This document shows, one piece after another, positions 1 through 64,000 of a stretch of DNA of 64,000 nucleotides. Numbering within the stretch: position 1 is the stretch's first letter; every line of letters begins with the position of its first letter. The notes under the pieces are model-generated. The model saw nothing but the letters and a program-made list of their open reading frames with translations. It ran no database searches and had not been told where the DNA came from. Source of the stretch: a virus; IMG/VR virus record IMGVR_UViG_3300045988_132388, one strand, 5' to 3'. The position numbers were made by a program, and so were the translations under genes.

Positions 1-292
1 GCTGCACCTCTGCAAAGGTAAGATATTCCGAACTGTCACGCTTTACAACGACATTGCCTCCGAGAGGGTGTCTACCGTTCATCATGTTGCGCCACTGCTG
101 ATGGGAGAAGCACTGTGCGTTCACTTGTTGTGTAACGGCATCCGCATTGGACAGGGAGTTGCGCATCAGGAAGTGCTCAGGCATGTACATGTTGAATACT
201 ACAGGCTCGTTCTTGGCAAGAGTTTTGTTCGGGTCACGGTGGCGAAAATACTGACACCGGCTCGTAGGTAGACGAAGATAGATGTTAGGCAT
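1..292 (-). CDS. hypothetical protein, N-terminal part only (gene runs off the left edge)
   Basis: Minus-strand ATG at 292 (MPNIYLRLPTSRCQYFRHRDPNK...) stays open to position 1. Same orientation as the neighbouring genes. Confidence 0.45.
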   Translation of the reverse strand, partial: MPNIYLRLPTSRCQYFRHRDPNKTLAKNEPVVFNMYMPEHFLMRNSLSNADAVTQQVNAQCFSHQQWRNMMNGRHPLGGNVVVKRDSSEYLTFAEVQ

Positions 293-303
293 GAATGAAA
301 AAA

Positions 304-1260
304 TTAATGCTTTGTTTCAAAATATGTTTTCATTATCGCCGTAGTTACGGTAAAGGAGTAGTTAAGGGCATCACGGGCTTCAACCTTGCCTGTTATGCGG
401 TCGATTTTCTTGGCTTTCTCTTCATCGACATTCATGGCAAGAGACATGGTGTCAATATATCTGCCGCCAGACTCGGTATGCTTGATAAACGTCTTGGCGA
501 TTTTCTTGTCAACATCAAAAATCTTGTGTATGGCTTCCACCATATCCTCTTCCGTGCAGAAGCGAGACAACGGATGCAGCTTGCGATATTTCGCAGAGTA
601 GGTCTTCAACCGTTTAGTCATATATTCATTGATGGAATCGGAGTAGTCAAGATACAACTGTGTTTCCGGTCTACAGACATCATCGGGGCGAGAAGACTTG
701 AAGAAACCGCGCAGTTGGGTAAGAACCTGCTGTACGGCATCAAACTGGTTGAACTCTATTGCATTACCGAACACGTTGTACATATTCTGCTTTGCGTCTA
801 CGAGCAGACCTTCAAGCATATCGGCAAGAAAAACAATCTTGTCAAGGCTACTCACTAAAGTTTCAACCTTTTCCATAATTCCATCCTTGGAATAATCGAC
901 ATAATACCTCAGCACATTGCCGAAAGGCAGAAAATCATAGGTTACGTCAGACTGGATATTTGACTGCACTAAGACAGAATATATCAAATCAGCCAACCTG
1001 CGGTCGCGCTGCTGAATGGCGTTGACAATGGCTGCCATTTGCGTAGTATTCTTTGGTATACGTACCGTTGACCTTACCAGGGCGTTGCGCTTTTCCACGG
1101 CTTCAGTAAAATCAGGGTTGGCAAACAGTATTTTTAGTGCCTCGGTATACTTCTGGGCAGGCACGTCTTTCATATCAAACGTATATAACGTAGGCTGCGC
1201 CTTTATTTTCTTTTCTCGAAGCTCGTTGGTCGTCGAGGTAGATTTATTCTTCTTGCTCAT
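304..1260 (-). CDS. hypothetical protein
   Basis: 318-aa ORF, the longest of the overlapping frames and co-oriented with the downstream operon. No family recognised. Confidence 0.7.
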   Translation of the reverse strand: MSKKNKSTSTTNELREKKIKAQPTLYTFDMKDVPAQKYTEALKILFANPDFTEAVEKRNALVRSTVRIPKNTTQMAAIVNAIQQRDRRLADLIYSVLVQSNIQSDVTYDFLPFGNVLRYYVDYSKDGIMEKVETLVSSLDKIVFLADMLEGLLVDAKQNMYNVFGNAIEFNQFDAVQQVLTQLRGFFKSSRPDDVCRPETQLYLDYSDSINEYMTKRLKTYSAKYRKLHPLSRFCTEEDMVEAIHKIFDVDKKIAKTFIKHTESGGRYIDTMSLAMNVDEEKAKKIDRITGKVEARDALNYSFTVTTAIMKTYFETKH

Positions 1261-1307
1261 GGTCTATTTTACATAATATGCGTTATTCATAAAACGGACA
1301 GCCGCTT

Positions 1308-1700
1308 TTAACGGTTGTCTCCGTTACCGTCAATCAAGCCATGCTGCTGACGCGACTGAAGCTTTTCGAGGTTCTGCCGGCAGACATCTTCAAGACTGAA
1401 ACCAAGCACAGAACATACTCCGGCTATCTGCCACATCACGTCGCCACATTTTTTCTCGATGTCCTTGATTTCTTCCTCAGTCATGCCATGGAAGGTCTGT
1501 GTCAAGATGCGCTCTCCGTTCTTGTCACGATCGCTCGTGCCGATAAACAACTTGCCCTTGCGGATTGCTTTTGCAAGTTTGGAGTGTAGTTCACCCACCT
1601 CTCCGCAGAGATTCATTGTCATGTAGGCGATATTGTTACAAGTAGGCATGCAGGTAGTCATTGCCTTCTGCTGATATTCATTCAAAGTAAGATTATCCAT
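1308..1700 (-). CDS. MazG-like nucleoside triphosphate pyrophosphohydrolase
   Basis: 130 aa. GEVGELHSKLAKAIRKGK and DVMWQIAGVCSVLGFSLEDV...NLEKLQSR resemble the small phage-type MazG helices, as remembered. Confidence 0.7.
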   Translation of the reverse strand: MDNLTLNEYQQKAMTTCMPTCNNIAYMTMNLCGEVGELHSKLAKAIRKGKLFIGTSDRDKNGERILTQTFHGMTEEEIKDIEKKCGDVMWQIAGVCSVLGFSLEDVCRQNLEKLQSRQQHGLIDGNGDNR

Positions 1701-1731
1701 AAACTAATTTGCGTTTTATTCAACTTTATGG

Positions 1732-2631
1732 TTATATATCAAAGTCGGGAATATATTCTCGCATTCTTCCTATTATAATTCCGCGTATCACACCGCACAC
1801 GTATTTTGCGTTGGGATGTGCCTTGCCGGTAGTCTCATTGAAGCGTAGGTCAATGATATGTTTCCACTCATTGAGGTTATAGGTGTAGGCAACCACGGTG
1901 TAAGTGTCGAGAGGTAAAATGCCACGTGCGTCCTGCGGTTGCAGTCCGGCTCTCAGCAGACGGGTATATATCCATGAGCTGAAGCGGCAAGCTGTCCGGT
2001 AGAGGAATCGCTGACGGCGTGTACCAGCATGATACCATTCGGGCTCGGCTATCTGTACTCCTCCTTTCTTCTCCAGGTTACAGTAACGGGTACTTTGCTC
2101 GGCAATAGCGTTGGGGGATGTACGGTTGAGCTCTCGCGAGGTGCTTATCTGTGTGGTGACAACGAACGTCATACGCAAGAGCCACAAAGCTGCATTGCAT
2201 TTGGCTTTCACAGCCCGACGAATAAACTCTTCCTCGTCTATCTGGAACGGCATAAGCATGTTCTTCAACTGCTCTTGCTCGCACAAAAACTGCAGATTGG
2301 TACTAATCCATACCTTGCTGCCCTTTACGGCATAGGATATATAAGGCGAGGCAACCATCAAAGACCATACCAGGGTAGTATGCAATTGCTTCTCGTTAGG
2401 CACGAAGAAATATGCGGTAGCATGGCGAAACATGGAGCGGTGTCCGCTTTCCCAGAAACTCTTGCTACGCAACATGTCGCGCTCATGCAAGAAAGCCTTG
2501 CGTTCTTCGCCATCAAGACCTGGATCGGGCAGCTTGCCCTCACTCTTGTAACATATCCTGCCTACATCGGCGATATGTTGTGCAAAATCTTTCATTGGCC
2601 ACCAAGCCACAGAGGGATCTATAAATTTCAT
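1732..2631 (-). CDS. ThyX-like (FAD-dependent thymidylate synthase family) protein, divergent signature
   Basis: 299 aa. HRSMFRH and TSRELNRTSPNAIAEQSTRYCN resemble the ThyX core and the S-x-RY end of its signature. NRT stands where canonical ThyX has RHR. Confidence 0.6.
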   Translation of the reverse strand: MKFIDPSVAWWPMKDFAQHIADVGRICYKSEGKLPDPGLDGEERKAFLHERDMLRSKSFWESGHRSMFRHATAYFFVPNEKQLHTTLVWSLMVASPYISYAVKGSKVWISTNLQFLCEQEQLKNMLMPFQIDEEEFIRRAVKAKCNAALWLLRMTFVVTTQISTSRELNRTSPNAIAEQSTRYCNLEKKGGVQIAEPEWYHAGTRRQRFLYRTACRFSSWIYTRLLRAGLQPQDARGILPLDTYTVVAYTYNLNEWKHIIDLRFNETTGKAHPNAKYVCGVIRGIIIGRMREYIPDFDI

Positions 2632-2657
2632 ATATATATGTATCTTTAAGTTTTTTA

Positions 2658-3239
2658 TTAATCAGTAAAAGTAGACGAGGTTTCGCCAAAGGGACTGAGC
2701 TTATCCATGACAAATGGTATAGTACAGACATATTGCGCTACTTTATAGCGTAGGTCTTCTTTCGACATACCTCCATTGTTAAATATTCTGCGGTCGAATT
2801 TAATCCCCATAGCTGCATTCAGACGCTCCACGTCCCGCAATATACGTGAGAGCTTGACACCTCTTGCCAAACGTGTTACTGTAGAACTTTTGATATAAAA
2901 GGAATATATCTGAATTTCGGGATGACGATCTTTCATGTCTATCAATCCGACTTCATCCACAATATAGATAGCTATATCTTTCACCTGATCTACAGTAGCC
3001 CAATATTCATAGCCACCATACTGTGTATATGCTAACACCTCATCAGGATCCACATTAAACTCTTTTACAAAATGATGCTCTCTGCCTTCCTGTTCTCCTT
3101 CACGCATAGGACGTGTGGTATAGGAACAGATAATAGGCCAGTCTGTCATTTCTGACATTATCCGAGCTACAGTGTCCTTTCCTGCACCGCTCAGACCGGT
3201 AATTGTTATTAGTTTCATATCAATCTTCTTTATATTCAC
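2658..3239 (-). CDS. guanylate-kinase-family (d)NMP kinase
   Basis: 193 aa. P-loop GLSGAGKDT plus TTRPMREGEQEGREHHFV, the guanylate kinase signature block. Confidence 0.7.
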   Translation of the reverse strand: MNIKKIDMKLITITGLSGAGKDTVARIMSEMTDWPIICSYTTRPMREGEQEGREHHFVKEFNVDPDEVLAYTQYGGYEYWATVDQVKDIAIYIVDEVGLIDMKDRHPEIQIYSFYIKSSTVTRLARGVKLSRILRDVERLNAAMGIKFDRRIFNNGGMSKEDLRYKVAQYVCTIPFVMDKLSPFGETSSTFTD

Positions 3240-4326
3240 TCAAAAGAGCGTTGCCGCAGGTTATTCTATCCTCGTCCTCTTCCACAGAAGGAACAAAAAC
3301 AATCACATCCCAACCTGCCTTGACAAGCGGTTGTTCAAACTGTTTGTAAACATCGTATGTGTAATATCCCTCCTCAGTCTGAATGCCATTACTTATAGCC
3401 TCTTTTGTCTCGTGAATAGGAGTTATCTTTACAATGAACTTTTCCTTATCAAAGAGTTTGTCCAAAACGGCAGGGTCTAATATCGTGTCTTTAGTGACAG
3501 GAAAATTCAACGTGTACTTTCTGCCGACCGGCATAGGTAAATCACGGCAAATCTCTGAGATTTCCTGCAAAGTCAAGGATCGACCACGGAACAAATCATT
3601 ACGCTGCTCTTCATCTGTAGAGTTTATAGACAACTGCAATCCGGCTTCACCTCTAAACTCGTAGTTCTTGAGTTGACAGAACTCACCAAGAATACGTTTC
3701 AGAGTTTTGCTTCCCAAAGAACCCGGAAGCATGGTCGTAAATACAGGATGGATAACATCTGCATCCATGAATACGTTGACATCATCCCTGAGATAGCACA
3801 GCAAATATATCTTGATGTTATTCCAGTTGAATGACGGTTCGCCCATACGAGCCAGATGAAGGTTGAAACGCTTGGTGTGCTGACACTCCGAACGAACGAT
3901 AGCCGATATTACTTCTTCTCGCAGATCGCTAACCTTAGCATTACCGTGGAAACCGACTTTAGGGCAGTCACAGAACTTACATTTCATCGGACATCCTTTT
4001 TGAGTGGAAATAGTAACAACCATCTTATCCTCAAGATCTACCTTCTTATGGGTTACACCATTAATTTCCTTAGTCAATCCAAGGAAGTCCGCCTTTATGT
4101 TGGCTTCCTTGCCATAGTCGCCAACATATAAATATTCAAGACATTTTTTAGTATCACTAAAAATTGCTCCAGTACGAGTCTTAGATTCTTTAATCATAAT
4201 AGAAATACATATCGTTTTATTGATATTTTCAATCTTTAATTCAAATGGACGAGAAGTTATAAAACGAGGTGAGCCACATTCTTTATACGGCACTTCTGTG
4301 ATAGTGATGGCGATAGTGATAGCCAC
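3220..4326 (-). CDS. radical SAM enzyme, RlmN/Cfr-like
   Basis: Has CX3CX2C (CPMKCKFC). ARMGEPSFNW, LQLSINSTDEEQR, KITPIHET and C-terminal ITCGNAL parallel the RlmN/Cfr blocks as remembered. The listed start is a GTG at 4326 inside a DNA repeat; the ATG at 4197 is an alternative start. Confidence 0.7.
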   Translation of the reverse strand: MAITIAITITEVPYKECGSPRFITSRPFELKIENINKTICISIMIKESKTRTGAIFSDTKKCLEYLYVGDYGKEANIKADFLGLTKEINGVTHKKVDLEDKMVVTISTQKGCPMKCKFCDCPKVGFHGNAKVSDLREEVISAIVRSECQHTKRFNLHLARMGEPSFNWNNIKIYLLCYLRDDVNVFMDADVIHPVFTTMLPGSLGSKTLKRILGEFCQLKNYEFRGEAGLQLSINSTDEEQRNDLFRGRSLTLQEISEICRDLPMPVGRKYTLNFPVTKDTILDPAVLDKLFDKEKFIVKITPIHETKEAISNGIQTEEGYYTYDVYKQFEQPLVKAGWDVIVFVPSVEEDEDRITCGNALLSEYKED

Positions 4327-4350
4327 CGCAGTCGGGTGATAGTGATAGCG
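4298..4350. repeat. three direct copies of GATAGTGAT(A/G)G
   Basis: Reads gtgatagtgatgg / cgatagtgatagcc / ggtgatagtgatagcg. Lies between the tRNA-like element and the radical SAM gene and overlaps its longest predicted start. Confidence 0.6.
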
Positions 4351-4392
4351 AAATAAAAGATGTTGACTGCGGAGTGATTTTCGCGCAATACT

Positions 4393-4480
4393 TGCTCTAA
4401 CCAGCTGAGCTACTTTTCTTCCGAAAAGAAAAGATAGGATTCGAACCTATGACCTCGTGAGACACGTTTCGGAAAAACGT
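4393..4480 (-). ncRNA. tRNA-like gene with permuted half order (anticodon arm, T arm and 3' acceptor strand lie upstream of the 5' acceptor strand and D arm)
   Basis: Minus strand reads ACGTT-TTTCCGA-AACGT, then a 13-nt segment, then ATAGG-TTCGAAT-CCTAT and CTTTTCT, a short loop, then AGAAAAG-TA-GCTC-AGCTGGTTA-GAGC-A. The T arm and D arm are consensus-quality. The two acceptor strands form a closed 8-bp hairpin. Confidence 0.45.
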
Positions 4481-4585
4481 ATGATTCACTAAAAAGAAAA
4501 CTCCGTATGCTATCAGTGTGAGGGTCAGTTTCACGGTACAAAACCTTCAGTCTGACCTTACCCACCTCGTATTATATTTTATGTT

Positions 4586-5509
4586 TTACAAACCGTTGAC
4601 CTCCGCATATATTCCCTGGAGATTATTAGGGATGATAATGCGCAGAGACGTTATCTCTTTGATTTCTTCCTGTTGCCACTCAACGAACATCGTCTGTAAT
4701 CTCGACATTTCGGTATCGAAATTGTTTCTCTTTTCTTGATGTTCTGCATACTTCTTCTTGTATTCAGCCAATCGCTTGCTGTACTCCTTCTCGGCTTCAA
4801 TGCGGAAACGATGCTCAATACCATTAAACTCAGCTTGCAATGCTCGATATTCGCCCTGAAGCTGAAAGAAGGTCCTGTTCAGTCGGTCGATGGTACCGGG
4901 TTCAACATTATAAGAGAACACGACCATATCGCGGCCTTCACCTTCTATCTCCGTAGGATTAGCCAGACGGTGTGACACTCTCTTCAAGGCCAGAGGCAAC
5001 AGTCCGTCGGGATGAATATACTTACCATACACCGCCATCTTGGTTTTCAACTCAATATAGCGGTTGCGATCCTTTACGTTCAGAATCTCGTTGCCCACCT
5101 TGTCAATATCGGAAACGGGGTCAGGAGCAACCGGCTTTTCAGGAAGAGTAATATTGTGATCGTCAGCCCACACCATGAAGTTGCAGTCTTGCACTGACTT
5201 CAAACCTTTCTCACGTTCATTGATAGCCTCACGCAGCCAACCGATAAGGGCATTGCACTGAGCTACGCGACGTATAACATCGGGAATAGCATCAAGGGTG
5301 TCAAGAGGGGCTTCCACAATCGACGGCTGTGTATCCCCAAGCAGACGTGCGCTCTTGGTGTAAAGACGTAAGGTATCAGCCTGCGCTAAGATGCGCTGCG
5401 CATACTCTTTAGCCATGTTTGCAACATGGTTAGCAGATGTGGCTGTCAAACCTTCTTTCGCAAAAAATACTTTGTTCATATATATCGTTTTTTGTTCGTA
5501 TTTTAACAT
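4586..5509 (-). CDS. hypothetical protein with coiled-coil C-terminus
   Basis: 307-aa ORF; an alternative ATG at 5479 gives MNKVFFAKEG. No family recognised. Confidence 0.65.
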   Translation of the reverse strand: MLKYEQKTIYMNKVFFAKEGLTATSANHVANMAKEYAQRILAQADTLRLYTKSARLLGDTQPSIVEAPLDTLDAIPDVIRRVAQCNALIGWLREAINEREKGLKSVQDCNFMVWADDHNITLPEKPVAPDPVSDIDKVGNEILNVKDRNRYIELKTKMAVYGKYIHPDGLLPLALKRVSHRLANPTEIEGEGRDMVVFSYNVEPGTIDRLNRTFFQLQGEYRALQAEFNGIEHRFRIEAEKEYSKRLAEYKKKYAEHQEKRNNFDTEMSRLQTMFVEWQQEEIKEITSLRIIIPNNLQGIYAEVNGL

Positions 5510-5539
5510 TTTAGCAATCAGTAGAGAATCATAAGACCA

Positions 5540-5567
5540 CCGTAAGACATCCGTAAGCTATCCGTAA
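5540..5567. repeat. three CCGTAA cores at 11-bp phasing
   Basis: Reads caCCGTAAgacatCCGTAAgctatCCGTAAagg. The last two copies read ATCCGTA, the same 7-mer as the core of the origin iterons (caaATCCGTAgg). Confidence 0.5.
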
Positions 5568-5673
5568 AGGACGCATAGAAGGTGTTTTTAGTTAAAAATC
5601 CTTCCGATTTACTGTGTCTGCAACTGTTCTAAAAAGAAACATCTTACTACATATCTTAATCAATTTCGTCACT

Positions 5674-6777
5674 TCAATTCGTTCTTCCATATATTTCCCG
5701 CAGTTCTTCACGTGTAAGGAAAATATCACTCTTATGACACATTTTTATGAAAGTGTTTTCTGTTACTTTCGGATAATTGGCAAACTGCGGCCACATTCTT
5801 CTTAACTCCGACTCACGACGAGCATTAGAATCTGGTGGACGGAAACGTGATATACGTCTCCACATATCCAGTCCTGCCACATGGTCAATGCTATATAAAG
5901 AAATGCCACACTTCACCCACTCTTCATAATTACCCATAATGTCAATACCTTTTGCTTCTATCTTGCTCACCAAACGCTGAGCCTTGAGGTAAACAATATC
6001 GGGAGTATCATCCTCCCAAGAAAATTTGCGGTATCCAGGATTACAACCCGAAGCACCATTCGACACGTGCGAAAAGGTTCGATGATAACATGGCGCTGGT
6101 GTCAGTTCCACTTCGCTTACATTAAGCCCCTTGTACGCCACGGCACCTTTATTTATATATATATGCCCAGGATCATCCCACGAGGCAAAGCGTACACGAC
6201 CAATATTGCCACACTGTCTGTCGAGCATAATACCGAAAGCAGCATACTCTTTTAGTAGGGCTTTAAATTGTTCCTTATGTCGGTCCGGATAAGCAAGACG
6301 TACTAAGCCGAAACATCCCATACCACTACACGAACGCATCAATAAGGCTATCTCAGGGCGGAACTGGCAGACCATGCGGATATTCTCGAAATTGCTCAGT
6401 TGAGCATTATCTGCCAAGTCAATGTCTATGGCGAGCCATCCGGTATGCTGCTTCAGATGGGTTTCACGGCGCGACACAGGGGCGATATATTTGCTTCCGT
6501 CACGACGAGTACATTCGTCGTTGCGTATCTCAAAGAGTCCGCTCAATGTAGCACCAGGTAATCGCTTCTTGGTTTTAATATACTCAGGCATTTTCTTTGC
6601 CTTGGCTCCATACTCCTGGCGCAGGGCGCGAAGATGCTCCACATACGGCTTCCACCTTTCCGTCAGACAAAACTCACGGATAGACATCTGCTGAATACAC
6701 TCCCCTGTCTCTTGGTCTACATATCGACCTACATTGTCAAGTGCGTCAGAATATATGGAACATATCTCGTCGAACAT
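5674..6777 (-). CDS. primase-like protein (VirE/BT4734 N-terminal-domain type), tentative
   Basis: 367 aa. GWLAIDIDL (acidic DxD-like block) and GRVRFASWD resemble the Bacteroides VirE_N/BT4734 family as remembered. Confidence 0.45.
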   Translation of the reverse strand: MFDEICSIYSDALDNVGRYVDQETGECIQQMSIREFCLTERWKPYVEHLRALRQEYGAKAKKMPEYIKTKKRLPGATLSGLFEIRNDECTRRDGSKYIAPVSRRETHLKQHTGWLAIDIDLADNAQLSNFENIRMVCQFRPEIALLMRSCSGMGCFGLVRLAYPDRHKEQFKALLKEYAAFGIMLDRQCGNIGRVRFASWDDPGHIYINKGAVAYKGLNVSEVELTPAPCYHRTFSHVSNGASGCNPGYRKFSWEDDTPDIVYLKAQRLVSKIEAKGIDIMGNYEEWVKCGISLYSIDHVAGLDMWRRISRFRPPDSNARRESELRRMWPQFANYPKVTENTFIKMCHKSDIFLTREELREIYGRTN

Positions 6778-6806
6778 ATCTTTTACACTCCTTATTGTTT
6801 TCGGTT

Positions 6807-6814
6807 ACAAAATT
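6807..6814 (-). promoter_or_regulatory. Bacteroidota -7 box TAATTTTG
   Basis: caaaatta on the plus strand, 30 nt upstream of the start at 6777. Fits the TAnnTTTG consensus. Confidence 0.45.
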
Positions 6815-6966
6815 AAAAAATACATTTCACTCCAACAAACATTTTGTCTTTTTATTTGAGTGTCACATACTTTTTAACTTTTATAGTTCTATTAGTTAAG
6901 GGTTATACCTAATATTAAGCCAAGTAATATTCATAAACATCAGTTTCGCCCCAACCTTTATATATA

Positions 6967-6974
6967 TACCTTTG
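6967..6974 (+). promoter_or_regulatory. Bacteroidota -7 box TACCTTTG
   Basis: Lies 43 nt upstream of the ATG at 7017. Confidence 0.5.
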
Positions 6975-7016
6975 CCACAAGTCCGATAATGGACGAAACT
7001 AAACAACACAAACACT

Positions 7017-7526
7017 ATGCAGATTAAAACGCAAAACGGCGACTATGACGTTGCCAGCAAGGGACTGGGCAATACAGCTCTCGGTCTCGGCATCGCAGGA
7101 TTGGCTACCAGTCTGTTAGGCGGTGGTGCAATGCTCGGTGGTCTTGGAAATGGCAAACAAATGACTGCCAACCCTAACGACCCCGACGCAAGGTTCGTAA
7201 CCAAGAGCGAGACTAACCTGATCCAGGAGAACTCTACTCTCAAAACGGAACTTGCTATCCAGAAGAGTGAAAACTACACAGACAAGAAGCTTGTAGAGGT
7301 GACACAGTATATCGACACGAAGCTGCGCCGTGTGGAAGACAAGGTTGATGCCAACAAGGACGCACAGCAAGCCGTGAACGCACAGCAGATGGCTTACAAT
7401 GCCGCTGCAAATGCAAACATCGACGTGCTGAAGTCACAGGTGGCAGCACTGAACGGTGTCACTAAACTCTTTGTACCGTCATCTAATGTCTGTCAGACGG
7501 GATGCGGTTGTGGTTGCAACGCATAA
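7017..7526 (+). CDS. hypothetical protein with Gly-zipper N-terminus, coiled coil and C-terminal CQTGCGCGCNA
   Basis: 169-aa ORF, first gene after a TAnnTTTG box. Confidence 0.65.
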   Translation: MQIKTQNGDYDVASKGLGNTALGLGIAGLATSLLGGGAMLGGLGNGKQMTANPNDPDARFVTKSETNLIQENSTLKTELAIQKSENYTDKKLVEVTQYIDTKLRRVEDKVDANKDAQQAVNAQQMAYNAAANANIDVLKSQVAALNGVTKLFVPSSNVCQTGCGCGCNA

Positions 7527-7539
7527 AACGTGAAGTGAT

Positions 7540-7962
7540 ATGGAATATTCTAATTCACAAATCTTGGCAGCAGTCGTGTCCGAATGGGCGCGACCTGCCA
7601 TTTCACAGATTGCCGCAGGTAACATCATGCGTCTGCCTATGCTCCAATCGCTGCAAGCTACTATCGGCTCGCTCGGACTGGTAAGCGGAACGTATAACCT
7701 ACAGAAGGATATAGAACCGCTCATCCAACCTGTAGTCAACTCACTGGTTACTCCAATGCTCACGCGCTACTTCAGACAGATACCGGAAGAAAGTATTCCG
7801 CAGATGGCGCACGACATTGTGGAGAAGATTCGCTACAACGGACCGCTATCCGTTCTCGAAGGCGTGATAACGTTTGACGAGGAAGACCTGGATGAACTTG
7901 CTGACCTCTTGCAGAAAAACCTGCCGGTGGAAAGTGTAGACCATTACCAGGTTAAGAGATAA
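7540..7962 (+). CDS. hypothetical protein
   Basis: 140-aa ORF, tightly packed in the plus-strand operon. Confidence 0.6.
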   Translation: MEYSNSQILAAVVSEWARPAISQIAAGNIMRLPMLQSLQATIGSLGLVSGTYNLQKDIEPLIQPVVNSLVTPMLTRYFRQIPEESIPQMAHDIVEKIRYNGPLSVLEGVITFDEEDLDELADLLQKNLPVESVDHYQVKR

Positions 7963-8019
7963 GTTTACTAACATAAGCGTCGGCTCGCATCGTCGCTATA
8001 TTAAAACACAAATAAGAAT

Positions 8020-8442
8020 ATGAACAAACGTACTATTCCGGCTATTATTACAGCCACGCTTGCAGTAGGCGCAACAGCCACTGCTCCCTATTATGACGTG
8101 AATATCACACAGCAGCTCTGTACTCCGGCTTGTGTGGACGAGACACCCGTGTTTACTCCCTCATTCTCGGTAAAGAGTATTGCAAAAGTGGGTACATCGC
8201 AATACCTTGTAGTACTCCATGTGGAAGGTGTTATCAACTATGTTCCGTGTAACTGTGGCACATGCTGCACTCGCTCGCAGATGGTAAGTCAAGATTTCAC
8301 CATTCCGGTATTCAGTGCTACCGACATCAATAGCGTCACACCTACCATCGGCGCGGTACAGAACGGTATCGCCAGGATTGCCTGCTGCTCATGCAGCAAG
8401 ACTTTCGTATCGGATGCACCCCTCACCTTAACCATCGCATAG
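8020..8442 (+). CDS. Cys-rich secreted/exported hypothetical protein
   Basis: 140 aa. N-terminal hydrophobic segment IPAIITATLAVGATATA. Cysteine clusters at CNCGTCC and ACCSCS. Confidence 0.6.
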   Translation: MNKRTIPAIITATLAVGATATAPYYDVNITQQLCTPACVDETPVFTPSFSVKSIAKVGTSQYLVVLHVEGVINYVPCNCGTCCTRSQMVSQDFTIPVFSATDINSVTPTIGAVQNGIARIACCSCSKTFVSDAPLTLTIA

Positions 8443-8443
8443 C

Positions 8444-8740
8444 ATGCCTATGTTCCTGTTGACAAGCATGATCCTGATGGTATCCGTGAATCTCATTCAC
8501 CATCTCGGACTGGCTCAGGCTGTTGCCGAGGTGGTGGATAAGATACTGGGATGCAGCCAATGCTTGACGTTCTGGAGCGTTATTGCCGGACTGACATATC
8601 TCGGTCAGGACATTATTACGGCGGTATTCCTTGCTATCACGATGGCTTACCTATCTAATTGGTTTGGACTGATATTATTGTATCTCCAAAGAAAATTCAC
8701 TACATTGTATGAAAGAGAAAAAGATAAAAAAGCAAGATGA
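8444..8740 (+). CDS. small multi-pass membrane protein
   Basis: 98 aa with about three hydrophobic helices and a basic C-terminus (EREKDKKAR). Starts 1 nt after the upstream stop. Confidence 0.6.
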   Translation: MPMFLLTSMILMVSVNLIHHLGLAQAVAEVVDKILGCSQCLTFWSVIAGLTYLGQDIITAVFLAITMAYLSNWFGLILLYLQRKFTTLYEREKDKKAR

Positions 8741-8855
8741 AAGTAAGCCAATGGAGAAATCTTCCGGCTTTCAACGGCATACAACATTCGCTACTTTGGT
8801 GCCGATAATTCCCAAATTCAAGGGCATCTGCCCTAATTGTTAAAACAAAAAGAAA

Positions 8856-9353
8856 ATGAAATACATTCAATTAATAGAACAGGCTCGCGCCACTGGAGTG
8901 GCGAACGAGAGTAAAATGAACGCGGCCATCGCGCAGATGTCGTGCGACCTTGAAAGCGTAAAGAACGAGAAACCAAACTTGTTTTGGCGTATTATGCGTC
9001 ATCAGCATGCTGTACTCTATGACCGCCACTACAGCGAGAAGTTTGCCAATCATGACGTGAATTGTCTGGAGTATGGTGAACCGGATGAAGAGGGTATGCC
9101 CACCCTGCATGGCGCACATTGGACACGTTCGCAGGTTATGGAAGCTACACGCGACCTTGAGTTTCATCCAAAGGTGAACAACTGGGACAAATATGTAGCC
9201 TTCAATGCCATGTACGCCGACCTCTGCACCGACATGAAAGAGGAAGAGATAATCACGGCAGCATACCTGTTTTACTTCCGTGATGCCGACTGGCAGACGG
9301 ATGATGATTGCACTAAGATATGGGATTACATGTCCTTACATGCAACAATGTAA
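8856..9353 (+). CDS. hypothetical protein
   Basis: 165-aa ORF followed by a hairpin at 9390-9428. Confidence 0.6.
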   Translation: MKYIQLIEQARATGVANESKMNAAIAQMSCDLESVKNEKPNLFWRIMRHQHAVLYDRHYSEKFANHDVNCLEYGEPDEEGMPTLHGAHWTRSQVMEATRDLEFHPKVNNWDKYVAFNAMYADLCTDMKEEEIITAAYLFYFRDADWQTDDDCTKIWDYMSLHATM

Positions 9354-9516
9354 AATGACTTTTTGCTAAAAAGAATAAAGCATCAAAAAAGTCCCTCGCG
9401 CCATTCATTATGCCGCAAAGGGACTTTCATTATGCAACAAAAAACTTATTTTATCTTTCTATTAGTATTTCTTTTTACTAATAAGTCTAACATAAGCGGA
9501 ATTTATCTACCTTTGT

Positions 9517-9524
9517 ATTCATAA
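9517..9524 (+). promoter_or_regulatory. Bacteroidota -7 box TACCTTTG
   Basis: Lies 33 nt upstream of the LysR-family start at 9557. Confidence 0.5.
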
Positions 9525-9556
9525 AACTTACATTCTTTCATTTAAAAACAATAACT

Positions 9557-10462
9557 ATGGAACTACGACATCTACGATCTTTTGTTTATGTGGCGGAAAC
9601 TCTTTCATTTTCTGTCGCCGCCGACCGATGTTGCGTCACGCAATCGGCAATCAGTCAACACATCAAAACCCTGGAGGAAGAGCTGGGATGCAAACTACTA
9701 ATTCGTACCTCGCACGACATTACGCTTACAGAATACGGCGAAGCTCTTTTGCCTCGCGCAAAGGACATACTAAAGCAGACCGCCGACTGTAAAGAACATA
9801 TACATGCACTAAACAACTGCATGACCGGTGAGTTGCGTATTGGTGTTGGTTCGTTTATCGCTCCATATATCCGCGAGGCTGCAATCATTTTTATGGAGCG
9901 TTACCCTAACGTAAGGCTTAATGCTGAAATGACAAAAGCCACCAGCCTGAACCATCTGTTACGCAACCACGAACTCGACATAGCGTTCACGATGAACACA
10001 GCATATAAGAATGAGGGTATTGAATCTATACCGTGCATACCCTTCCATATCTACGCCATAATGCGCAACACCCATCCATTGGCAAAACTGCCGGAGGTGT
10101 CATATAAGGATATGCTCTGCCACAGCGTTATTATGCCGGCTGTGGGGGAACGTGTGTTCAATACCTTTCAGCAATATATGCGACACGACCTTACGAAGCT
10201 CAACATCAAGTGTATAGTAAGTGATCCTGACGAAGACCTTGCTATCGTGGAGGAAAAACAAAGCATAACTTTTATGCCTAAGCTTTATCTGAAGAACCAC
10301 CCTACCCTCGTTGCCAAACCTATTGCTGAACTAAAGACAGCCCTTATGAGTAATGCTCACTATATGCAGGACGTGCCTCTCAAACGCTCCGCACAGATAT
10401 TCCTTGACATTATAAGACAAGAAGCAATACCATATATCCAGGAATTGGAGAAAACCTATTGA
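9557..10462 (+). CDS. LysR-family transcriptional regulator
   Basis: 301 aa. N-terminal MELRHLRSFVYVAETLSFSVAADRCCVTQSAISQHIKTLEEELGCKLLIR is the classic LysR HTH. The length fits a LysR substrate-binding domain. Confidence 0.9.
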   Translation: MELRHLRSFVYVAETLSFSVAADRCCVTQSAISQHIKTLEEELGCKLLIRTSHDITLTEYGEALLPRAKDILKQTADCKEHIHALNNCMTGELRIGVGSFIAPYIREAAIIFMERYPNVRLNAEMTKATSLNHLLRNHELDIAFTMNTAYKNEGIESIPCIPFHIYAIMRNTHPLAKLPEVSYKDMLCHSVIMPAVGERVFNTFQQYMRHDLTKLNIKCIVSDPDEDLAIVEEKQSITFMPKLYLKNHPTLVAKPIAELKTALMSNAHYMQDVPLKRSAQIFLDIIRQEAIPYIQELEKTY

Positions 10463-11007
10463 AGATGCGAGAAACGGCAGAGAAAAATGAACTTTACCGC
10501 TTCTCGTGAACATTTTTGCCCTCAAAAGTTCAAAAATGATTTCTACCCTATTGTTAATTTTCCTTTTATTGTTCAAAAACGCTCTATGGAGTTCACGTCG
10601 TGACCCCCATTTGACCGCTATTTGAATACTCTCAAAAAGGTTTTTTTTGCCTAATTTTCAACTACTTATTATATATAAAGTTCAAAAAATAAATTATTTT
10701 CTTGGTTTTCAGGAGCGTAAAGACAACAAAAAAATATAAAAATATAGAAATATATGGCGAAAAAACCTCTTTTTCGAGCCGTTTGCCTTTCCTCTTAACT
10801 ATCGAAAACGATTTGATTATCAGATGTTTACGGCATAGCCGTGAATGCTACTCACTTATTGTTTGAGGTCGGGGGATTTTGAAAAGGGCAAAATAAAAAT
10901 GGTCGGAAAATTTTAAAGTCAGTAGTGAAACGGGGAGATTTTTGGACTTTTGGACTTCTGTGGGCGAAAAAAGACGCGTTTTCGACGATGGAAGTCCACT
11001 AAAATAA

Positions 11008-11046
11008 AAGACCGTCACGTCATCACGACGGGGCGGTCTTTTTTAA
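11008..11046. terminator. bidirectional hairpin terminator
   Basis: AAAAGACCG...CGGTCTTTTTT, with A-run and T-run on either side. Lies between the converging LysR and tape-measure genes. Confidence 0.6.
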
Positions 11047-11087
11047 TGTTTGCTATATGAAAACTATCGAAATGTTCTTTTTGCGTT

Positions 11088-14000
11088 TTATGCCTTACCT
11101 TTCATAAACTGATAGGCTTTTGTCATGCTGTCATAGAGTTTACCACGGCCATACATATCTATTCTTGCCTCTATTGGCTCGTCGAGACGCACGAGGAGGG
11201 CTCGTACGGCTTGCAGGAGGGCTGCATTGCTGGCGACGCTTGCTGTCAACAGGTCGTCTGCCGCTGACGCGCCAGACGGGAGATTACCTATGGTCTCGCC
11301 AACGTTGCCATTATCAAATGCCCGGCGGGACGCGCTGCGTCCCGAATAGTTGCGGTCGTAATTGACGAGAGCCTTCAGAAGTTGCGGATTGTTCATCATC
11401 ATGGCTTGTGTGGTCTCGCGTCCGATTACCAATTCTGGGCCATTCTCGGCTACTAAGGATGGTTGGCCGTTGATGGTGGTGGCGGTAGGCTGTGTGAGGA
11501 GCGATACGCCATCGTGGGGCTTGTTGTCCTCTGTTGCCCAATAGAGACTGCCATCGTTGCCAACGAACGGTTTCAGGTCTTGCACGTTACCGGAATCGTA
11601 AGTAAGCATGCCGGAGACGATTTTGGTGTTTTTGCCGGAAGAAGATGTGTTTGCCTTATCACCTCCTCCAATCTTACTGATAGCAAAGTTGAGCAAGCCC
11701 ATAAGGGTAGCCATCATTGCACTAAAGGCGATTGGTCCGGCGATAGGTCCGAGAGTGCTGACACACCAGCCGAAGATACCTGCTGAACGAAGGGCTGCCA
11801 TTACTTGCTGATGAATACCTTCAAGTTGCTGTTCGGTCAAATGCGTTGCTTCATCCGCAGCTATCATTGCTTCCCCATTAGCTACCTGTCCTTGAACTTG
11901 TGCCGTACCGAACGCCTGCTGCATAAGGAGCAACTGCGTATAGTGAGCCGTGGTCTGCGCACGGTCTATTTGCTGTTGGCTTATCATCTGAAGGGTGTTG
12001 GTGGCAAACGCTTTTATCATCTGCTTTAAGGCTGTCTTCAATGCCTTGCGTCCTTCAGAAGCGTTTTCGGTCATAGTGGCAAAAGCATCGCCCACCGACT
12101 CGCCGAAGGTTTGCAACGGTCCCATGAAGGTAAGAAGTGAATTATACTGCTCAAACATATCTCCCGTGAGCTTCTTGGCATAGTTAGCCTGTTCTGCCAT
12201 GATTGACTTTCGGGCATCAGCAAGATGTAGCTCACTGGCGTTGTGCTCTTCGAGGAACCTATAATATCGCTCGGCAAACTCCATGCGAGCCTTCATTAGT
12301 TCAAGTTCAGGATCGGAAGCCTGTACCGACTCCATACCCATACGCTGACCGGCATTACGGTAGCCACCCTTGACTGCCACCTCTTGCTCTGCACCAGGTA
12401 GAGCTTTCTGATATTCCTTATAATAATCAGTCTTAGACCATCCGTAATCATTCAGTCTCTTGCGCTCGTCGTCGCCCTTCTTGCTTGCCGACTCGTATTC
12501 GTTGTTATACTTTATCAGTTCGAGATAAAGAGCCTTGAGATTTTGCGCCGAGAGTTTTGAAAAATCGAAGCCCTCATTTGCTACAGACAGGAACTGAAGG
12601 AACTGATTCTGAAATTCCTCGCTTTCCGGATTGAGACTATATAATACAGTAATAGACTCGCGTGCCTTAGTAGTCAGCTTGTCAAAAGCAACATTCATCT
12701 TTTCAAGACCTTCGGGAGAGTCGGTACGAATACCCGCGGCTGGCTGCAGGAAACCTAAGCGATCGAAATTGCTACGGGTGTTGCGGTCAACAGCACCTGT
12801 ATAGTCATGTTCGTTCAAGATCTTCTGTATCTCGCGCTGACGGGCAAGCAACTTCTCTGCTGCCTCGCGCAATTCCTTAGAGCCATTGGCAAATATCTGG
12901 TCGAGCAATGCGCCGAGGTTTTCTGCGAGAGTCTTATTGTTTTCGCGAGAGAGGTCGCCGGACAGTTTGGTGAACAATTTATGAAGTTCGCCCACATCCG
13001 CTTTGCCAATCAAATCGAGCAGTTGCTTAGAAGTTTCCTCATCGTAAACCATCACATCCTCGTCCATGTGGGAATAGAACTCTTTCCAGCCATCGCCAAG
13101 ATTAGTGATAGACTGGCGAGCCGTACCAAGAGCACGATCCATTTGCGATTGTAGATAATCCAACTGTTCCTTCTGCTGACCTTCACTAATCTTCTCCCCA
13201 TCGGCATTCATCTGAACCACCCATTCCAGGTATTTGCGCATTTGTTCCTCATAGAAAGCCTTGATATTAGCGATAAGCGCATTGGCACGGTCTTTTGCTA
13301 TGTTCTTTTCATCACGGTTAGGATTACCACCGGAACCAGTGTTTCCCCCACCTTTACCACCACCAACAATTTTTTCCTTTTTCTTGTCTTTCTTGTCATC
13401 AACAACAAGTTTTGCTCCAAATTCTTTATACAACGCATCCTCTTGTGCAACAATATCTTTATATTCGCGTAGAGCTTTATTACGCGCCCACTCTGCTGCA
13501 TACTTTTGCATCCGTTGTCCGATAGCACCGGATGCCTGTCCACCCATCGCAGCACCACCCGAAGTGACCGGTGTTGCTCCAAAATATTTTTTAGAAGACT
13601 TCGCAAGTTTTTTCGAGTCAAGAGAATATGTAGGGTTAGGTGTACCGGAAAAGGTATTCACATTAGTATTGGCATACGCTTCTGTCTTCTGCTGAAGTTT
13701 AAGGAAAGCATCCACTTTTTTACGTCCAAGTTCGGCAAGTTTAGAGCGAGCACCTTCCAGTTCATAGTAACTCTGCAAACGCGTGAAGTTTTTATCCCAA
13801 GCCTTAGTGTTCTCTTTAACAGCTCCTGTCTCTGAGTTAATCTTTGCGTTAAGGTTAGGAATAGCGCTATTCAACTTTTCCATAGCTTGACGACGAAGAG
13901 CCATAGAGGCTGTAGTATCGTGCATCACGTTGTGCAAACTCTTCAAGGATTCTTGCTCCTCCATAGCTCTGCGCTTACCTTCCTCTTGAACCTCATTGAG

Positions 14001-16556
14001 CACTCGCTGTCCTGCTGACACCTGATAAAGCGAAGCCGTCCACTGGGCAAGTTTCACAACAAGAACTCCAGCAAGACCAATAAGACCGCCCATCACACTC
14101 ATCTGTCCCACAAAAGATAACTTCTTGAAAGACGAAAACATCACATTCCAAGCGTTCGCAAGAGACATTGTTTTGCCAGTCAACCCAGTTGTAAGTTCTG
14201 CTAACTTAGCAAACGCACCGGCTACTCCTGCCGTACCCAACATAGTAACGAGCGTCGGCAACATACTAAGGAACAGCTTCATTGCGGTCATAAGCAGCAT
14301 AATAAGCATACGCACCTCGGTCATAAACGTAATGTTATGAACGAGAGCATCCACCATTTCATACCATGCCTTAGCCAAATCGCGCACCGGACCACTTGCA
14401 GCATCTGCCGAAACGAACTGCTTCTCAAAAAGGTTAGCGGCTCGTTCCATATATGCAGCAGCGGTCTCCTGCTGCATTTCATACTCCGTAGTAACAGCCG
14501 TACCCTCATTGAAAGCCTTGTTAGATTCAGTAACGGCCTTGTCGAGCATACCTACTTTTTCTGCCATCGTAACCATGACCTTAGTAAGACGAGCACCGTC
14601 CTCAGAACCAAGATCCTTGAAGAGAGAGTTTAGCGCAAACACGTTCTTGCTTTCGTGCATCTTATGGAATATAGTTTGAATGGCTTCCATACCTTTGCCT
14701 TCCTCAACCATCTTCTTCAACGATCCTTGCGCAATGCCAAGGTCTTTTTCTATTGAAGAAGTTCCCTTGCGCAACTCTACCACAAGTTTACCAAACGCAG
14801 TAGCTGCCACTTCGGGCTCAAGGGCCATGGAGTCTACAGCAGAACCGATAGCGAGAATGTCAGGTGTCGTAAGGGATGCTGCATCACCAAGCGCAAGCAA
14901 ACGGTTGGAGAAGTCAACGATTTTGCCCGAACTGGCCGTAGATGTAGATGCCAATCGGAAAATGGCAGAGCCAGTTCTCAGCATAGCATCTTCCACGCCA
15001 TACTTATCTATAAGGCCCGACACCTCAGTAATCTTAGCAAGAGCCGTTAACGCTTCAGCGCCCAAATCCTCTTTCAATGCGACGTTTACCTGGTCGGCGG
15101 CACGAACGAAACCTGCTAAATCTTTAGTTGTAACGCCAAGCTTAGCTCCCGCATAGGCCAAGTTGTTTAGCTCTTCTATGCTTGTACGGGTCTCAATTTT
15201 AGAAAGTTCCTTAGACAACTGAGCCACGTCTTCTTGTGAACTTAGCGCAACCTTGCGGATATTGGTAAGCTGTTCTGCAAACTTGGCGTTCAGACGAAAT
15301 ATATCAAAGAGATATGTCTTGAGCATATTGAACGCTGAAAACAATCCGACGTATGCCGTGAGGTTCTTCAGGGCTGTCTGCCATGCCCCGCCCTGCTTGT
15401 GTGCTGCGCCCGTCGCCTCGTCGATATTCTTCTTCAGCTCCTTCATCGACTTCTGTCTGTCAGCAAACTCCTTACTCTTGGTATTAATTTGGTTCAGTTC
15501 CTCTTCGAGTTGCTTGTAAGCACGACGCAGTTCGTCGAGAGAAGCCTTGCCTTGCTTGCTACGAGTGAGAATGTCGTTAAGAGCCATCTGCGACATGCGG
15601 GTACCCTTGAGGGTCTGTTCGAGCATGGAGTATTGGCGACGGAGGTCGGCTACATACTTGCTACCAGCGGGGAGTTGTTGTATCTTCTGTGCGATTACTT
15701 CCATCGTGCGCTTGATGTCTTCACCCGAAGCCTTGTTAGGTTCAGCCAATACCTGCTTCATCTGCTTCCAGCTCATTGATGCTTTCTGAGTCTTACCCGA
15801 CACAGCCTCTAATCGCTTCTCTATCTCCTGGAGCTCGCTGTTGTATTTTGCAATATCAGCCGAATTGCCTGTAGGTGTATTGTCGCGAGCCTCAGTAAGC
15901 GTAGACTTGGCTCGGCGCAAATCAGATGCCGAAGCGTTTTGACTGGTTACGGTCTGACGAGCCTCAGTTACGCTCATCTTACCCTTGCGTCTGTCCTCCT
16001 CGGCTTCAAGCTGCTTCAATGTGGCGAGATTCTGCTGATAGGACGCATCCGATTTTTGCAGCGAACCTACGAGGTCACGCTGTTGCTTGATGGCCTTGTC
16101 GAGCCATTGATCTGACTGGTTGGAGACATTCTTCAGACCATCAGCAATCTTGACGTACTGACCCTCTATAAGGCGTATCTCATCACCCACCTGCTTCATC
16201 TCGCTTCGTATCTGCTCTGCCCTTTTCAGGTCGGCATCCGAGCCGGTAAGTTTAGCGAGAGCCGACTTGCCAGAACCCATAGCGCGGCGCAGATCGCGGA
16301 GCTTAGTATTGGTGAGGTCTTGCACCACCTCGCCCAATCGTTTCGTGTCCTCGATATTGTCGCGCTGCACTTGCGAGAGAGCCTTTAGCGTGCGTTCAGC
16401 CTGCTTACACTCAGCCGTATTAGCCTGACCTGCGGCTGTCATCCTCTGAATGTCGGCAGTATATTTTTGCACAAGATTGTCAATCTCTTCCAACACCTTC
16501 TTGGCTGTAGAGGCATTGGCCGTGATTACTACTTTTGCTAATCTTTGTGTTGCCAT
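11088..16556 (-). CDS. tail tape measure protein (TP901-family core)
   Basis: 1822 aa with long coiled coils. The block NLAYAGAKLGVTTKDLAGFVRAADQVNVALKEDLG...ILAIGSAVDSMALEPEVAATAFGKLV resembles the TP901 tape-measure core. Has central hydrophobic segments. Confidence 0.85.
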   Translation of the reverse strand: MATQRLAKVVITANASTAKKVLEEIDNLVQKYTADIQRMTAAGQANTAECKQAERTLKALSQVQRDNIEDTKRLGEVVQDLTNTKLRDLRRAMGSGKSALAKLTGSDADLKRAEQIRSEMKQVGDEIRLIEGQYVKIADGLKNVSNQSDQWLDKAIKQQRDLVGSLQKSDASYQQNLATLKQLEAEEDRRKGKMSVTEARQTVTSQNASASDLRRAKSTLTEARDNTPTGNSADIAKYNSELQEIEKRLEAVSGKTQKASMSWKQMKQVLAEPNKASGEDIKRTMEVIAQKIQQLPAGSKYVADLRRQYSMLEQTLKGTRMSQMALNDILTRSKQGKASLDELRRAYKQLEEELNQINTKSKEFADRQKSMKELKKNIDEATGAAHKQGGAWQTALKNLTAYVGLFSAFNMLKTYLFDIFRLNAKFAEQLTNIRKVALSSQEDVAQLSKELSKIETRTSIEELNNLAYAGAKLGVTTKDLAGFVRAADQVNVALKEDLGAEALTALAKITEVSGLIDKYGVEDAMLRTGSAIFRLASTSTASSGKIVDFSNRLLALGDAASLTTPDILAIGSAVDSMALEPEVAATAFGKLVVELRKGTSSIEKDLGIAQGSLKKMVEEGKGMEAIQTIFHKMHESKNVFALNSLFKDLGSEDGARLTKVMVTMAEKVGMLDKAVTESNKAFNEGTAVTTEYEMQQETAAAYMERAANLFEKQFVSADAASGPVRDLAKAWYEMVDALVHNITFMTEVRMLIMLLMTAMKLFLSMLPTLVTMLGTAGVAGAFAKLAELTTGLTGKTMSLANAWNVMFSSFKKLSFVGQMSVMGGLIGLAGVLVVKLAQWTASLYQVSAGQRVLNEVQEEGKRRAMEEQESLKSLHNVMHDTTASMALRRQAMEKLNSAIPNLNAKINSETGAVKENTKAWDKNFTRLQSYYELEGARSKLAELGRKKVDAFLKLQQKTEAYANTNVNTFSGTPNPTYSLDSKKLAKSSKKYFGATPVTSGGAAMGGQASGAIGQRMQKYAAEWARNKALREYKDIVAQEDALYKEFGAKLVVDDKKDKKKEKIVGGGKGGGNTGSGGNPNRDEKNIAKDRANALIANIKAFYEEQMRKYLEWVVQMNADGEKISEGQQKEQLDYLQSQMDRALGTARQSITNLGDGWKEFYSHMDEDVMVYDEETSKQLLDLIGKADVGELHKLFTKLSGDLSRENNKTLAENLGALLDQIFANGSKELREAAEKLLARQREIQKILNEHDYTGAVDRNTRSNFDRLGFLQPAAGIRTDSPEGLEKMNVAFDKLTTKARESITVLYSLNPESEEFQNQFLQFLSVANEGFDFSKLSAQNLKALYLELIKYNNEYESASKKGDDERKRLNDYGWSKTDYYKEYQKALPGAEQEVAVKGGYRNAGQRMGMESVQASDPELELMKARMEFAERYYRFLEEHNASELHLADARKSIMAEQANYAKKLTGDMFEQYNSLLTFMGPLQTFGESVGDAFATMTENASEGRKALKTALKQMIKAFATNTLQMISQQQIDRAQTTAHYTQLLLMQQAFGTAQVQGQVANGEAMIAADEATHLTEQQLEGIHQQVMAALRSAGIFGWCVSTLGPIAGPIAFSAMMATLMGLLNFAISKIGGGDKANTSSSGKNTKIVSGMLTYDSGNVQDLKPFVGNDGSLYWATEDNKPHDGVSLLTQPTATTINGQPSLVAENGPELVIGRETTQAMMMNNPQLLKALVNYDRNYSGRSASRRAFDNGNVGETIGNLPSGASAADDLLTASVASNAALLQAVRALLVRLDEPIEARIDMYGRGKLYDSMTKAYQFMKGKA

Positions 16557-16578
16557 TGTTATTATTGTTTTTGTGTTG

Positions 16579-17106
16579 TTAGAGTGTGATATGAATATCC
16601 GAATTCTCGAAAGCCTTAATTATCTGTGCTTCGCCTTGGTAGCCGTAGAAATCAACGAGATAGTTTTGCATACGTGTCTGCAGGTGTCGAAGCTCCATCA
16701 TAATGGCAGGACGCTGTGACCGACCCGCTCCATAGCGTTTCCATGAACGGACGTAGCGTCTTGCGTAGTTGGCCTTTCGTGCGCTATCCACATCGTTGTA
16801 CTTAGTACCGAGACCTACACCCATATCTACAAAGCGCATATAGTCGTTGTAGGTAAACTCGTAGGTCCAGCCTTCGGGAGTGTCGTTCACAATCCTGCCT
16901 TGGAAAGAGTTTACGCCCACTCCTTCGGCGTGCCATTGACCGCGTGCCGCACGAGCCGCATTGACTGCTCTGAATCCGCTATAGATTTCCTTCGGATAGA
17001 TACATTGCGTCTCGGTGTTAATCTTGAGCTGACGCAGAACGTCGCCAAGATACCAACGTGCGGTGTCTTGAAGGTCGAAGGCGGGAGATTGAATAGCTTT
17101 AGCCAT
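16579..17106 (-). CDS. hypothetical protein (position of a tail assembly/tail protein)
   Basis: 175-aa ORF immediately upstream of the tape measure. No slippery frameshift site seen. Confidence 0.6.
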   Translation of the reverse strand: MAKAIQSPAFDLQDTARWYLGDVLRQLKINTETQCIYPKEIYSGFRAVNAARAARGQWHAEGVGVNSFQGRIVNDTPEGWTYEFTYNDYMRFVDMGVGLGTKYNDVDSARKANYARRYVRSWKRYGAGRSQRPAIMMELRHLQTRMQNYLVDFYGYQGEAQIIKAFENSDIHITL

Positions 17107-17117
17107 ACCCTACCCTC

Positions 17118-17708
17118 CTATCCTTTCGTGTTGTCCTTTGGCACGATATACTTGCCGTTGCTGCCACACGCGAAGTTGTAGAGCGGTTGCAGGCTCTTCC
17201 AATCCATGCCCACTACGAGCCATTGTCCGGCATAGATGTCGCCCACCAAACCGAAGGAGATGGAACTGGTGTCGATGCTTTGCAACTCTGCCATCACCAC
17301 GGCATCGTCGGCAAAACTGCGCTTTGTGACGGGGCAGCGGCCTGTGCGTTTCACCTCAAGAAGCCACGACACGAGGTCTTTACAATAGTCCTTCAGACTT
17401 TCGGCTGTCTGTTCTATCTTGCGACCGTCGTAACGGCCAAGGGTCTGCGGTGTGTCTTTTACTTTAGCGAGAAACCACACCTGCTGAGAGACAGATGCCT
17501 TCTTTGCGTCAACGAGTTCGCCAGTGGTAATGATACTGTATAGCATGCAGGGCGAGTGTATGATGTTGGCGTTACGGGAAAAGATGTTCTCAAGGTCGAT
17601 GTAGCGGATGCGGAAGAAACTCTGGTCTTCGAGGCGTTCGCTTTCGGGTTTATGAGAAAGGGGCTTGTAAATGGAAGCCCAATGCTCAAGAATGTTGCTT
17701 ATTGTCAT
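17118..17708 (-). CDS. hypothetical protein
   Basis: 196-aa ORF in the same operon. Confidence 0.6.
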   Translation of the reverse strand: MTISNILEHWASIYKPLSHKPESERLEDQSFFRIRYIDLENIFSRNANIIHSPCMLYSIITTGELVDAKKASVSQQVWFLAKVKDTPQTLGRYDGRKIEQTAESLKDYCKDLVSWLLEVKRTGRCPVTKRSFADDAVVMAELQSIDTSSISFGLVGDIYAGQWLVVGMDWKSLQPLYNFACGSNGKYIVPKDNTKG

Positions 17709-17748
17709 AGTGCTATATATTTATTAACCGCAGAATACGCAGAAACTC

Positions 17749-18279
17749 TTATTTTGCTGACTCATCCGATGTTTCCGATGCTTCAGCTTCCTCCTTATCC
17801 TTCATCAGCTCTTTCAGCTTCACGTTGAAGTGTCGCTCGGTCTTGTCTGCCACAATCTTTTGCAGCACTCTTGCCCAAGCCGCTCCGTTGCAGGTGCTCT
17901 CGTTCTCAAGTATGCTGACGAACTGTACGAGGCAGTACATGGCGGTGAGCTGGTTGGCGAGGTGGGTGTTCATATAGCCCAACACGTTGCGGTCGAGATA
18001 CGAGGCGAGGCAAATGCACATGATGAGCACAGAAAAGGTCCACACCATCTTTGCCATCTTCTTGGAGCGCAGCTTACCATCCATCTTGCACTTTGGGTTG
18101 CGCTTGATGGCTTCGCGGTATCTTTGGTAGATGCGTCGGTTGCACCGCCACGCCGTGTAGCAGTCGATGATGAGAGCGAAGAAGCACACGGTGATAAAAT
18201 TGATCGAGGGCTCTATGTGAACCCACAGCAAGCCGAGCACTGCGGCAATGGCTCGCGAGATGTAGAAGGGGTTGTTCAT
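17749..18279 (-). CDS. holin-like membrane protein (phage_holin_4-like), tentative
   Basis: 176 aa with several TM helices. FVSILENESTCNG resembles the S-I-x-EN block of the holin 4 family as remembered. Confidence 0.5.
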   Translation of the reverse strand: MNNPFYISRAIAAVLGLLWVHIEPSINFITVCFFALIIDCYTAWRCNRRIYQRYREAIKRNPKCKMDGKLRSKKMAKMVWTFSVLIMCICLASYLDRNVLGYMNTHLANQLTAMYCLVQFVSILENESTCNGAAWARVLQKIVADKTERHFNVKLKELMKDKEEAEASETSDESAK

Positions 18280-18409
18280 TTTTGTGTTGTGTTTTATGTG
18301 TTGTTGTTCTGAATTTTATACACAAAGTTACTGATAAACTGCTACGCACAGCGGACATGGTGGGGTGCGTGGAGATGGGGTATGTCCGTATGGGGAAGAA
18401 AGAATATCG

Positions 18410-18417
18410 TAACTTTG
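18410..18417 (+). promoter_or_regulatory. Bacteroidota -7 box TAACTTTG
   Basis: Lies 21 nt upstream of the ATG at 18438. Confidence 0.45.
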
Positions 18418-18437
18418 GCTACATAAAACACAACACT

Positions 18438-19241
18438 ATGTCAGGAATTACGCAAAATACATTGGCTCGCATCGACAAGTGGCTCTCATACGGCACGAGC
18501 ATACAGACGGCTTTTCCGAAGCTGGAGCAACGCTACCGTATGGAGGTGTGCTCGGAGTTCTACAAACGATGGGTGCGAAACAAGGACATCGACCCTCGGA
18601 CCACCTGCTGCAATATTGCCCGACGCGACTATGAGATGTTCTTCAACCGTGCGGCGCAGGGCCACAAGGATGCGCAGGAAATGGTGCTTGCGCTGAAGAT
18701 TACACTCGACGACGAGGGTAATATCCGTCCGCGCACCATTACGGAGCTCAACAACGACGTGATGGTGTGCAACCACCTGATACGTTTCTTTCAGACCGAC
18801 GAGAGTCCACGCCACAGGGCTATGTATCTGAGCAGTGCCGAGTGGTTGATACGCACGGGTAAGCAGCAGAACAACGATCGTGCGGTGGATAAGGGTATGC
18901 AAGCCTTAGCTAATGTGTATGGCAACTTCCAGGAGGAGAAGGACGCTACGGACGAGATGCCGGACATGAGTCGCATTGCCATCACGCAGGACGTGAGTAT
19001 CGTGAAGCGCGACCGCATCAACTACACCGAGGAGGAGAAGCTGCGCATGGCTCGCAAGTATGGTCTCACCACCAAAGACCTGCAGGAGATAGAGGACGAC
19101 GAGATGTTCGGCGACAAGCGCGAGGAGGAGCCGGACTATTTCGAGTATATGGAAGAGAAGGACGAGGAGGATGTGATTAGACACGGGTACATGAAAGAAA
19201 GCAAATTGACGAATCCTGAGCCAACGAATGATGCGGAATAA
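18438..19241 (+). CDS. hypothetical protein with acidic C-terminus
   Basis: The ORF track starts at a TTG at 18282. The in-frame ATG at 18438 (MSGITQNTL...) follows a TAnnTTTG box and is preferred. Confidence 0.6.
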   Translation: MSGITQNTLARIDKWLSYGTSIQTAFPKLEQRYRMEVCSEFYKRWVRNKDIDPRTTCCNIARRDYEMFFNRAAQGHKDAQEMVLALKITLDDEGNIRPRTITELNNDVMVCNHLIRFFQTDESPRHRAMYLSSAEWLIRTGKQQNNDRAVDKGMQALANVYGNFQEEKDATDEMPDMSRIAITQDVSIVKRDRINYTEEEKLRMARKYGLTTKDLQEIEDDEMFGDKREEEPDYFEYMEEKDEEDVIRHGYMKESKLTNPEPTNDAE

Positions 19242-19264
19242 ACAGAAGATATAAAAGAATAGAG

Positions 19265-20320
19265 ATGAAAATAGGACTCATAGACGTGGACGGACGACAC
19301 GGCAAAAAGAAATGGGGAGCTACGATATACCCTAACGTGGCTCTCGGCAAGATTGCACGTTGGCACACGAAGTGGGGCGACAAGGTTGAATGGGCTCAGC
19401 CTACCAACCTTTTCGACAGGCATCATTACGACATACTGTATGCCAGCAAGGTGTTCAACTTTTCGCCCGACATCGACTTTCGACAGTTCTCATTCGGCCG
19501 ACTGGAGAAGGGTGGCACTGGCTATGACATCTATAAGCGCCTGCCTGACGAGATAGACCGACTGCAACCGCTATATGAGTTGTTCCCATGGGTACCAAAG
19601 AACCATGCTTACGGCAAACTGACCGAAGGCTGTCCCAACAAGTGTTTCTGGTGTGTAGTGCCAAAGAAGGAAGGACTCATACGCCCGTACATGGATATAG
19701 AGGAGATAGCCATCGAGGGCAGAACGCACGTTGTGCTGATGGACAACAACATTCTTGCGGCGGGCGACTATGCCAAGAAGCAGCTTCAGAAGATAATCGA
19801 CCTCGGTCTGCATATCGACTTCAATCAGGCGATGGACGCACGGCTTGTCACTCCCGAATATGCCGAGCTGTTAGGCAAGGTGAAATGGATAGACTCCCGC
19901 ATCCGCTTTGGTTGCGACACCACCGCACAGATTGCAGAATGTGAGCGAGCCATGCAACTTATCAATGCGGCAGGATTCCGTGGCGAATATTTCCTATATA
20001 CCATGATAGGCGGAAAGAACGACTTTCGAGAATGTTTCCACCGTCTGCACTACTGGTGGGAGCGACTGCAACGCTTCCGCAAGAACCATGAAGGCAGAGC
20101 CGTGTATGCCTACGCACAACCATACCGCGACCCTACAAATCCCAATCACGCCATCCCCGAATGGCAGAAGGATATGGCCCGATGGTGCAACAAGCGAATG
20201 ATATTCTACGCCACCGATTTCAAGGACTTCATGCCAAGAAAAGGATTCAGGTGCGAGGAATATCTGAGGGAATACGAAGTGAACGGAAACGGAATCGAGG
20301 CATCTACTGCCTGTAGGTGA
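19265..20320 (+). CDS. radical SAM protein (second, unrelated to 3220-4326)
   Basis: 351 aa. CX3CX2C motif CPNKCFWC follows a ~120-aa N-terminal domain. Confidence 0.7.
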   Translation: MKIGLIDVDGRHGKKKWGATIYPNVALGKIARWHTKWGDKVEWAQPTNLFDRHHYDILYASKVFNFSPDIDFRQFSFGRLEKGGTGYDIYKRLPDEIDRLQPLYELFPWVPKNHAYGKLTEGCPNKCFWCVVPKKEGLIRPYMDIEEIAIEGRTHVVLMDNNILAAGDYAKKQLQKIIDLGLHIDFNQAMDARLVTPEYAELLGKVKWIDSRIRFGCDTTAQIAECERAMQLINAAGFRGEYFLYTMIGGKNDFRECFHRLHYWWERLQRFRKNHEGRAVYAYAQPYRDPTNPNHAIPEWQKDMARWCNKRMIFYATDFKDFMPRKGFRCEEYLREYEVNGNGIEASTACR

Positions 20321-20446
20321 TAGGCATCACTTGATGAAGGTAATAGCATTGTTTACATACAACAATGGGTATCGCTTTGTATGCAACTTTATAAAGTTAC
20401 TCCTTGTGAGCTATGGGGCAAGTTTTCATAAAGAAAGGAATGAATT

Positions 20447-20809
20447 ATGATAGAAAAAGAAAATATCAAGGTTGGGTTGGATTTTGTTTTGCCATATAGA
20501 GAGTTCTATGACAAGGCAGAAGAGGAGAAATATCACAATCGTTTGATAAGTGGCAATAGAGAATGGCGTGGTCAGAGATACTATACAGATATACGACTTG
20601 CTGGGGTAGATGATACAGTAATAACGGCATACCAGCCGATTTTTAGAGTTGTTGAAATAACAACAGTGGCTAACATAACTGGCGTGTATGATGTAGTTAG
20701 TATTAAAAATATAAAGAGTGCCAACGGGGATTTTGAGCAGATTGATTTCTCTTTTATAGAAGAATATGGTGAGGTTGTAATGGACAAGAAAAAAATGAAG
20801 ATATTATAA
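20447..20809 (+). CDS. hypothetical protein
   Basis: 120-aa ORF, visibly more AT-rich than its neighbours. Confidence 0.55.
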   Translation: MIEKENIKVGLDFVLPYREFYDKAEEEKYHNRLISGNREWRGQRYYTDIRLAGVDDTVITAYQPIFRVVEITTVANITGVYDVVSIKNIKSANGDFEQIDFSFIEEYGEVVMDKKKMKIL

Positions 20810-20814
20810 AAAAT

Positions 20815-21846
20815 ATGGAGTTAAACATTACGCTTTCTGAAGCATTGGAGCGAGCTTCGGAAGGACTGCGAAAGAAGATGCTTCACTCAGTGGAGCTACT
20901 GCAAAAAGCAGAGAGGATTGCTCTGAACTATGATGCCGAGAATGGATATTACTTAGCGTTTAGTGGTGGAAAGGACTCTCAAACTCTTTTCCACATAACT
21001 CAGTTAGCTGGAGTTAAATTCCACGGTCACATGAGTCTAACAAGCATTGATCCACCCGAAGTGATACGTTTCGCAAAGAAGAACTATCCCGAAGTGGAAC
21101 TGCTAAAGCCTGGCAAATCAATCTTCCAGCACGCTGTAGAAAATCAAATTCTGCCCACTATGCGTGTGCGTTGGTGTTGCGCTGAATACAAGGAGACGGC
21201 AGGTGCTGGCAAGGTTACGCTAATCGGCATCCGCAAGGCAGAGAGCACACGCCGAGCCAAGCGAAATGAGGTGGAAATAAACAACCGAAAGTTTAGCGGC
21301 GATCTTGACGGTCTCGACGAATACCGACAGGAGCAGAAGGCTAAACGTGCTCGTCGCAAATCTAAAGAGCAAGGTGTGAACATCACAAATGCTGATGAAG
21401 AAAAGACGTTAGGTTGCATCCACGGCAAAGAGAGTCTGCTGATCTCGCCCATCATCTATTGGACGGAAAAGGACGTATGGGAGTTCCTCAACGATGTAGT
21501 GAGGGTTCCACATTGCTCGCTTTACGATGAGGGTTGGCATCGCATAGGTTGCATAGGCTGCCCAATGTCGTCTGCAAAGCAGAAGCGCATCGAGAACGAA
21601 CGTTATCCGCACGTAAAACGAAACTGGATTAAGGCGATTAAAGCCATCCGAAACGGGGGGGGTATTCAAAAAAGAATATATCTGGTGGAACATCCGGAAG
21701 GACTGGATGCCTCTCAGAAATGTCAGAGGATTGCTCAGGACGCAGGCGGCTACATCAAGCATTCAGACCCAAAACACTGGATGGGGAGGAAGAATACGAG
21801 GAGCAGCTATGCCAACACCAGGGGTTTCATCCAGCTCCTCTTCTGA
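20815..21846 (+). CDS. PAPS-reductase/DndC-like PP-loop ATPase family protein
   Basis: PP-loop YLAFSGGKDSQ. A G8 tract at 21655-21662 precedes the point where the next frame stays open to 21979. Confidence 0.75.
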   Translation: MELNITLSEALERASEGLRKKMLHSVELLQKAERIALNYDAENGYYLAFSGGKDSQTLFHITQLAGVKFHGHMSLTSIDPPEVIRFAKKNYPEVELLKPGKSIFQHAVENQILPTMRVRWCCAEYKETAGAGKVTLIGIRKAESTRRAKRNEVEINNRKFSGDLDGLDEYRQEQKAKRARRKSKEQGVNITNADEEKTLGCIHGKESLLISPIIYWTEKDVWEFLNDVVRVPHCSLYDEGWHRIGCIGCPMSSAKQKRIENERYPHVKRNWIKAIKAIRNGGGIQKRIYLVEHPEGLDASQKCQRIAQDAGGYIKHSDPKHWMGRKNTRSSYANTRGFIQLLF

Positions 21847-22035
21847 CCGCTTGACAGAGGAGCAAGAGAACGAAATAGCGGAGAATATCTACGATTGGTG
21901 GATTTCGGGCAAATCATACAAACAATGGTATGCCGAGAAATTCCAACAGATGAAATTTGACTTTGGGGAGGAATTATAAACAACACAAAACAACACACAA
22001 TATGAACAACAAACTAAACGGAAAGGAGGTCCACA

Positions 22036-22629
22036 ATGGCTAAGGACTGGGTGGGCGGCTCGGCTGCTGTATTCAAGACATTAGGCGCAAGCAACCATAC
22101 GGATGCGGATCGGCAGCGGGAGGATTACTATGCCACTGAGCCGAAAGCGACGGAATGGCTGTGCAAGCTGGAGCGATTTGAGGGAAGGATATTGGAACCT
22201 TCGTGTGGCGAGGGTCACATGAGCGAGGTGCTGAAAGCAGCAGGGTATGAGGTGGTGAGCCGCGACCTTGTGGATAGAGGTTACGGTGAGGTGGCCGACT
22301 TCCTCGCAATAGACAACTTGGCGTGGAACGGAAACATCGTCACCAATCCGCCCTACAAATTCGCGCAGCAGTTTGTGGAGAAGGCCCTAAGCATCATCCC
22401 CGAAGGAAAGAAGGTGGCGATGTTCCTGAAACTGACTTTCCTTGAAGGCAAGGCGCGACGCGCTCTCTTCCGTTCTACTCCCCCCATTCGTGTTTGGGTA
22501 AGTTCGTCACGACTGAAATGTGCTCCCAACGGAGATTTCAATGCTATTGTTGGCAGCGCAGCGGCATACGCATGGTTCGTATGGGAGAAAGGATATAAAG
22601 GCGAGACAACTGTGAAATGGTTTAACTGA
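22036..22629 (+). CDS. DNA N6-adenine methyltransferase (NPPY type)
   Basis: Motif I ILEPSCGEGHM and motif IV IVTNPPYKF. Confidence 0.75.
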   Translation: MAKDWVGGSAAVFKTLGASNHTDADRQREDYYATEPKATEWLCKLERFEGRILEPSCGEGHMSEVLKAAGYEVVSRDLVDRGYGEVADFLAIDNLAWNGNIVTNPPYKFAQQFVEKALSIIPEGKKVAMFLKLTFLEGKARRALFRSTPPIRVWVSSSRLKCAPNGDFNAIVGSAAAYAWFVWEKGYKGETTVKWFN

Positions 22630-22651
22630 TAGAATTACAAAACGACAAAGC

Positions 22652-23422
22652 ATGATAGAACTGAATAAGATATATAATGAGGACTGCCTGGAAGGGATGA
22701 AACGGATTCCTGACGGGAGCGTGGATTGCATTGTGTGCGATTTGCCGTATGAAGTTCTGAACAAAGGCAATGAAAAAGTACGATGGGATAACATTATCCC
22801 GATAAAGCCTCTATTCAAGGAGTACTGGCGAATAGCGAAAACTAACGCTCCCATTATTCTCTTCGGTCAAGGAATGTTTACGGCACAGCTAATGATGGCA
22901 GAGCCAGACACATGGCGATATAATCTAATTTGGCAAAAAGACAGACCAACAGGCTTTCTTAATGCGAAGCGTATGCCTATGCGAAGCCATGAGGATATTG
23001 CTGTGTTCTACCGTGCGTTACCTACATACAATCCACAAATGAGACAGGGTTCCCCCTCTCATTCACGAGGACATAAACAAGGAAAAGCAAGGGGTAATGC
23101 TTGTTATGGCAACTATAATATTGAGACCTACTCAAAAGAAGCAACAACAGAGAAATATCCTATATCTGTATTGTTATTCGACAAAGAAAAGAATCTTGAT
23201 ATGCACCCCACCCAAAAACCTGTCGCTCTTATTCAGTATCTCATCCGTACCTACTCCAACGAGGGCGACACCATCTTGGACAACTGTATGGGCAGCGGCA
23301 CCACCGCCATTGCTTGTATAAAAGAGAAGCGCAACTTCATCGGCTTCGAGCTCAACAAGGAGTATTACGACAAAGCTTGCAAGCGCATCAAACTGGAGCT
23401 GGCGCAACCCACTCTCTTCTGA
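22652..23422 (+). CDS. DNA methyltransferase, N4/N6 beta class
   Basis: DLPY (DPPY-like) at the N-terminus. TILDNCMGSGTTAIAC...FIGFELNKEYY (AdoMet motif) at the C-terminus. Confidence 0.85.
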   Translation: MIELNKIYNEDCLEGMKRIPDGSVDCIVCDLPYEVLNKGNEKVRWDNIIPIKPLFKEYWRIAKTNAPIILFGQGMFTAQLMMAEPDTWRYNLIWQKDRPTGFLNAKRMPMRSHEDIAVFYRALPTYNPQMRQGSPSHSRGHKQGKARGNACYGNYNIETYSKEATTEKYPISVLLFDKEKNLDMHPTQKPVALIQYLIRTYSNEGDTILDNCMGSGTTAIACIKEKRNFIGFELNKEYYDKACKRIKLELAQPTLF

Positions 23423-23452
23423 CAACACAAAAAACAACACACAAAACAACAC

Positions 23453-23683
23453 ATGAGTAACAAACGGCACAAATACTTCAACAAGATTCCGCCATTCAAG
23501 CCAGATCCCGAGCACTACACTCGCAAGCAGCGCTCATGGAAGGCGAAGGAAGCTTACAAGACCGAGGATGATGCTTGGGAATATCTCAATCAGAACCCGA
23601 AGCTAAGGGCGCAGGGCATGACGGTGTATAGATGCAGGACGTGCAACAAATGGCACATAGGGCATAAGACGCACAGCGAATAA
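23453..23683 (+). CDS. small basic protein with possible zinc ribbon
   Basis: 76 aa containing YRCRTCNKWHIGH. Lies directly upstream of the large terminase. Confidence 0.5.
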   Translation: MSNKRHKYFNKIPPFKPDPEHYTRKQRSWKAKEAYKTEDDAWEYLNQNPKLRAQGMTVYRCRTCNKWHIGHKTHSE

Positions 23684-23710
23684 GGAACACAACACAAAAT
23701 CAGGATAACA

Positions 23711-25705
23711 ATGCAGCAAGCACACAACATTTACTTAACTAAATTCCAGCAGCAGTCGCTTTATATGGGGGCCAAGGACGAACGAGTGATTGCTGCCCGC
23801 CGTGTGGGTAAGACCGACGGATTGGTGGCTCCTTACGTCTGGACGGCATCAAACTCCATGCCTGGTATGCTCGGTGCATGGGTGGCAGTGTCGCGTCAGC
23901 AGGGCTTCGGCAAGACCATACCAAGTACGATGGCGGCCATGGAACGCATGTTCGGATTTACGCAGGGCATCCATTTCGGCTGGGGGCGACCGCCGAAGCA
24001 CGCGCGAGAGAGCATCTTCAAGCCTAAGAACTACGATAATTACATCTGGTTTGCCAATGGTGCCGGATGGGTGCTTATATCACTCTCGCAGACTGCCAGT
24101 GCCAACAGCTACACGTTTAGCGCGCTTGTGGGGGACGAAGCGAGGTTCTTTCCGCTAAAAAAGGTAACTGACGAGTTGCTGCCGGCTCTTTCAGGCCAGA
24201 CGCATCCGTTGGGCGACATCAACTTTACGGAGTATAATCCGATGTATAAGAGCACGCGCTTTCTCTCTGATGCTGCCCTTACAGCCAAAGGGTCGTGGCT
24301 CGAAAGAGAGGAGGAGAAGTTGGACTTGACCGTTGAGACAGGTCCATTCAAGGGCAAGACTTACCGATGGGTACAAGAGCAGTTGGAGGATTACGCCAAC
24401 AAGGTGATACGCTACAACGACCTGCTGTATAACGCCAAGAAGACCAATCACTCGGTTCATGTGGTGCCGAAGGAGCTGTGCACGATGATCCGTGCCGTGG
24501 CTCTGAAGATGATGAAACATGAAGGGCAGTTCAAGATTATGCCCAACCACGGGCAACATGTCACAAAGGGCATGGTGGAAATGGCCGTCAACTATAAGCT
24601 CATTTCGCAGGACGATGCCGAACTGATTTACGATTACGAATATCTGATTACACCGGAAGAGGATTTTGAGATGCAGATGTTCCTGCGCTCAAAGAAATTC
24701 TCTGAAGACTATCTGCGTGAGCTGCGCCGTGTGGCTTTCTGTGTGCGACGTGCGTCATCGCTCGACAATGTAGATATTTTAGGTGAAGACTATATCCGTC
24801 AGATGAAGCGAGATCTTCCGCCATACACTTTCGCGGTCTCAATTCTCAACATAAAAGTGCAGAAGTCGAACGATGGCTTCTACTCCAACCTCGACATTGA
24901 TCATGTCCACGGATATATCCCCGACGAAATAAACCCTTTATCGTCTGCCAACTTTACCACGCAAAAAGTGTCGGGCATCATCGGCGGACGGAAAGTTACA
25001 AGCGAGAGCTATCAACCCGACTTCAAGGAGTTGGGCGAGCGCAACGACTCGCGCCAGGATTCCGACTGCATCAACTCACTCCCTTTATATATAGCCCTCG
25101 ACTACAATGCCAACATCAATACGTTGGTAGTGGGACAAATATACGAGCGTGACGGCATGGAGTGTCTGAATGTCATCAAGAGTTTCTATGTAAAGAACGA
25201 GCGCAAGCTGCGTGAGTTGATTGCCGATTTCTCTGCCTATTACGCACCCAAGCGAGCCATCAACCGCGACGTGACGTATTTCTATGATGCTACGGCAAAG
25301 CAGGGCGCGTCATACGCCACCACCGACGAACGTTTCTACATGACCGTGATTGCCGAACTGGAGAAGCACGGCTGGAACGTGACGGCCATTGACATGGGCG
25401 TGCCGGAGAAGCATGAGGTTAAACATAAGGTAATCAACGATGCCTTGGCGGGTATCGAATATCCTGCCATCCGCATAAACCAGGTGAACAACCCTGACCT
25501 TATCATTGCCATGCAGCTGTGCGAGGTACAGATTTCATATAAAGGTTTCCGCAAGAACAAATCAGGAGAAAAGGAACCCGAGGCGGAAGACAACCTGCCT
25601 CTCCAGCAGCGTACCGATTTTACGGACGCTTTCGACCCCCTGTTTCTCGGCTGCAAATACTTCAGAGGAAGCCTCGGATGGTTCTGTCTGCCGAGCGGAA
25701 GATGA
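23711..25705 (+). CDS. terminase large subunit
   Basis: 664 aa. Walker A-like AARRVGKTD, Walker B-like ALVGDEARF, and a size typical of TerL. Confidence 0.7.
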   Translation: MQQAHNIYLTKFQQQSLYMGAKDERVIAARRVGKTDGLVAPYVWTASNSMPGMLGAWVAVSRQQGFGKTIPSTMAAMERMFGFTQGIHFGWGRPPKHARESIFKPKNYDNYIWFANGAGWVLISLSQTASANSYTFSALVGDEARFFPLKKVTDELLPALSGQTHPLGDINFTEYNPMYKSTRFLSDAALTAKGSWLEREEEKLDLTVETGPFKGKTYRWVQEQLEDYANKVIRYNDLLYNAKKTNHSVHVVPKELCTMIRAVALKMMKHEGQFKIMPNHGQHVTKGMVEMAVNYKLISQDDAELIYDYEYLITPEEDFEMQMFLRSKKFSEDYLRELRRVAFCVRRASSLDNVDILGEDYIRQMKRDLPPYTFAVSILNIKVQKSNDGFYSNLDIDHVHGYIPDEINPLSSANFTTQKVSGIIGGRKVTSESYQPDFKELGERNDSRQDSDCINSLPLYIALDYNANINTLVVGQIYERDGMECLNVIKSFYVKNERKLRELIADFSAYYAPKRAINRDVTYFYDATAKQGASYATTDERFYMTVIAELEKHGWNVTAIDMGVPEKHEVKHKVINDALAGIEYPAIRINQVNNPDLIIAMQLCEVQISYKGFRKNKSGEKEPEAEDNLPLQQRTDFTDAFDPLFLGCKYFRGSLGWFCLPSGR

Positions 25706-25715
25706 AAAACAACAG

Positions 25716-25749
25716 AAAAGGCAGACGTTTCGCAACGGCTGCCTTTTTT
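25716..25749 (+). terminator. rho-independent terminator
   Basis: aaaaGGCAGacg...cggCTGCCtttttt, directly after the terminase stop. Confidence 0.65.
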
Positions 25750-25827
25750 GTCCCCTTCACTAAGGGAACTCAACTATATTTTATTAAACATACCAGGTCA
25801 AACATTCTCTTTTTCTTTGCTCATTGC

Positions 25828-26155
25828 TTATCTTATTTTAAACTGCTTTGATAAAAATGAATCATTCTTTATCAAGTTGATAATTTCTTCTTCCGTATGA
25901 ATGCCTTTCCAAAATAGTTCTGTATGATCGCCAACTCGTTCTTCATCTACAGAGTATGGAACACCATAATTTGTATAAAACTCTCCATGATGTTTGATGA
26001 GATGGCGACCAGGATTCTTCCGAATATTATTTATCCAAGCATCACAGTCGCACTCACACCATATCTCATATTCTGCATTTGTCAGTGTTTTGTCAATGCC
26101 GATTGGATAATGTCCGGAACACCCATTTGTTCCAAAGTAAATAATCTCTGCCATA
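25828..26155 (-). CDS. hypothetical protein
   Basis: ORF 25828-26190 trimmed to the ATG giving MAEIIYFGTNGCSGH. Confidence 0.55.
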
Positions 26156-26205
26156 TTCTCTTCTTTTAATCCTCTCCCTGCTGTCACCAAGGAGAGGAGG
26201 GTTAG

Positions 26206-26361
26206 TTACTCTACTTCTGCAGTCTTCCAGTCTGGGTAGCCGCCCAAGTCCTTCTCTTCACCACAATTCATTTCAAGCCACTCTTGCAGACAATCCTTAA
26301 CTTCTTCTCTGTCTTCTGTGTCGTCATACGATTCAATGACAACTGTAAATTTGTATTTCAT
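26206..26361 (-). CDS. small acidic hypothetical protein (51 aa)
   Basis: Hand-translated MKYKFTVVIESYDDTEDREEVKDCLQEWLEMNCGEEKDLGGYPDWKTAEVE. Fills a gap in a co-oriented gene string. Confidence 0.35.
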   Translation of the reverse strand: MKYKFTVVIESYDDTEDREEVKDCLQEWLEMNCGEEKDLGGYPDWKTAEVE

Positions 26362-26397
26362 ATTATTACTATTTATATCCTTTGCAGGATGGGTTAA

Positions 26398-26535
26398 TTA
26401 ATCTTCTACAATAAATCCATTTTCTGTGCAAGTATCAATAGCTCTAATTGCTACCCAAATAGCTTGCCTCTGTTCATCGTCTGTAAGACTACTCCTAATC
26501 TCACACAACTTTCTCTTTGCTTCTGTTGCTTTCAT
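26398..26535 (-). CDS. small hypothetical protein (45 aa)
   Basis: Hand-translated MKATEAKRKLCEIRSSLTDDEQRQAIWVAIRAIDTCTENGFIVED. Confidence 0.35.
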   Translation of the reverse strand: MKATEAKRKLCEIRSSLTDDEQRQAIWVAIRAIDTCTENGFIVED

Positions 26536-26561
26536 ATTATTATTTTTTTGCCCGAAGGCGG

Positions 26562-26960
26562 TTAAACGCCCAACATTCTATCAATAAATTTATGCACAAC
26601 TTCTACAGCCTTGTATTCTTCTACCCTTATTTTTTTTTCATATCTGTTGCAAAGTAAGGTCAATGCGCCTCTAAGATTAATTAATTCATCTTCCGCAAGC
26701 ATCTCTTTACTTACCAAACCTTTAATAGAAGTCGAGTTGAGTTTTAAAACTTTGCTATTTACAACTTGTCTGTCTAATCCACAAAAACGTATTGCTTTAT
26801 CTATTGCATCAAACGTTGCTTCATGACAAATACAAGCATCATCATCATCCAGATATGCCATTGTATGCCACCGACATGGTATTCCACAAAAGGTATTTTT
26901 CTGAACCGAGTAACGTATTTCTCCATTAGCAAGAGTTTCTTCAACTATTCTCTTAGCCAT
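26562..26960 (-). CDS. hypothetical protein
   Basis: 132-aa ORF. Confidence 0.6.
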   Translation of the reverse strand: MAKRIVEETLANGEIRYSVQKNTFCGIPCRWHTMAYLDDDDACICHEATFDAIDKAIRFCGLDRQVVNSKVLKLNSTSIKGLVSKEMLAEDELINLRGALTLLCNRYEKKIRVEEYKAVEVVHKFIDRMLGV

Positions 26961-26962
26961 AT

Positions 26963-27139
26963 CTACACCTCCATTTCGTGATTAATTCCAAATCCAAAGA
27001 GAAGATGCTGTAATTGGTGGACGTATCGTAACTTTAGACGGAGACCATCAACTATAAAATAATTCGATTCGGGATATATTGCTATTGGTGCTGTCCCGAA
27101 AGTCAGTTCTTCTATTTTCTTGTTGTCAGTCATACTCAT
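26963..27139 (-). CDS. small hypothetical protein (58 aa)
   Basis: Hand-translated MSMTDNKKIEELTFGTAPIAIYPESNYF.... Its stop lies 2 nt before the next start. Confidence 0.35.
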   Translation of the reverse strand: MSMTDNKKIEELTFGTAPIAIYPESNYFIVDGLRLKLRYVHQLQHLLFGFGINHEMEV

Positions 27140-27141
27140 AA

Positions 27142-27837
27142 TTATTTTGTTTGCTTTTCTTTATCTTCGTCTGCAAGTATGCTCTCGACATACCTCACAA
27201 CTCTTTCATATTCTCTGCCCGACTTCTCGCCATCGGCATAAGCTTTTTTTATCAGTTCTTCGCCTGTGCCATAGAAACAGCCTACTTTCCATTTTTTATT
27301 AGAACGAGTCCATGTGAAATACCGTCCACTGCTCCAGAAATTCTTAAAGACGATGTAGTCTGTATCGTTATAGACCGTCGCATAGCCACAGACCACCGCA
27401 TTGCCATATACCTCTGCATTGCCACAGATTCTTACATTGCCATGTACCTCTGCAATGCCATAGATCATTGCGTTGCCATAGACCTCTGCATTGCCATGTA
27501 CCTCTGCAATGCCATAGATCCTTGCGTTGCCATAGACCTTTGCATAGTTATAGACATTTGCGTTACCATAGACACATGCGTTGCCATAGACCTCTGCATT
27601 GCCATAGACCTCTGCATTGCCATAGATCCCTGCGTTGCCATAGACCTTTGCATGGATATAGACCTTTGCGTTACCATAGACCCATGCGCTGCCAACGTGT
27701 GAAAGGTTTTCCTCCTTCTCTATCCAACCGCCAAGTTCTCCGGCTTTAACAGAGCCAAAATCCTTTAATGCTTTAATTCTATACAATCTGTGACCTACAT
27801 GTACAATAAATTCAGAGGTTAATTCGTACTTTTTCAT
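27142..27837 (-). CDS. hexapeptide tandem-repeat protein (about 18 x xVYGNA)
   Basis: 231 aa. A unique N-terminal domain, 18 consecutive 6-residue units (beta-helix-like periodicity) and a unique C-terminal domain. Confidence 0.75.
   Translation of the reverse strand: MKKYELTSEFIVHVGHRLYRIKALKDFGSVKAGELGGWIEKEENLSHVGSAWVYGNAKVYIHAKVYGNAGIYGNAEVYGNAEVYGNACVYGNANVYNYAKVYGNARIYGIAEVHGNAEVYGNAMIYGIAEVHGNVRICGNAEVYGNAVVCGYATVYNDTDYIVFKNFWSSGRYFTWTRSNKKWKVGCFYGTGEELIKKAYADGEKSGREYERVVRYVESILADEDKEKQTK
27360..27695. repeat. in-frame 18-nt tandem repeat array (about 18 units)
   Basis: Units such as gccatagacctctgcatt repeat head-to-tail with point variants inside CDS 27142-27837. Confidence 0.8.
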
Positions 27838-28046
27838 AATTCACTGTTGTTTTCTATATTTACTAATTACCGTCTTTATTTGTTCATTCCTGCCCCCCAA
27901 AGCCTTGGATACCATTTAGGAGAGACGGTCAATCGGTGTAGTAGTTATCTTCTTTGCAAGTCTTGCTTTCATGATCTTTTTAAATTCTTCCAAATTACCA
28001 CAACTCATCGACTATATTTTTGAGTGTAGCCATTACGGTTTTCTTA

Positions 28047-28280
28047 TCAGGATAAAGGCGGGTTTTTTTGCCGGACTATCCTAATTATATTAGAACGAGA
28101 AAGAAGAGATCCTTCTTCTTTGTTCCCACTTATAACCAAATAGCCTTGCTCTTCCAAATAATCTTTTATATCGTCGTTATCGAGACGAGCGAGAATATCA
28201 TCCGTGTTAATTCCGTCGTCCAATATCATATCTATAAGGTCGGCAACTTCGATTTCTCTTTGGATTGTTACTGTACTCAT
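28047..28280 (-). CDS. small acidic hypothetical protein
   Basis: ORF 28047-28379 trimmed to the ATG giving MSTVTIQREIEVADLIDMILDDG. Confidence 0.5.
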   Translation of the reverse strand: MSTVTIQREIEVADLIDMILDDGINTDDILARLDNDDIKDYLEEQGYLVISGNKEEGSLLSRSNIIRIVRQKNPPLS

Positions 28281-28359
28281 AATTCTTTGTCTTTGTTCCC
28301 TCCCGACAGCACACAGAAGATGAACGCTGCGAGGAGAAAGATGGTTAGTATTAGGATTG

Positions 28360-29544
28360 TCATGGCTGCACCTCCTCAAATTTTCCGTCGATTAACTGAT
28401 ACCATGTGTCAGACTTGATTCTCTCTCCGTCCACGAACTCGGTTTTAACACAGATTGGGATATTATATCTCTTAGTTTCATCCCATCTCCATTCGGAGAG
28501 CGTTATCCATGAGCCAACCTTTGCTTTTGCTATAGAATTATTGCCAGCACACATAATAACAGAATCTTCTCCTGTGCTATCAATCTTAGCAGAGTCGCCT
28601 GATGAGCCAATCTTAGCAGAGTCGCCTGATGAGCCAATCTGAGCAAAGTCGCCTGATGAGCCAATCTGAGCAGAGTCGCCCGATGAGCCAATCTGAGCAG
28701 AGTCGCCCGATGAACCAATCTTAGCATAGTCGCCCGATGAGCCAATCTGAGCAGAGTAGCCCGATGAGCTAATCTGAGCAGAGTCGCCCGATGAACCAAT
28801 CTTAGCATAGTCGCCCGATGAACCAATCTTAGCATAGTCGCCTGATGAGCCAATCTTAGCAGAGTAGCCCGATGAGCCAATCTGAGCAGAGTAACCTGAT
28901 GAACCAATCTGAGCAGAGTCGCCCGATGAGCCAATCTTAGCAAAGGTGCCTGATGAACCTATCTGAGCAGAGTCGCCCGATGAGTCAATCTGAGCATAGT
29001 AACCTGATGAACCTATCTGAGCAGAGTCGCCCGATGAGTCAATCTGAGCATAGTAACCTGATGAACCTATCTGAGCAGAGTCGCCCGATGAGTCAATCTG
29101 AGCATAGTAACCCGATGAACCAATCTTAGCAGAGTTGCCTGATGAGCCAATCTTAACAGAGGCGTCTGATGAGCCAATCTGAGCATAGTCGCCTGATGAG
29201 CCAATCTGTTTTCTTCTTTCTTTGTTGTCGTTCAACGCACCATCTGCCTTAATTTTAGATGGTGATGTAATATCTTTCAGCCACTCGATACCTATATTAA
29301 TGATGTCAGTCAGCTTCAACTCAGCCTTAATCTTGATACAAGAAGAGCATACCTTTGTTGAATCTTCTTCTTCTTCAATCTTACCAGACTGTTCTACCTC
29401 TGCAAAGCGAGAGTTGAGCATATCGTAGTAGTCCCATATTTCCATTGGAAACTTGCAAGCATAGAAACCTCGTTTACAACACTCGATTTCCCCGTTCATT
29501 TCGTATTCTTTTCCGACTTCGTATTGAAAGTCTCGACATTTCAA
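28360..29544 (-). CDS. nonapeptide tandem-repeat protein (about 24 x IGSSGDxAx) with Cys-rich N-terminal domain
   Basis: 394 aa. N-terminal CCKRGFYACKFPMEIWDYY block, 24 consecutive 9-residue units and a unique C-terminal domain. Confidence 0.75.
   Translation of the reverse strand: MKCRDFQYEVGKEYEMNGEIECCKRGFYACKFPMEIWDYYDMLNSRFAEVEQSGKIEEEEDSTKVCSSCIKIKAELKLTDIINIGIEWLKDITSPSKIKADGALNDNKERRKQIGSSGDYAQIGSSDASVKIGSSGNSAKIGSSGYYAQIDSSGDSAQIGSSGYYAQIDSSGDSAQIGSSGYYAQIDSSGDSAQIGSSGTFAKIGSSGDSAQIGSSGYSAQIGSSGYSAKIGSSGDYAKIGSSGDYAKIGSSGDSAQISSSGYSAQIGSSGDYAKIGSSGDSAQIGSSGDSAQIGSSGDFAQIGSSGDSAKIGSSGDSAKIDSTGEDSVIMCAGNNSIAKAKVGSWITLSEWRWDETKRYNIPICVKTEFVDGERIKSDTWYQLIDGKFEEVQP
28580..29210. repeat. 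in-frame 27-nt tandem repeat array (about 24 units)
   Basis: Units such as ccaatctgagcagagtcgcccgatgag repeat head-to-tail with variants inside CDS 28360-29544. Confidence 0.8.
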
Positions 29545-29594
29545 GTTTCTGTCGAAGCCTTTATAGGCTATTATTTTGTTCTATTCTGCCATAA

Positions 29595-30329
29595 TCAATC
29601 CTCCTTATATGGTTCGGTTGTACCGAGAAGATGTTTGGTCTCCTCGTTGTAGGGAATACATTGAGCATAGCAACAGGATAATGTTGCGTAAGGGTAATCA
29701 TCATCTTCTTCCTTGCTCTTGAATCCGAAAAGATTCGGCTTCCAATAATCCTGTTCACTATCCCTTACAAGGACCTTGTCGAAGGGCTGCAGCATGTGGT
29801 CGGAGGAATTAGCGGCCTCTTTTCCCCTGAGAAGTTCGTCGATTTTCTCTTTTACCTCACGAACACGGGATTCATTTTCCACCTTGGTGTACAACAAGGT
29901 GTCCTGAAAACAGTGTGTTATAAGTTTTTCAGAGGTGGTAATGCCTCTGGATGCCTCAAATTTCATGTACCCGTCATCCAAAAACCTCTCAAACATAAGG
30001 AATTTCGGGAATAAGCTATCTGAGGCATCTTCGAGAATATCACCTTTCTTCCATGCGAATTTAGACCAGTCCTGCATTTCCTTTGAAGGAAAGAGGGTTG
30101 TTTCCGCGCCATCATCTTCATAACCGGTATTATATTTACCCTCTTTCGTAAAATAATGAACGTTTTGTTTTCTTACCGCAATAAGACTTCCCGAGACACA
30201 AGGAACGGTTACTTCCACCAGTGATAAGCTACCAAAGACTGGAGACCACAATTTAGTTTCATAAGGTTTCCCCTCAAGTATTTTTGCGATATTCAAATTA
30301 TCTGTTTCCATATTCTTATTGTTTTTCAA
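29595..30329 (-). CDS. hypothetical protein
   Basis: 244-aa ORF. Confidence 0.6.
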   Translation of the reverse strand: MKNNKNMETDNLNIAKILEGKPYETKLWSPVFGSLSLVEVTVPCVSGSLIAVRKQNVHYFTKEGKYNTGYEDDGAETTLFPSKEMQDWSKFAWKKGDILEDASDSLFPKFLMFERFLDDGYMKFEASRGITTSEKLITHCFQDTLLYTKVENESRVREVKEKIDELLRGKEAANSSDHMLQPFDKVLVRDSEQDYWKPNLFGFKSKEEDDDYPYATLSCCYAQCIPYNEETKHLLGTTEPYKED

Positions 30330-30351
30330 AAGTTAATTGTTCAATATACAT

Positions 30352-30726
30352 CTATACGGACAGCGAAGGATTGCCTATCTTGTCGGGCAGTATATTATGT
30401 CTGCAACCGTTTATCCAGGAATACAGGTTGATATAACCCTTACGCTCCATATTGTCAACGTTAGCGTCGCGCCATTCAGCATACTGTTCATAAGATAATC
30501 CCGACCGAAGGATAAGCACCATTTCTTCAGGAGTAAGAAAATCGCTATCCGCGAAATCGCAAGTGCCACCCGGCTCGTCGCCTATCCAGTACCAGTTGTC
30601 ACGACCGCCATTAAACAGTACCTTATTGGTAATCCGTGCAAGGTCGTTACACGCATCGTTGAAACGCTGGATAACCGAAACGACATCGGCTGTAAGTTTA
30701 TCATTCTTTTTGTTCATAGTTGTCAC
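30352..30726 (-). CDS. hypothetical protein
   Basis: 124-aa ORF. Confidence 0.6.
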   Translation of the reverse strand: MTTMNKKNDKLTADVVSVIQRFNDACNDLARITNKVLFNGGRDNWYWIGDEPGGTCDFADSDFLTPEEMVLILRSGLSYEQYAEWRDANVDNMERKGYINLYSWINGCRHNILPDKIGNPSLSV

Positions 30727-30837
30727 ATTCGTTTTCAGTTCTATATTCTACATATTGTTTCTTAGACAGGCAATACCCGCCGTTTATCATGTTGCGGACA
30801 TGCCTGCATACCGGACAGAGATTGTTTCGCATAACGC

Positions 30838-31386
30838 TCACTCTCTATTCAGTAAATTCTGCTTTATATCCTCATACATTGCCATTTCAACCTTCTTTCC
30901 GTCATAATGTCCCACGGCAAGCAGCTGTCCGTTCTCCTCGGTAGCATGCTTCGCCGATGGCGCATTAGAGCGGATGATGAAGATGTCGAACTCGTGGATG
31001 CAGTCAAGTTGCTCAGGGGGAATCGGCTTCATGTTTGTACGTGCCTCCTGCCGTATGCGGCGAATGTCGTTTTTGTCGATGTCGGGATATTTCTTCTGTG
31101 CCTCACGCACCACCTTTGTTTCGGTGTCGATACGCCGACGTTCATAGTCCTCACTGATAAGATTGAAATTCTGCCATTCCACCAGAATATCGAGAAAGTT
31201 TCTGAAGCCTTTCTCGCCTTGAGTCATTTGTGCAACGGCAAGGCTCTCCTCGATAAGCAGTATTTTCTCCTTTACCTGCCAATGAACCATCCCCCGGCGG
31301 TTAAGCATCGTGACGAGAGCGAGAGCCTTTGAAAGCCTACGCAAGTTACGCTGCTCTTTCTTTTGTTTACTAAAAGGATTCCACAT
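30838..31386 (-). CDS. hypothetical protein
   Basis: 182-aa ORF. Confidence 0.6.
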   Translation of the reverse strand: MWNPFSKQKKEQRNLRRLSKALALVTMLNRRGMVHWQVKEKILLIEESLAVAQMTQGEKGFRNFLDILVEWQNFNLISEDYERRRIDTETKVVREAQKKYPDIDKNDIRRIRQEARTNMKPIPPEQLDCIHEFDIFIIRSNAPSAKHATEENGQLLAVGHYDGKKVEMAMYEDIKQNLLNRE

Positions 31387-31398
31387 GATATTTATATT

Positions 31399-31713
31399 TT
31401 AATGAGTTATAAACCGTGTTCCGTCTACCTCCAATACCAGGATGTCGTTCACCACACGTATCTCTCCCGATGGAATGAACTGCACCTTACGTTGGTGGGT
31501 CAATGTGTTTACCGAGAGGCACACACATTGACCCTCATCGACATGCCCTGTCTTTGTGACAAACTTGATATAGAACGGATGCCGCGCCACCTGGGTGGCG
31601 GTCTGAGGATGCACATAGCCCGTGACGAGCTGCTTGCTGCGCGGGTCTATCCACTGCCATTTCTCTGTGTATGCCCGCAGATTGGTATATGACTGTTTTG
31701 GATTCTCTCTCAT
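31399..31713 (-). CDS. hypothetical protein
   Basis: 104-aa ORF. Confidence 0.55.
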   Translation of the reverse strand: MRENPKQSYTNLRAYTEKWQWIDPRSKQLVTGYVHPQTATQVARHPFYIKFVTKTGHVDEGQCVCLSVNTLTHQRKVQFIPSGEIRVVNDILVLEVDGTRFITH

Positions 31714-31718
31714 AAGGC

Positions 31719-32393
31719 TTAGATGTTAGTAAATGAATAATGATCGTGTGGTCCGTCAGACTCTCCCTCCTCCTTATAGGGTGGAAACCGGCAGTCGAGA
31801 AAGAGACGAAGGTGAGTATTCGTCACCTTGCGCTTATCCTTATTCACTTGCTGTCGATGGCGCAGTACGTCGGGCAGGAGAATGTTACGGAGAGGATTAC
31901 CCCAATCAAGCGTTTGCGACGCAAGGCGATAGTTGGGGTAGAACATCAACACGTAACGCTCAAGGGCAGGACAGGGGCGGTCGGACATGACTCCGCTTAT
32001 CGTGAGTGCTCTATCCTTATTATATAGCACCAGGTGAGCGGTGGTGTCCGACACGTCCTTTGTTCGGGTGTACAGAATCCTGTCCGAGTATTCTGCCAAA
32101 CACTTCTTGATTATATCGTCGCACTTCCTCGCCGTGGAGAGCACGAGAGTAGTTATCCATTTTCGTTCAAAGCACTGCTGAAGAAAAACGCAGGTGTCGG
32201 TGTTCATTGTAGGCATGGCGAGCACCATTACGTGCGGATCGATAAGCAGATAACTCACGGCGCGATAGAACTTCTCCATCGTCACGTCGCCGTGGGTATA
32301 GAACGTTAGCATGCGCTGCGGAGCCTGCATCACAGCCTTGGGGAGTTTCTTGTCTACACAGCAGGGGGGAATGAAAAGAAGAGTATCGTCCAT
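31719..32393 (-). CDS. hypothetical protein
   Basis: 224-aa ORF. Confidence 0.6.
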   Translation of the reverse strand: MDDTLLFIPPCCVDKKLPKAVMQAPQRMLTFYTHGDVTMEKFYRAVSYLLIDPHVMVLAMPTMNTDTCVFLQQCFERKWITTLVLSTARKCDDIIKKCLAEYSDRILYTRTKDVSDTTAHLVLYNKDRALTISGVMSDRPCPALERYVLMFYPNYRLASQTLDWGNPLRNILLPDVLRHRQQVNKDKRKVTNTHLRLFLDCRFPPYKEEGESDGPHDHYSFTNI

Positions 32394-32431
32394 GAGATTT
32401 TACTATTTATTAGTTATTAATTATTAATTGA

Positions 32432-33613
32432 TTAGTCGTTAATTACGACGGGCATTATGAGCGCAAGCACTGATGGCGATGGCTCATCGGCGGTAAGCAC
32501 GGCAGCACGGGTCTTGTCGGAGAGCTCCATGCGGATGGCGTCTCCCGGCACCGCACTTATCGTTGAGCGGAGGTGAACACCGTTGAAGGCTATATAGAAG
32601 CCATCCTCGCATTGGGAGTTATGAAGCAGCACCTGGTCGGATGCCGAAAGTGAAAAGTCTGCATTGTCGGCAGAGATATTGAAGAACATACCGTCCTTGC
32701 GCAAGATGACGCTATTGTCCGCTTCAGAAGCAAACAGTCCTACTCTCTTCAGGATAGCAAGCATTTCCCTTTTGTCGAAGACGACAAAGAACGGATTGCC
32801 ACGCGGAATTACAGCGTTATAGTTGGGGTATCTGCTCTCCAACGCCTTGCAGATATACTCTATGTTGCCGGAAGTAAAGCGGATAATGTGGTTGTCGCTC
32901 TCAACGGTTATCTCCTCGCAATTCTGGAAGGCCGCAAAAGGTTTGAAATAACTCATGTGGAGGATTATCTTCTCCGGCTTGCCACTACGGAAGAAGTCGT
33001 AACCGTTCTTTGCGGGGTCGTTGCTAAGAGTTTGTTTGAAGAGCCTATGACCGTCGGAACCCACGAAATATACAGAAGAAAGATCGTCGGAAACATCAAT
33101 ACACAGACTGCTCAATGCCGGACGGATTTCGTCGTTTGCCAAGAAGTCCGTCACTTTTGACAGGACGTCGCCGAACAATGCCATCGGCAGGACTATCTTT
33201 ATGGCATCTTCGCCTGGTGTAGTAATCTGTGGAAACTCGTCGGCATCCAGCCATGTGAGCTGTGCTTTACCGGTCTTCACGTTGTCGTCAGCACCATGAC
33301 AATACTCTACCGCGAGCGAATGGTCGTCGTTGAAGGTGAAGTTTACGGTGCAGTCCGGCAATGTGGCGAGGAACGGCATGATGAACTTGATAGGCAGCAC
33401 GACGGACTTGAATGTGCCTTCCACGATACTCAGAGGGGCAGGGATGGTAAGACGTGAGTCCGATGTTGCCGAGGTGAAATAGAACCCACCGTCAGCATGC
33501 TGCGTCAGAAGCACATTGTCAAGAATGGCAATGGTATTTTTGCTTGCGATACAACGTGCTGACTTCTGAAAAGCGATGTTGAGCTCGCATGATGATTTAG
33601 CTTGAAGTTTCAT
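32432..33613 (-). CDS. dnaN: DNA polymerase III beta sliding clamp-like protein
   Basis: 393 aa. N-terminus SKNTIAILDNVLLTQHADGGFYFTSATSDSRLTI follows the DnaN pattern (piL.nvll....l.l.atD.e..i). The size is right for a three-domain clamp. Confidence 0.65.
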   Translation of the reverse strand: MKLQAKSSCELNIAFQKSARCIASKNTIAILDNVLLTQHADGGFYFTSATSDSRLTIPAPLSIVEGTFKSVVLPIKFIMPFLATLPDCTVNFTFNDDHSLAVEYCHGADDNVKTGKAQLTWLDADEFPQITTPGEDAIKIVLPMALFGDVLSKVTDFLANDEIRPALSSLCIDVSDDLSSVYFVGSDGHRLFKQTLSNDPAKNGYDFFRSGKPEKIILHMSYFKPFAAFQNCEEITVESDNHIIRFTSGNIEYICKALESRYPNYNAVIPRGNPFFVVFDKREMLAILKRVGLFASEADNSVILRKDGMFFNISADNADFSLSASDQVLLHNSQCEDGFYIAFNGVHLRSTISAVPGDAIRMELSDKTRAAVLTADEPSPSVLALIMPVVIND

Positions 33614-33642
33614 ATTTGTTTATTCTTATCGTTTATAATGTT

Positions 33643-34251
33643 TTAGAACGGCAGGTCGTCTTCGCCATATCCGTCTCCGTCAAACGGAGTGTTCTGCTGT
33701 CCGTCAGCCGGTGCCACATACGCCGTAGCACTACCTGCAGTCTGATAAGCCTGCTGCGGATAAGGAGTCTGCTGTGCGGTTGGCTGTGGTTGATAGAGCA
33801 TTGCTAACCGTTTGTTCATCCTGTTGCGGATAGCCTTGAAGAGATGGGTGTTCTCGTCGGTAGGGTCCTGGTTGACAATATCCGCATCGCGCTCCTTGTT
33901 TGCCTCCTTCACCTGCTCCACAAGTTTAGGGAATCTTGCTACTATTGCCTTGATATAGTCTGCGGAGAACGACAGCTGCATTTCGTGTGTCGGCACTGTC
34001 ACGTCGCTGTCGCCACGCTCCTGTGCCGAACGGCGTACAGCGTTTTTGTACTGTTCATTGAGAGGCCAAATGCTTACACGCATCTTAGCTAACGTACGGT
34101 CCGGATTCTTAGGATGCTGCTCCACTTTGATTTCATTCAGGTCTGCCGGAATGCAGACGTACACTCTCTTAGGGTTGTTCTTGTCGATACCCTTGAACAC
34201 CTGCGCTCCGTTTAGCGAGAGCAGGTCGATGTTGCCATTGTAACTTGCCAT
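33643..34251 (-). CDS. SSB-like protein with canonical acidic C-terminal tip
   Basis: 202 aa. A Q/P/Y-rich linker is followed by ...GYGEDDLPF (compare the bacterial SSB tip DDDIPF). I do not recognise the N-terminal domain as a standard OB SSB. Confidence 0.55.
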   Translation of the reverse strand: MASYNGNIDLLSLNGAQVFKGIDKNNPKRVYVCIPADLNEIKVEQHPKNPDRTLAKMRVSIWPLNEQYKNAVRRSAQERGDSDVTVPTHEMQLSFSADYIKAIVARFPKLVEQVKEANKERDADIVNQDPTDENTHLFKAIRNRMNKRLAMLYQPQPTAQQTPYPQQAYQTAGSATAYVAPADGQQNTPFDGDGYGEDDLPF

Positions 34252-34324
34252 TTTTTAGTTATTAATTATTAGTGATTAATGATTAGCTATTGGTGATTAT
34301 TGATTAATTGTTGGTGATTATTTA

Positions 34325-34559
34325 CTAAAATAATCTTGCTCTGCTGTCTTCCATATCATCCATCGTGCGCACCTTGTGCCATTTCTTGATTCTGTTTTTC
34401 GGTGCATACACCGTTGACAGACTGAGATATTTACCGCAAGCGAGGTGCAGCGGACTGATATTGCCGCCGTACAGCGGAGAACTCTGCTCCCTACAACTGC
34501 AATTTATCTGGTCGTAGGAAAGGCAAAATTCACATTTAGGGGGGGGTGAATGTTCGCAT
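34325..34559 (-). pseudogene. small Cys-rich ORF interrupted at a C8 (plus-strand G8) tract
   Basis: ATG at 34559 gives MRTFTPP then a stop. With 7 instead of 8 C the frame continues KCEFCLSYDQINCSCREQ... to the TAG at 34325 (78 codons, hand-translated, no stops). Confidence 0.4.
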
Positions 34560-34570
34560 AATAGAAATCT

Positions 34571-34996
34571 TTATCTGAAATTAACAATAAAAGGAGGTAG
34601 AGGATTTCTCTCCAATGCCTCAATCCGTTCTATATCGTCAAGAGAATAACTCTCAGCACAATATTCATCGAAGAACCTGTTCGGCGTCTCTCTCGGATAA
34701 TCCGCAACAGTCTTTCCTTCTGCATCAATTTTGTCATAATCGGTATAACGACCTTTACAAGGCGTAAACTTCTTTATGTCTTTAGGCGTAAAAACAACCA
34801 GAATCTCGGTATTGACGATACCTCTCAATCGACGTATATCTTTTTCTGCCTGTTTTTCATCACCTATTCCGAAGCAGAAGCCTTTTGCCGTAGTTGCCGA
34901 ACCTCGCTTTATTCTATGGTCGGTGGTATTCAATAAGGTCCAACCTTTGGCTAACTGGGAAAACTCCCCATAAGACATATATCGGTATAATTTCAT
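34571..34996 (-). CDS. hypothetical protein
   Basis: 141-aa ORF. Confidence 0.6.
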   Translation of the reverse strand: MKLYRYMSYGEFSQLAKGWTLLNTTDHRIKRGSATTAKGFCFGIGDEKQAEKDIRRLRGIVNTEILVVFTPKDIKKFTPCKGRYTDYDKIDAEGKTVADYPRETPNRFFDEYCAESYSLDDIERIEALERNPLPPFIVNFR

Positions 34997-35152
34997 ACTC
35001 TAAAATATTTTAAGTTAAACAGTTCTTTCGGTTGTCGAAACGGCAACAAGAAATCACCCTTTATCTGTTTTATCATCTATTTTCAGTTTCATTCTTTCGT
35101 CCTCAATATACTCATTACAGTATTCTGCCGGAACATAGGTGTGGGCGAAGAA

Positions 35153-35914
35153 CTATGACGCTCCTACCACACGCAATGTTTCACGCTCATTGAGCACTGT
35201 ATGGAACTTTTTCTTTATGAATCCAAAGATAATGTCTTTTGCCGTTACCACATCATAAGCCCACACAACAAAAATGTCGCCTTTGTGGATTCCCGACGGG
35301 TGCTTGTCGGTAGGTTCGTAATGGTCGGCGTCAATAAAGGTAGCCTTCACCTTAAACGGCTCCTTCTTAGGCGCATCGGAATCTTCAGCAAGAGCTTTTT
35401 CCTCTTTTTCAATATCCTCGTTCGTCCTTCCAATAAAACGGATGTTATTCAATACTTCAACCTTGGTAATATAGAAGTAATTCGTTAAATCACTATCGTT
35501 AAACACCTGCTCAAACGCTCCTTCGGCATAATCTGCGGCAAGATCTACGGCGCGACGCAAAGAGTTGGAGCGAACAATCAGTACAGCGTTACGTCCATTG
35601 GTGCAATGCAGCGTAACCTTAACATGGCGAACGATGTGCCACTCGGTAAATTCTTTGGCTCTGAGAAGTCCGTCCGTAACGGTCACTTCCTTTACGCCTG
35701 CGGCTTGCAGGTCTTTCACGTTCTCCTCGTCGAGTATTTTTCCTCGCTCAAAGATAACCTCACTACGCTCAATATCTACCTTCTCTTCGGTGTCCTCGTC
35801 AATAAAGGTCTCCATCTGGGTGTTGCATGCTCTCTCCACGAGGGTTTTACCAACAGCCTTTTCTACAGGCAGTGTCTCCACCACGTAATCCTTACGCAAA
35901 ATAATCTTCTCCAT
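35153..35914 (-). CDS. hypothetical protein
   Basis: 253-aa ORF. Confidence 0.6.
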   Translation of the reverse strand: MEKIILRKDYVVETLPVEKAVGKTLVERACNTQMETFIDEDTEEKVDIERSEVIFERGKILDEENVKDLQAAGVKEVTVTDGLLRAKEFTEWHIVRHVKVTLHCTNGRNAVLIVRSNSLRRAVDLAADYAEGAFEQVFNDSDLTNYFYITKVEVLNNIRFIGRTNEDIEKEEKALAEDSDAPKKEPFKVKATFIDADHYEPTDKHPSGIHKGDIFVVWAYDVVTAKDIIFGFIKKKFHTVLNERETLRVVGAS

Positions 35915-35939
35915 AAATCATTTTCTTTTAATGTTAATA

Positions 35940-38900
35940 TTAGAATGGCAAATCCTTGTCTTTTATCTGACTGACGGTATTTGCCGCATTATTAATCTCA
36001 CTGCTTCCGCCATAACGTTTCCCCTGCTTGCGCGACATAAAGTTCTCCCAACGGGTTTGTTCTTCGTCGGTAAGGGAAACTATATTACCATTGTCATCAC
36101 GATATGGCAGTGGATCGGGTTGCTCCGCGTAAGCACGGGCAATGCGCTTCAGCTCTTTATAGTCTTTCGGTATTTCGTCCTTGCCGGGGCGGTAGAAGAA
36201 GAACACATGCTTAGAGGTCTGAAGATAACGAATACATTTCATTTCTACCGTCTTGTCATTCTCCCACTCTCGACCTGAGAAGTACTCCTGTGTAACCCAC
36301 GCCTGTAACTTGAAACACTTGCGGTGCTTGTCAGCATCGTTCTCGAAAAGATGCTTAGGGTTGCAGGTGATACCCATATTCTCGCAATAGTCGTATATCT
36401 TCTTCTTGAAGGTGGCTCGGCTATACTCCTTCGATTTACCCTCGGAGGCATCAGCCCACTCACGCATAAACTCGTTAAACATATCGTCGGTACAGATAGG
36501 CACTCCATAAACCTCGTTGCGAGAAAAGAAAAACTCGAAATAGTTCACGATAGTCTCGGTGAGCTTCTGTACCATCTGACGGCGACGCACATTCTCCTGT
36601 GGTGCAATGGCAAAGGTATGGTAGCGCATGAGGAACTGAACTGCCAAGGCACAGATATAGATAATCTGATTGCGGTCAGCATCGGACAGGTCTTCGGGGT
36701 TCTTGCTAAAGCCTTTCAGTATATCGCTCATCATGCGTGCCGGTTGTCGTTTTTGCGGATTCTCACGTGCAAAACGGTTTGAGAAACTAACCAGCGGAAA
36801 ACGACCTATCGTAGACGAAGCATCATTAGACAATGGATAGTTTGATGTAATAACGTGTAGAGGCGAATCCTTCATCTTAAAGGAGATAGCATCACTATTC
36901 TTCCGCTCGGCATTCGTTCCACCAGTTATCTGAACATAGAAGTAATCCAACGGAAAACTTCTCGGTTTGTCTTCCCAATGAACCACTCTGAACTTGCCCG
37001 GATATTTTATAATGTCCGTCAAAACAAAACGAGCATCACCAATATCCTTAAAGTGTCGCATATCGACTCTGAACACATTGACGGCAGTACCGACGAAAGT
37101 ATTTATAACCCATGACTTGCCGGAGCCACCTGTTGCCTGTTTCTCGTCAGGAATAGAGTCTTCCAACAAGTAAGGACAGACATTCTCCATTTTATCCCAA
37201 GTGCGGAAACACACACGACCGATACCCGAAATCATATTCACAAAATGGCTGTTGATAACCGTCATATCGTCCACAGACATCTTTTGCTTGTTGCGAATAA
37301 CATCCTGCTCCTGTTCCCACAAAGTGTTGGCGCAACCACGAATGATACGCAATACCGGCCATAGGTCCTGCTCACGCTTACCGTTCCAATCCACTTGCCA
37401 ACGATATGTCTGCGCCCACTCAGCCAGTTCTGCTTTCATCTGTCCTATCTCTATGATAGAGAACACCGGCAAACCGTCCTCGTTGCGCATAGCCTCCTTG
37501 GCTTCAATAGACTTCTTCTTGTCAATATATTCCTGACTCTCCCTTATGGAGAATGGAGGGCTGAACACGCGCATCGTGAAGTCGTATGGCTTACGAGCCA
37601 AAGCCGGAATAAAAAAGTTGATATTGTCGTAATCGACAGGCAAAATCATATCGGGAGTAATCTTCAGAGCTACATTACGGAAATAGAAATATTCCGTCTT
37701 GGCATCAAAAGCGTCGGCAAAATCAATCACCATAGATAGCAAACCGCCCGCGCTCTTTTCAGAAAAAGTCTTGTCTACCATATTGGCACAATCCGACATA
37801 AGGCGTCGCTCGGTGTCACTGTGTCGCCAACACTGCTCGATAAAGTCAAGTAACAAATCTTTCATTGCCTGAATAATGCTACTACTGACGATATACTCAA
37901 CAAAGCAACGGTCGAGGTGTATATACTGTCCTACGAGGTCGGTACTCTCCGGATCCACCATGCGGTAATATCCGTGCGCACTCATAAAAAGCCACACCTT
38001 AGAGGGCGACACCTTACATGTAGGCGGTTTCGGTTTTCCACTACGAGGGTCGCGTGGATATTCTATCTCGAATGGGTTAGTATTCTTGGCTCCACGCAAA
38101 CGGCTATATAACGGTATGCGAATGTCATGGTCGAACTTAAAGTTATCCTCGTCAGTCATGTGGTAGGCAATCATATAGTCACGCACACTACGAGGCGAAC
38201 AACCATATAGCCATTGCCACCGTTGGTTATAACGTGAGCGGAACGCTTCGGGTAGCATTGCATAACAGAGATCACCGAACTTAGTGGCTATCGCTCCACA
38301 ATCTCGCTGCGAGGCGATATCATTCGGATAGAGCATTACAATACGCTCGGCAAAGCGATTCATTTTTTGATACTGGATAGGCTTAAAATCGATAGGGTCC
38401 AACTTCCACTTTCCATGGTCGATATACCAGAAATTGTTTCGCCCTATAGAGAATGCCACATGATACCAACAGTTGTATTGAAAATGCTGGTCTTCTGCCT
38501 TGTCGATACGCAAGGAGCGCATAGCATAATACACGCTCAATGCGTCTTCGGGTGTGCGACAAAACACGATATTACGAGCCTTTATCTCGTTAACGGGTAT
38601 CTTGACTTCTATTCTCCTAAACGTGCCTTTCGGTTCTCCATCCTTTGTCTCGTTTTCTCTCCAGTCCTCATAGGTCTGTGTGTATCTTTCTTCTGGTTCA
38701 AACTTTTCAATGGCTGCATGAACGGCAGTCGTTGAGCTATCACGATGATCCATAGCATAAGTGAACACCCTGTCGCCCATAAGCCAACGGCTCACCTTGC
38801 GTACACTGTGCTCTTCGCAAGTAGAGAACACTATCGGTTCGCCTTTCATTGCCGGACGGAACAGGCAGCCGCAAGAACCTTGTGGTGCTATCACGTCGGT

Positions 38901-39629
38901 GGCGAAACATACAAATAAAGGATTCCATGGTGTGCCGTAGATTATCTCGCTCACCTGTTTACCCTCACGCACCACATGGGGCAGCGTTACGCTATCTACA
39001 GCATAGATGCGGAAATCCCTGTTGAGCATGTCCGTAGTAAAGTCCTTGCCGAAACCAAAGGTAGGCAGACCTTTTACCAGTGTCACCTCACAGCCCAACG
39101 CAGCAAGTTCCTGTGGGTTGAAGTCCATCTTCGGCATGAACGAGAAGGTATCTATAGTCTGTGGCGCAATAGTACGATAATCCATCTTGCCAAAGAGCAT
39201 AGGGAAAGCAGCTCTCGTATCTTCCTTGTCGCCATAAACCCTTACCGCCAAATCCCGGCAAAGACGCAACAGACTGGCTCCGTGCATCGGCAAGTTGCGC
39301 ATGGCTGCATAAAGTTCCAATGCGCCATACCCCTGCTTGCCAGTCTTCGTACACTTCCAATGTACCGCACCATGCTTTGCCTGGGTATCATCATCAACCC
39401 CTACCCCATTATACAGGCCACCACGCTCATCATTATAAATGATGAAATGTGGCGTTTGTCCAGCATTCGCACTGCCATCAAACTGTAGGGCGTCATCCTC
39501 CGCACCCTTCTTCTGGCAGAAGGGACAGAAGCACGCTGTCTGACCTTGGAAGTGTTGCTCGTCGGCTGGCTTCACAAGGAAAGTCAGGTCGATATTGGCA
39601 AGACGGTTTATAATTGGATGGAATTGCAT
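35940..39629 (-). CDS. bifunctional DNA primase/helicase (Zn finger + TOPRIM-like + P-loop NTPase)
   Basis: 1229 aa. CFCPFCQKKG near the N-terminus. IVFCRTPEDALSV and VMLYPNDIASQRDCG are TOPRIM-like. Walker A ATGGSGKSW lies in the C-terminal third, as in P4-alpha/D5-type proteins. Confidence 0.6.
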   Translation of the reverse strand: MQFHPIINRLANIDLTFLVKPADEQHFQGQTACFCPFCQKKGAEDDALQFDGSANAGQTPHFIIYNDERGGLYNGVGVDDDTQAKHGAVHWKCTKTGKQGYGALELYAAMRNLPMHGASLLRLCRDLAVRVYGDKEDTRAAFPMLFGKMDYRTIAPQTIDTFSFMPKMDFNPQELAALGCEVTLVKGLPTFGFGKDFTTDMLNRDFRIYAVDSVTLPHVVREGKQVSEIIYGTPWNPLFVCFATDVIAPQGSCGCLFRPAMKGEPIVFSTCEEHSVRKVSRWLMGDRVFTYAMDHRDSSTTAVHAAIEKFEPEERYTQTYEDWRENETKDGEPKGTFRRIEVKIPVNEIKARNIVFCRTPEDALSVYYAMRSLRIDKAEDQHFQYNCWYHVAFSIGRNNFWYIDHGKWKLDPIDFKPIQYQKMNRFAERIVMLYPNDIASQRDCGAIATKFGDLCYAMLPEAFRSRYNQRWQWLYGCSPRSVRDYMIAYHMTDEDNFKFDHDIRIPLYSRLRGAKNTNPFEIEYPRDPRSGKPKPPTCKVSPSKVWLFMSAHGYYRMVDPESTDLVGQYIHLDRCFVEYIVSSSIIQAMKDLLLDFIEQCWRHSDTERRLMSDCANMVDKTFSEKSAGGLLSMVIDFADAFDAKTEYFYFRNVALKITPDMILPVDYDNINFFIPALARKPYDFTMRVFSPPFSIRESQEYIDKKKSIEAKEAMRNEDGLPVFSIIEIGQMKAELAEWAQTYRWQVDWNGKREQDLWPVLRIIRGCANTLWEQEQDVIRNKQKMSVDDMTVINSHFVNMISGIGRVCFRTWDKMENVCPYLLEDSIPDEKQATGGSGKSWVINTFVGTAVNVFRVDMRHFKDIGDARFVLTDIIKYPGKFRVVHWEDKPRSFPLDYFYVQITGGTNAERKNSDAISFKMKDSPLHVITSNYPLSNDASSTIGRFPLVSFSNRFARENPQKRQPARMMSDILKGFSKNPEDLSDADRNQIIYICALAVQFLMRYHTFAIAPQENVRRRQMVQKLTETIVNYFEFFFSRNEVYGVPICTDDMFNEFMREWADASEGKSKEYSRATFKKKIYDYCENMGITCNPKHLFENDADKHRKCFKLQAWVTQEYFSGREWENDKTVEMKCIRYLQTSKHVFFFYRPGKDEIPKDYKELKRIARAYAEQPDPLPYRDDNGNIVSLTDEEQTRWENFMSRKQGKRYGGSSEINNAANTVSQIKDKDLPF

Positions 39630-39769
39630 ATAGTTCTTTTTATATATAAAAGGACTGTCGGCAATGTGTCTGTATCAGACATAAACGCCCCGAAGCCTTT
39701 AATCCTTAGCGAAATATAAGATACGTGATATATTATCACCCACACTGCCTTCAGTCCTCTTTTTTTAGT

Positions 39770-40198
39770 TTATAGATTTACGAAAGTATTGAGCTTATAG
39801 TATCTAACCTTGCAGTTGCAGATTCTCTTTATGTGAGCTACCAGCAATACAGTAAGCTCACTGAAGGAGATAAACTGCTCGTTGATGCCGATAATTCGTA
39901 CCGCCACCCTCCAGTAACATTTTCCATTGCGTCGGCGACAGGAATGTTCGTTGCTGATAATCATATCCTGGACACTGCCGTTCATCACGTTAAAGATAAA
40001 CTGACAAGCATCTCTTATCAACTCAAACGGCGCTTGAAAAAGTAATACCCGCTCGTCGTAATTGTCCCCACGCAAAGCCTCGGTATAGGCAATACGATGG
40101 ATAAGAGCATAGGGCGAGGTACGTCCGTCCCGTTTTATATTTTCACGGTTAGGAGTGTAGGGCTTTGAGAAGATGTGACTATAGACCCGCTTTCCCAT
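39770..40198 (-). CDS. hypothetical protein
   Basis: 142-aa ORF. Confidence 0.55.
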   Translation of the reverse strand: MGKRVYSHIFSKPYTPNRENIKRDGRTSPYALIHRIAYTEALRGDNYDERVLLFQAPFELIRDACQFIFNVMNGSVQDMIISNEHSCRRRNGKCYWRVAVRIIGINEQFISFSELTVLLVAHIKRICNCKVRYYKLNTFVNL

Positions 40199-40199
40199 T

Positions 40200-40859
40200 T
40201 TATGCTTTTTCAGAAATGTTCAAACTGCTCAGATATTTCATTATTTGCCACGTTGAATAGATACTACGTTTGCAATCATAGACAGGATTGTGCGGCTCGC
40301 CAGGTCCGTCGTATTCATCAACCAACCTGCAAGCCCTGCTGCAATCAAACTCCCCACCTGCCTTGTCGCAGACAATTTTCGCACCTTCCATAAAGAATGT
40401 GCGGTGGTCGCGGAAATTCTTGTAGCTGACAGGACTCTCGATACCATATTTGCTGCATATATTCTTTAATATGGCAATATCAAAATCAGAACCTTGTGAC
40501 CACAACTTTACTTCTTTGGTAGAAGTTTCGTCTTGCACATACGCGATAAAACTAAAAAAATCCTCTATGACGCTATCTATCGACTGTAGAGGTTTTTCGT
40601 CGTAATCCAACAATGACTTTTTTACATCATCGCCCTGTGTTGCCCACCATTCCGATGTCTTTCTATCAAAGGTTAGTCCATCAATAAATGATGATCGCAG
40701 GTCAACGTGACGATAAAAAAAGTAACCGTCGGAAAGACCGTCCGTAAAAGGATCGTCTTCCGCCGCGGCATTCCATGCCACAGCTCCGATGCTCATCACG
40801 GCAGCCGTGGGGCACAAGGCACAGGTTTCTAAGTCAAAGGTTATATTCAATTCACCCAT
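40200..40859 (-). CDS. DEDDh 3'-5' exonuclease
   Basis: ExoI FDLET, ExoII WSQGSDFDIAIL, ExoIII HNPVYDC. Confidence 0.7.
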   Translation of the reverse strand: MGELNITFDLETCALCPTAAVMSIGAVAWNAAAEDDPFTDGLSDGYFFYRHVDLRSSFIDGLTFDRKTSEWWATQGDDVKKSLLDYDEKPLQSIDSVIEDFFSFIAYVQDETSTKEVKLWSQGSDFDIAILKNICSKYGIESPVSYKNFRDHRTFFMEGAKIVCDKAGGEFDCSRACRLVDEYDGPGEPHNPVYDCKRSIYSTWQIMKYLSSLNISEKA

Positions 40860-40874
40860 AAAATACTCTATTTT

Positions 40875-41345
40875 TTAATTAACAAATTCTTCGATAATGG
40901 CTTTCACGCCCTTTAATTCCCAAGGTTTCCAGTCATCCGCCTTGAAACGGGTACGGACTGTCATCTGGGAAGACATGCCCAGTTCCGACATCCTATCACA
41001 AAGAACCTTTCCCATCTTTAGGTTTGTGACAAGTTCGTAAAACTTTCTGTCGTTATATTCTGAAGAGAGTGCAAGCACAGCACCATATCCTCTGCTGCCT
41101 TCCTCTCCTTCCGGTATATTATCGGTATTACTCTTCTCTTTTACAAGAAAAGAGTCTTTTATATGCGACACTCCCATAATCTCCCACTTGCAGAATCCTT
41201 TGTTGAAGAACCTGTTATAGCAGGTTGATTTAGGCATGCCATACCCCTCAAACAAGACGTATAGCCTTTTTTTCTCTTCGGGGGTAAGTTCTGTAGCAGA
41301 TAATATACCGCCGTCAAATATTTTCTTCCAAATATTCTTGGTCAT
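40875..41345 (-). CDS. hypothetical protein (first gene of the leftward replication operon)
   Basis: 156-aa ORF, divergent from the HTH gene at 41466. Confidence 0.6.
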   Translation of the reverse strand: MTKNIWKKIFDGGILSATELTPEEKKRLYVLFEGYGMPKSTCYNRFFNKGFCKWEIMGVSHIKDSFLVKEKSNTDNIPEGEEGSRGYGAVLALSSEYNDRKFYELVTNLKMGKVLCDRMSELGMSSQMTVRTRFKADDWKPWELKGVKAIIEEFVN

Positions 41346-41372
41346 TCAAATGATAAATTTTATATTTGTATG

Positions 41373-41380
41373 CAAAGATA
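41373..41380 (-). promoter_or_regulatory. Bacteroidota -7 box TATCTTTG
   Basis: caaagata on the plus strand, 28 nt upstream of the start at 41345. Confidence 0.45.
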
Positions 41381-41465
41381 GCGCATATTACACGACTATC
41401 CAATAATATTACCATTTTTAACATAAAAAATTATTCGAATATCATACAATTTAAAATTTAACAAA

Positions 41466-42068
41466 ATGAAAGAGCATAACATCGTGTACAATTATGGGTT
41501 TCTCGCCGACTGGATGCAGGCTAACCCATCTATTAAGAGAAACGAGATTCTTCAAAGCATGGAGATGAGTGACTACAACACCTTGCGCAACTGGGTGGAT
41601 GGTATAACAATGCTCCCGCTTACACAGCTGATGAAATTCTGCAACCGCTTCAATATTCCCATTACTGCATTCTTTCTGGATGAGAAAGCCGACGACACAT
41701 CAATCATAGCACCTATCACACCAAGCTCTATGATTGAACCTGCCAGAGGATGGCCCGACTCCAACCGGAAGGCAGGTATCAAGGTGTGCGACCCACGCTC
41801 TAACGTCCACATGATTACGAACATGCCTGACTATATAAGAGAAAGGGACACTACGGATATTTGCGAACAGACCTCAGATAATATTAGTAGTGTGCCAGAG
41901 AAAGAACGAATGCGTTACATTGATATAATAGAGAAGCTCAACGACCGGTTAATGGCTCTGTCCGAAGAGAATATCAAACTGAATAAACAGATAAACAAGA
42001 TGAAAAAAGAAAGGAAGGGAAATATTTACGGCTACGGCATGGTTGCAGAAACCGACCCTCATATATAA
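41466..42068 (+). CDS. putative HTH regulator (repressor-like), coiled-coil C-terminus
   Basis: 200 aa. The N-terminal ~70 aa (NEILQSMEMSDYNTLRNWVDGITMLPLTQLMKFCNRFNIPITAFF) has XRE-like HTH architecture. The gene is divergently transcribed. Confidence 0.5.
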   Translation: MKEHNIVYNYGFLADWMQANPSIKRNEILQSMEMSDYNTLRNWVDGITMLPLTQLMKFCNRFNIPITAFFLDEKADDTSIIAPITPSSMIEPARGWPDSNRKAGIKVCDPRSNVHMITNMPDYIRERDTTDICEQTSDNISSVPEKERMRYIDIIEKLNDRLMALSEENIKLNKQINKMKKERKGNIYGYGMVAETDPHI

Positions 42069-42073
42069 CAAAA

Positions 42074-42105
42074 GCATCCGCCTATCTTCGCAGACTGGCG
42101 GATGC
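42074..42105. terminator. hairpin terminator between converging genes
   Basis: GCATCCGCC...GGCGGATGC, flanked by A/T runs. Confidence 0.6.
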
Positions 42106-42165
42106 AACAAAAACAAAAAACTAAAAACGTCTTTTTAAATAAACCTATGATTAACTAACTTAAAC

Positions 42166-42687
42166 CTATGTCTCGTTTATAGCCGCCATACGACGGTGGT
42201 AAAACTCCTTTTTTTCTATCGGAGTAACTGATATGTCTGCTGTCAGATACGGAACACTAATGTACCAATATCCGTGATGTAGGAATACCATTGGTGTCTC
42301 ATTGCCGAAAGAGAACGGCAAGGAAAGTCCGTCTTTATTCTTCTGTGGGATGAAATTCAGTATACCTATCAGTTCTGACTCGCTTACCACCGGCAATGAA
42401 TACATTTCTTTTTCCAACTCGGAGCCTTCCTCTGGTAAAAAGAACGTGCGACCATCCGGTGTGGCTATCTTCTCCCATCCGTCTTTAATGACGGTATTGT
42501 CAAACTCCACGGCGCCTACTCCTCCTGCCATTCCTTCAGCAGACTCGTAATAGTGGCTTGCGCCTACTTTCTCTGCCCACTGTCGAGCGGTTTCTTCTGC
42601 TTCGGCGCAACGCTTCATAAATTCCTGTAGTTTCATGCCTACCTGACTTTCGCCGGATGTCTTGTAATAATAATGTGGCTTACTCAT
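42166..42687 (-). CDS. hypothetical protein
   Basis: 173-aa ORF. Confidence 0.6.
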   Translation of the reverse strand: MSKPHYYYKTSGESQVGMKLQEFMKRCAEAEETARQWAEKVGASHYYESAEGMAGGVGAVEFDNTVIKDGWEKIATPDGRTFFLPEEGSELEKEMYSLPVVSESELIGILNFIPQKNKDGLSLPFSFGNETPMVFLHHGYWYISVPYLTADISVTPIEKKEFYHRRMAAINET

Positions 42688-42749
42688 AATCTTATAGTAA
42701 TTATTTATTAATGATTATTTATTAGGGATTAATTGCTGGTGATTAGTGG

Positions 42750-43043
42750 TTATCTCAGTCTGCAATAGATGACGGGTTCGCCGCATTCATCATTCCGCAT
42801 TTTAAAGCCTCGCAACTCCAATTCTTTGAGATACAATGCTAACGGATCACCCAGGGGACAAACTACAGCCTTGAAGTATGTACGCAACTGATAGTCGGTA
42901 TACATATCGCAATCCTCCGTCCAATGATCCTGCGGCTTGTACCGTTCACAGAACGCCTGTATCTTGGATGGTATAACGAAGTCCTGAAGTGTTACTTCCG
43001 GCTGCACGGAAATTGCTATTTCATCCTTTTTCTTTTGTCCCAT
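42750..43043 (-). CDS. hypothetical protein
   Basis: 97-aa ORF. Confidence 0.55.
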   Translation of the reverse strand: MGQKKKDEIAISVQPEVTLQDFVIPSKIQAFCERYKPQDHWTEDCDMYTDYQLRTYFKAVVCPLGDPLALYLKELELRGFKMRNDECGEPVIYCRLR

Positions 43044-43048
43044 AACAG

Positions 43049-43639
43049 TTACTCGTTTTTATGTTTCCTTGCGTCAGACCAAGCTATAAAGGCAACGATT
43101 GCCGTCACAAACAGGAAAAAGAGTGTTCTTAGCCACCACGGTACAACAGTTTCGTTCTTCGTGCTCTTCTCTTTCACTATATTCGTACTATCATTCTGCA
43201 TCCAATGTGTCCAATAGGAATCGAAATAATGGTTTGCAACGCTATCCATGTAGTTTAGAAGTAATGCTGTCTGTTCCTCCTTGTGTCGCTGCAGCATCTG
43301 TGTGTCTGCCTGTTTGCTAAAGCTATTCTTGCGCTTAATGGTTCTGTCGGTTGTCGTGGTCTTGTTGCCGAACGAATCCTGACTTTCAACGATACGCTCG
43401 GTAATGGTTTCCTCGTAATCGCCGTTCTCCATTGTGGAGGTGAAAACGTGAGAGCTGTCTGACACTGCACCCGACACTACATTTAAATCCTTTCTGACTG
43501 AGGCTGTAGTGTCATACGCAGCAACCGTCACGCTATCTCTTACCTTTTTCGATATACCGACCGCAGCCTTTTGTGAGGTGGCACATGCCGACAATAGCGT
43601 AAATGCTATCAATACCCATATAACTTTATAAATCTTCAT
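43049..43639 (-). CDS. lipoprotein with C-terminal TM anchor
   Basis: Signal plus lipobox MKIYKVIWVLIAFTLLSAC. C-terminal hydrophobic LFFLFVTAIVAFIAW. Confidence 0.65.
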   Translation of the reverse strand: MKIYKVIWVLIAFTLLSACATSQKAAVGISKKVRDSVTVAAYDTTASVRKDLNVVSGAVSDSSHVFTSTMENGDYEETITERIVESQDSFGNKTTTTDRTIKRKNSFSKQADTQMLQRHKEEQTALLLNYMDSVANHYFDSYWTHWMQNDSTNIVKEKSTKNETVVPWWLRTLFFLFVTAIVAFIAWSDARKHKNE

Positions 43640-43663
43640 TGCCGTTATTTTTTATTTCCGTTA

Positions 43664-43671
43664 CAAAGGTA
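43664..43671 (-). promoter_or_regulatory. Bacteroidota -7 box TACCTTTG
   Basis: caaaggta on the plus strand, 25 nt upstream of the start at 43639. Confidence 0.45.
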
Positions 43672-43754
43672 CGTAAAACTAAAATAACGAACAGGACATG
43701 CTAAAACACCGCCCTACCCTATCCAAGGTAAGACGGTGTGTAAAAAAATATGTA

Positions 43755-45350
43755 TTACTTGATTTTTCTATATTGCAATACAATTTTTTTTCGCTTGTCG
43801 TTCTTGAAACAATGTCCAAGAAGCTGACTTAACTTATTGAAAGAAATGTCATCTTTTATGGCATTCTCCATACCTTCTATCTGCTCCTGTGTAACAACAA
43901 GCTGAACGGTGTTGCCATCGTATTGATCAAACGTCATCTTTCTCAACAAGCCTGACAATTCACAACCCAACCACTCGCCTGTTTCGCCATCAAGCATGGC
44001 GATAAGCTGCTGCCATTCCTTTTCGCCCGGCTTAGGCTTTACATCTTCGGTACCAGCAAACAGGAGGAGTTGCTGCTGCACCTCGGTTTTCTTACTATGC
44101 TGCTTTATCCATTGCTCCATAATATAAAAGATAAAGTTCTCTGTCGTGCCACTCCAACTGTGCGGCTGCTCCACCGCCTTTGGCACACCATTATAGGCAT
44201 ACGTCTTAAAATCGCTCCAGAGGTCTTCGGGAACATCGGCAACAAATGCTTTGAGCTGTTCTTTGTCGAGTGTGGGGTATAGCGACATCAACTTGGCGCA
44301 TAAACGCTTTTCTGACGAACCGCGATGCAGCTCTATTTCTCGCGCTACGCCCAACGGTGTGCGCTTGATGTGAAACTTTATCTTCTCAGGATTGCCTCGT
44401 TTTGCACTGCCTCTATAAATCGGTTCGTAGCCTTTTTTGTCAGGATCGGTACATGCCAGCATTATCTCAATCTTGTTTTCCTCACAGAGTCGCTCCATGT
44501 CACCACGTGCTACGTCCAACACCTGTTTGCGAAACTGCGAGAACTTCTGATACTTCTCAGTAGTCACAACTTTTGCGGGCTGCATATCGTCACCTTTCTC
44601 AACATCAACTTTGAACATCCCCAATGCTTCCTTCAGTTCGCGATAATCAATAGAAGGGTGCATCTGGCCCTTGCTCGCATATTTCATCAGAAGAAGGTAA
44701 AGACGTGACGTATAAGCCGAATTGCAGAAGTAAGCTATACGTTCAAGATGGTTGAAATATCCGTCTGCCATATCAAACACGGCTTTTGCCACCTCTATAT
44801 TAATTGTTACCTCAATATACCCGTCACGACGAAACTTGCGCACTTCCAGTCCGTCCTCGTCTATCTTTGTATCGCCGTCTCTGGAATAGTTGAAGTCTCC
44901 TCCTTCTCGCGACGTGAAGTTTTTCGGAATAAATATCTTACTGAAGATAGGCATATAGTCCTCACCTTTTCTAAGTCCTGTCTCCGGATCGAAACGCGGC
45001 AGGTGAAACTCTATCTTCTTCATCTGGTTTATCACCTTTACCGATTCGTCATAATGGCTGCTGTCTATACCAAAATCAGCCAGGCGCAGACGTATGGGTC
45101 CCATCTTCAACAGGTCTTCTTTCGTGATTCCTCCGTTAGGACGTTCTTTGCTTAGATATCGGTGTTCGTTCAAGAACTTGGCGAAATGGTCTTGCAGTCG
45201 TCCGCTTACCAGCAACATAACGTCCTGTTGTATGAGAGAATAACTTTTAGCGTATGACGCATAGTTGACAGGTGTGTTTATCCAACGCAATTCGTTCAGG
45301 GCTATTTGAAGTTTGCCTTCTTTGTCTTCTTTTTTTGCTTTCTTTGCCAT
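43755..45350 (-). CDS. plasmid-type replication initiator (Rep_3-like), tentative
   Basis: 531 aa. Its start codon abuts the iteron arrays. The N-terminal YSLIQQDVMLLVSGRLQ resembles the Rep_3 opening helix pattern. Confidence 0.55.
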   Translation of the reverse strand: MAKKAKKEDKEGKLQIALNELRWINTPVNYASYAKSYSLIQQDVMLLVSGRLQDHFAKFLNEHRYLSKERPNGGITKEDLLKMGPIRLRLADFGIDSSHYDESVKVINQMKKIEFHLPRFDPETGLRKGEDYMPIFSKIFIPKNFTSREGGDFNYSRDGDTKIDEDGLEVRKFRRDGYIEVTINIEVAKAVFDMADGYFNHLERIAYFCNSAYTSRLYLLLMKYASKGQMHPSIDYRELKEALGMFKVDVEKGDDMQPAKVVTTEKYQKFSQFRKQVLDVARGDMERLCEENKIEIMLACTDPDKKGYEPIYRGSAKRGNPEKIKFHIKRTPLGVAREIELHRGSSEKRLCAKLMSLYPTLDKEQLKAFVADVPEDLWSDFKTYAYNGVPKAVEQPHSWSGTTENFIFYIMEQWIKQHSKKTEVQQQLLLFAGTEDVKPKPGEKEWQQLIAMLDGETGEWLGCELSGLLRKMTFDQYDGNTVQLVVTQEQIEGMENAIKDDISFNKLSQLLGHCFKNDKRKKIVLQYRKIK

Positions 45351-45352
45351 AT

Positions 45353-45434
45353 CTACGGATTTGTTTACTTAAACCTACGTTTTTATGTACCAAAACCTAC
45401 GGATTTGTTTACTTAAACCTACGGATTTGTTTAC
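45353..45434 (+). repeat. iteron array, 4 x CTACGGATTTGTTTAC at exact 22-bp spacing
   Basis: Copies start at 45353, 45375 (degenerate), 45397 and 45419. Confidence 0.85.
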
Positions 45435-45603
45435 TTCGTATGCTCTAACTCGTTGATTTTCAACTCCTCCAAATCTCCTTAATATAATTATAATATAAAC
45501 TATTATTTTATTCCTTTTGAAAACGAATAAATCCATATCTTATAATTATATTATATTAAGAGGTTTTGGACATATTGATTATCAGTTAGTTATCTACGGC
45601 GAG

Positions 45604-45685
45604 GTAAACAAAAACGTAGGTTTTGGTAAACAAATCCGTAGGTTTAAGTAAACAAATCCGTAGGTTTTGGTAAACAAATCCGTAG
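45604..45685 (-). repeat. iteron array in inverted orientation, 4 x at 22-bp spacing
   Basis: GTAAACAAATCCGTAG starts at 45604 (degenerate), 45626, 45648 and 45670. A ~170-bp AT-rich spacer with its own inverted repeat lies between the two arrays. Confidence 0.85.
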
Positions 45686-45751
45686 GTATTATAAGCCAAA
45701 AACAGCACACCTTTGTAGTGACTTGGTAAAAAACTTTAGTAGGATTTTACC

Positions 45752-46189
45752 TTACTTGTTTCTATCCAAGAACTCTATCACAGCCTGTAGCGCCAAATCC
45801 TTGATAGGTATACCCGTGCGCATTTTCATCAGGGCAATGCGCTCGTAATACTCCATAGGCACGTAAATAGTAATACCGTTCTCGGTCTTTCTGCCCTTCG
45901 GCTTGCGCATGTTCACAGCAATATCGTTACTAAACGATGTTGTTGCCGGCTGATCTGCTACATTTGTCGGTATCTCTGTCTCAGTTGTTGTAGGAGCAGT
46001 CGGCTTGTCTGTACCCAGAGTGTCTGAGGATGGCGCTGGGGCGGTACCCGCCGCTTCCCTACTCTCCTTTTTCTCTCTGTTCTCCTTACGCTGTTGTCTT
46101 CCCGTCTCCAGTATGCGCTCGTTTTCGTCTATTGCGTCCGAATTCTCCAAATCGAAAGGTAAAACTCGCTTTTTCATTTCTCTTGCCAT
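45752..46189 (-). CDS. ribbon-helix-helix partition adaptor (ParG/CopG-like), tentative
   Basis: 145 aa. Disordered N-terminus. C-terminal ITIYVPMEYYERIALMKMRTGIPIKDLALQAVIEFL fits a strand-helix-helix pattern. Lies immediately downstream of parA. Confidence 0.5.
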   Translation of the reverse strand: MAREMKKRVLPFDLENSDAIDENERILETGRQQRKENREKKESREAAGTAPAPSSDTLGTDKPTAPTTTETEIPTNVADQPATTSFSNDIAVNMRKPKGRKTENGITIYVPMEYYERIALMKMRTGIPIKDLALQAVIEFLDRNK

Positions 46190-46204
46190 ACCTTATATAA
46201 TATA

Positions 46205-47080
46205 TTAAAACGTGAAACTGTTGATTATTTCCTTAGTAAAACGCTCATAGTCCTGCCCCACCCTACAATATGGTGCATAAGAAAAAATATCCTCACGCAT
46301 AGCCTGAGCTTCCACCATCTTCGTATCGCGACGTGTGTAAGCGTCAAACATATAGTCCTGGTACTTCTCACCCAGGTATGCTTTAAACTCCTTTGTGGCG
46401 TTCGTCTGGTCGTTACTCATAACCATCAGCAAGCCACGAATATCAAGGTCAGGATTCAAATCCTCGCGCGTCTCCTCGATGGCATTGATAATCTCGGCAA
46501 TACCTTTTGTCGCCAATACTTCGAGCTGCACGGGCAATACCACGCTTGTGGCTGCTGTCAGTGCGTTGTACGTGAGCAACGACATGGCAGGGGGACAGTC
46601 TATCAGCACGTAGTCGAAAGCTTCCGTAACGGTCGTTACGCCCTCGTCTGCCAGTTCTGTACCGCTCAACTCGTTCAGTGGTTTTGTGAGCAACTTATAA
46701 AGTGCCTTGCGGGGCATGGCTCTCTGGTTTAGGAAGGGTTCGATGGATATAAGTTGTGAAGCTGCCGGAGCGAGATAGATGCCATCGCGTACCTGATAGA
46801 TGGGCAGATTGCTCTGCTGTACCAATGCGTCGTAGACGGTAGGCTTGCCAACGTTCTGAGTCTCGCTCCATCCGAAGAGGAACGATGCACATGCCTGGGG
46901 ATCGAGGTCTATGATGAGCACACGCGGTAAACGCTTGTGTCCGTCGGCATCCGTGCCAAATTTTCCCTTACCAAAGATGCGCAGTCCTGCTGCCAAGCTC
47001 TGTACTGTTGTTGTCTTACCTACTCCCCCCTTATGGTTTACGAAGGCAAGAACTTCTCTTAGTCTTTCCATATTCTTCAA
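46205..47080 (-). CDS. parA: ParA/Soj partition ATPase
   Basis: Deviant Walker A NHKGGVGKTTT; 291 aa. Confidence 0.9.
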   Translation of the reverse strand: MKNMERLREVLAFVNHKGGVGKTTTVQSLAAGLRIFGKGKFGTDADGHKRLPRVLIIDLDPQACASFLFGWSETQNVGKPTVYDALVQQSNLPIYQVRDGIYLAPAASQLISIEPFLNQRAMPRKALYKLLTKPLNELSGTELADEGVTTVTEAFDYVLIDCPPAMSLLTYNALTAATSVVLPVQLEVLATKGIAEIINAIEETREDLNPDLDIRGLLMVMSNDQTNATKEFKAYLGEKYQDYMFDAYTRRDTKMVEAQAMREDIFSYAPYCRVGQDYERFTKEIINSFTF

Positions 47081-47194
47081 GTTTTAAAATGTTTATATTG
47101 TCTATTCCAGTCTTCAGAAACACTATGCTTTCTGTAAGACGTTACAAATTTAAGAATTATAATCCACATTCGCAAACATTCACGCACATTTATT

Positions 47195-47375
47195 TGTTTA
47201 TTTGTTGATTTCTTCCTTTATTTGTGACTTTATTTGTTGATTTCTTTGTTTGTTAATGTATGAATTTATGTGTTTGTGGATTTGTGTATTTATGTATGGA
47301 TGTATTTGTGTCTATCCATAAATACACAAATGTGGTTTTATGGTTTTGTGGAAATGTGGAAACACACAAAAACAT
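47195..47375. repeat. repeat-rich region upstream of parA (candidate centromere/operator)
   Basis: Many TTTGT(G/T)/ATTTGTG units plus the inverted repeat GTGTATTTATG-ATGGAT (47284-47301) / ATCCATAAATACAC (47314-47327). A TAAATTTG -7 box lies at 47146-47153 (minus strand). Confidence 0.5.
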
Positions 47376-47386
47376 TGTGCTCATTA

Positions 47387-48081
47387 TCAGTCCCATTCAT
47401 CATTTACAGTAATATCCACGCCTTCCTTTTCTCTTATACGTTCCGACCGAAGGGGCAGGACGCAATACTTCGTCTTCATTCCGGCGCGCGTCACGGTGGA
47501 GTGAGGCGTGAAGGTATAGTATTCGCCCGTGCCATACTGTGTGCCTCTTGCCTTGGCATCTGCATCCGCAGGAGTATCGTAGCACAATATGCGCTGCTTG
47601 CTATACCAGTAGCCTTCGGGCAAGTCGGCATACTTCAACACCTGCGCAGCCTCCAATCTCGTAGGCAGTCTGTAGCGAGAGTCGGTAATCAGCACCGATG
47701 GGGTGGGGCAGTCTTCTACAGGCGTGAGCACGTTCGCCGTTACCGTCCATGGTGCTGACGTAGCATCGAGTAGGGTAGGGTTGTCGCTCCTTGTTGCCAC
47801 CACCTTCAGCACGTGCTCACCATAGTCGAGCGTCAGGTCAGGCTCGGCAAAGTCCGTTGCCGTGCTCGTCTGATGGAGCACCTGCAGCAGCTTACCCGTC
47901 GCCTTGTCGTAGTCCATGACATAGAGGTCTGTCAGCATGCTGCCGTTAGCAGAAAGTGCGGCACGGGTGCCTTGCCTGTCGGTTGTCCGCTCTCTACTAA
48001 ATCTTCGTTGTCACCGTTGCATGATACAATCGTCATGCCTGCGGCTGCAATGGCAGCAATCATCATCAAATTAGATTTCAT
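47387..48081 (-). pseudogene. lipoprotein gene split by a frameshift (signal peptide and body in different frames)
   Basis: ATG at 48081 gives MKSNLMMIAAIAAAGMTIVSCNGDNEDL... and stops at 47 aa. The 183-aa ORF 47387-47938 is open upstream in another frame (..GTRAALSANGSMLTD..). The body contains YRLPTRLEAAQVL (DUF1566-like). Confidence 0.5.
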
Positions 48082-48201
48082 AATCTTTAGATTTTAGTTA
48101 GTAAATTGATTTTGAAGCCAACAGAAAACACAAAATCCACAGAATATTTTAATAGACAAATTCCGTTCATTCCGTACCTTCTGTTGGCTTATAACAGTGG
48201 C

Positions 48202-48432
48202 TTACCCTACAAGCGAACGGACAAGGTTTGATCCCTTCTCTGTCAGCTCATACACATCCTCATTGAACATTCGCTGATACCACTTTGTAAGATAACCTGC
48301 TTCAACAAGCTCCTCCAGCTCGGGGCACGCTGCCGTTCCGTCGCTTCTACGATGATACCCTGCGAAGCCTTTGTTCCGGATATGCTTCATTTCCATAATC
48401 TGCTCACTTGAAAATTTCTCTGTTTCTGCCAT
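48202..48432 (-). CDS. hypothetical protein
   Basis: 76-aa ORF. Confidence 0.5.
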   Translation of the reverse strand: MAETEKFSSEQIMEMKHIRNKGFAGYHRRSDGTAACPELEELVEAGYLTKWYQRMFNEDVYELTEKGSNLVRSLVG

Positions 48433-48499
48433 AATTATATAAAGTTAAAGTTTAAAATGTTATATTATGTCTATAAAAGAGGCAGTCCTTATAGTTGTT

Positions 48500-48814
48500 T
48501 CACCTCTTCTTTACCTTCTTCTCTGAAAGAGAGACTGCCTGTTTCTTCTTCAACCAGGGATAGAGCCAATACCCCTCATAGGGCTGTTGAGCTCTAATGA
48601 TAGCATATTCTTCGTTATGCTGAAACAAATCGCTTGGAATCTTCTCTATCACCTTCCCTTCCAGCTCGAAATAATGCGTCACCCTGCACTCCTTCAGGAG
48701 TTCATAAAACGGATCGTCGAAATAATCGGCGAAGATATGCTCCTGAGTGTCAAGATTCAGAAACTCAAACGAGCAAAAAGGGGCGTCAAAGAAGGCTTTT
48801 AGTATTTTGTACAT
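48500..48814 (-). CDS. hypothetical protein
   Basis: 104-aa ORF. Confidence 0.55.
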   Translation of the reverse strand: MYKILKAFFDAPFCSFEFLNLDTQEHIFADYFDDPFYELLKECRVTHYFELEGKVIEKIPSDLFQHNEEYAIIRAQQPYEGYWLYPWLKKKQAVSLSEKKVKKR

Positions 48815-48876
48815 TGCTCTTACATTAATGAAAATTATTATTCATTCCTCTGCGCATTCTGCGTATTCTGCGGTTA

Positions 48877-50406
48877 TTATTTACTGAACGCACCTCCAAG
48901 AAGCGGTAGCAAGAAAACTCCTGCACCAAGCAGTGAGAACAGCAATACACATGCGGCTGCAATCAGCAGGGCTGCCAACGCATAGGTCAGAATTTTCTGG
49001 GCGCTGAAAGGAGAACTTTTCGACATCAACACGGTGCCATCGTTGTTTACTCGCAGCGTCGGCTCGCCTACCTGCGGATAGTTACGCTTGCGCTTCGGCT
49101 TCGGCTGGGGTATAGGTTCCGACTCTACTTCTAACTCTACATCCGACTTTGCTTCCGGCTCCTTACTCTGATTGAAATCCTGCTCTATAACGTGAGGCTC
49201 CGGATGATGAACAATACCCGATTCTTCCTCCACCTTACCATCCACACACACGATAACGTCGCCGTGCAAGCTGACCTCTATCTTGCAGCCCGGCACAAGG
49301 TCCTTTTGGTTGAAGGTCTTTTCGCTTCCGCAGTTGGCATGGGCAAAGCAGTGACCGTTCATCTCCACTTCGTCGAAGTCGGCTACATACGTCACCTTGC
49401 CAGTCTTCTCGCCTACCGTGGTATGATGGCCGCGATAAGTGGTAACAGCCTTGAATACGGGACGAAACTTAAACGCGCAGTTATATTTAGCGTCATGGTC
49501 GGTCTGTCCGATGCGGTCGTAATAGTCGTAGTTGTCAAACTTGAATACGAGTCCGTCGGTAGGGTAGGGCAGCTTCTCGCGCTTCACCTCGGCAGCACAC
49601 ACGACGTTCTCGATGTCCTGCTCCAGCTCGGCATCCGTCTTTTCGAGATTGAGAGCCGACACGAAGCCCGAAGTCTTAAAGCCGTTACGCTCCAAGGCTT
49701 GCATCGCCGGCATGTGTCTTGTCACTCCATCCATGATAAGACGGAAGGGATGAAACTCCAGACGCTTGCACTCGTCCTTTACAGCCACCTTCTTGGACAT
49801 GATGCCGTTGCTCGTAGAACGGGGTGATTTGCCAGCCTTGCTATAACGGACAAACTCCTCAAGCGAGATAATAACCTCACCTCTCACCTCCACTCGGTCG
49901 TACTGGCTCCATGTGTCCACATGGGCAGGGACACCCTGCACATGCTTTATATGGTCCAGGCAGTCGTTGCCAAACAGCTCCTTGCCATGCCCATAGGTGG
50001 CTTCTGCCAACACTCCCTGGCGATATACTAAGCTCACGGTCTCGCCGTCAAACTTCCATTCTACAGCTACCTCCGTGCCCTTGCTGCTGATGTTTGCGGC
50101 TCTCTGCTGCGCTCTCAGGTATTTCACCACCGCCTTGGCATCATGCAACTTCTTCATGGAGAGGCATGCCGTGCGACGTGCCACGGTACGCTTGCCGTTG
50201 CCGTTCTCGCTGTAGCACTGCTGAGTAGGAGAGTCGGGCAATATCTCGTCCGCGTGCTGCTCTTCGTACTCCTGCAAGGCAAAGTACATCGCGTCGTATT
50301 CCTCGTCGCTGATGGTCGGACAGTTCAGCCCGAAGTATCTATAGTCGTGCATCTTCACCACGTCCACCAACGCACGATAATCGTCAAAATCCTTAATCTT
50401 AGCCAT
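48877..50406 (-). CDS. ligA: NAD-dependent DNA ligase (LigA-type adenylation + OB) lacking HhH/BRCT, with C-terminal TM segment
   Basis: N-terminus YRYFGLNCPTISDEEYDAMYFALQEYEEQHADEILPDSPTQ. KxDG motif EWKFDGETVSLVY. Only 509 aa. The last ~40 aa (ILTYALAALLIAAACVLLFSLLGAGVFLLPLLGGAFSK) are hydrophobic. Confidence 0.75.
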   Translation of the reverse strand: MAKIKDFDDYRALVDVVKMHDYRYFGLNCPTISDEEYDAMYFALQEYEEQHADEILPDSPTQQCYSENGNGKRTVARRTACLSMKKLHDAKAVVKYLRAQQRAANISSKGTEVAVEWKFDGETVSLVYRQGVLAEATYGHGKELFGNDCLDHIKHVQGVPAHVDTWSQYDRVEVRGEVIISLEEFVRYSKAGKSPRSTSNGIMSKKVAVKDECKRLEFHPFRLIMDGVTRHMPAMQALERNGFKTSGFVSALNLEKTDAELEQDIENVVCAAEVKREKLPYPTDGLVFKFDNYDYYDRIGQTDHDAKYNCAFKFRPVFKAVTTYRGHHTTVGEKTGKVTYVADFDEVEMNGHCFAHANCGSEKTFNQKDLVPGCKIEVSLHGDVIVCVDGKVEEESGIVHHPEPHVIEQDFNQSKEPEAKSDVELEVESEPIPQPKPKRKRNYPQVGEPTLRVNNDGTVLMSKSSPFSAQKILTYALAALLIAAACVLLFSLLGAGVFLLPLLGGAFSK

Positions 50407-50441
50407 ATTCTATAAAGTATTTAAAATGTTATTATTTATTT

Positions 50442-51002
50442 TCACTTCTCTACTTGCGCCAATACGCCTACGACCCGTGCTTTGTCGTCGATGTACCTAT
50501 TAACCAGACAATAGTCGCCTGTCTTCACCTGCTCGTAAGTAATACGCTTATAATCCCCGAAGCTTCCCGACGGTCTGTAATAACGTCGCTTACTTTCGTC
50601 TTCAGGGCATTCTGACGGTGAACTAATAACAAGGGAGCCAATGTTATTGCGGAAAACGCCATCTTTCCACGTTCCTTCCTTGTAAACATGGTAAGTCTCA
50701 GGCTCTTTTACCTCCGACAATATCATGTCGCGAGCCTTCAATCCTAAGTCAGCATAAGGCTCGGTAAGGTCTACCTCAAAATCAAAGCAGGTTGCAGCGC
50801 GAAGAATGCACATCGCATAATCTGTCACAGCACCCTTGCCTCCGCTCGTAACGCGCACACAGCGCATGGTCTCCGTGATATACTGGCCGCCTCCGTGCTG
50901 GATGATCCACTCATGCACATCGTCGGCTACGATATACCGCCGTGTCCTGCCCTCCATGGCAGGGCGACCGGCTCTTGTATTTTCAGTCTTTATAATTTCC
51001 AT
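50442..51002 (-). CDS. hypothetical protein
   Basis: 186-aa ORF. Confidence 0.6.
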   Translation of the reverse strand: MEIIKTENTRAGRPAMEGRTRRYIVADDVHEWIIQHGGGQYITETMRCVRVTSGGKGAVTDYAMCILRAATCFDFEVDLTEPYADLGLKARDMILSEVKEPETYHVYKEGTWKDGVFRNNIGSLVISSPSECPEDESKRRYYRPSGSFGDYKRITYEQVKTGDYCLVNRYIDDKARVVGVLAQVEK

Positions 51003-51014
51003 ATTTCCGTCGTT

Positions 51015-51665
51015 TTAATCCTCGTCTATAATACCGTTGTATGTAGCCTCTTTCACTTTCAGCTCCGCAGGCAGCCATGCAGGCCACCAGGTAACATCTA
51101 ACGCCCATTGGTGCATATCGCAACCCTCTGTACGATAACTCCAAAACACGTGCAAGATACTGAACACTTCCCAAGCCTCGCTGTCGGTCAGCTCCGACAA
51201 CACGCCTCTCAGATTCTCCTCTTCGGCTTTCGTCATATCCACACTTTTCTCCATCTCCAACCAGTCGCACACCTCGGCATACAACATACAAGCAGCGTGC
51301 ACCGAGTCCACATCCGTCAACAGCAGACTGTTTGTAGCCGCAGCCATAGCGAGCCAGTAGTTTTCATTGCTCAACTTCCAAATAGCAGAGCGACGATCGT
51401 CCCAGTCATCACACAATGCTACCTCTGCATGATTCTCTGCCATCCAGTCGCCTATCTCTCGCATGATACATGCCATTCCCGACGCATCGGAAGGGTCGAA
51501 GTCGGCGGGGATTTTTACCTCCTGACTTTCATTAAACAAACCTTCGCGAAACTCAATCGCGATGCCACTCTCATTGTCCTTCACCGTCCACATCAGATTC
51601 TTGCCCGATGTCAACTCAAATCTTTCTTTTGCCATAATATTTCTTTTTATTTTTTTACTTTTCAA
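51015..51665 (-). CDS. hypothetical protein
   Basis: 216-aa ORF. Confidence 0.6.
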   Translation of the reverse strand: MKSKKIKRNIMAKERFELTSGKNLMWTVKDNESGIAIEFREGLFNESQEVKIPADFDPSDASGMACIMREIGDWMAENHAEVALCDDWDDRRSAIWKLSNENYWLAMAAATNSLLLTDVDSVHAACMLYAEVCDWLEMEKSVDMTKAEEENLRGVLSELTDSEAWEVFSILHVFWSYRTEGCDMHQWALDVTWWPAWLPAELKVKEATYNGIIDED

Positions 51666-51879
51666 TCATTTTCAGTTCCGCGCCTAACGCTCCTGCAATC
51701 TTGTTGAGAACGTCGATATTAACGGCATACTTGCCGGCTTCCACACTGCGGACGTTGGCAGGAGTGATACCCGCGATCTGGGCGAGCTGCTCCTGCTCCC
51801 AACCCTGGGCGGTGCGCATCGCACGGATGCTCTCGCCCATGGCCTTACGCTTGTCATAAATTATTTGGTCTTTTTCCAT
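51655..51879 (-). CDS. XRE-family HTH protein
   Basis: IRAMRTAQGWEQEQLAQIAGITPANVRSVEAGKYAVNIDVLNKIAGALG is a typical HTH_3 domain. Confidence 0.75.
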   Translation of the reverse strand: MEKDQIIYDKRKAMGESIRAMRTAQGWEQEQLAQIAGITPANVRSVEAGKYAVNIDVLNKIAGALGAELKMIEK

Positions 51880-51898
51880 ATTGTCTATAATAAATCAA

Positions 51899-52678
51899 TT
51901 ATTTGTCGTTCTTTTCTGCCTCCTCCAGCTTCATGTATATCAGCGTGTACTTGTCGTAATACTGACGCGGTGCAGCCGAAGAGTAATATGTGTTCCGGCT
52001 CTCCTTGATGCAGGGAGCTGCATCCACAATACGCTTGCCGAAGCCCTGAATGGCGTGAGTCTTGCCGATGATGGAGATACCAGACAGGTATGCTTCGCGC
52101 ACCTTCACGGCAAAACGATGTAAAGCGGCTTTACTATTCTTCTCCTCCTTCATCACCTTTGCCAACACCTTCAGATGGTCGGTCGTTCGTGCTTTCGTGC
52201 GCAGCTCCACCGTGCCCTTCTTCTTATAGTTGATGCAAACGGCATACTCACCAGGCTTCAGTTGTTCCAGGTGCTCCTCCAGTTGGTCGTACCGCTGCAG
52301 CACTTCAATAGGCTTGACAATCACGCTGTCCTTTGTGCCGGCAAGTGCAGCCCTGATTTCCCGGGCTTCCTGTAAAGCCTTTGCTTTCGCTTCTGCTTCC
52401 GCTTTCAGGCGCTGCTCCTCACGCTCTCGCTGTGCTGTCTCCTCGGCTATCTCGCGATCCACGGAAGCGCGTATCTCAGCAACATCGTTGCCCATGTCCC
52501 TGCAAGCTGCCCAAAGACCGCCGCCGAACGTTTTATGGCTGTTGATTAGTCTTTTTTCATTGTCACACCTACTGCCATCCATCCGAGTGACACGCAGCCT
52601 CCCCGTCTGCTCGTCTCGATATACAAGCAAATATGTGGAACGCAGTTTCTTCGACTTCCAAACTCTGATTTTTTCCAT
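51899..52678 (-). CDS. hypothetical protein with central coiled coil
   Basis: 259-aa ORF. Confidence 0.6.
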   Translation of the reverse strand: MEKIRVWKSKKLRSTYLLVYRDEQTGRLRVTRMDGSRCDNEKRLINSHKTFGGGLWAACRDMGNDVAEIRASVDREIAEETAQREREEQRLKAEAEAKAKALQEAREIRAALAGTKDSVIVKPIEVLQRYDQLEEHLEQLKPGEYAVCINYKKKGTVELRTKARTTDHLKVLAKVMKEEKNSKAALHRFAVKVREAYLSGISIIGKTHAIQGFGKRIVDAAPCIKESRNTYYSSAAPRQYYDKYTLIYMKLEEAEKNDK

Positions 52679-52690
52679 AATTCTCTGTGA

Positions 52691-53050
52691 TTATAAATGC
52701 ACACTATAATAAGGCAATGCTTCAAATACTTCGCGCTCTATAACGTGATAGTATTGCGATTCATCCTCTGGCTCAATTCCGAGCAAATCGAAGCAGTCGC
52801 CAGACTCATTAGGTTCAGCCTTGATATACTGGCGTATGCTATACCATGATGATCCGTTTATGTTGTCGAGCAACATCTGACGTGTAGCCTCGGTATCACC
52901 ACCACCAAGGAAGTATTGTGCCTTCTTGCTCTTGAATACGAAATCGGCTGTAAGCTCTCTTGTCGCAAACAGGTAACGCTTGCCATTCTTGACGGAATAA
53001 TTATCGTCTGTCAAATCGTGAGGATTTCTTTCTACTTCGTAAATTTTCAT
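52691..53050 (-). CDS. hypothetical protein
   Basis: 119-aa ORF. Confidence 0.55.
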   Translation of the reverse strand: MKIYEVERNPHDLTDDNYSVKNGKRYLFATRELTADFVFKSKKAQYFLGGGDTEATRQMLLDNINGSSWYSIRQYIKAEPNESGDCFDLLGIEPEDESQYYHVIEREVFEALPYYSVHL

Positions 53051-53070
53051 ATCGTTTCCGCTTTACAGAA

Positions 53071-53475
53071 TTACCTGTTCTCTTTATATATATTCGCCTG
53101 GTCTTCAATGGCCTTCTTCAATGTCCAGTCAGACTTCGGATAAACGCCATCACTAAGGCCGGCATTAAAATTCACGTAGAAGTCTTCTCTGTCCTCTCTT
53201 ACTGTAATGGTCCTACCATCATACTCAATATCCTGTCCATCATTATCGCAGACTTCCCATCCTTCAGAGGTATAAGACAAAATCTTATCGCCGTCAGTAA
53301 CATAATCTTCGTCGTCATACTCTATGTCATCAGAATCATCCGTATAAAGCCAATACGTACTATCCTCGCATATTTCACGCACAAGTCCGCAGCAATCGTC
53401 TTCAGGATTCTTCTCACAATATTCTGTCAAAAACTCTTTCAAGTCGTCTAATGTCTTAATGTCTGATTTTTTCAT
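53071..53475 (-). CDS. strongly acidic hypothetical protein
   Basis: 134 aa with long D/E-rich stretches (DDSDDIEYDDEDYVTDGD). Confidence 0.6.
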   Translation of the reverse strand: MKKSDIKTLDDLKEFLTEYCEKNPEDDCCGLVREICEDSTYWLYTDDSDDIEYDDEDYVTDGDKILSYTSEGWEVCDNDGQDIEYDGRTITVREDREDFYVNFNAGLSDGVYPKSDWTLKKAIEDQANIYKENR

Positions 53476-53507
53476 ATTGCTATACGTTTTTAGTTTTATA
53501 TTTTAAT

Positions 53508-53990
53508 TTATCTCAATTCTTCGTCATAAATATACGACACATCATGCCACTCGCGGCAGAAATAGCCGCGCTTGCCGTATTCGTAGGCGAAGGAGAAGAT
53601 ACGAGACACGTCCCAGCAATCATCGTCAAGCTGTAATTTTTTCTTTGCTGCCATAAACTCCTCGCAGTCCGTGACTTCCTGGGCTGTACCGTTGTTGAAT
53701 TTCGCTGCATAGCGCAGCGCGGTTTCCTCATCGTCAATCATCTCGCAATCTCCATCTGTCACCACCCAGGTAGTAGGCAGGGTGTACCAAGGGAACTGCT
53801 TCGCGTTCTCCTCTTCGATATAGGCAGCCATGCGGTCTGCCACTTCGTCTATGTCGCCGTAGAAGTCTCCACACGCCGAATCATCCAATACGACATAATC
53901 GCCGTATGTCAAAATAAAACAGTTAGAATCATCCAAACTTTCGCGAACTTCAAAATCTCTTCCGTTTAATGTGATTTCCTTGATTTTCAT
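53508..53990 (-). CDS. acidic hypothetical protein
   Basis: 160-aa, D/E-rich ORF. First gene after a TACCTTTG box. Confidence 0.6.
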   Translation of the reverse strand: MKIKEITLNGRDFEVRESLDDSNCFILTYGDYVVLDDSACGDFYGDIDEVADRMAAYIEEENAKQFPWYTLPTTWVVTDGDCEMIDDEETALRYAAKFNNGTAQEVTDCEEFMAAKKKLQLDDDCWDVSRIFSFAYEYGKRGYFCREWHDVSYIYDEELR

Positions 53991-54058
53991 AATTTTTCTG
54001 CCGCTTATAGGTTGCCGCCCTGTTTAAGTTAGAAATAATGTTTTTTCTTTATCTGTTG

Positions 54059-54066
54059 CAAAGGTA
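54059..54066 (-). promoter_or_regulatory. Bacteroidota -7 box TACCTTTG
   Basis: caaaggta on the plus strand, 69 nt upstream of the start at 53990. Confidence 0.4.
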
Positions 54067-54240
54067 GTGATAATTTTTGAAACTACCAAATAAAAAGCCG
54101 TTTTATTTCAAGTAAAATGTACTTTTATTGTTTTTCTACCTTTTTACACCGGATTCCCCATATCTTCTGCGTCATCTGATGTTTTTTTAACAACAAATAT
54201 CACATATTAGTGCGATTAGTGTCATTCGTTGTTTTCTCAT

Positions 54241-54415
54241 TGTCGCCCATCCAGGAGCTCGAACCTGGCGCCACGCCTTGCCGTGGTGGGCGTTGCGCTG
54301 TGGCTATCCTCACGGACCGCCAGCAGCTAAAAAAATACTCTGAGTATCATTATGCAAGATCCCGCCGAAGGAGTCGAACCGTCGCAAAGGCCGTGCCGGA
54401 CGCGGGATGGGGTGC
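54241..54415 (-). ncRNA. structured RNA-like element, copy A (two tRNA-elbow-like modules plus a GNRA hairpin)
   Basis: Minus strand: a 7-bp closing stem ATCCCGC/GCGGGAT around a T-arm-like GACGG-TTCGACT-CCTTC; an A/T spacer ending in T7; the hairpin GCTG-C-TGGC-G-GTCC-GTGA-GGAT-A-GCCA-CAGC; then CGCCCA/TGGGCG closing a 4-bp D-like hairpin and CCAGG-TTCGAGCT-CCTGG. Confidence 0.5.
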
Positions 54416-54418
54416 GTT

Positions 54419-54598
54419 TTAGAACGTCTGACGGAGGCAAGAGAACAGTACATCAAGTCCTGAGTTGTACTCTATACGCTCCTTGCTGCTGAACTCGTCG
54501 AGGTTGGGAGGTGTCAGGGTGATGTACTCGATAATGCGTGTCATTGCCTCACGGAGGCTCTCTTTATCCATATCTATTGTTATAACTGTCTTTTCCAT
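54419..54598 (-). CDS. small hypothetical protein (59 aa)
   Basis: Hand-translated MEKTVITIDMDKESLREAMTRIIEYITLTPPNLDEFSSKERIEYNSGLDVLFSCLRQTF. Confidence 0.45.
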   Translation of the reverse strand: MEKTVITIDMDKESLREAMTRIIEYITLTPPNLDEFSSKERIEYNSGLDVLFSCLRQTF

Positions 54599-54624
54599 TG
54601 TTGTTTTAATTTTTATTTATATCG

Positions 54625-54753
54625 TTATTTGTTCGTAAATGCTCCTCCCAACAGAGGGAGGAAGAAAACGGCTGCTCCTAACAAGGAAAACAGCACTACA
54701 CACACGCTGGCTATCACCAAGGCTGCGATGATATAGGTTAACGCCTTCTTCAT
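54625..54753 (-). CDS. 42-aa single-pass membrane peptide, paralog of the ligase C-terminal tail
   Basis: MKKALTYIIAALVIASVCVVLFSLLGAAVFFLPLLGGAFTNK. Its ATG overlaps the upstream stop (ATGA). About 29 of 40 residues are identical to the end of ORF 48877-50406. Confidence 0.55.
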   Translation of the reverse strand: MKKALTYIIAALVIASVCVVLFSLLGAAVFFLPLLGGAFTNK

Positions 54754-55379
54754 CTGAGGAAATGATTACCCTCCAGCTTCGCCATCGTCTCCAGATATAC
54801 CATCTGCGAGGTATAGTAACAGAGATTTGTGTATGTAGTTATCCAGTTGTTATATTCTTTTTTCACTCGGTCGCTACGGTTTGAAAGGTCGAAGAGTCTC
54901 TTCCAACGCTGATAAATCTCGTCTGTATAGTCTCTCAGCGGTCTGAGAGACGTTTCCAAGTCGCAAGGCTTAGAGTATACGGGTGCCGGATAAGTAATCT
55001 CACCACTTGCCACCTTGTGAAATACTTGGCGGTAGACCTCGAACACTGCGCGAACCTTACGAGCGATGAAAAACTCAAGGCAAGGGACGGAGAGCATGTA
55101 GATGTTAGTCGGGCGACCTCCTTGAGGTTTTGCGCATCTTTGCGGAAAACTATCAGAGTTTTCCGCATTTCTGCGTAAAACTTGATAATCAATGTCTTCG
55201 ACAAACAATCTGTCGTTTTTCAAGGCTCTCACTGCCTCTTCTTTTCTGCCGAATACTAACGGCCACACATCATCGAGATTAACGGGAAATTCCTCGCTGT
55301 CTCTTGTCAATCTTAATACTTCCTCGAAGTACGCCTTAATCTCTTGATCGGTACTTTGTTTTGTTAATTGTAAAATCAT
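54750..55379 (-). CDS. hypothetical protein (possibly KilA/antirepressor-like DNA-binding)
   Basis: 209-aa ORF. The N-terminal FPVNLDDVWPLVFGRKEEAVRAL...DIDYQVL weakly recalls phage antirepressor-type domains. Confidence 0.55.
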   Translation of the reverse strand: MILQLTKQSTDQEIKAYFEEVLRLTRDSEEFPVNLDDVWPLVFGRKEEAVRALKNDRLFVEDIDYQVLRRNAENSDSFPQRCAKPQGGRPTNIYMLSVPCLEFFIARKVRAVFEVYRQVFHKVASGEITYPAPVYSKPCDLETSLRPLRDYTDEIYQRWKRLFDLSNRSDRVKKEYNNWITTYTNLCYYTSQMVYLETMAKLEGNHFLR

Positions 55380-55437
55380 ATTGTTTTGATAAAAAAAATG
55401 AAATCCTCAATATTTTATACACTATATAAAGAGGCGT

Positions 55438-55719
55438 TTACCACTTGATAGAAACTATCATTGCCACGAACATTACCACCACGCCGAAGCCGAGGTATTG
55501 CCACCCCGTCATTATTACGGGGTCTTCCTGGTCGGTGAAGTTGTGGCGACTGTTGAGCCACTGGCATACGCTCAGGGCTGCACGCTGTGCAAATCCGAAA
55601 GCTTTCGCCATGCACTGCAAAAGGAACACAAGACAAAGCGTCAGGCACTTGCAAAAAGATCGTGCTACGTCCGCTGCGCTCACCTGGGGCGCGGTCGGTG
55701 TTGTTGCTGTTGCTTTCAT
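55438..55719 (-). CDS. small membrane protein
   Basis: 93 aa with two hydrophobic helices. Confidence 0.5.
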   Translation of the reverse strand: MKATATTPTAPQVSAADVARSFCKCLTLCLVFLLQCMAKAFGFAQRAALSVCQWLNSRHNFTDQEDPVIMTGWQYLGFGVVVMFVAMIVSIKW

Positions 55720-55750
55720 ATCTTTCTAATTTTTATAGGGTTTATAATAT

Positions 55751-55930
55751 TGTCGCCCACCCAGGAGCTCGAACCTGGTGCCACGCCTTGCCGTGGTGGG
55801 CGTTGCGCTGTGGCTATCTTCACAGACTGCCAGCAGCAAAAAAATACTCTGATTATGATTATGCAAGATCCCGCCGATGGGGTCGAACCATCGTAGAGCC
55901 ATGCCGGGCGCGGGAGAAGAAGAGGTGGGG
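55751..55930 (-). ncRNA. structured RNA-like element, copy B
   Basis: Same architecture as copy A, with high identity by eye. The T-like arm is a perfect GATGG-TTCGACC-CCATC. The closing stem CGCCCAC/GTGGGCG is a perfect 7 bp. The GNRA hairpin carries a compensatory C:G to T:A change relative to copy A. Confidence 0.5.
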
Positions 55931-56113
55931 TTATCGTTGTACACTCAATTCTACGGTTTCGCATTGACGAATACACTTCTTCCTGAACTTGCAGCGACTA
56001 TGCTTCTTCAGGTATCTCAGCTCCTGGTCGGCTTCTTTTTCTGTATACTCTATTCCGTTGTACTCACGCCAATCACCTTCAATAAAGGCGTAAATGCTAT
56101 AAAATTTTGTCAT
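55931..56113 (-). CDS. small hypothetical protein
   Basis: 60-aa ORF preceded by the CTATAATATAG motif. Confidence 0.45.
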   Translation of the reverse strand: MTKFYSIYAFIEGDWREYNGIEYTEKEADQELRYLKKHSRCKFRKKCIRQCETVELSVQR

Positions 56114-56136
56114 AATTCCGTCGTTTTTTAAAGGTT

Positions 56137-56147
56137 CTATAATATAG
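56137..56147. promoter_or_regulatory. palindromic motif CTATAATATAG
   Basis: Lies 24 nt upstream of the minus-strand start at 56113. Confidence 0.5.
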
Positions 56148-56155
56148 GGATGCTT

Positions 56156-56428
56156 CTAAGATATTTCATACTTGCCAACCTTCACGGCATAGCCGATGTA
56201 TGTCAGCTTTGTGCGCCCGAAGGCTCTCACGTCGCTATACCATGGCGTGTAAGTCAGGAATATGCTGTCATCCTTCAAGGTACAGCCGTGTATGTCACAG
56301 CTTACACAATGACCTTGCTGCTTGTGCTTTATATAAGCGGCCTTCGCCTCTCGTAATGTTTTATAACATTCGCCGCCGAATTTATACGGTTCATAAACGC
56401 CAAACTTATAATAATCTATTCTTATCAT
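56156..56428 (-). CDS. hypothetical protein
   Basis: 90-aa ORF. Confidence 0.55.
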   Translation of the reverse strand: MIRIDYYKFGVYEPYKFGGECYKTLREAKAAYIKHKQQGHCVSCDIHGCTLKDDSIFLTYTPWYSDVRAFGRTKLTYIGYAVKVGKYEIS

Positions 56429-56445
56429 AAAATTCTAATAAAAGT

Positions 56446-56456
56446 CTATAATATAC
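56446..56456. promoter_or_regulatory. palindromic motif variant CTATAATATAC
   Basis: Lies 18 nt upstream of the start at 56428. Confidence 0.4.
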
Positions 56457-56695
56457 TATTCGACAATAATTTCAATCCGTGACAAATCATTGTCTACATT
56501 GATTGCATACCCCTTATAATTGATGCCGTAGCCTATGCAGCCATAACTACAAAATAAAGGTTCACAAATCATTCGGGAGCCATACCAAGTGAAGCCTCTT
56601 GGATCTCGATTATATCCATTAAGCCAATTTTCACAATCGCCTGAACGTTTCACAATAGCATTGATTAAACGCCTCAATTCATTAGGTATTCTCAT
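56456..56695 (-). CDS. hypothetical protein
   Basis: 79-aa ORF. Confidence 0.55.
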   Translation of the reverse strand: MRIPNELRRLINAIVKRSGDCENWLNGYNRDPRGFTWYGSRMICEPLFCSYGCIGYGINYKGYAINVDNDLSRIEIIVE

Positions 56696-56718
56696 AATTT
56701 TCTAATATTTTACACGTT

Positions 56719-56729
56719 CTATAATATAG
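56719..56729. promoter_or_regulatory. palindromic motif CTATAATATAG
   Basis: Lies 24 nt upstream of the start at 56695, followed by the shared leader AAAATATTAGAAAATT-ATG (minus strand). Confidence 0.5.
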
Positions 56730-56733
56730 GGTG

Positions 56734-57081
56734 TTACTTGCTTTGTGTCCCAGCCGAGCGACGGTGCGCCATTCCCGACTTGACAAAAATTTGGGGGACG
56801 GAGAGGTGGCGGCCGGCAGAGGCAGGCGCGGCACACACGGCTGCGCCGTAGTATATAAGAAGGCGAGAAAGGTAATCAAGGGAGGAGCACCAGAGGGGCA
56901 GCGGGGTGGCGTGAGAAACAGATAGCGCGACATTCACGGCTTTAAAATCGGCATCGGCAGGGATAGTGTCGCAGTCTGCGGTGGGCGCGTTGTGGGCGAT
57001 CCACTCGCGTATATTTTCGTTCAGACTGGCGGGGGCATTGTACCGCACGCCCAGAATTGAAAAAGTTCTTTTCTTATTCAT
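56734..57081 (-). CDS. hypothetical protein (C-terminal half doubtful)
   Basis: 115-aa ORF. The N-terminal ~55 aa look protein-like. The GC-rich 3' half encodes low-complexity sequence and may not be coding. Confidence 0.4.
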   Translation of the reverse strand: MNKKRTFSILGVRYNAPASLNENIREWIAHNAPTADCDTIPADADFKAVNVALSVSHATPLPLWCSSLDYLSRLLIYYGAAVCAAPASAGRHLSVPQIFVKSGMAHRRSAGTQSK

Positions 57082-57104
57082 AATTTTCTAATATTTTGAA
57101 AGGT

Positions 57105-57115
57105 CTATAATATAG
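57105..57115. promoter_or_regulatory. palindromic motif CTATAATATAG
   Basis: Lies 24 nt upstream of the start at 57081, with the same leader as at 56695. Confidence 0.5.
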
Positions 57116-57128
57116 GGGGTATCTCCTG

Positions 57129-57163
57129 AGCGTGTGCGGAATCCTTAATATTTCGCACACGCT
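57129..57163 (-). terminator. 10-bp hairpin after the 805-aa gene
   Basis: AGCGTGTGCG...CGCACACGCT, flanked on both sides by CTATAATATAG copies (57105 and 57162). No U-tract. Confidence 0.4.
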
Positions 57164-57176
57164 ATAATATAGGAGT

Positions 57177-59594
57177 TTATGCGGCGGTGTGCTGCTTTGG
57201 ATGTGGCGTGCCGAACAGGTAGCGCCATTCTTCAGGCGTGAGCGCTTCGGCGGCTCTGCGGTCGGCGGTGCTGCTTAACCTCTGGATGGCCTCCAGTGCG
57301 CAAGATGTGGCCGACCGTTCGCCCACGCTTTCGGGCGATATGCTCGCGGCTAACGTCATGAGGTCGTACACCTCCACGCCTAAAGCGTTGAGGGCATGCA
57401 GCCTGGCGCGTAATGCGTCCAGCGGGTTTTTATTCCTGCCGTTCTGGCGAAGGTCGGCGGCGACGTAACGCAATAGGGCGAGGCGTTCAGCGGGTGCCGT
57501 GATTTCATCGGCTGTGGAATCGGGCGGCGTGCTCTCGCCTTTCTCGGTGCTGTCTTCCGGCTGCTCCTCCTTGCTGAAGCCGTACAGCGTGCGGAACTCG
57601 TCAGCCGTGAGCACGGCGGCGGCACGCTGTCGGGCGCGTTGGTCGGCCTTATAGTCGGCACGTTGCACGAGGTCGGCAACGTCCACGCCACACACAAAGA
57701 GGGCGGAAAGTCTCGCGTTTATGGCGGCTATGTGCTCCCCTGCTTGCGTCAATCGGTCGAAGTCTTCGGCGGCACTACGCAACAGCTCCAGGCGGTCAGA
57801 TGCCAGCACGTCCGCGAAGTCTTCCGCGTTGTCGGTCGGTGCGGTTGCCGTGATTTCGGCGGCCTCGTATAACGTAGCATCTGCGCCCGTCTGGGCGGTT
57901 GTGCTGTCTTCTTCGGCGGTCTGGGCATCAGCTACCACGAACCACTCGCGCAGGCGTTCCACGGCCTCGGGTTCGCGTGCTTGCCACTGCTGGGCGGTTT
58001 TGTTCCAGGTCGCACCGTGTGCCTTGATTGCCTTACGGTTGCGGTAGGTGGTGCGGCTGTCGCCTACCACTGCCACGCCCTCGGCAGTCTCCAACAACTG
58101 CAGACCCTCGGCGGGTGCGTCGGTGTCGGTCTGTGCTGCATCCTGAGCGTGTGCGGCTTCGGTGTGCTTGGTCGGTGTCGGGTCGGTAGGCTCTGGCGTT
58201 GTGGTCTTGGTGTAGCTGCGCACATTCCAAGCACGGCGGGCGATGGTCTCGGCGTTCTCGGCGTAACCGTGTGCGAAGATGTCGCACACGTCCACGCCCA
58301 GGGCTGCGGCCACGGCCTCGGCCTCCTTGTTGGCGTATGTGTACGCGTCAGTATAACCGTATTTATTGCGATTGTCGGCGGCTGGCACGGCTGCGAAGAT
58401 CTGCGCCAATATCTCGGCGCGTGCCTCGTCCGACATTTCGCGGCTTGTCTTAATATCGCCGCCGTTGCTGCCCATGGTCAGGCGTGCGAAGTCGGCAAAC
58501 TCGGCGTAATCTACGCCCGTACTGTCGTCCCATCCGTTGAAGGTGTCACGGCAACGGCAGAACAACGAAAGATCGGTTTTTTCGTTGAACTCCTCAACGG
58601 TCGGGCCGTCGGTCCATGACAATTCAAAATCGGCGCCCCAGCCGTGGCGAACCTTCAAAGAGAATTTAACGCCGGGGAAGGCGGCGCGACACATTGCTAA
58701 AATATTAGCCTTCCGCGCGTTCATTAGCTGGCGGCTTGTGGTCTTCGGGTCAGCCTCTAACGGGCGCACATCCTGCATCAGGTGCGCCCACTTGGCGCAA
58801 CGTGCGCGATACTTTGCGCGGCGCTGCGCTCTCTTCTCTGCTGCCTGTCGCTCCTCTTCCGCCTTGCGGGCTTCTTCGGCTGCCTTAACGCTTGCCACCT
58901 CGTCGGCGAGCATTACGGGCCACTCTATAGGTACATATATATAACGGGCGTAATTGTAGCCCTCGGAATCTATAAGATAGTATTTGCCCGATGGTGACAC
59001 GACGAGCGCGCCGACGGTATAAAAAGTACCCAATTTTTCAGGGTCGTTATAGTATGTATCGCCTTCGTCCACGTCCTCAGAACGTGAAAAGCCCTGCAGG
59101 TTGTGACGTGTTACCAGTTCATCGGCAAGTCCCGGGCGTACAAAATCCGCCTCCGATACATTTATAATTTGCTCAACACAACATAAGCGGGCGGGCTTCT
59201 CGGCTGCGTGTGTGTAGTAGTTGAGGTTGTGCAGCTCCTCCATCAGGCCGCGGCCTCCGTCACACTTTAGGCCGCTATTATCAGCCCAGAAGAAGCCACC
59301 AACGGCGGGCACTCCTTCGAGGCGGTCGGCCTCCTGCGCGTGCTGTGCGTACTTGGTGCGCTGGTGTGCGGCCTTCTTCTCTGCGATGATCTCGCGGGCT
59401 TTTGCTTCTGCTTGCTCGGTCGTGTCCTTGCCGAAGGTTTTAATATATGCCGGACGTGATACGGGCGACATGGTGCCGCACCATCCGCACAAGCAAATAT
59501 ATTGCTCGTTGTCGCTGTAATACTGTGCGCTCTCGGCCTTGTCGGCAAATACTTTTACTAAATTCTCGACTATCTCGTTAAATGTTGCTTTCAT
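57177..59594 (-). CDS. large Ala/Glu-rich protein with internal domain duplication (polyvalent-protein-like), function unknown
   Basis: 805 aa and visibly GC-rich. N-terminal CLCGWCG. The block KAIKAHGATWNKTAQQWQA resembles the KxxGAxWdxxxKxW module of plasmid/phage polyvalent proteins. Two ~90-aa C-terminal repeats (..RLELLRSAAEDF.. / ..RLALLRYVAADL..). Confidence 0.65.
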   Translation of the reverse strand: MKATFNEIVENLVKVFADKAESAQYYSDNEQYICLCGWCGTMSPVSRPAYIKTFGKDTTEQAEAKAREIIAEKKAAHQRTKYAQHAQEADRLEGVPAVGGFFWADNSGLKCDGGRGLMEELHNLNYYTHAAEKPARLCCVEQIINVSEADFVRPGLADELVTRHNLQGFSRSEDVDEGDTYYNDPEKLGTFYTVGALVVSPSGKYYLIDSEGYNYARYIYVPIEWPVMLADEVASVKAAEEARKAEEERQAAEKRAQRRAKYRARCAKWAHLMQDVRPLEADPKTTSRQLMNARKANILAMCRAAFPGVKFSLKVRHGWGADFELSWTDGPTVEEFNEKTDLSLFCRCRDTFNGWDDSTGVDYAEFADFARLTMGSNGGDIKTSREMSDEARAEILAQIFAAVPAADNRNKYGYTDAYTYANKEAEAVAAALGVDVCDIFAHGYAENAETIARRAWNVRSYTKTTTPEPTDPTPTKHTEAAHAQDAAQTDTDAPAEGLQLLETAEGVAVVGDSRTTYRNRKAIKAHGATWNKTAQQWQAREPEAVERLREWFVVADAQTAEEDSTTAQTGADATLYEAAEITATAPTDNAEDFADVLASDRLELLRSAAEDFDRLTQAGEHIAAINARLSALFVCGVDVADLVQRADYKADQRARQRAAAVLTADEFRTLYGFSKEEQPEDSTEKGESTPPDSTADEITAPAERLALLRYVAADLRQNGRNKNPLDALRARLHALNALGVEVYDLMTLAASISPESVGERSATSCALEAIQRLSSTADRRAAEALTPEEWRYLFGTPHPKQHTAA

Positions 59595-59639
59595 AATCTT
59601 TGTATTTTTGTTACTAATTCAGTGAATAAAAAGGGGGTG

Positions 59640-59650
59640 CTATAATATAA
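59640..59650. promoter_or_regulatory. palindromic motif variant CTATAATATAA
   Basis: Lies 46 nt upstream of the start at 59594. Confidence 0.4.
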
Positions 59651-59782
59651 CGTTATAGTCTGTTTTCTGCCAGACACTCATTATATCCGTAGTCCTTTTG
59701 CTGATACATCAGGGCGGCTGTGATAGTCTGGGGGGTAGCGGTGATTGTCTTCATAATCTATAGGGTGTTATATGGTTAGTAA

Positions 59783-60568
59783 TCAGGCGCGAAACATACG
59801 ACGCCAAAAGCTGAAGATCTCGAACGGCATACAAACAGGGAAAGAGCCAGGGAACAGACGGGCAACCACTGCCAAGGCGTTACATTCCACATTGATTCCA
59901 AGTTCAAGCGCAGGGCCAAACATGACGAGGAGAGAGAGAAAGAAGCGCACGCGCCCAGTGATGCCGAATGCGTCGAAGATCGCGAGCAAGCCCGCAACAC
60001 AGCCGAACGCGGCAGAAAATGCAAGGATGAGAACGACGAGGAGCGAGAGGAGGAGAGCGGCACGCCTGGCGGCCTTGGCTGCGTATGTCTTGCCGCTTGC
60101 TGCTACCTTTGCGGCTGTCTGGGTGAAGCGTGACGGCTCGGCGGGTGTCTGGTTGCCCTCGTTGCTCTCGTCGCTCTGTGTGTCGTTGTTGTCGTTCTCT
60201 ACTGTCTGCCAGTTCTCGGCGGTGTACTGTGTTGTATTGCTTATAACAACAAAATCAAACGCGCTGCGCTCGTTGGTGTATTCGTCCAAGCTCTTACGGC
60301 TTGTTATATATACCTGTTCTGTCTTATAGGTGCCACCTATCGTATGATCGTATATTTCCACGCGGCGGACACCCTGCCAGTTAATTGTGGCTTTCACATC
60401 GTCGAGGTCGTCGCCTGCCTGGACGGTCCACAATATTTCGTCGTACTTGTCAAACGCCATTACATAAGCGTTACAAGTTGATGCGCTCATACTTGCAATA
60501 GTGTTTGCATAGTTGCGAACTGCAGCGCGGTTGCCGTTGAGATTAAAAATATAAACTTCTGTTTTCAT
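59783..60568 (-). CDS. hypothetical protein with C-terminal TM helices
   Basis: 261-aa ORF. A TATCTTTG box (60597-60604, minus strand) lies 29 nt upstream. Confidence 0.6.
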   Translation of the reverse strand: MKTEVYIFNLNGNRAAVRNYANTIASMSASTCNAYVMAFDKYDEILWTVQAGDDLDDVKATINWQGVRRVEIYDHTIGGTYKTEQVYITSRKSLDEYTNERSAFDFVVISNTTQYTAENWQTVENDNNDTQSDESNEGNQTPAEPSRFTQTAAKVAASGKTYAAKAARRAALLLSLLVVLILAFSAAFGCVAGLLAIFDAFGITGRVRFFLSLLVMFGPALELGINVECNALAVVARLFPGSFPVCMPFEIFSFWRRMFRA

Positions 60569-60700
60569 AATCTAAGTATTTATTTGTTTACGCTTGCAAA
60601 GATATGAAGATATATTTATACTAACAAATAAAAATACAAAGAAATATTCATATTTAACACTCATTAATATAAATATCTCTTTATATTATATATATGTATG

Positions 60701-60708
60701 TATCTTTG
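60701..60708 (+). promoter_or_regulatory. Bacteroidota -7 box TATCTTTG
   Basis: Lies 27 nt upstream of the ATG at 60735. Confidence 0.5.
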
Positions 60709-60734
60709 CATCATCAAAATATAAATAGAATCTT

Positions 60735-61082
60735 ATGAAAGTATATATAAAAGAATTGTTAGCAGCAAAAGGGCTAACACAAAAGGATGTTGCAAAAAAA
60801 ATAGGCGTGACACAATCTAATATATCCGCTACTATCTCGCGCCCCTCGTTCCCGACCTTGGAGCGCATCGCCGCCGCCTTAGAGGTGGAATCCTGGCAGC
60901 TCCTCGCCCCTCCTGCTGTTGTTGAGGAGCTGAAGCAAGCCAGGGCGCAGCGTTCAAGCGTTAGCGGTGGTGGCTTGGTGGGTGTCGTGCGTGTAGGCTG
61001 TGAGATATACACCGCCGACACCGTGCAGCAACTCCGCGCCATCGTGGAGCGTCTGGAGCGTGACGAAGCAACAAAGAGGTAA
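60735..61082 (+). CDS. XRE-family HTH protein
   Basis: IKELLAAKGLTQKDVAKKIGVTQSNISATISRPSFPTLERIAAAL. Confidence 0.75.
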   Translation: MKVYIKELLAAKGLTQKDVAKKIGVTQSNISATISRPSFPTLERIAAALEVESWQLLAPPAVVEELKQARAQRSSVSGGGLVGVVRVGCEIYTADTVQQLRAIVERLERDEATKR

Positions 61083-61086
61083 AAAG

Positions 61087-61124
61087 CAAAAAAAATCCCG
61101 ACAGGGTGCAAACCTTGTCGGGAT
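61087..61124 (-). terminator. rho-independent terminator of hicAB
   Basis: ATCCCGACA...TGTCGGGAT, followed on the minus strand by a T8-9 run. Confidence 0.6.
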
Positions 61125-61167
61125 AACTTCGGCTAAATTCCTAAGCTGTCAAACAAATAAATATAAC

Positions 61168-61575
61168 CTAAAGTATAACGGCCGCCGCCAACTCACGGGC
61201 GAAACGGTGCAAAGCGTTTGTTATCTTCTCTTTCTGTGCCTGTCGCGGTTTCTTGCGTCCGTGCATGTAGGCCCAAAGTTGTTTTTGATTAATGCCCGTA
61301 ATACGCTCCATACCTGCAAGAGAAATAAAGCTACCGTAATAATATAAAAAGCTTTCGGTATCATACCGCCATGTTATTGTATATTCGCCAGCTTTCAAAG
61401 GTTCGGGCCAATCCTCGCGGGGCATGTTCTTTTTTATTAACTCGATGGCTTGCACGGTGTCGGCCTTGCATGCTTCCACGGTGTCACCAGCCGCCCAAAT
61501 ACCGGGGCAATTCTCAGAGCATGCGCCGAAACTGTCGGCACTTGCCGAAATAAGCATTATAATTTCGTTTGCCAT
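61168..61575 (-). CDS. hicB: HicB-family antitoxin
   Basis: 135 aa. The N-terminal HicB fold pattern (SFGACSENCPGIWAAGDTVEACKADTVQAIEL) plus a C-terminal DNA-binding tail. Lies directly downstream of hicA. Confidence 0.7.
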   Translation of the reverse strand: MANEIIMLISASADSFGACSENCPGIWAAGDTVEACKADTVQAIELIKKNMPREDWPEPLKAGEYTITWRYDTESFLYYYGSFISLAGMERITGINQKQLWAYMHGRKKPRQAQKEKITNALHRFARELAAAVIL

Positions 61576-61636
61576 ATCTTTATATTATATCGTTTTTTGT
61601 TAAAGGAAAGGGGCGCGCCCCTCTCCTCTTTGTCTG

Positions 61637-61816
61637 TTAAATACTCATCGCTTTCGCTATGCTCCGCCGTAATGGCTCGGGCATCTCCTTTGCCCCATGG
61701 TAGGGGACAGGGGGCGAGAGCTTGCCGCCCTGAGTATAAAAGTAGTGCGAGCCTTCGGCGTGGTCGAACTTCCAGCCCTTGGCCTTAATTCTTCGATGAA
61801 ATTCCGTGTACTTCAT
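61637..61816 (-). CDS. hicA: HicA-family mRNA interferase toxin
   Basis: MKYTEFHRRIKAKGWKFDHAEGSHYFYTQGGKLSPPVPYHGAKEMPEPLRRSI matches the HicA pattern (GW....GSH......vP.H). The ORF-track start at 61849 is a TTG; the ATG at 61816 is preferred. Confidence 0.8.
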   Translation of the reverse strand: MKYTEFHRRIKAKGWKFDHAEGSHYFYTQGGKLSPPVPYHGAKEMPEPLRRSIAKAMSI

Positions 61817-61846
61817 TGTTATATATATTTTATTTGTTTGACATTG

Positions 61847-61854
61847 CAAAGGTA
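61847..61854 (-). promoter_or_regulatory. Bacteroidota -7 box TACCTTTG
   Basis: caaaggta on the plus strand, 31 nt upstream of the hicA ATG. Confidence 0.5.
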
Positions 61855-62421
61855 GTAATATTTCTACCTTTTACCAAATGTTTTTGCAATTATTTTTGCT
61901 TTTATCATTATTTTTTTCTTTTTACCTTGATTATATAGGCGCACGGCTGCACCTCTGCGCCACCGTTCAGGCATCCACAGCAGCCACCCGACGAGCAACA
62001 GCACACCCGACCGCCCCACCCTCGACCGCTTCAGGCGAGCGAGGGGCACACCTCGCCCCGTCTGGGGCGTGCGTCAGCATATATGCAGCCGATCGCCCAG
62101 GCGGGCACACGCAAGGCTCCTCAGTGCGGTGGACGCTCTCGCGTCAGAATCGAGGTTTTGAGATTTTTTCCAAAAGGTGATTGCTCTATCTATCAATTAT
62201 TTAGGTTCTCCGTTGGGCTATGACGTACAAGTAGAATAATGCTCTAATACGTTTATTATCAACAATTTATCGGGGTAAAACAATAATTCGCACACATAAA
62301 AACAAGACAATATCACTATAATTCAATACAAAAGGAACAAAAAACGACGTATTTTTTATTAGAAAACAAATATATATATAAATAATATATTAAAAAACTT
62401 GTATATATGAAATAAATATAT

Positions 62422-62429
62422 TACCTTTG
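62422..62429 (+). promoter_or_regulatory. Bacteroidota -7 box TACCTTTG
   Basis: Lies 39 nt upstream of the ATG at 62468. Confidence 0.5.
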
Positions 62430-62467
62430 CGCCAAAATACAAATAATCATATAATCAATATATATTT

Positions 62468-62821
62468 ATGACAACAGAAAAAAGACCAAAATCAGAAATT
62501 AACCTCCGCAAACTCATGCAGAAGTTAGGAATGGGAACAAATGCTTTTGCAGAGGCATGTGGGGTTTCTTCTCAGTCAATGGCACAGTTTCTTCGCACAA
62601 AATCACTAACCACTGCGTCAATATACAAGATGGCAACAGCTCTCGACATCGACCCTCGCGATATGTTCTTTCCAACTGACGAAGAAGACGATCGTGACTT
62701 GTTTGCCAAAAGCGAGTTACCCGCAAATAGCGAAAGCGAAGACCAAAACATCAACACCACAACCTTCTGTCCCCACTGTGGAGCAAAGGTTAGGGTTGGG
62801 GTAGTGCTACTCCCCGAATAA
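62468..62821 (+). CDS. XRE-family HTH protein with C-terminal zinc-ribbon-like tail
   Basis: LRKLMQKLGMGTNAFAEACGVSSQSMAQFLRTKSLTTASIYKMATAL, then ...FCPHCGAKV. Confidence 0.7.
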   Translation: MTTEKRPKSEINLRKLMQKLGMGTNAFAEACGVSSQSMAQFLRTKSLTTASIYKMATALDIDPRDMFFPTDEEDDRDLFAKSELPANSESEDQNINTTTFCPHCGAKVRVGVVLLPE

Positions 62822-62980
62822 GGCGCAACACAACAAAAATCCTCGCCACGCATCCCCTTTCTCTTTCCCATATAACACAATATACGAGAAAGCGAGGGGC
62901 GAGATGCATAGCGAGGGTTGCGAGGTAAAGGTCGGCAGAAATTAGTCAGCCGGCCGTTGGGTATGGGCAGACGGGGGCGC

Positions 62981-63220
62981 TTACGACTCCAGCTCGCCAC
63001 TGCCACCAGGCTTCTGACCAACACCCCCGGTAGAGCCGCCAGGAGCAACCACGCCACCCGTGAGGTTGTTGCCAGCGAAGAGCACCTTCAGGGCATCGGT
63101 AACGAGCGAGCGCAGGAAAGAGTAGGGGTTGCCAATCTTGCGCTGCGCCTTGTAGGCCTTCATCACAGAGAGGTAAGCCTCGCTACCCTTAGCCGACGTA
63201 GAGGACGGACGGTTTATCAT
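62981..63220 (-). CDS. small hypothetical protein with Gly-rich C-terminus
   Basis: 79-aa ORF in a GC-rich patch. The N-terminal half looks helical; the C-terminus is GGVVAPGGSTGGVGQKPGGSG. Confidence 0.4.
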   Translation of the reverse strand: MINRPSSTSAKGSEAYLSVMKAYKAQRKIGNPYSFLRSLVTDALKVLFAGNNLTGGVVAPGGSTGGVGQKPGGSGELES

Positions 63221-63399
63221 CGGATGAACAAGATAAGGGGAATCGTCGAATGAAGCAAATGAAAACTAACGATTCGTATTATTTGTGTCATTAGATGATT
63301 TTCATCGGATAAACCGGATTTTTCTGTTGTTTCTGCGTCACCTGATGACTAAAAGAAATACAAACCTACGAATGTATTAACGTATAAAAATATCGAAGT

Positions 63400-63858
63400 A
63401 TGAAGAAATCAATCAAAATGATGGTACTGTTGGCAATGATGCTCGTTGCCCATACAGTAAAAGCACAAGTCGTGTTCTCGGCCTTTAAGTTAAAACCTAC
63501 CATCCTCTACACGTCCAAGGCACTATACGCCAGTTTTACGTGCGACGGAGAGAAGAAGGTGAAGTATGTCAAAGTGGAGTGGTGTGCCGTGAACGAGGTG
63601 GGCGACGTGTCAGTAGGCATGACACCAAACCTTCAGTTGCGCAAGGTATCGTCAACAGGACCTTTTGACCCGCATAAGAAGTATAAGCGTGTAGCTAACG
63701 CTGCCTTCATCGGAGTGGAGAAGGTGCATGCCATGCCCGTCAGCATCTGTATAGAGTATATGGACGGCACCGACTGGGAGCAGGACGTGACGAAGGACAA
63801 CTATCAGCAGTTCTTTCCTAACTTGAAGTGGATTGACTTCACTGTGCCTGGTGAATAA
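63400..63858 (+). CDS. secreted hypothetical protein
   Basis: Signal peptide MKKSIKMMVLLAMMLVAHTVKAQ; 152 aa. Confidence 0.65.
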   Translation: MKKSIKMMVLLAMMLVAHTVKAQVVFSAFKLKPTILYTSKALYASFTCDGEKKVKYVKVEWCAVNEVGDVSVGMTPNLQLRKVSSTGPFDPHKKYKRVANAAFIGVEKVHAMPVSICIEYMDGTDWEQDVTKDNYQQFFPNLKWIDFTVPGE

Positions 63859-63880
63859 GCAACAAGAACGAAACAAAAAA

Positions 63881-63911
63881 GGCGAGCCGCTTTTGTTGTC
63901 TCGCCTTTTTA
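63881..63911 (+). terminator. rho-independent terminator
   Basis: GGCGAG...CTCGCC followed by TTTTT. Confidence 0.7.
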
Positions 63912-64000
63912 TTGTACCTTTGCAAAAGTATTTTATTAGAATCTCATATTCTATAAAGTATTTAAAATGTTATTGCCGCTCTTGGTCCGCGAGGATGAAG

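What the first reader, a model, noticed from the sequence alone, without database searches (positions are those of the whole stretch)
54241..55930. Duplicated ~180-nt structured RNA-like element with two tRNA-elbow-like modules and one compensatory change
Copies at 54241-54415 and 55751-55930 (minus strand) are highly similar and visibly more GC-rich than their surroundings. Each starts within about 4 nt of the stop codon of a small gene. Each copy contains the following.
- Module 2: a 6-7 bp closing stem around a short hairpin and a T-arm-like stem-loop with GGTTCGAC (copy B is a perfect GATGG-TTCGACC-CCATC).
- An A/U spacer ending in U7.
- A long bulged hairpin capped by the GNRA loop GUGA.
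- Module 1: the closing stem CGCCCAC/GUGGGCG, a 4-bp D-like hairpin with a GG-containing loop, and CCAGG-UUCGAGCU-CCUGG.

In other words, each module has acceptor, D-like and T arms but no anticodon arm. Between copies the pair next to the GUGA loop changes from C:G to U:A, which is compensatory. An A-to-G change in copy B also repairs the seventh pair of the module 1 stem. I could not fold either module as a canonical tRNA, and neither has G3:U70 or a tmRNA-like tag frame. Possibilities include decoys for tRNA-binding factors, RNase P/Z punctuation sites that process the polycistronic mRNA, Y-RNA-like elements, or a new regulatory RNA class.
Basis: partly seen in the sequence, partly recalled or inferred. 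Interest (0 to 1): 0.8.

Follow-up and report, generated by a model that had tools for sequence, protein, structure and literature searches.

The report
Anticodon-less tRNA-like RNA cassette in phage
Two copies of a roughly 175-base noncoding cassette in a gut-phage early-gene region each hold two miniature tRNA look-alikes that lack the anticodon arm, flanking a terminator-style hairpin; the cassette is a conserved, undescribed RNA family that most likely acts as a cutting signal for tRNA-processing enzymes.

Summary
Both copies lie on the minus strand at 54242-54418 and 55752-55930. Each has the same layout:
- a C-rich leader
- module M2, about 48 nt
- an AU-rich spacer with a U7 run
- a 12-bp hairpin with a GUGA loop
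- a 4-nt linker
- module M1, 49 nt
- an "AC" tail

Each module is a three-way junction of a 6-bp acceptor-like stem, a short D-like hairpin and a T arm (GGUUCGA). Neither has an anticodon arm.

ARAGORN and Rfam find nothing in the window. About 70 related gut-phage contigs carry the unit. In 74 distinct hairpin-plus-module units, 94% of cells are paired and 23 of 27 pairs show double changes. The linker is 4 nt in 66 of 74 units, and C74 is present in 71 of 74.

The hairpin apex also caps ordinary intrinsic terminators, one of them in this window at 42074-42105.

Best reading (about 0.4): these are shape-recognised RNase P (possibly also RNase Z and CCA-adding enzyme) processing signals. They would punctuate the early polycistronic RNA, leave hairpin-capped 3' ends and release roughly 50-nt "top-half tRNAs".

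Rival readings are a trans-acting tRNA mimic or decoy, or excision handles for a spacer-plus-hairpin small RNA. Function is untested.

The parts
54408..54418 (-). Copy A: C-rich leader (AACGCACCCCA) between the stop codon of the 59-aa ORF and M2
   Evidence: Sequence. A ...CCCTACCCCA/CCCCA leader precedes M2 in all 25 distinct M2 sequences, downstream of at least 5 different upstream genes.
54360..54407 (-). Copy A: module M2. Acceptor-like stem TCCCGC/GCGGGA, weak D-like hairpin (CC-GGCAC-GG), T arm GACGG-TTCGACT-CCTTC with one C.U mismatch, followed by 'TC'.
   Evidence: Structural scan and minimum-free-energy fold. In the M2 family alignment A5 the T stem is 97.6% paired with 3 covarying pairs, and the acceptor is 96.5% paired with only U.G-type changes.
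54328..54359 (-). Copy A: AU-rich spacer (..UUGCAUAAUGAUACUCAGAGUAUUUUUUUA) with the U7 run at 54329-54335
   Evidence: Sequence. The block AAUCAUAAUCA..AGUAUUUUUUGUUU is conserved in sequence across relatives and shows no paired structure.
54297..54327 (-). Copy A: 12-bp bulged hairpin GCUG-C-UGGC-G-GUCC[GUGA]GGAU-A-GCCA-CAGC, with no U tract after it
   Evidence: Fold. CM R1 hit at 54241-54331, 102 bits. 11 of 12 hairpin pairs show double changes. The same apex caps terminators elsewhere.
54293..54296 (-). Copy A: 4-nt linker GCAA. The predicted RNase P cut would fall after it, between 54293 and 54292.
   Evidence: The linker is 4 nt in 66 of 74 distinct units, with consensus nCAA. The cut site is inferred, not shown.
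54242..54292 (-). Copy A: module M1. Acceptor CGCCCA/TGGGCG, seventh layer C.A, D-like CACG-GCAAGG-CGTG, T arm CCAGG-UUCGAGCU-CCUGG. Includes the tail A73 C74 at 54243-54242.
   Evidence: The acceptor is 99.5% paired with 6 of 6 pairs covarying. 3 of 5 T-stem pairs covary and the two inner G-C pairs are invariant. A73 is present in 67 of 74 units and C74 in 71 of 74.
55916..55930 (-). Copy B: leader (CCCCACCUCUUCUUC) after the stop codon of the 60-aa ORF
   Evidence: Sequence. This leader diverges from the family's CCCTACCCCA leader.
55869..55915 (-). Copy B: module M2, with a perfect T arm GAUGG-UUCGACC-CCAUC
55838..55868 (-). Copy B: AU-rich spacer with the U7 run at 55838-55844
55807..55837 (-). 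Copy B: bulged hairpin with a GUGA loop. The closing pair is U-A instead of C-G, which is compensatory.
   Evidence: CM R1 hit at 55751-55841, 98 bits.
55752..55806 (-). Copy B: linker GCAA (55806-55803), module M1 (55802-55754, seventh pair C-G here) and tail AC. It lies 31 nt upstream of the ATG of the 93-aa ORF (55438-55719).

Best explanation
**What is shown**

Each copy is a noncoding RNA cassette transcribed with the early small-gene operon on the minus strand. It combines two parts.
- Two "top-half tRNA" modules. Each has an acceptor-like stem of 6 bp plus one usually mismatched layer, a short D-like hairpin and a T arm with a UUCGA loop. Neither has an anticodon arm.
- The phage's own terminator-type GNRA hairpin, here without its U tract. 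It sits exactly 4 nt upstream of module M1.

**What is inferred**

The modules are recognised by shape by the host's tRNA-end enzymes, above all RNase P and probably also RNase Z and the CCA-adding enzyme. RNase P would cut at the 5' edge of each module.
- The cut before M1 would leave the upstream RNA ending in the stable hairpin plus a 4-nt tail. That is the kind of 3' end an intrinsic terminator makes, but RNA polymerase is not stopped, so downstream genes are still transcribed.
- The cut before M2 would detach the upstream cistron.

The products would be a doubly protected RNA of about 115 nt (M2, spacer, hairpin, linker) and tRNA-like RNAs of about 50 nt.

Overall, the cassette would work as intercistronic punctuation and as a terminator-independent way of making 3' ends in a polycistronic phage transcript.
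For: **The RNA structure is real**
- 91 CM hits give 74 distinct units. 94.2% of cells are paired, against 77% in shuffles and 29-38% when partners are slid. 23 of 27 pairs show double changes.
- RNAalifold on the raw MAFFT alignment independently finds the hairpin, acceptor and T stems. 12 of its 17 pairs are compensatory.

**The RNA is read from the gene strand**
- A G.U pair is invariant in the hairpin (52 of 52 sequences), and U.G variants are frequent.

**The conservation pattern fits shape-reading enzymes rather than sequence-reading ones**
- Acceptor sequences differ between module types (CGCCCA, CGCCCG, CACUCC, UCCCGC, GGGCAC, GGCCGG and others) but stay paired.
- The T loop and the two inner G-C pairs of the T stem are fixed.
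- D-like loops vary.

**The modules match the minimal RNase P substrate**
- Established knowledge: that substrate is the acceptor plus T-arm stack and the elbow. The anticodon arm is dispensable, and the enzyme contacts the 3' RCC.
- The modules keep 6+1+5 = 12 stacked layers, A73 in 67 of 74 units and C74 in 71 of 74. Position 75 is free.
- Real tRNA genes of similar phages have tails AAC, ACT and GTT.

**The hairpin is a terminator-type 3'-end hairpin**
- The same apex caps a hairpin followed by UUUUG terminator in this window at 42074-42105.
- Of 86 stemmed sites from an unbiased apex scan, 57 are followed by a T run.
- In relatives L019, L049, L102 and L114 the same M2-spacer-hairpin ends in UUUUUG instead of M1.

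**Placement**
- The spacing between hairpin and module is fixed at 4 nt in 66 of 74 units.
- In the 69 unit contexts examined, each unit lies between ORFs called on its own strand. 27 of 68 lie 13-52 nt upstream of the next ATG.

**The same design recurs in an unrelated phage group**
- It is seen in L207, L296 and L311. Those loci share no neighbouring genes with the window.
- Some modules there carry full D arms and encoded ACC, UCCA, GCCA or ACCA ends.
- One scores 38.8 bits on the Rfam tRNA model, with the anticodon arm replaced by 3 nt.

**Precedent**
- The tRNA-like domain of M. smegmatis YrlA is cut by RNase P and receives CCA (PMC4201824).
Against: - No cleavage, RNA ends or expression data were available. 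Every processing step is inferred.
- M2 has no protective hairpin upstream, so a cut there would expose the upstream cistron rather than stabilise it.
- A hairpin only 4 nt from the cut site could hinder binding of the RNase P protein to the leader.
- The acceptor has 6 Watson-Crick pairs plus a mismatch, not 7. The +1 nucleotide is C or U rather than the usual G.
- Encoded CCA ends in the second phage group, and several module types per genome, would also fit a function for the released tRNA-like RNAs themselves.
- In L290 a module follows a complete terminator (hairpin plus U8), which a pure 3'-end-formation role does not need.
- The AU-rich spacer may contain a Bacteroides-type promoter. 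TA-N2-TTTG fits exactly in some relatives. In that case the hairpin would be a 5' leader.
- The covariation counts were made on an alignment fitted to the model.
Confidence: 0.4

Rival explanations
1. Trans-acting tRNA mimics. The roughly 50-nt modules are the functional products, released by RNase P/Z and completed with CCA. These "top-half tRNAs" would bind or soak up factors that read the acceptor end or the elbow. Examples are defence toxins that modify or cleave the tRNA 3' end, tRNA-modifying or CCA enzymes, EF-Tu, and anticodon-independent synthetases. The hairpin would be only a leader or stabiliser.
For: - Some modules in the second phage group encode complete UCCA, GCCA or ACCA ends and canonical D arms.
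- At least 5 acceptor types occur within one phage family, with 2-4 modules per genome.
- C74 is nearly invariant.
- The elements sit among small ORFs of unknown function and an LPD29-domain protein, which is typical early or accessory territory.
- Loss of the anticodon arm would keep such an RNA out of decoding.
Against: - Nothing identifies a partner. The neighbouring genes scanned in the window show no RNA-related Pfam or PHROG family, and no neighbouring genes are shared between the two phage groups.
- Freely covarying acceptor sequences argue against a sequence-specific partner.
- Most known anti-phage tRNA nucleases target the anticodon loop, which these modules lack (established knowledge).
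- Window modules do not encode CCA.
Confidence: 0.25
2. The conserved product is a small RNA made of the AU-rich spacer plus the hairpin, possibly still attached to M2. The tRNA-like modules would be excision handles that define its ends. Comparable cases are tRNA-flanked spacers in tRNA operons and the tRNA-hairpin TMER transcripts of MHV68.
For: - The spacer is conserved in sequence without pairing, as a seed or protein-binding site would be.
- The same M2-spacer-hairpin RNA would be produced in relatives by a normal terminator instead of M1 (L019, L049, L102, L114).
- A single-stranded AU-rich 5' part plus a terminator-like 3' hairpin is the usual bacterial small-RNA design (established knowledge).
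Against: - No complementary target beyond chance was found in the window.
- The same U-rich-plus-hairpin arrangement precedes an ordinary terminator at 42074-42120. The spacer's U-rich part may therefore be generic.
- M4-type units lack M2.
- Host targets could not be searched.
Confidence: 0.15
3. The cassette is an intrinsic or leaky transcription terminator. The tRNA-like modules would be incidental structured flanks.
For: - The hairpin apex is identical to that of true terminators.
- Copy A lies at the end of a gene block, about 250 nt before the next ORF, which has its own TTTG...TAccTTTG promoter-like sequence.
Against: - In both window copies the hairpin is followed by GCAACGCCC, not by a U tract. 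The terminator scan does not call it.
- Copy B sits 31 nt upstream of a co-directional gene.
- Covariation and T-loop conservation in the modules show selection on them.
Confidence: 0.05
4. The elements are decayed tRNA genes, integration-site remnants, or recombination linkers at the DNA level, with no RNA function.
For: - The modules look like tRNAs with the anticodon arm deleted.
- The cassette is found downstream of at least 5 different genes, as mosaic boundary sequences are.
Against: - Compensatory changes occur in all helices.
- G.U pairs are strand-specific.
- The linker is fixed at 4 nt and C74 is nearly invariant.
- The same design recurs in an unrelated phage group.

Confidence: 0.03
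5. The cassette is a bacterial Y RNA (YrlA-like) partner of a Ro60 protein.
For: YrlA also has T- and D-arm mimicry without a true anticodon arm, and occurs in phages (PMC4201824).
Against: - No Rfam hit of any family at E<=10 in the region.
- No Ro60/TROVE hit among the 10 neighbouring proteins.
- The GNCGAAN0-1G Ro-binding helix was not searched for.
- The acceptor-like stems here are open-ended rather than closed stem-loops.
Confidence: 0.02

Closest known systems
MALAT1/NEAT1 3'-end module: protective structure followed by the tRNA-like mascRNA/menRNA (Rfam mascRNA-menRNA); processing by RNase P and RNase Z, then CCA addition (from my own knowledge and PMC8457004)
   Same: A stable protective RNA structure lies immediately upstream of a tRNA-like element. 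A cut at the 5' edge of that element would create the protected 3' end of the upstream RNA and release a small tRNA-like RNA. This is the closest match to how the cassette is proposed to work.
   Different: - That system is eukaryotic, nuclear and part of a long noncoding RNA.
- Its protector is a triple helix, not a GNRA hairpin.
- mascRNA keeps an anticodon-like stem.
- Cleavage there is demonstrated. Here it is only inferred.
tRNA-like domain of bacterial Y RNA YrlA (Chen et al. 2014, PMC4201824)
   Same: Both mimic T arm and D arm without a decoding anticodon loop. YrlA is found in bacteria and phages. M. smegmatis YrlA is cut by RNase P and receives CCA.
   Different: - YrlA is defined by a Ro60-binding helix (GNCGAAN0-1G) and by adjacency to the rsr gene. 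No Ro60-like gene was found among the neighbours here, and the helix motif was not searched for.
- The YrlA acceptor equivalent is usually a closed stem-loop.
- YrlA has no terminator-type hairpin with a fixed linker.
tRNA punctuation of polycistronic transcripts (animal mitochondria) and RNase P cleavage of bacterial polycistronic mRNAs (my own knowledge)
   Same: tRNA or tRNA-like structures lie between cistrons and serve as cleavage signals.
   Different: Mitochondrial punctuation uses functional tRNAs. Here the elements are dedicated, non-decoding miniatures coupled to a hairpin.
MHV68 TMERs: viral tRNA-like element fused to hairpins and processed by tRNase Z (my own knowledge)
   Same: Both are viral, with a tRNA-like element physically coupled to stem-loops and host tRNA enzymes defining the ends.
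   Different: The order is reversed (tRNA-like element first). TMERs are transcribed by eukaryotic polymerase III, and their hairpins are miRNA precursors.
DUF2693-FD RNA motif (Rfam RF02926)
   Same: It is a 49-position three-way junction: a 7-bp closing stem, a small hairpin, and a 5-bp stem with a 7-nt loop. A weak match lies just upstream of a hairpin-plus-module unit in L207, in the position M2 occupies here.
   Different: - The window gives no match, even at E<=10.
- Its loop is AGCGAGA, not a T loop.
- The L207 match (29.2 bits) is below the gathering score of 44.5.
Canonical tRNA (Rfam RF00005) and the tRNA-like domain of tmRNA
   Same: The modules share an acceptor stem, a T arm with GGUUCGA, G.C pairs at the positions of 52-62 and 53-61, and a discriminator A. 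A relative in L296 passes the tRNA gathering score with the anticodon arm deleted.
   Different: There is no anticodon arm, and in the window no positions 8-9, no variable region and no CCA. ARAGORN reports no tRNA or tmRNA gene in the window.

Membership tests
tRNA (RF00005 / ARAGORN) | Cloverleaf with an anticodon arm (5-bp stem, 7-nt loop) | tested here: not met
   ARAGORN finds 0 genes in the window. There is no RF00005 hit at the gathering score or at E<=10. The modules are 47-49 nt, with only 17-18 nt between the acceptor 5' strand and the T stem.
tRNA (RF00005 / ARAGORN) | T arm: 5-bp stem with inner G-C pairs and a UUCRA-type 7-nt loop | tested here: met
   The T stem is 95% paired and the two inner G-C pairs are invariant. 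The loops are UUCGANN, 7 nt in many relatives and in M2, and 8 nt in the window's M1.
tRNA (RF00005 / ARAGORN) | 7-bp acceptor stem with a discriminator base and a 3' CCA (encoded or added) | tested here: inconclusive
   There are 6 covarying pairs plus a seventh layer that is usually C.A, C.U or G.G. A73 and C74 are conserved. CCA is not encoded in the window. Whether it is added cannot be tested.
tmRNA | tRNA-like domain formed by the 5' and 3' ends, plus a tag reading frame and pseudoknots | tested here: not met
   ARAGORN finds no tmRNA and there is no RF00023 hit in the region. Each module closes on itself.
Bacterial Y RNA (YrlA) | Ro60-binding helix with GNCGAAN0-1G, and a location next to an rsr (Ro60) gene | tested here: inconclusive
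   Defining features taken from PMC4201824. There is no Rfam hit of any family in the region at E<=10, and no TROVE or Ro60 family among the 10 neighbouring proteins. The GNCGAAN0-1G motif itself was not searched for.
DUF2693-FD RNA (RF02926) | Match to the covariance model at the gathering score (44.5 bits) | tested here: not met
   No hit in the window at the gathering score or at E<=10. There is only a 29.2-bit hit in the distant locus L207.
Intrinsic (Rho-independent) terminator | GC-rich hairpin immediately followed by a U tract | tested here: not met
   The hairpins at 54297-54327 and 55807-55837 are followed by GCAACGCCC and are not called by the terminator scan. The same apex at 42074-42105 is followed by UUUUG.
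RNase P-dependent 3'-end formation (mascRNA-type) | tRNA-like element with a coaxial acceptor plus T-arm stack and an elbow, directly downstream of a protective structure | tested here: met
   A hairpin, a 4-nt linker and then the module are present in 66 of 74 units. The stems are supported by covariation.
RNase P-dependent 3'-end formation (mascRNA-type) | Actual RNase P cleavage at the 5' edge of the tRNA-like element | not testable with these tools
   This needs an in vitro cleavage assay or RNA-end mapping.

The most novel reading that the evidence does not exclude
Gut phages of at least two unrelated groups may encode a previously unrecognised class of "top-half tRNAs". The first group has Prevotella/Bacteroidales-type genomes. 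The second uses Shine-Dalgarno-like sequences, and one similar contig was binned with [Ruminococcus] lactaris. These RNAs would be anticodon-arm-less tRNA mimics, matured by RNase P/Z and the CCA-adding enzyme. They would act in trans on machinery that reads the tRNA acceptor end or elbow. Possible roles are as decoys against defence toxins that modify or cut tRNA 3' ends, or as non-decoding amino-acid carriers. The conserved GUCCGYGAGGAUAG hairpin would be an obligatory partner element.
Probability: 0.25. Interest if true: 0.85.

Novelty: new variant of a known kind. Interest (0 to 1): 0.65.

Why it matters
- If the inferred mechanism holds, abundant human-gut phages have evolved a compact, dedicated RNase P signal fused to a terminator hairpin. 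It would make stable 3' ends without stopping transcription. That would be a bacterial-virus counterpart of the MALAT1-mascRNA device, and a new principle of operon punctuation in Bacteroidota, where RNA processing is little studied.
- If instead the released mini-tRNAs act in trans, they would be a new class of phage tRNA mimic.
- In either case this is a well-supported structured RNA family absent from Rfam 15. It gives defined, cheap experiments: cleavage assays and end mapping.
- It is also a potentially useful synthetic part, as a self-excising spacer for polycistronic constructs in Bacteroides.

Tried and rejected
- **Database look-ups.** ARAGORN found nothing in the window. Rfam found nothing at the gathering score over the window or at E<=10 over the region. 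Distant blastn of copy A against 50,697 deposited phage genomes gave no match.
- **Plus-strand fold.** It is no better than shuffles (z = 0.09). The RNA is on the minus strand.
- **Coding potential.** ORFs overlapping the copies (for example 55726-55944 and 54310-54456) are rejected. The copies and their homologs differ by 1- and 2-nt indels.
- **Neighbouring proteins.** Ten were scanned against PHROGs and Pfam. Only a PHROG of unknown function and an LPD29 domain in the 805-aa protein were found. Twenty further window proteins showed replication and nucleotide-metabolism functions and no tRNA- or RNA-processing enzyme. One of them (40200-40859) matches the Rv2179c-like 3'-5' exoribonuclease domain.
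- **Shared neighbour genes.** None were found between the two phage groups that carry hairpin-plus-module units.
- **Small-RNA target search.** A search with the spacer complement found nothing beyond the element itself.
- **Sigma-70 promoter scan.** Uninformative. Bacteroides-type promoters are not covered.
- **Collection scans that were too loose.**
  - The genome scan with an acceptor/T-loop pattern gave only random GC-rich hits.
  - The single metagenome scan mostly picked up real tRNAs.
- **SRP-RNA resemblance.** I considered a resemblance of the hairpin (GGUCC-GNRA-GGA) to SRP RNA helix 8 and dropped it. There is no Rfam SRP hit at E<=10.
- **Literature.** Searches found no description of this element.


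Full report
**1. What is in the window**

Reading the minus strand, the two copies share the same layout.
- The stop codon of a small ORF. These are 54419-54598 (59 aa) and 55931-56113 (60 aa).
- A short C-rich leader.
- Module M2, at 54360-54407 and 55869-55915.
- An AU-rich spacer ending in a U7 run.
- A bulged hairpin with a GUGA loop, at 54297-54327 and 55807-55837.
- A 4-nt linker, GCAA.
- Module M1, at 54244-54292 and 55754-55802.
- The dinucleotide AC.

The copies are 89-94% identical over the repeat blocks, and similarity stops at the flanks. GC is 0.55-0.59 inside the copies against 0.26-0.45 outside.

Copy A gives a close variant. The plus strand folds no better than shuffled sequence.

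The energy z-scores of the single sequences are weak (-0.8 and -1.2). The case for structure therefore has to come from comparison with relatives.

ARAGORN finds no tRNA or tmRNA in the 64 kb. Rfam 15 gives no hit at the gathering score over the window, nor at E<=10 in the region. Deposited phage genomes contain nothing similar.

**2. Relatives**

An exact scan of IMG/VR for the M1 T arm, followed by gapped scans for the two acceptor/T-loop frames, returned many gut-virus contigs of about 50-105 kb. An nhmmer profile of 14 full cassettes showed that the element is modular. The arrangements seen were:
- full cassettes;
- M2, spacer and hairpin alone;
- hairpin plus module alone;
- tandem hairpin-plus-module units.

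Reading these loci revealed further module types with different acceptor sequences but the same design.
- M4: CGCCCG/CGGGCG, with a canonical CGAGG-UUCGAGU-CCUCG T arm.
- M3: CACUCC/GGAGUG.
- Further variants are listed.

Two Prevotella metagenome-assembled-genome contigs carry the unit, which suggests the host.

A second, unrelated group of contigs (L207, L296, L311, and also L194) shares no neighbouring genes with the window. In this group L207 and L296 have AGGAGG-type ribosome-binding sites. The group nevertheless has the same composite of tRNA-like element, AU/U-rich spacer, GNRA hairpin, short linker and tRNA-like element.
- Some of its modules have full D arms and encoded ACC, UCCA, GCCA or ACCA ends.
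- One of them passes the Rfam tRNA gathering score (38.8 bits), with the 17 anticodon-arm positions replaced by 3 nt.
- ARAGORN calls none of these elements tRNAs.

**3. Structure**

I aligned 52 distinct hairpin-plus-module units (A3) and built a covariance model from them (R1: 91 positions, 27 pairs). I then searched 67 sources with it. This gave 91 hits, of which 74 are distinct. The window has exactly two hits: 54241-54331 at 102 bits and 55751-55841 at 98 bits.

On the resulting alignment:
- 94.2% of cells form standard pairs, against 77% in column shuffles and 29-38% when the 3' partners are slid by 1-3 columns.
- 23 of 27 pairs show changes on both sides.
- The acceptor stem is 99.5% paired, and all 6 of its pairs covary.
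- 3 of the 5 T-stem pairs covary. The two pairs nearest the loop are invariant G-C, as in tRNA.
- 3 of 4 D-like pairs and 11 of 12 hairpin pairs covary.

That alignment was fitted to the model and leans towards it. As an independent check I ran RNAalifold on the raw MAFFT alignment. It finds the inner hairpin, acceptor and T stems, and 12 of its 17 pairs carry compensatory changes.

An invariant G.U pair in the hairpin (52 of 52 sequences) and frequent U.G variants place the RNA on the gene strand.

For M2 I used a plain MAFFT alignment of 25 sequences (A5) and counted pairs on it.
- The T stem is 97.6% paired, with three covarying pairs.
- The acceptor is 96.5% paired, with only wobble-type changes.
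- The D-like hairpin is weak.

M2 is therefore supported, but less strongly than M1.

**4. Features that bear on mechanism**

- **Linker.** The hairpin-to-module linker is 4 nt in 66 of 74 distinct units, with consensus nCAA.
- **3' tail.** The base after the acceptor 3' strand is A in 67 of 74 units and the next is C in 71 of 74. The third is free. Real tRNA genes found in similar phage contigs end in AAC, ACT or GTT. The fixed C is therefore not simply what tRNA genes look like in these genomes.
- **Stack length.** The acceptor (6 pairs), a seventh and usually non-Watson-Crick layer, and the 5-bp T stem together make 12 stacked layers.
- **Loops.** T loops are UUCGANN, 7 or 8 nt long. D-like loops vary widely.
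- **Hairpin identity.** The apex GUCCGYGAGGAUAGC is not specific to this element.
Of those 86, 57 are followed by a T run and 7 by a T-loop module.
  - In this window the same apex caps a classical terminator after gene 42166-42687: GCAUCCGCCA-GUCUGCGAAGAUAG-GCGGAUGC followed by UUUUG at 42074-42105. It too is preceded by a U-rich stretch.
  - In relatives L019, L049, L102 and L114 the M2-spacer-hairpin ends in UUUUUG where the window has M1.
- **Placement.** In the 69 unit contexts examined, each unit lies between ORFs called on its own strand. 27 of 68 lie 13-52 nt upstream of the next ATG. The others lie at block ends, as copy A does.
- **M2 context.** M2 follows the stop codons of at least five different genes and is always preceded by a C-rich leader.

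**5. Interpretation**

The conservation pattern is as follows:
- a fixed T loop and inner T-stem pairs;
- freely covarying acceptor sequences;
- a dispensable anticodon arm;
- a fixed discriminator and C74;
- constant geometry.

This is what one expects for recognition by the shape-reading tRNA-end enzymes. Bacterial RNase P needs only the acceptor/T-arm stack and the elbow, and it contacts the 3' RCC (established knowledge). The tRNA-like domain of a bacterial Y RNA is cut by RNase P and receives CCA (PMC4201824).

The tRNA-like module sits where the U tract would be in a terminator built on the same hairpin. A cut at its 5' edge would therefore give the upstream RNA the same hairpin-capped 3' end that termination gives, while transcription continues into the next gene.

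I therefore favour an intercistronic punctuation and terminator-independent 3'-end-formation device. It would work like the MALAT1-mascRNA arrangement. My confidence is about 0.4, because no step of processing has been observed.

Weak points of this reading:
- M2 has no protecting hairpin upstream.
- A hairpin 4 nt from the cut site may hinder the RNase P protein.
- The spacer might hold a Bacteroides-type promoter, which would make the hairpin a 5' leader.
- L290 has a module after a complete terminator.

**6. Rival readings**

- **Trans-acting top-half tRNA, as mimic or decoy (0.25).** This is favoured by the encoded CCA ends in the second phage group and by the multiplicity of module types. 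No partner can be named.
- **Spacer-plus-hairpin small RNA with the modules as excision handles (0.15).** This is favoured by the sequence-conserved spacer and by the terminator variant. No target was found.
- **Plain terminator (0.05).** There is no U tract after the hairpin.
- **tRNA pseudogene, att remnant or recombination linker (0.03).** This is contradicted by the covariation.
- **Y RNA (0.02).** There is no Rfam hit in the region and no Ro60-like neighbour.

**7. Known or new**

The element is not a member of tRNA, tmRNA or DUF2693-FD. For each of these a defining feature was tested and failed. Membership of YrlA was tested inconclusively: no Ro60-like neighbour was found, but the Ro-binding motif was not searched for. 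The intrinsic-terminator definition is also not met.

It belongs to the broad, known kind "tRNA-like elements that borrow tRNA-processing enzymes". Within that kind, the following combination is absent from Rfam 15, and the literature searches I could run did not find it:
- an anticodon-arm-less three-way junction;
- a fixed 4-nt link to a terminator-type GNRA hairpin;
- paired use in a cassette;
- spread across gut phages.

I rate it a new variant of a known kind, with interest 0.65.

Noticed in passing
window 42070-42120 (-): A classical terminator lies after gene 42166-42687: GCAUCCGCCA-GUCUGCGAAGAUAG-GCGGAUGC followed by UUUUG. It uses the same hairpin apex as the cassette and is likewise preceded by UUUUUUGUUUUUGUU. 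The 15-nt apex is conserved on terminators of many different gut-phage contigs (57 of 86 stemmed sites). Why a terminator loop region should be sequence-conserved is unexplained.
   Followed up: partly
window 56110-57177 (-) and 55720-55750 (-): A palindromic motif CTATATTATAG(AAC) (repeat family D4) sits upstream of four small minus-strand genes. A variant, CTATATTATAAAC, lies between M1 of copy B and the 93-aa gene. It looks like an operator or a phage-specific promoter element.
   Followed up: partly
window 50404-50433 and 63945-63974 (+): An exact 30-nt repeat. Read on the minus strand it is AATAACATTTTAAATACTTTATAGAATATG and abuts the ATG of the NAD-dependent DNA ligase gene. The same ACATTTTAATACTTTATAGAAT motif precedes stand-alone hairpin-plus-M4 units in relatives (L004, L049, L303). 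Those units are therefore placed like genes behind this motif. At 63975-64000 a GTCCGCGAGGAT hairpin start is cut off by the window end.
   Followed up: partly
window 56734-57081 (-): A GC-rich island (up to 0.69 GC in an AT-rich region) carries a 115-aa ORF with no Pfam or PHROG hit. It is conserved at about 85% identity only in L028, L032 and L306. Whether it is coding or RNA is unclear.
   Followed up: partly
L207 8549-8598 (-): A weak DUF2693-FD (RF02926) match (29.2 bits against a gathering score of 44.5) lies just upstream of a hairpin-plus-module unit, in the position M2 occupies in the window. That motif has the same 49-position three-way-junction layout but no T loop.
   Followed up: no
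L296 1577-1635 (-); L207 9510-9578 (-) and 8640-8700 (-); L311 848-950 (+): In a second phage group, elements with full D arms but a deleted or stunted anticodon arm reach the Rfam tRNA gathering score (38.8 and 33.2 bits). Other modules in the group encode UCCA, GCCA or ACCA ends. ARAGORN reports no tRNA genes in L207, L296 or L311.
   Followed up: partly
window 45349-45700, 46205-47071 (-): 22-nt iteron-like direct and inverted repeats lie next to a ParA-like gene and a 531-aa ORF. This suggests plasmid-like maintenance of this phage genome.
   Followed up: no
window 27316-27729 and 28446-29312: Long tandem arrays with periods of 18 nt and 27 nt lie inside minus-strand ORFs (231 aa and 379 aa). 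They point to repetitive proteins.
   Followed up: no
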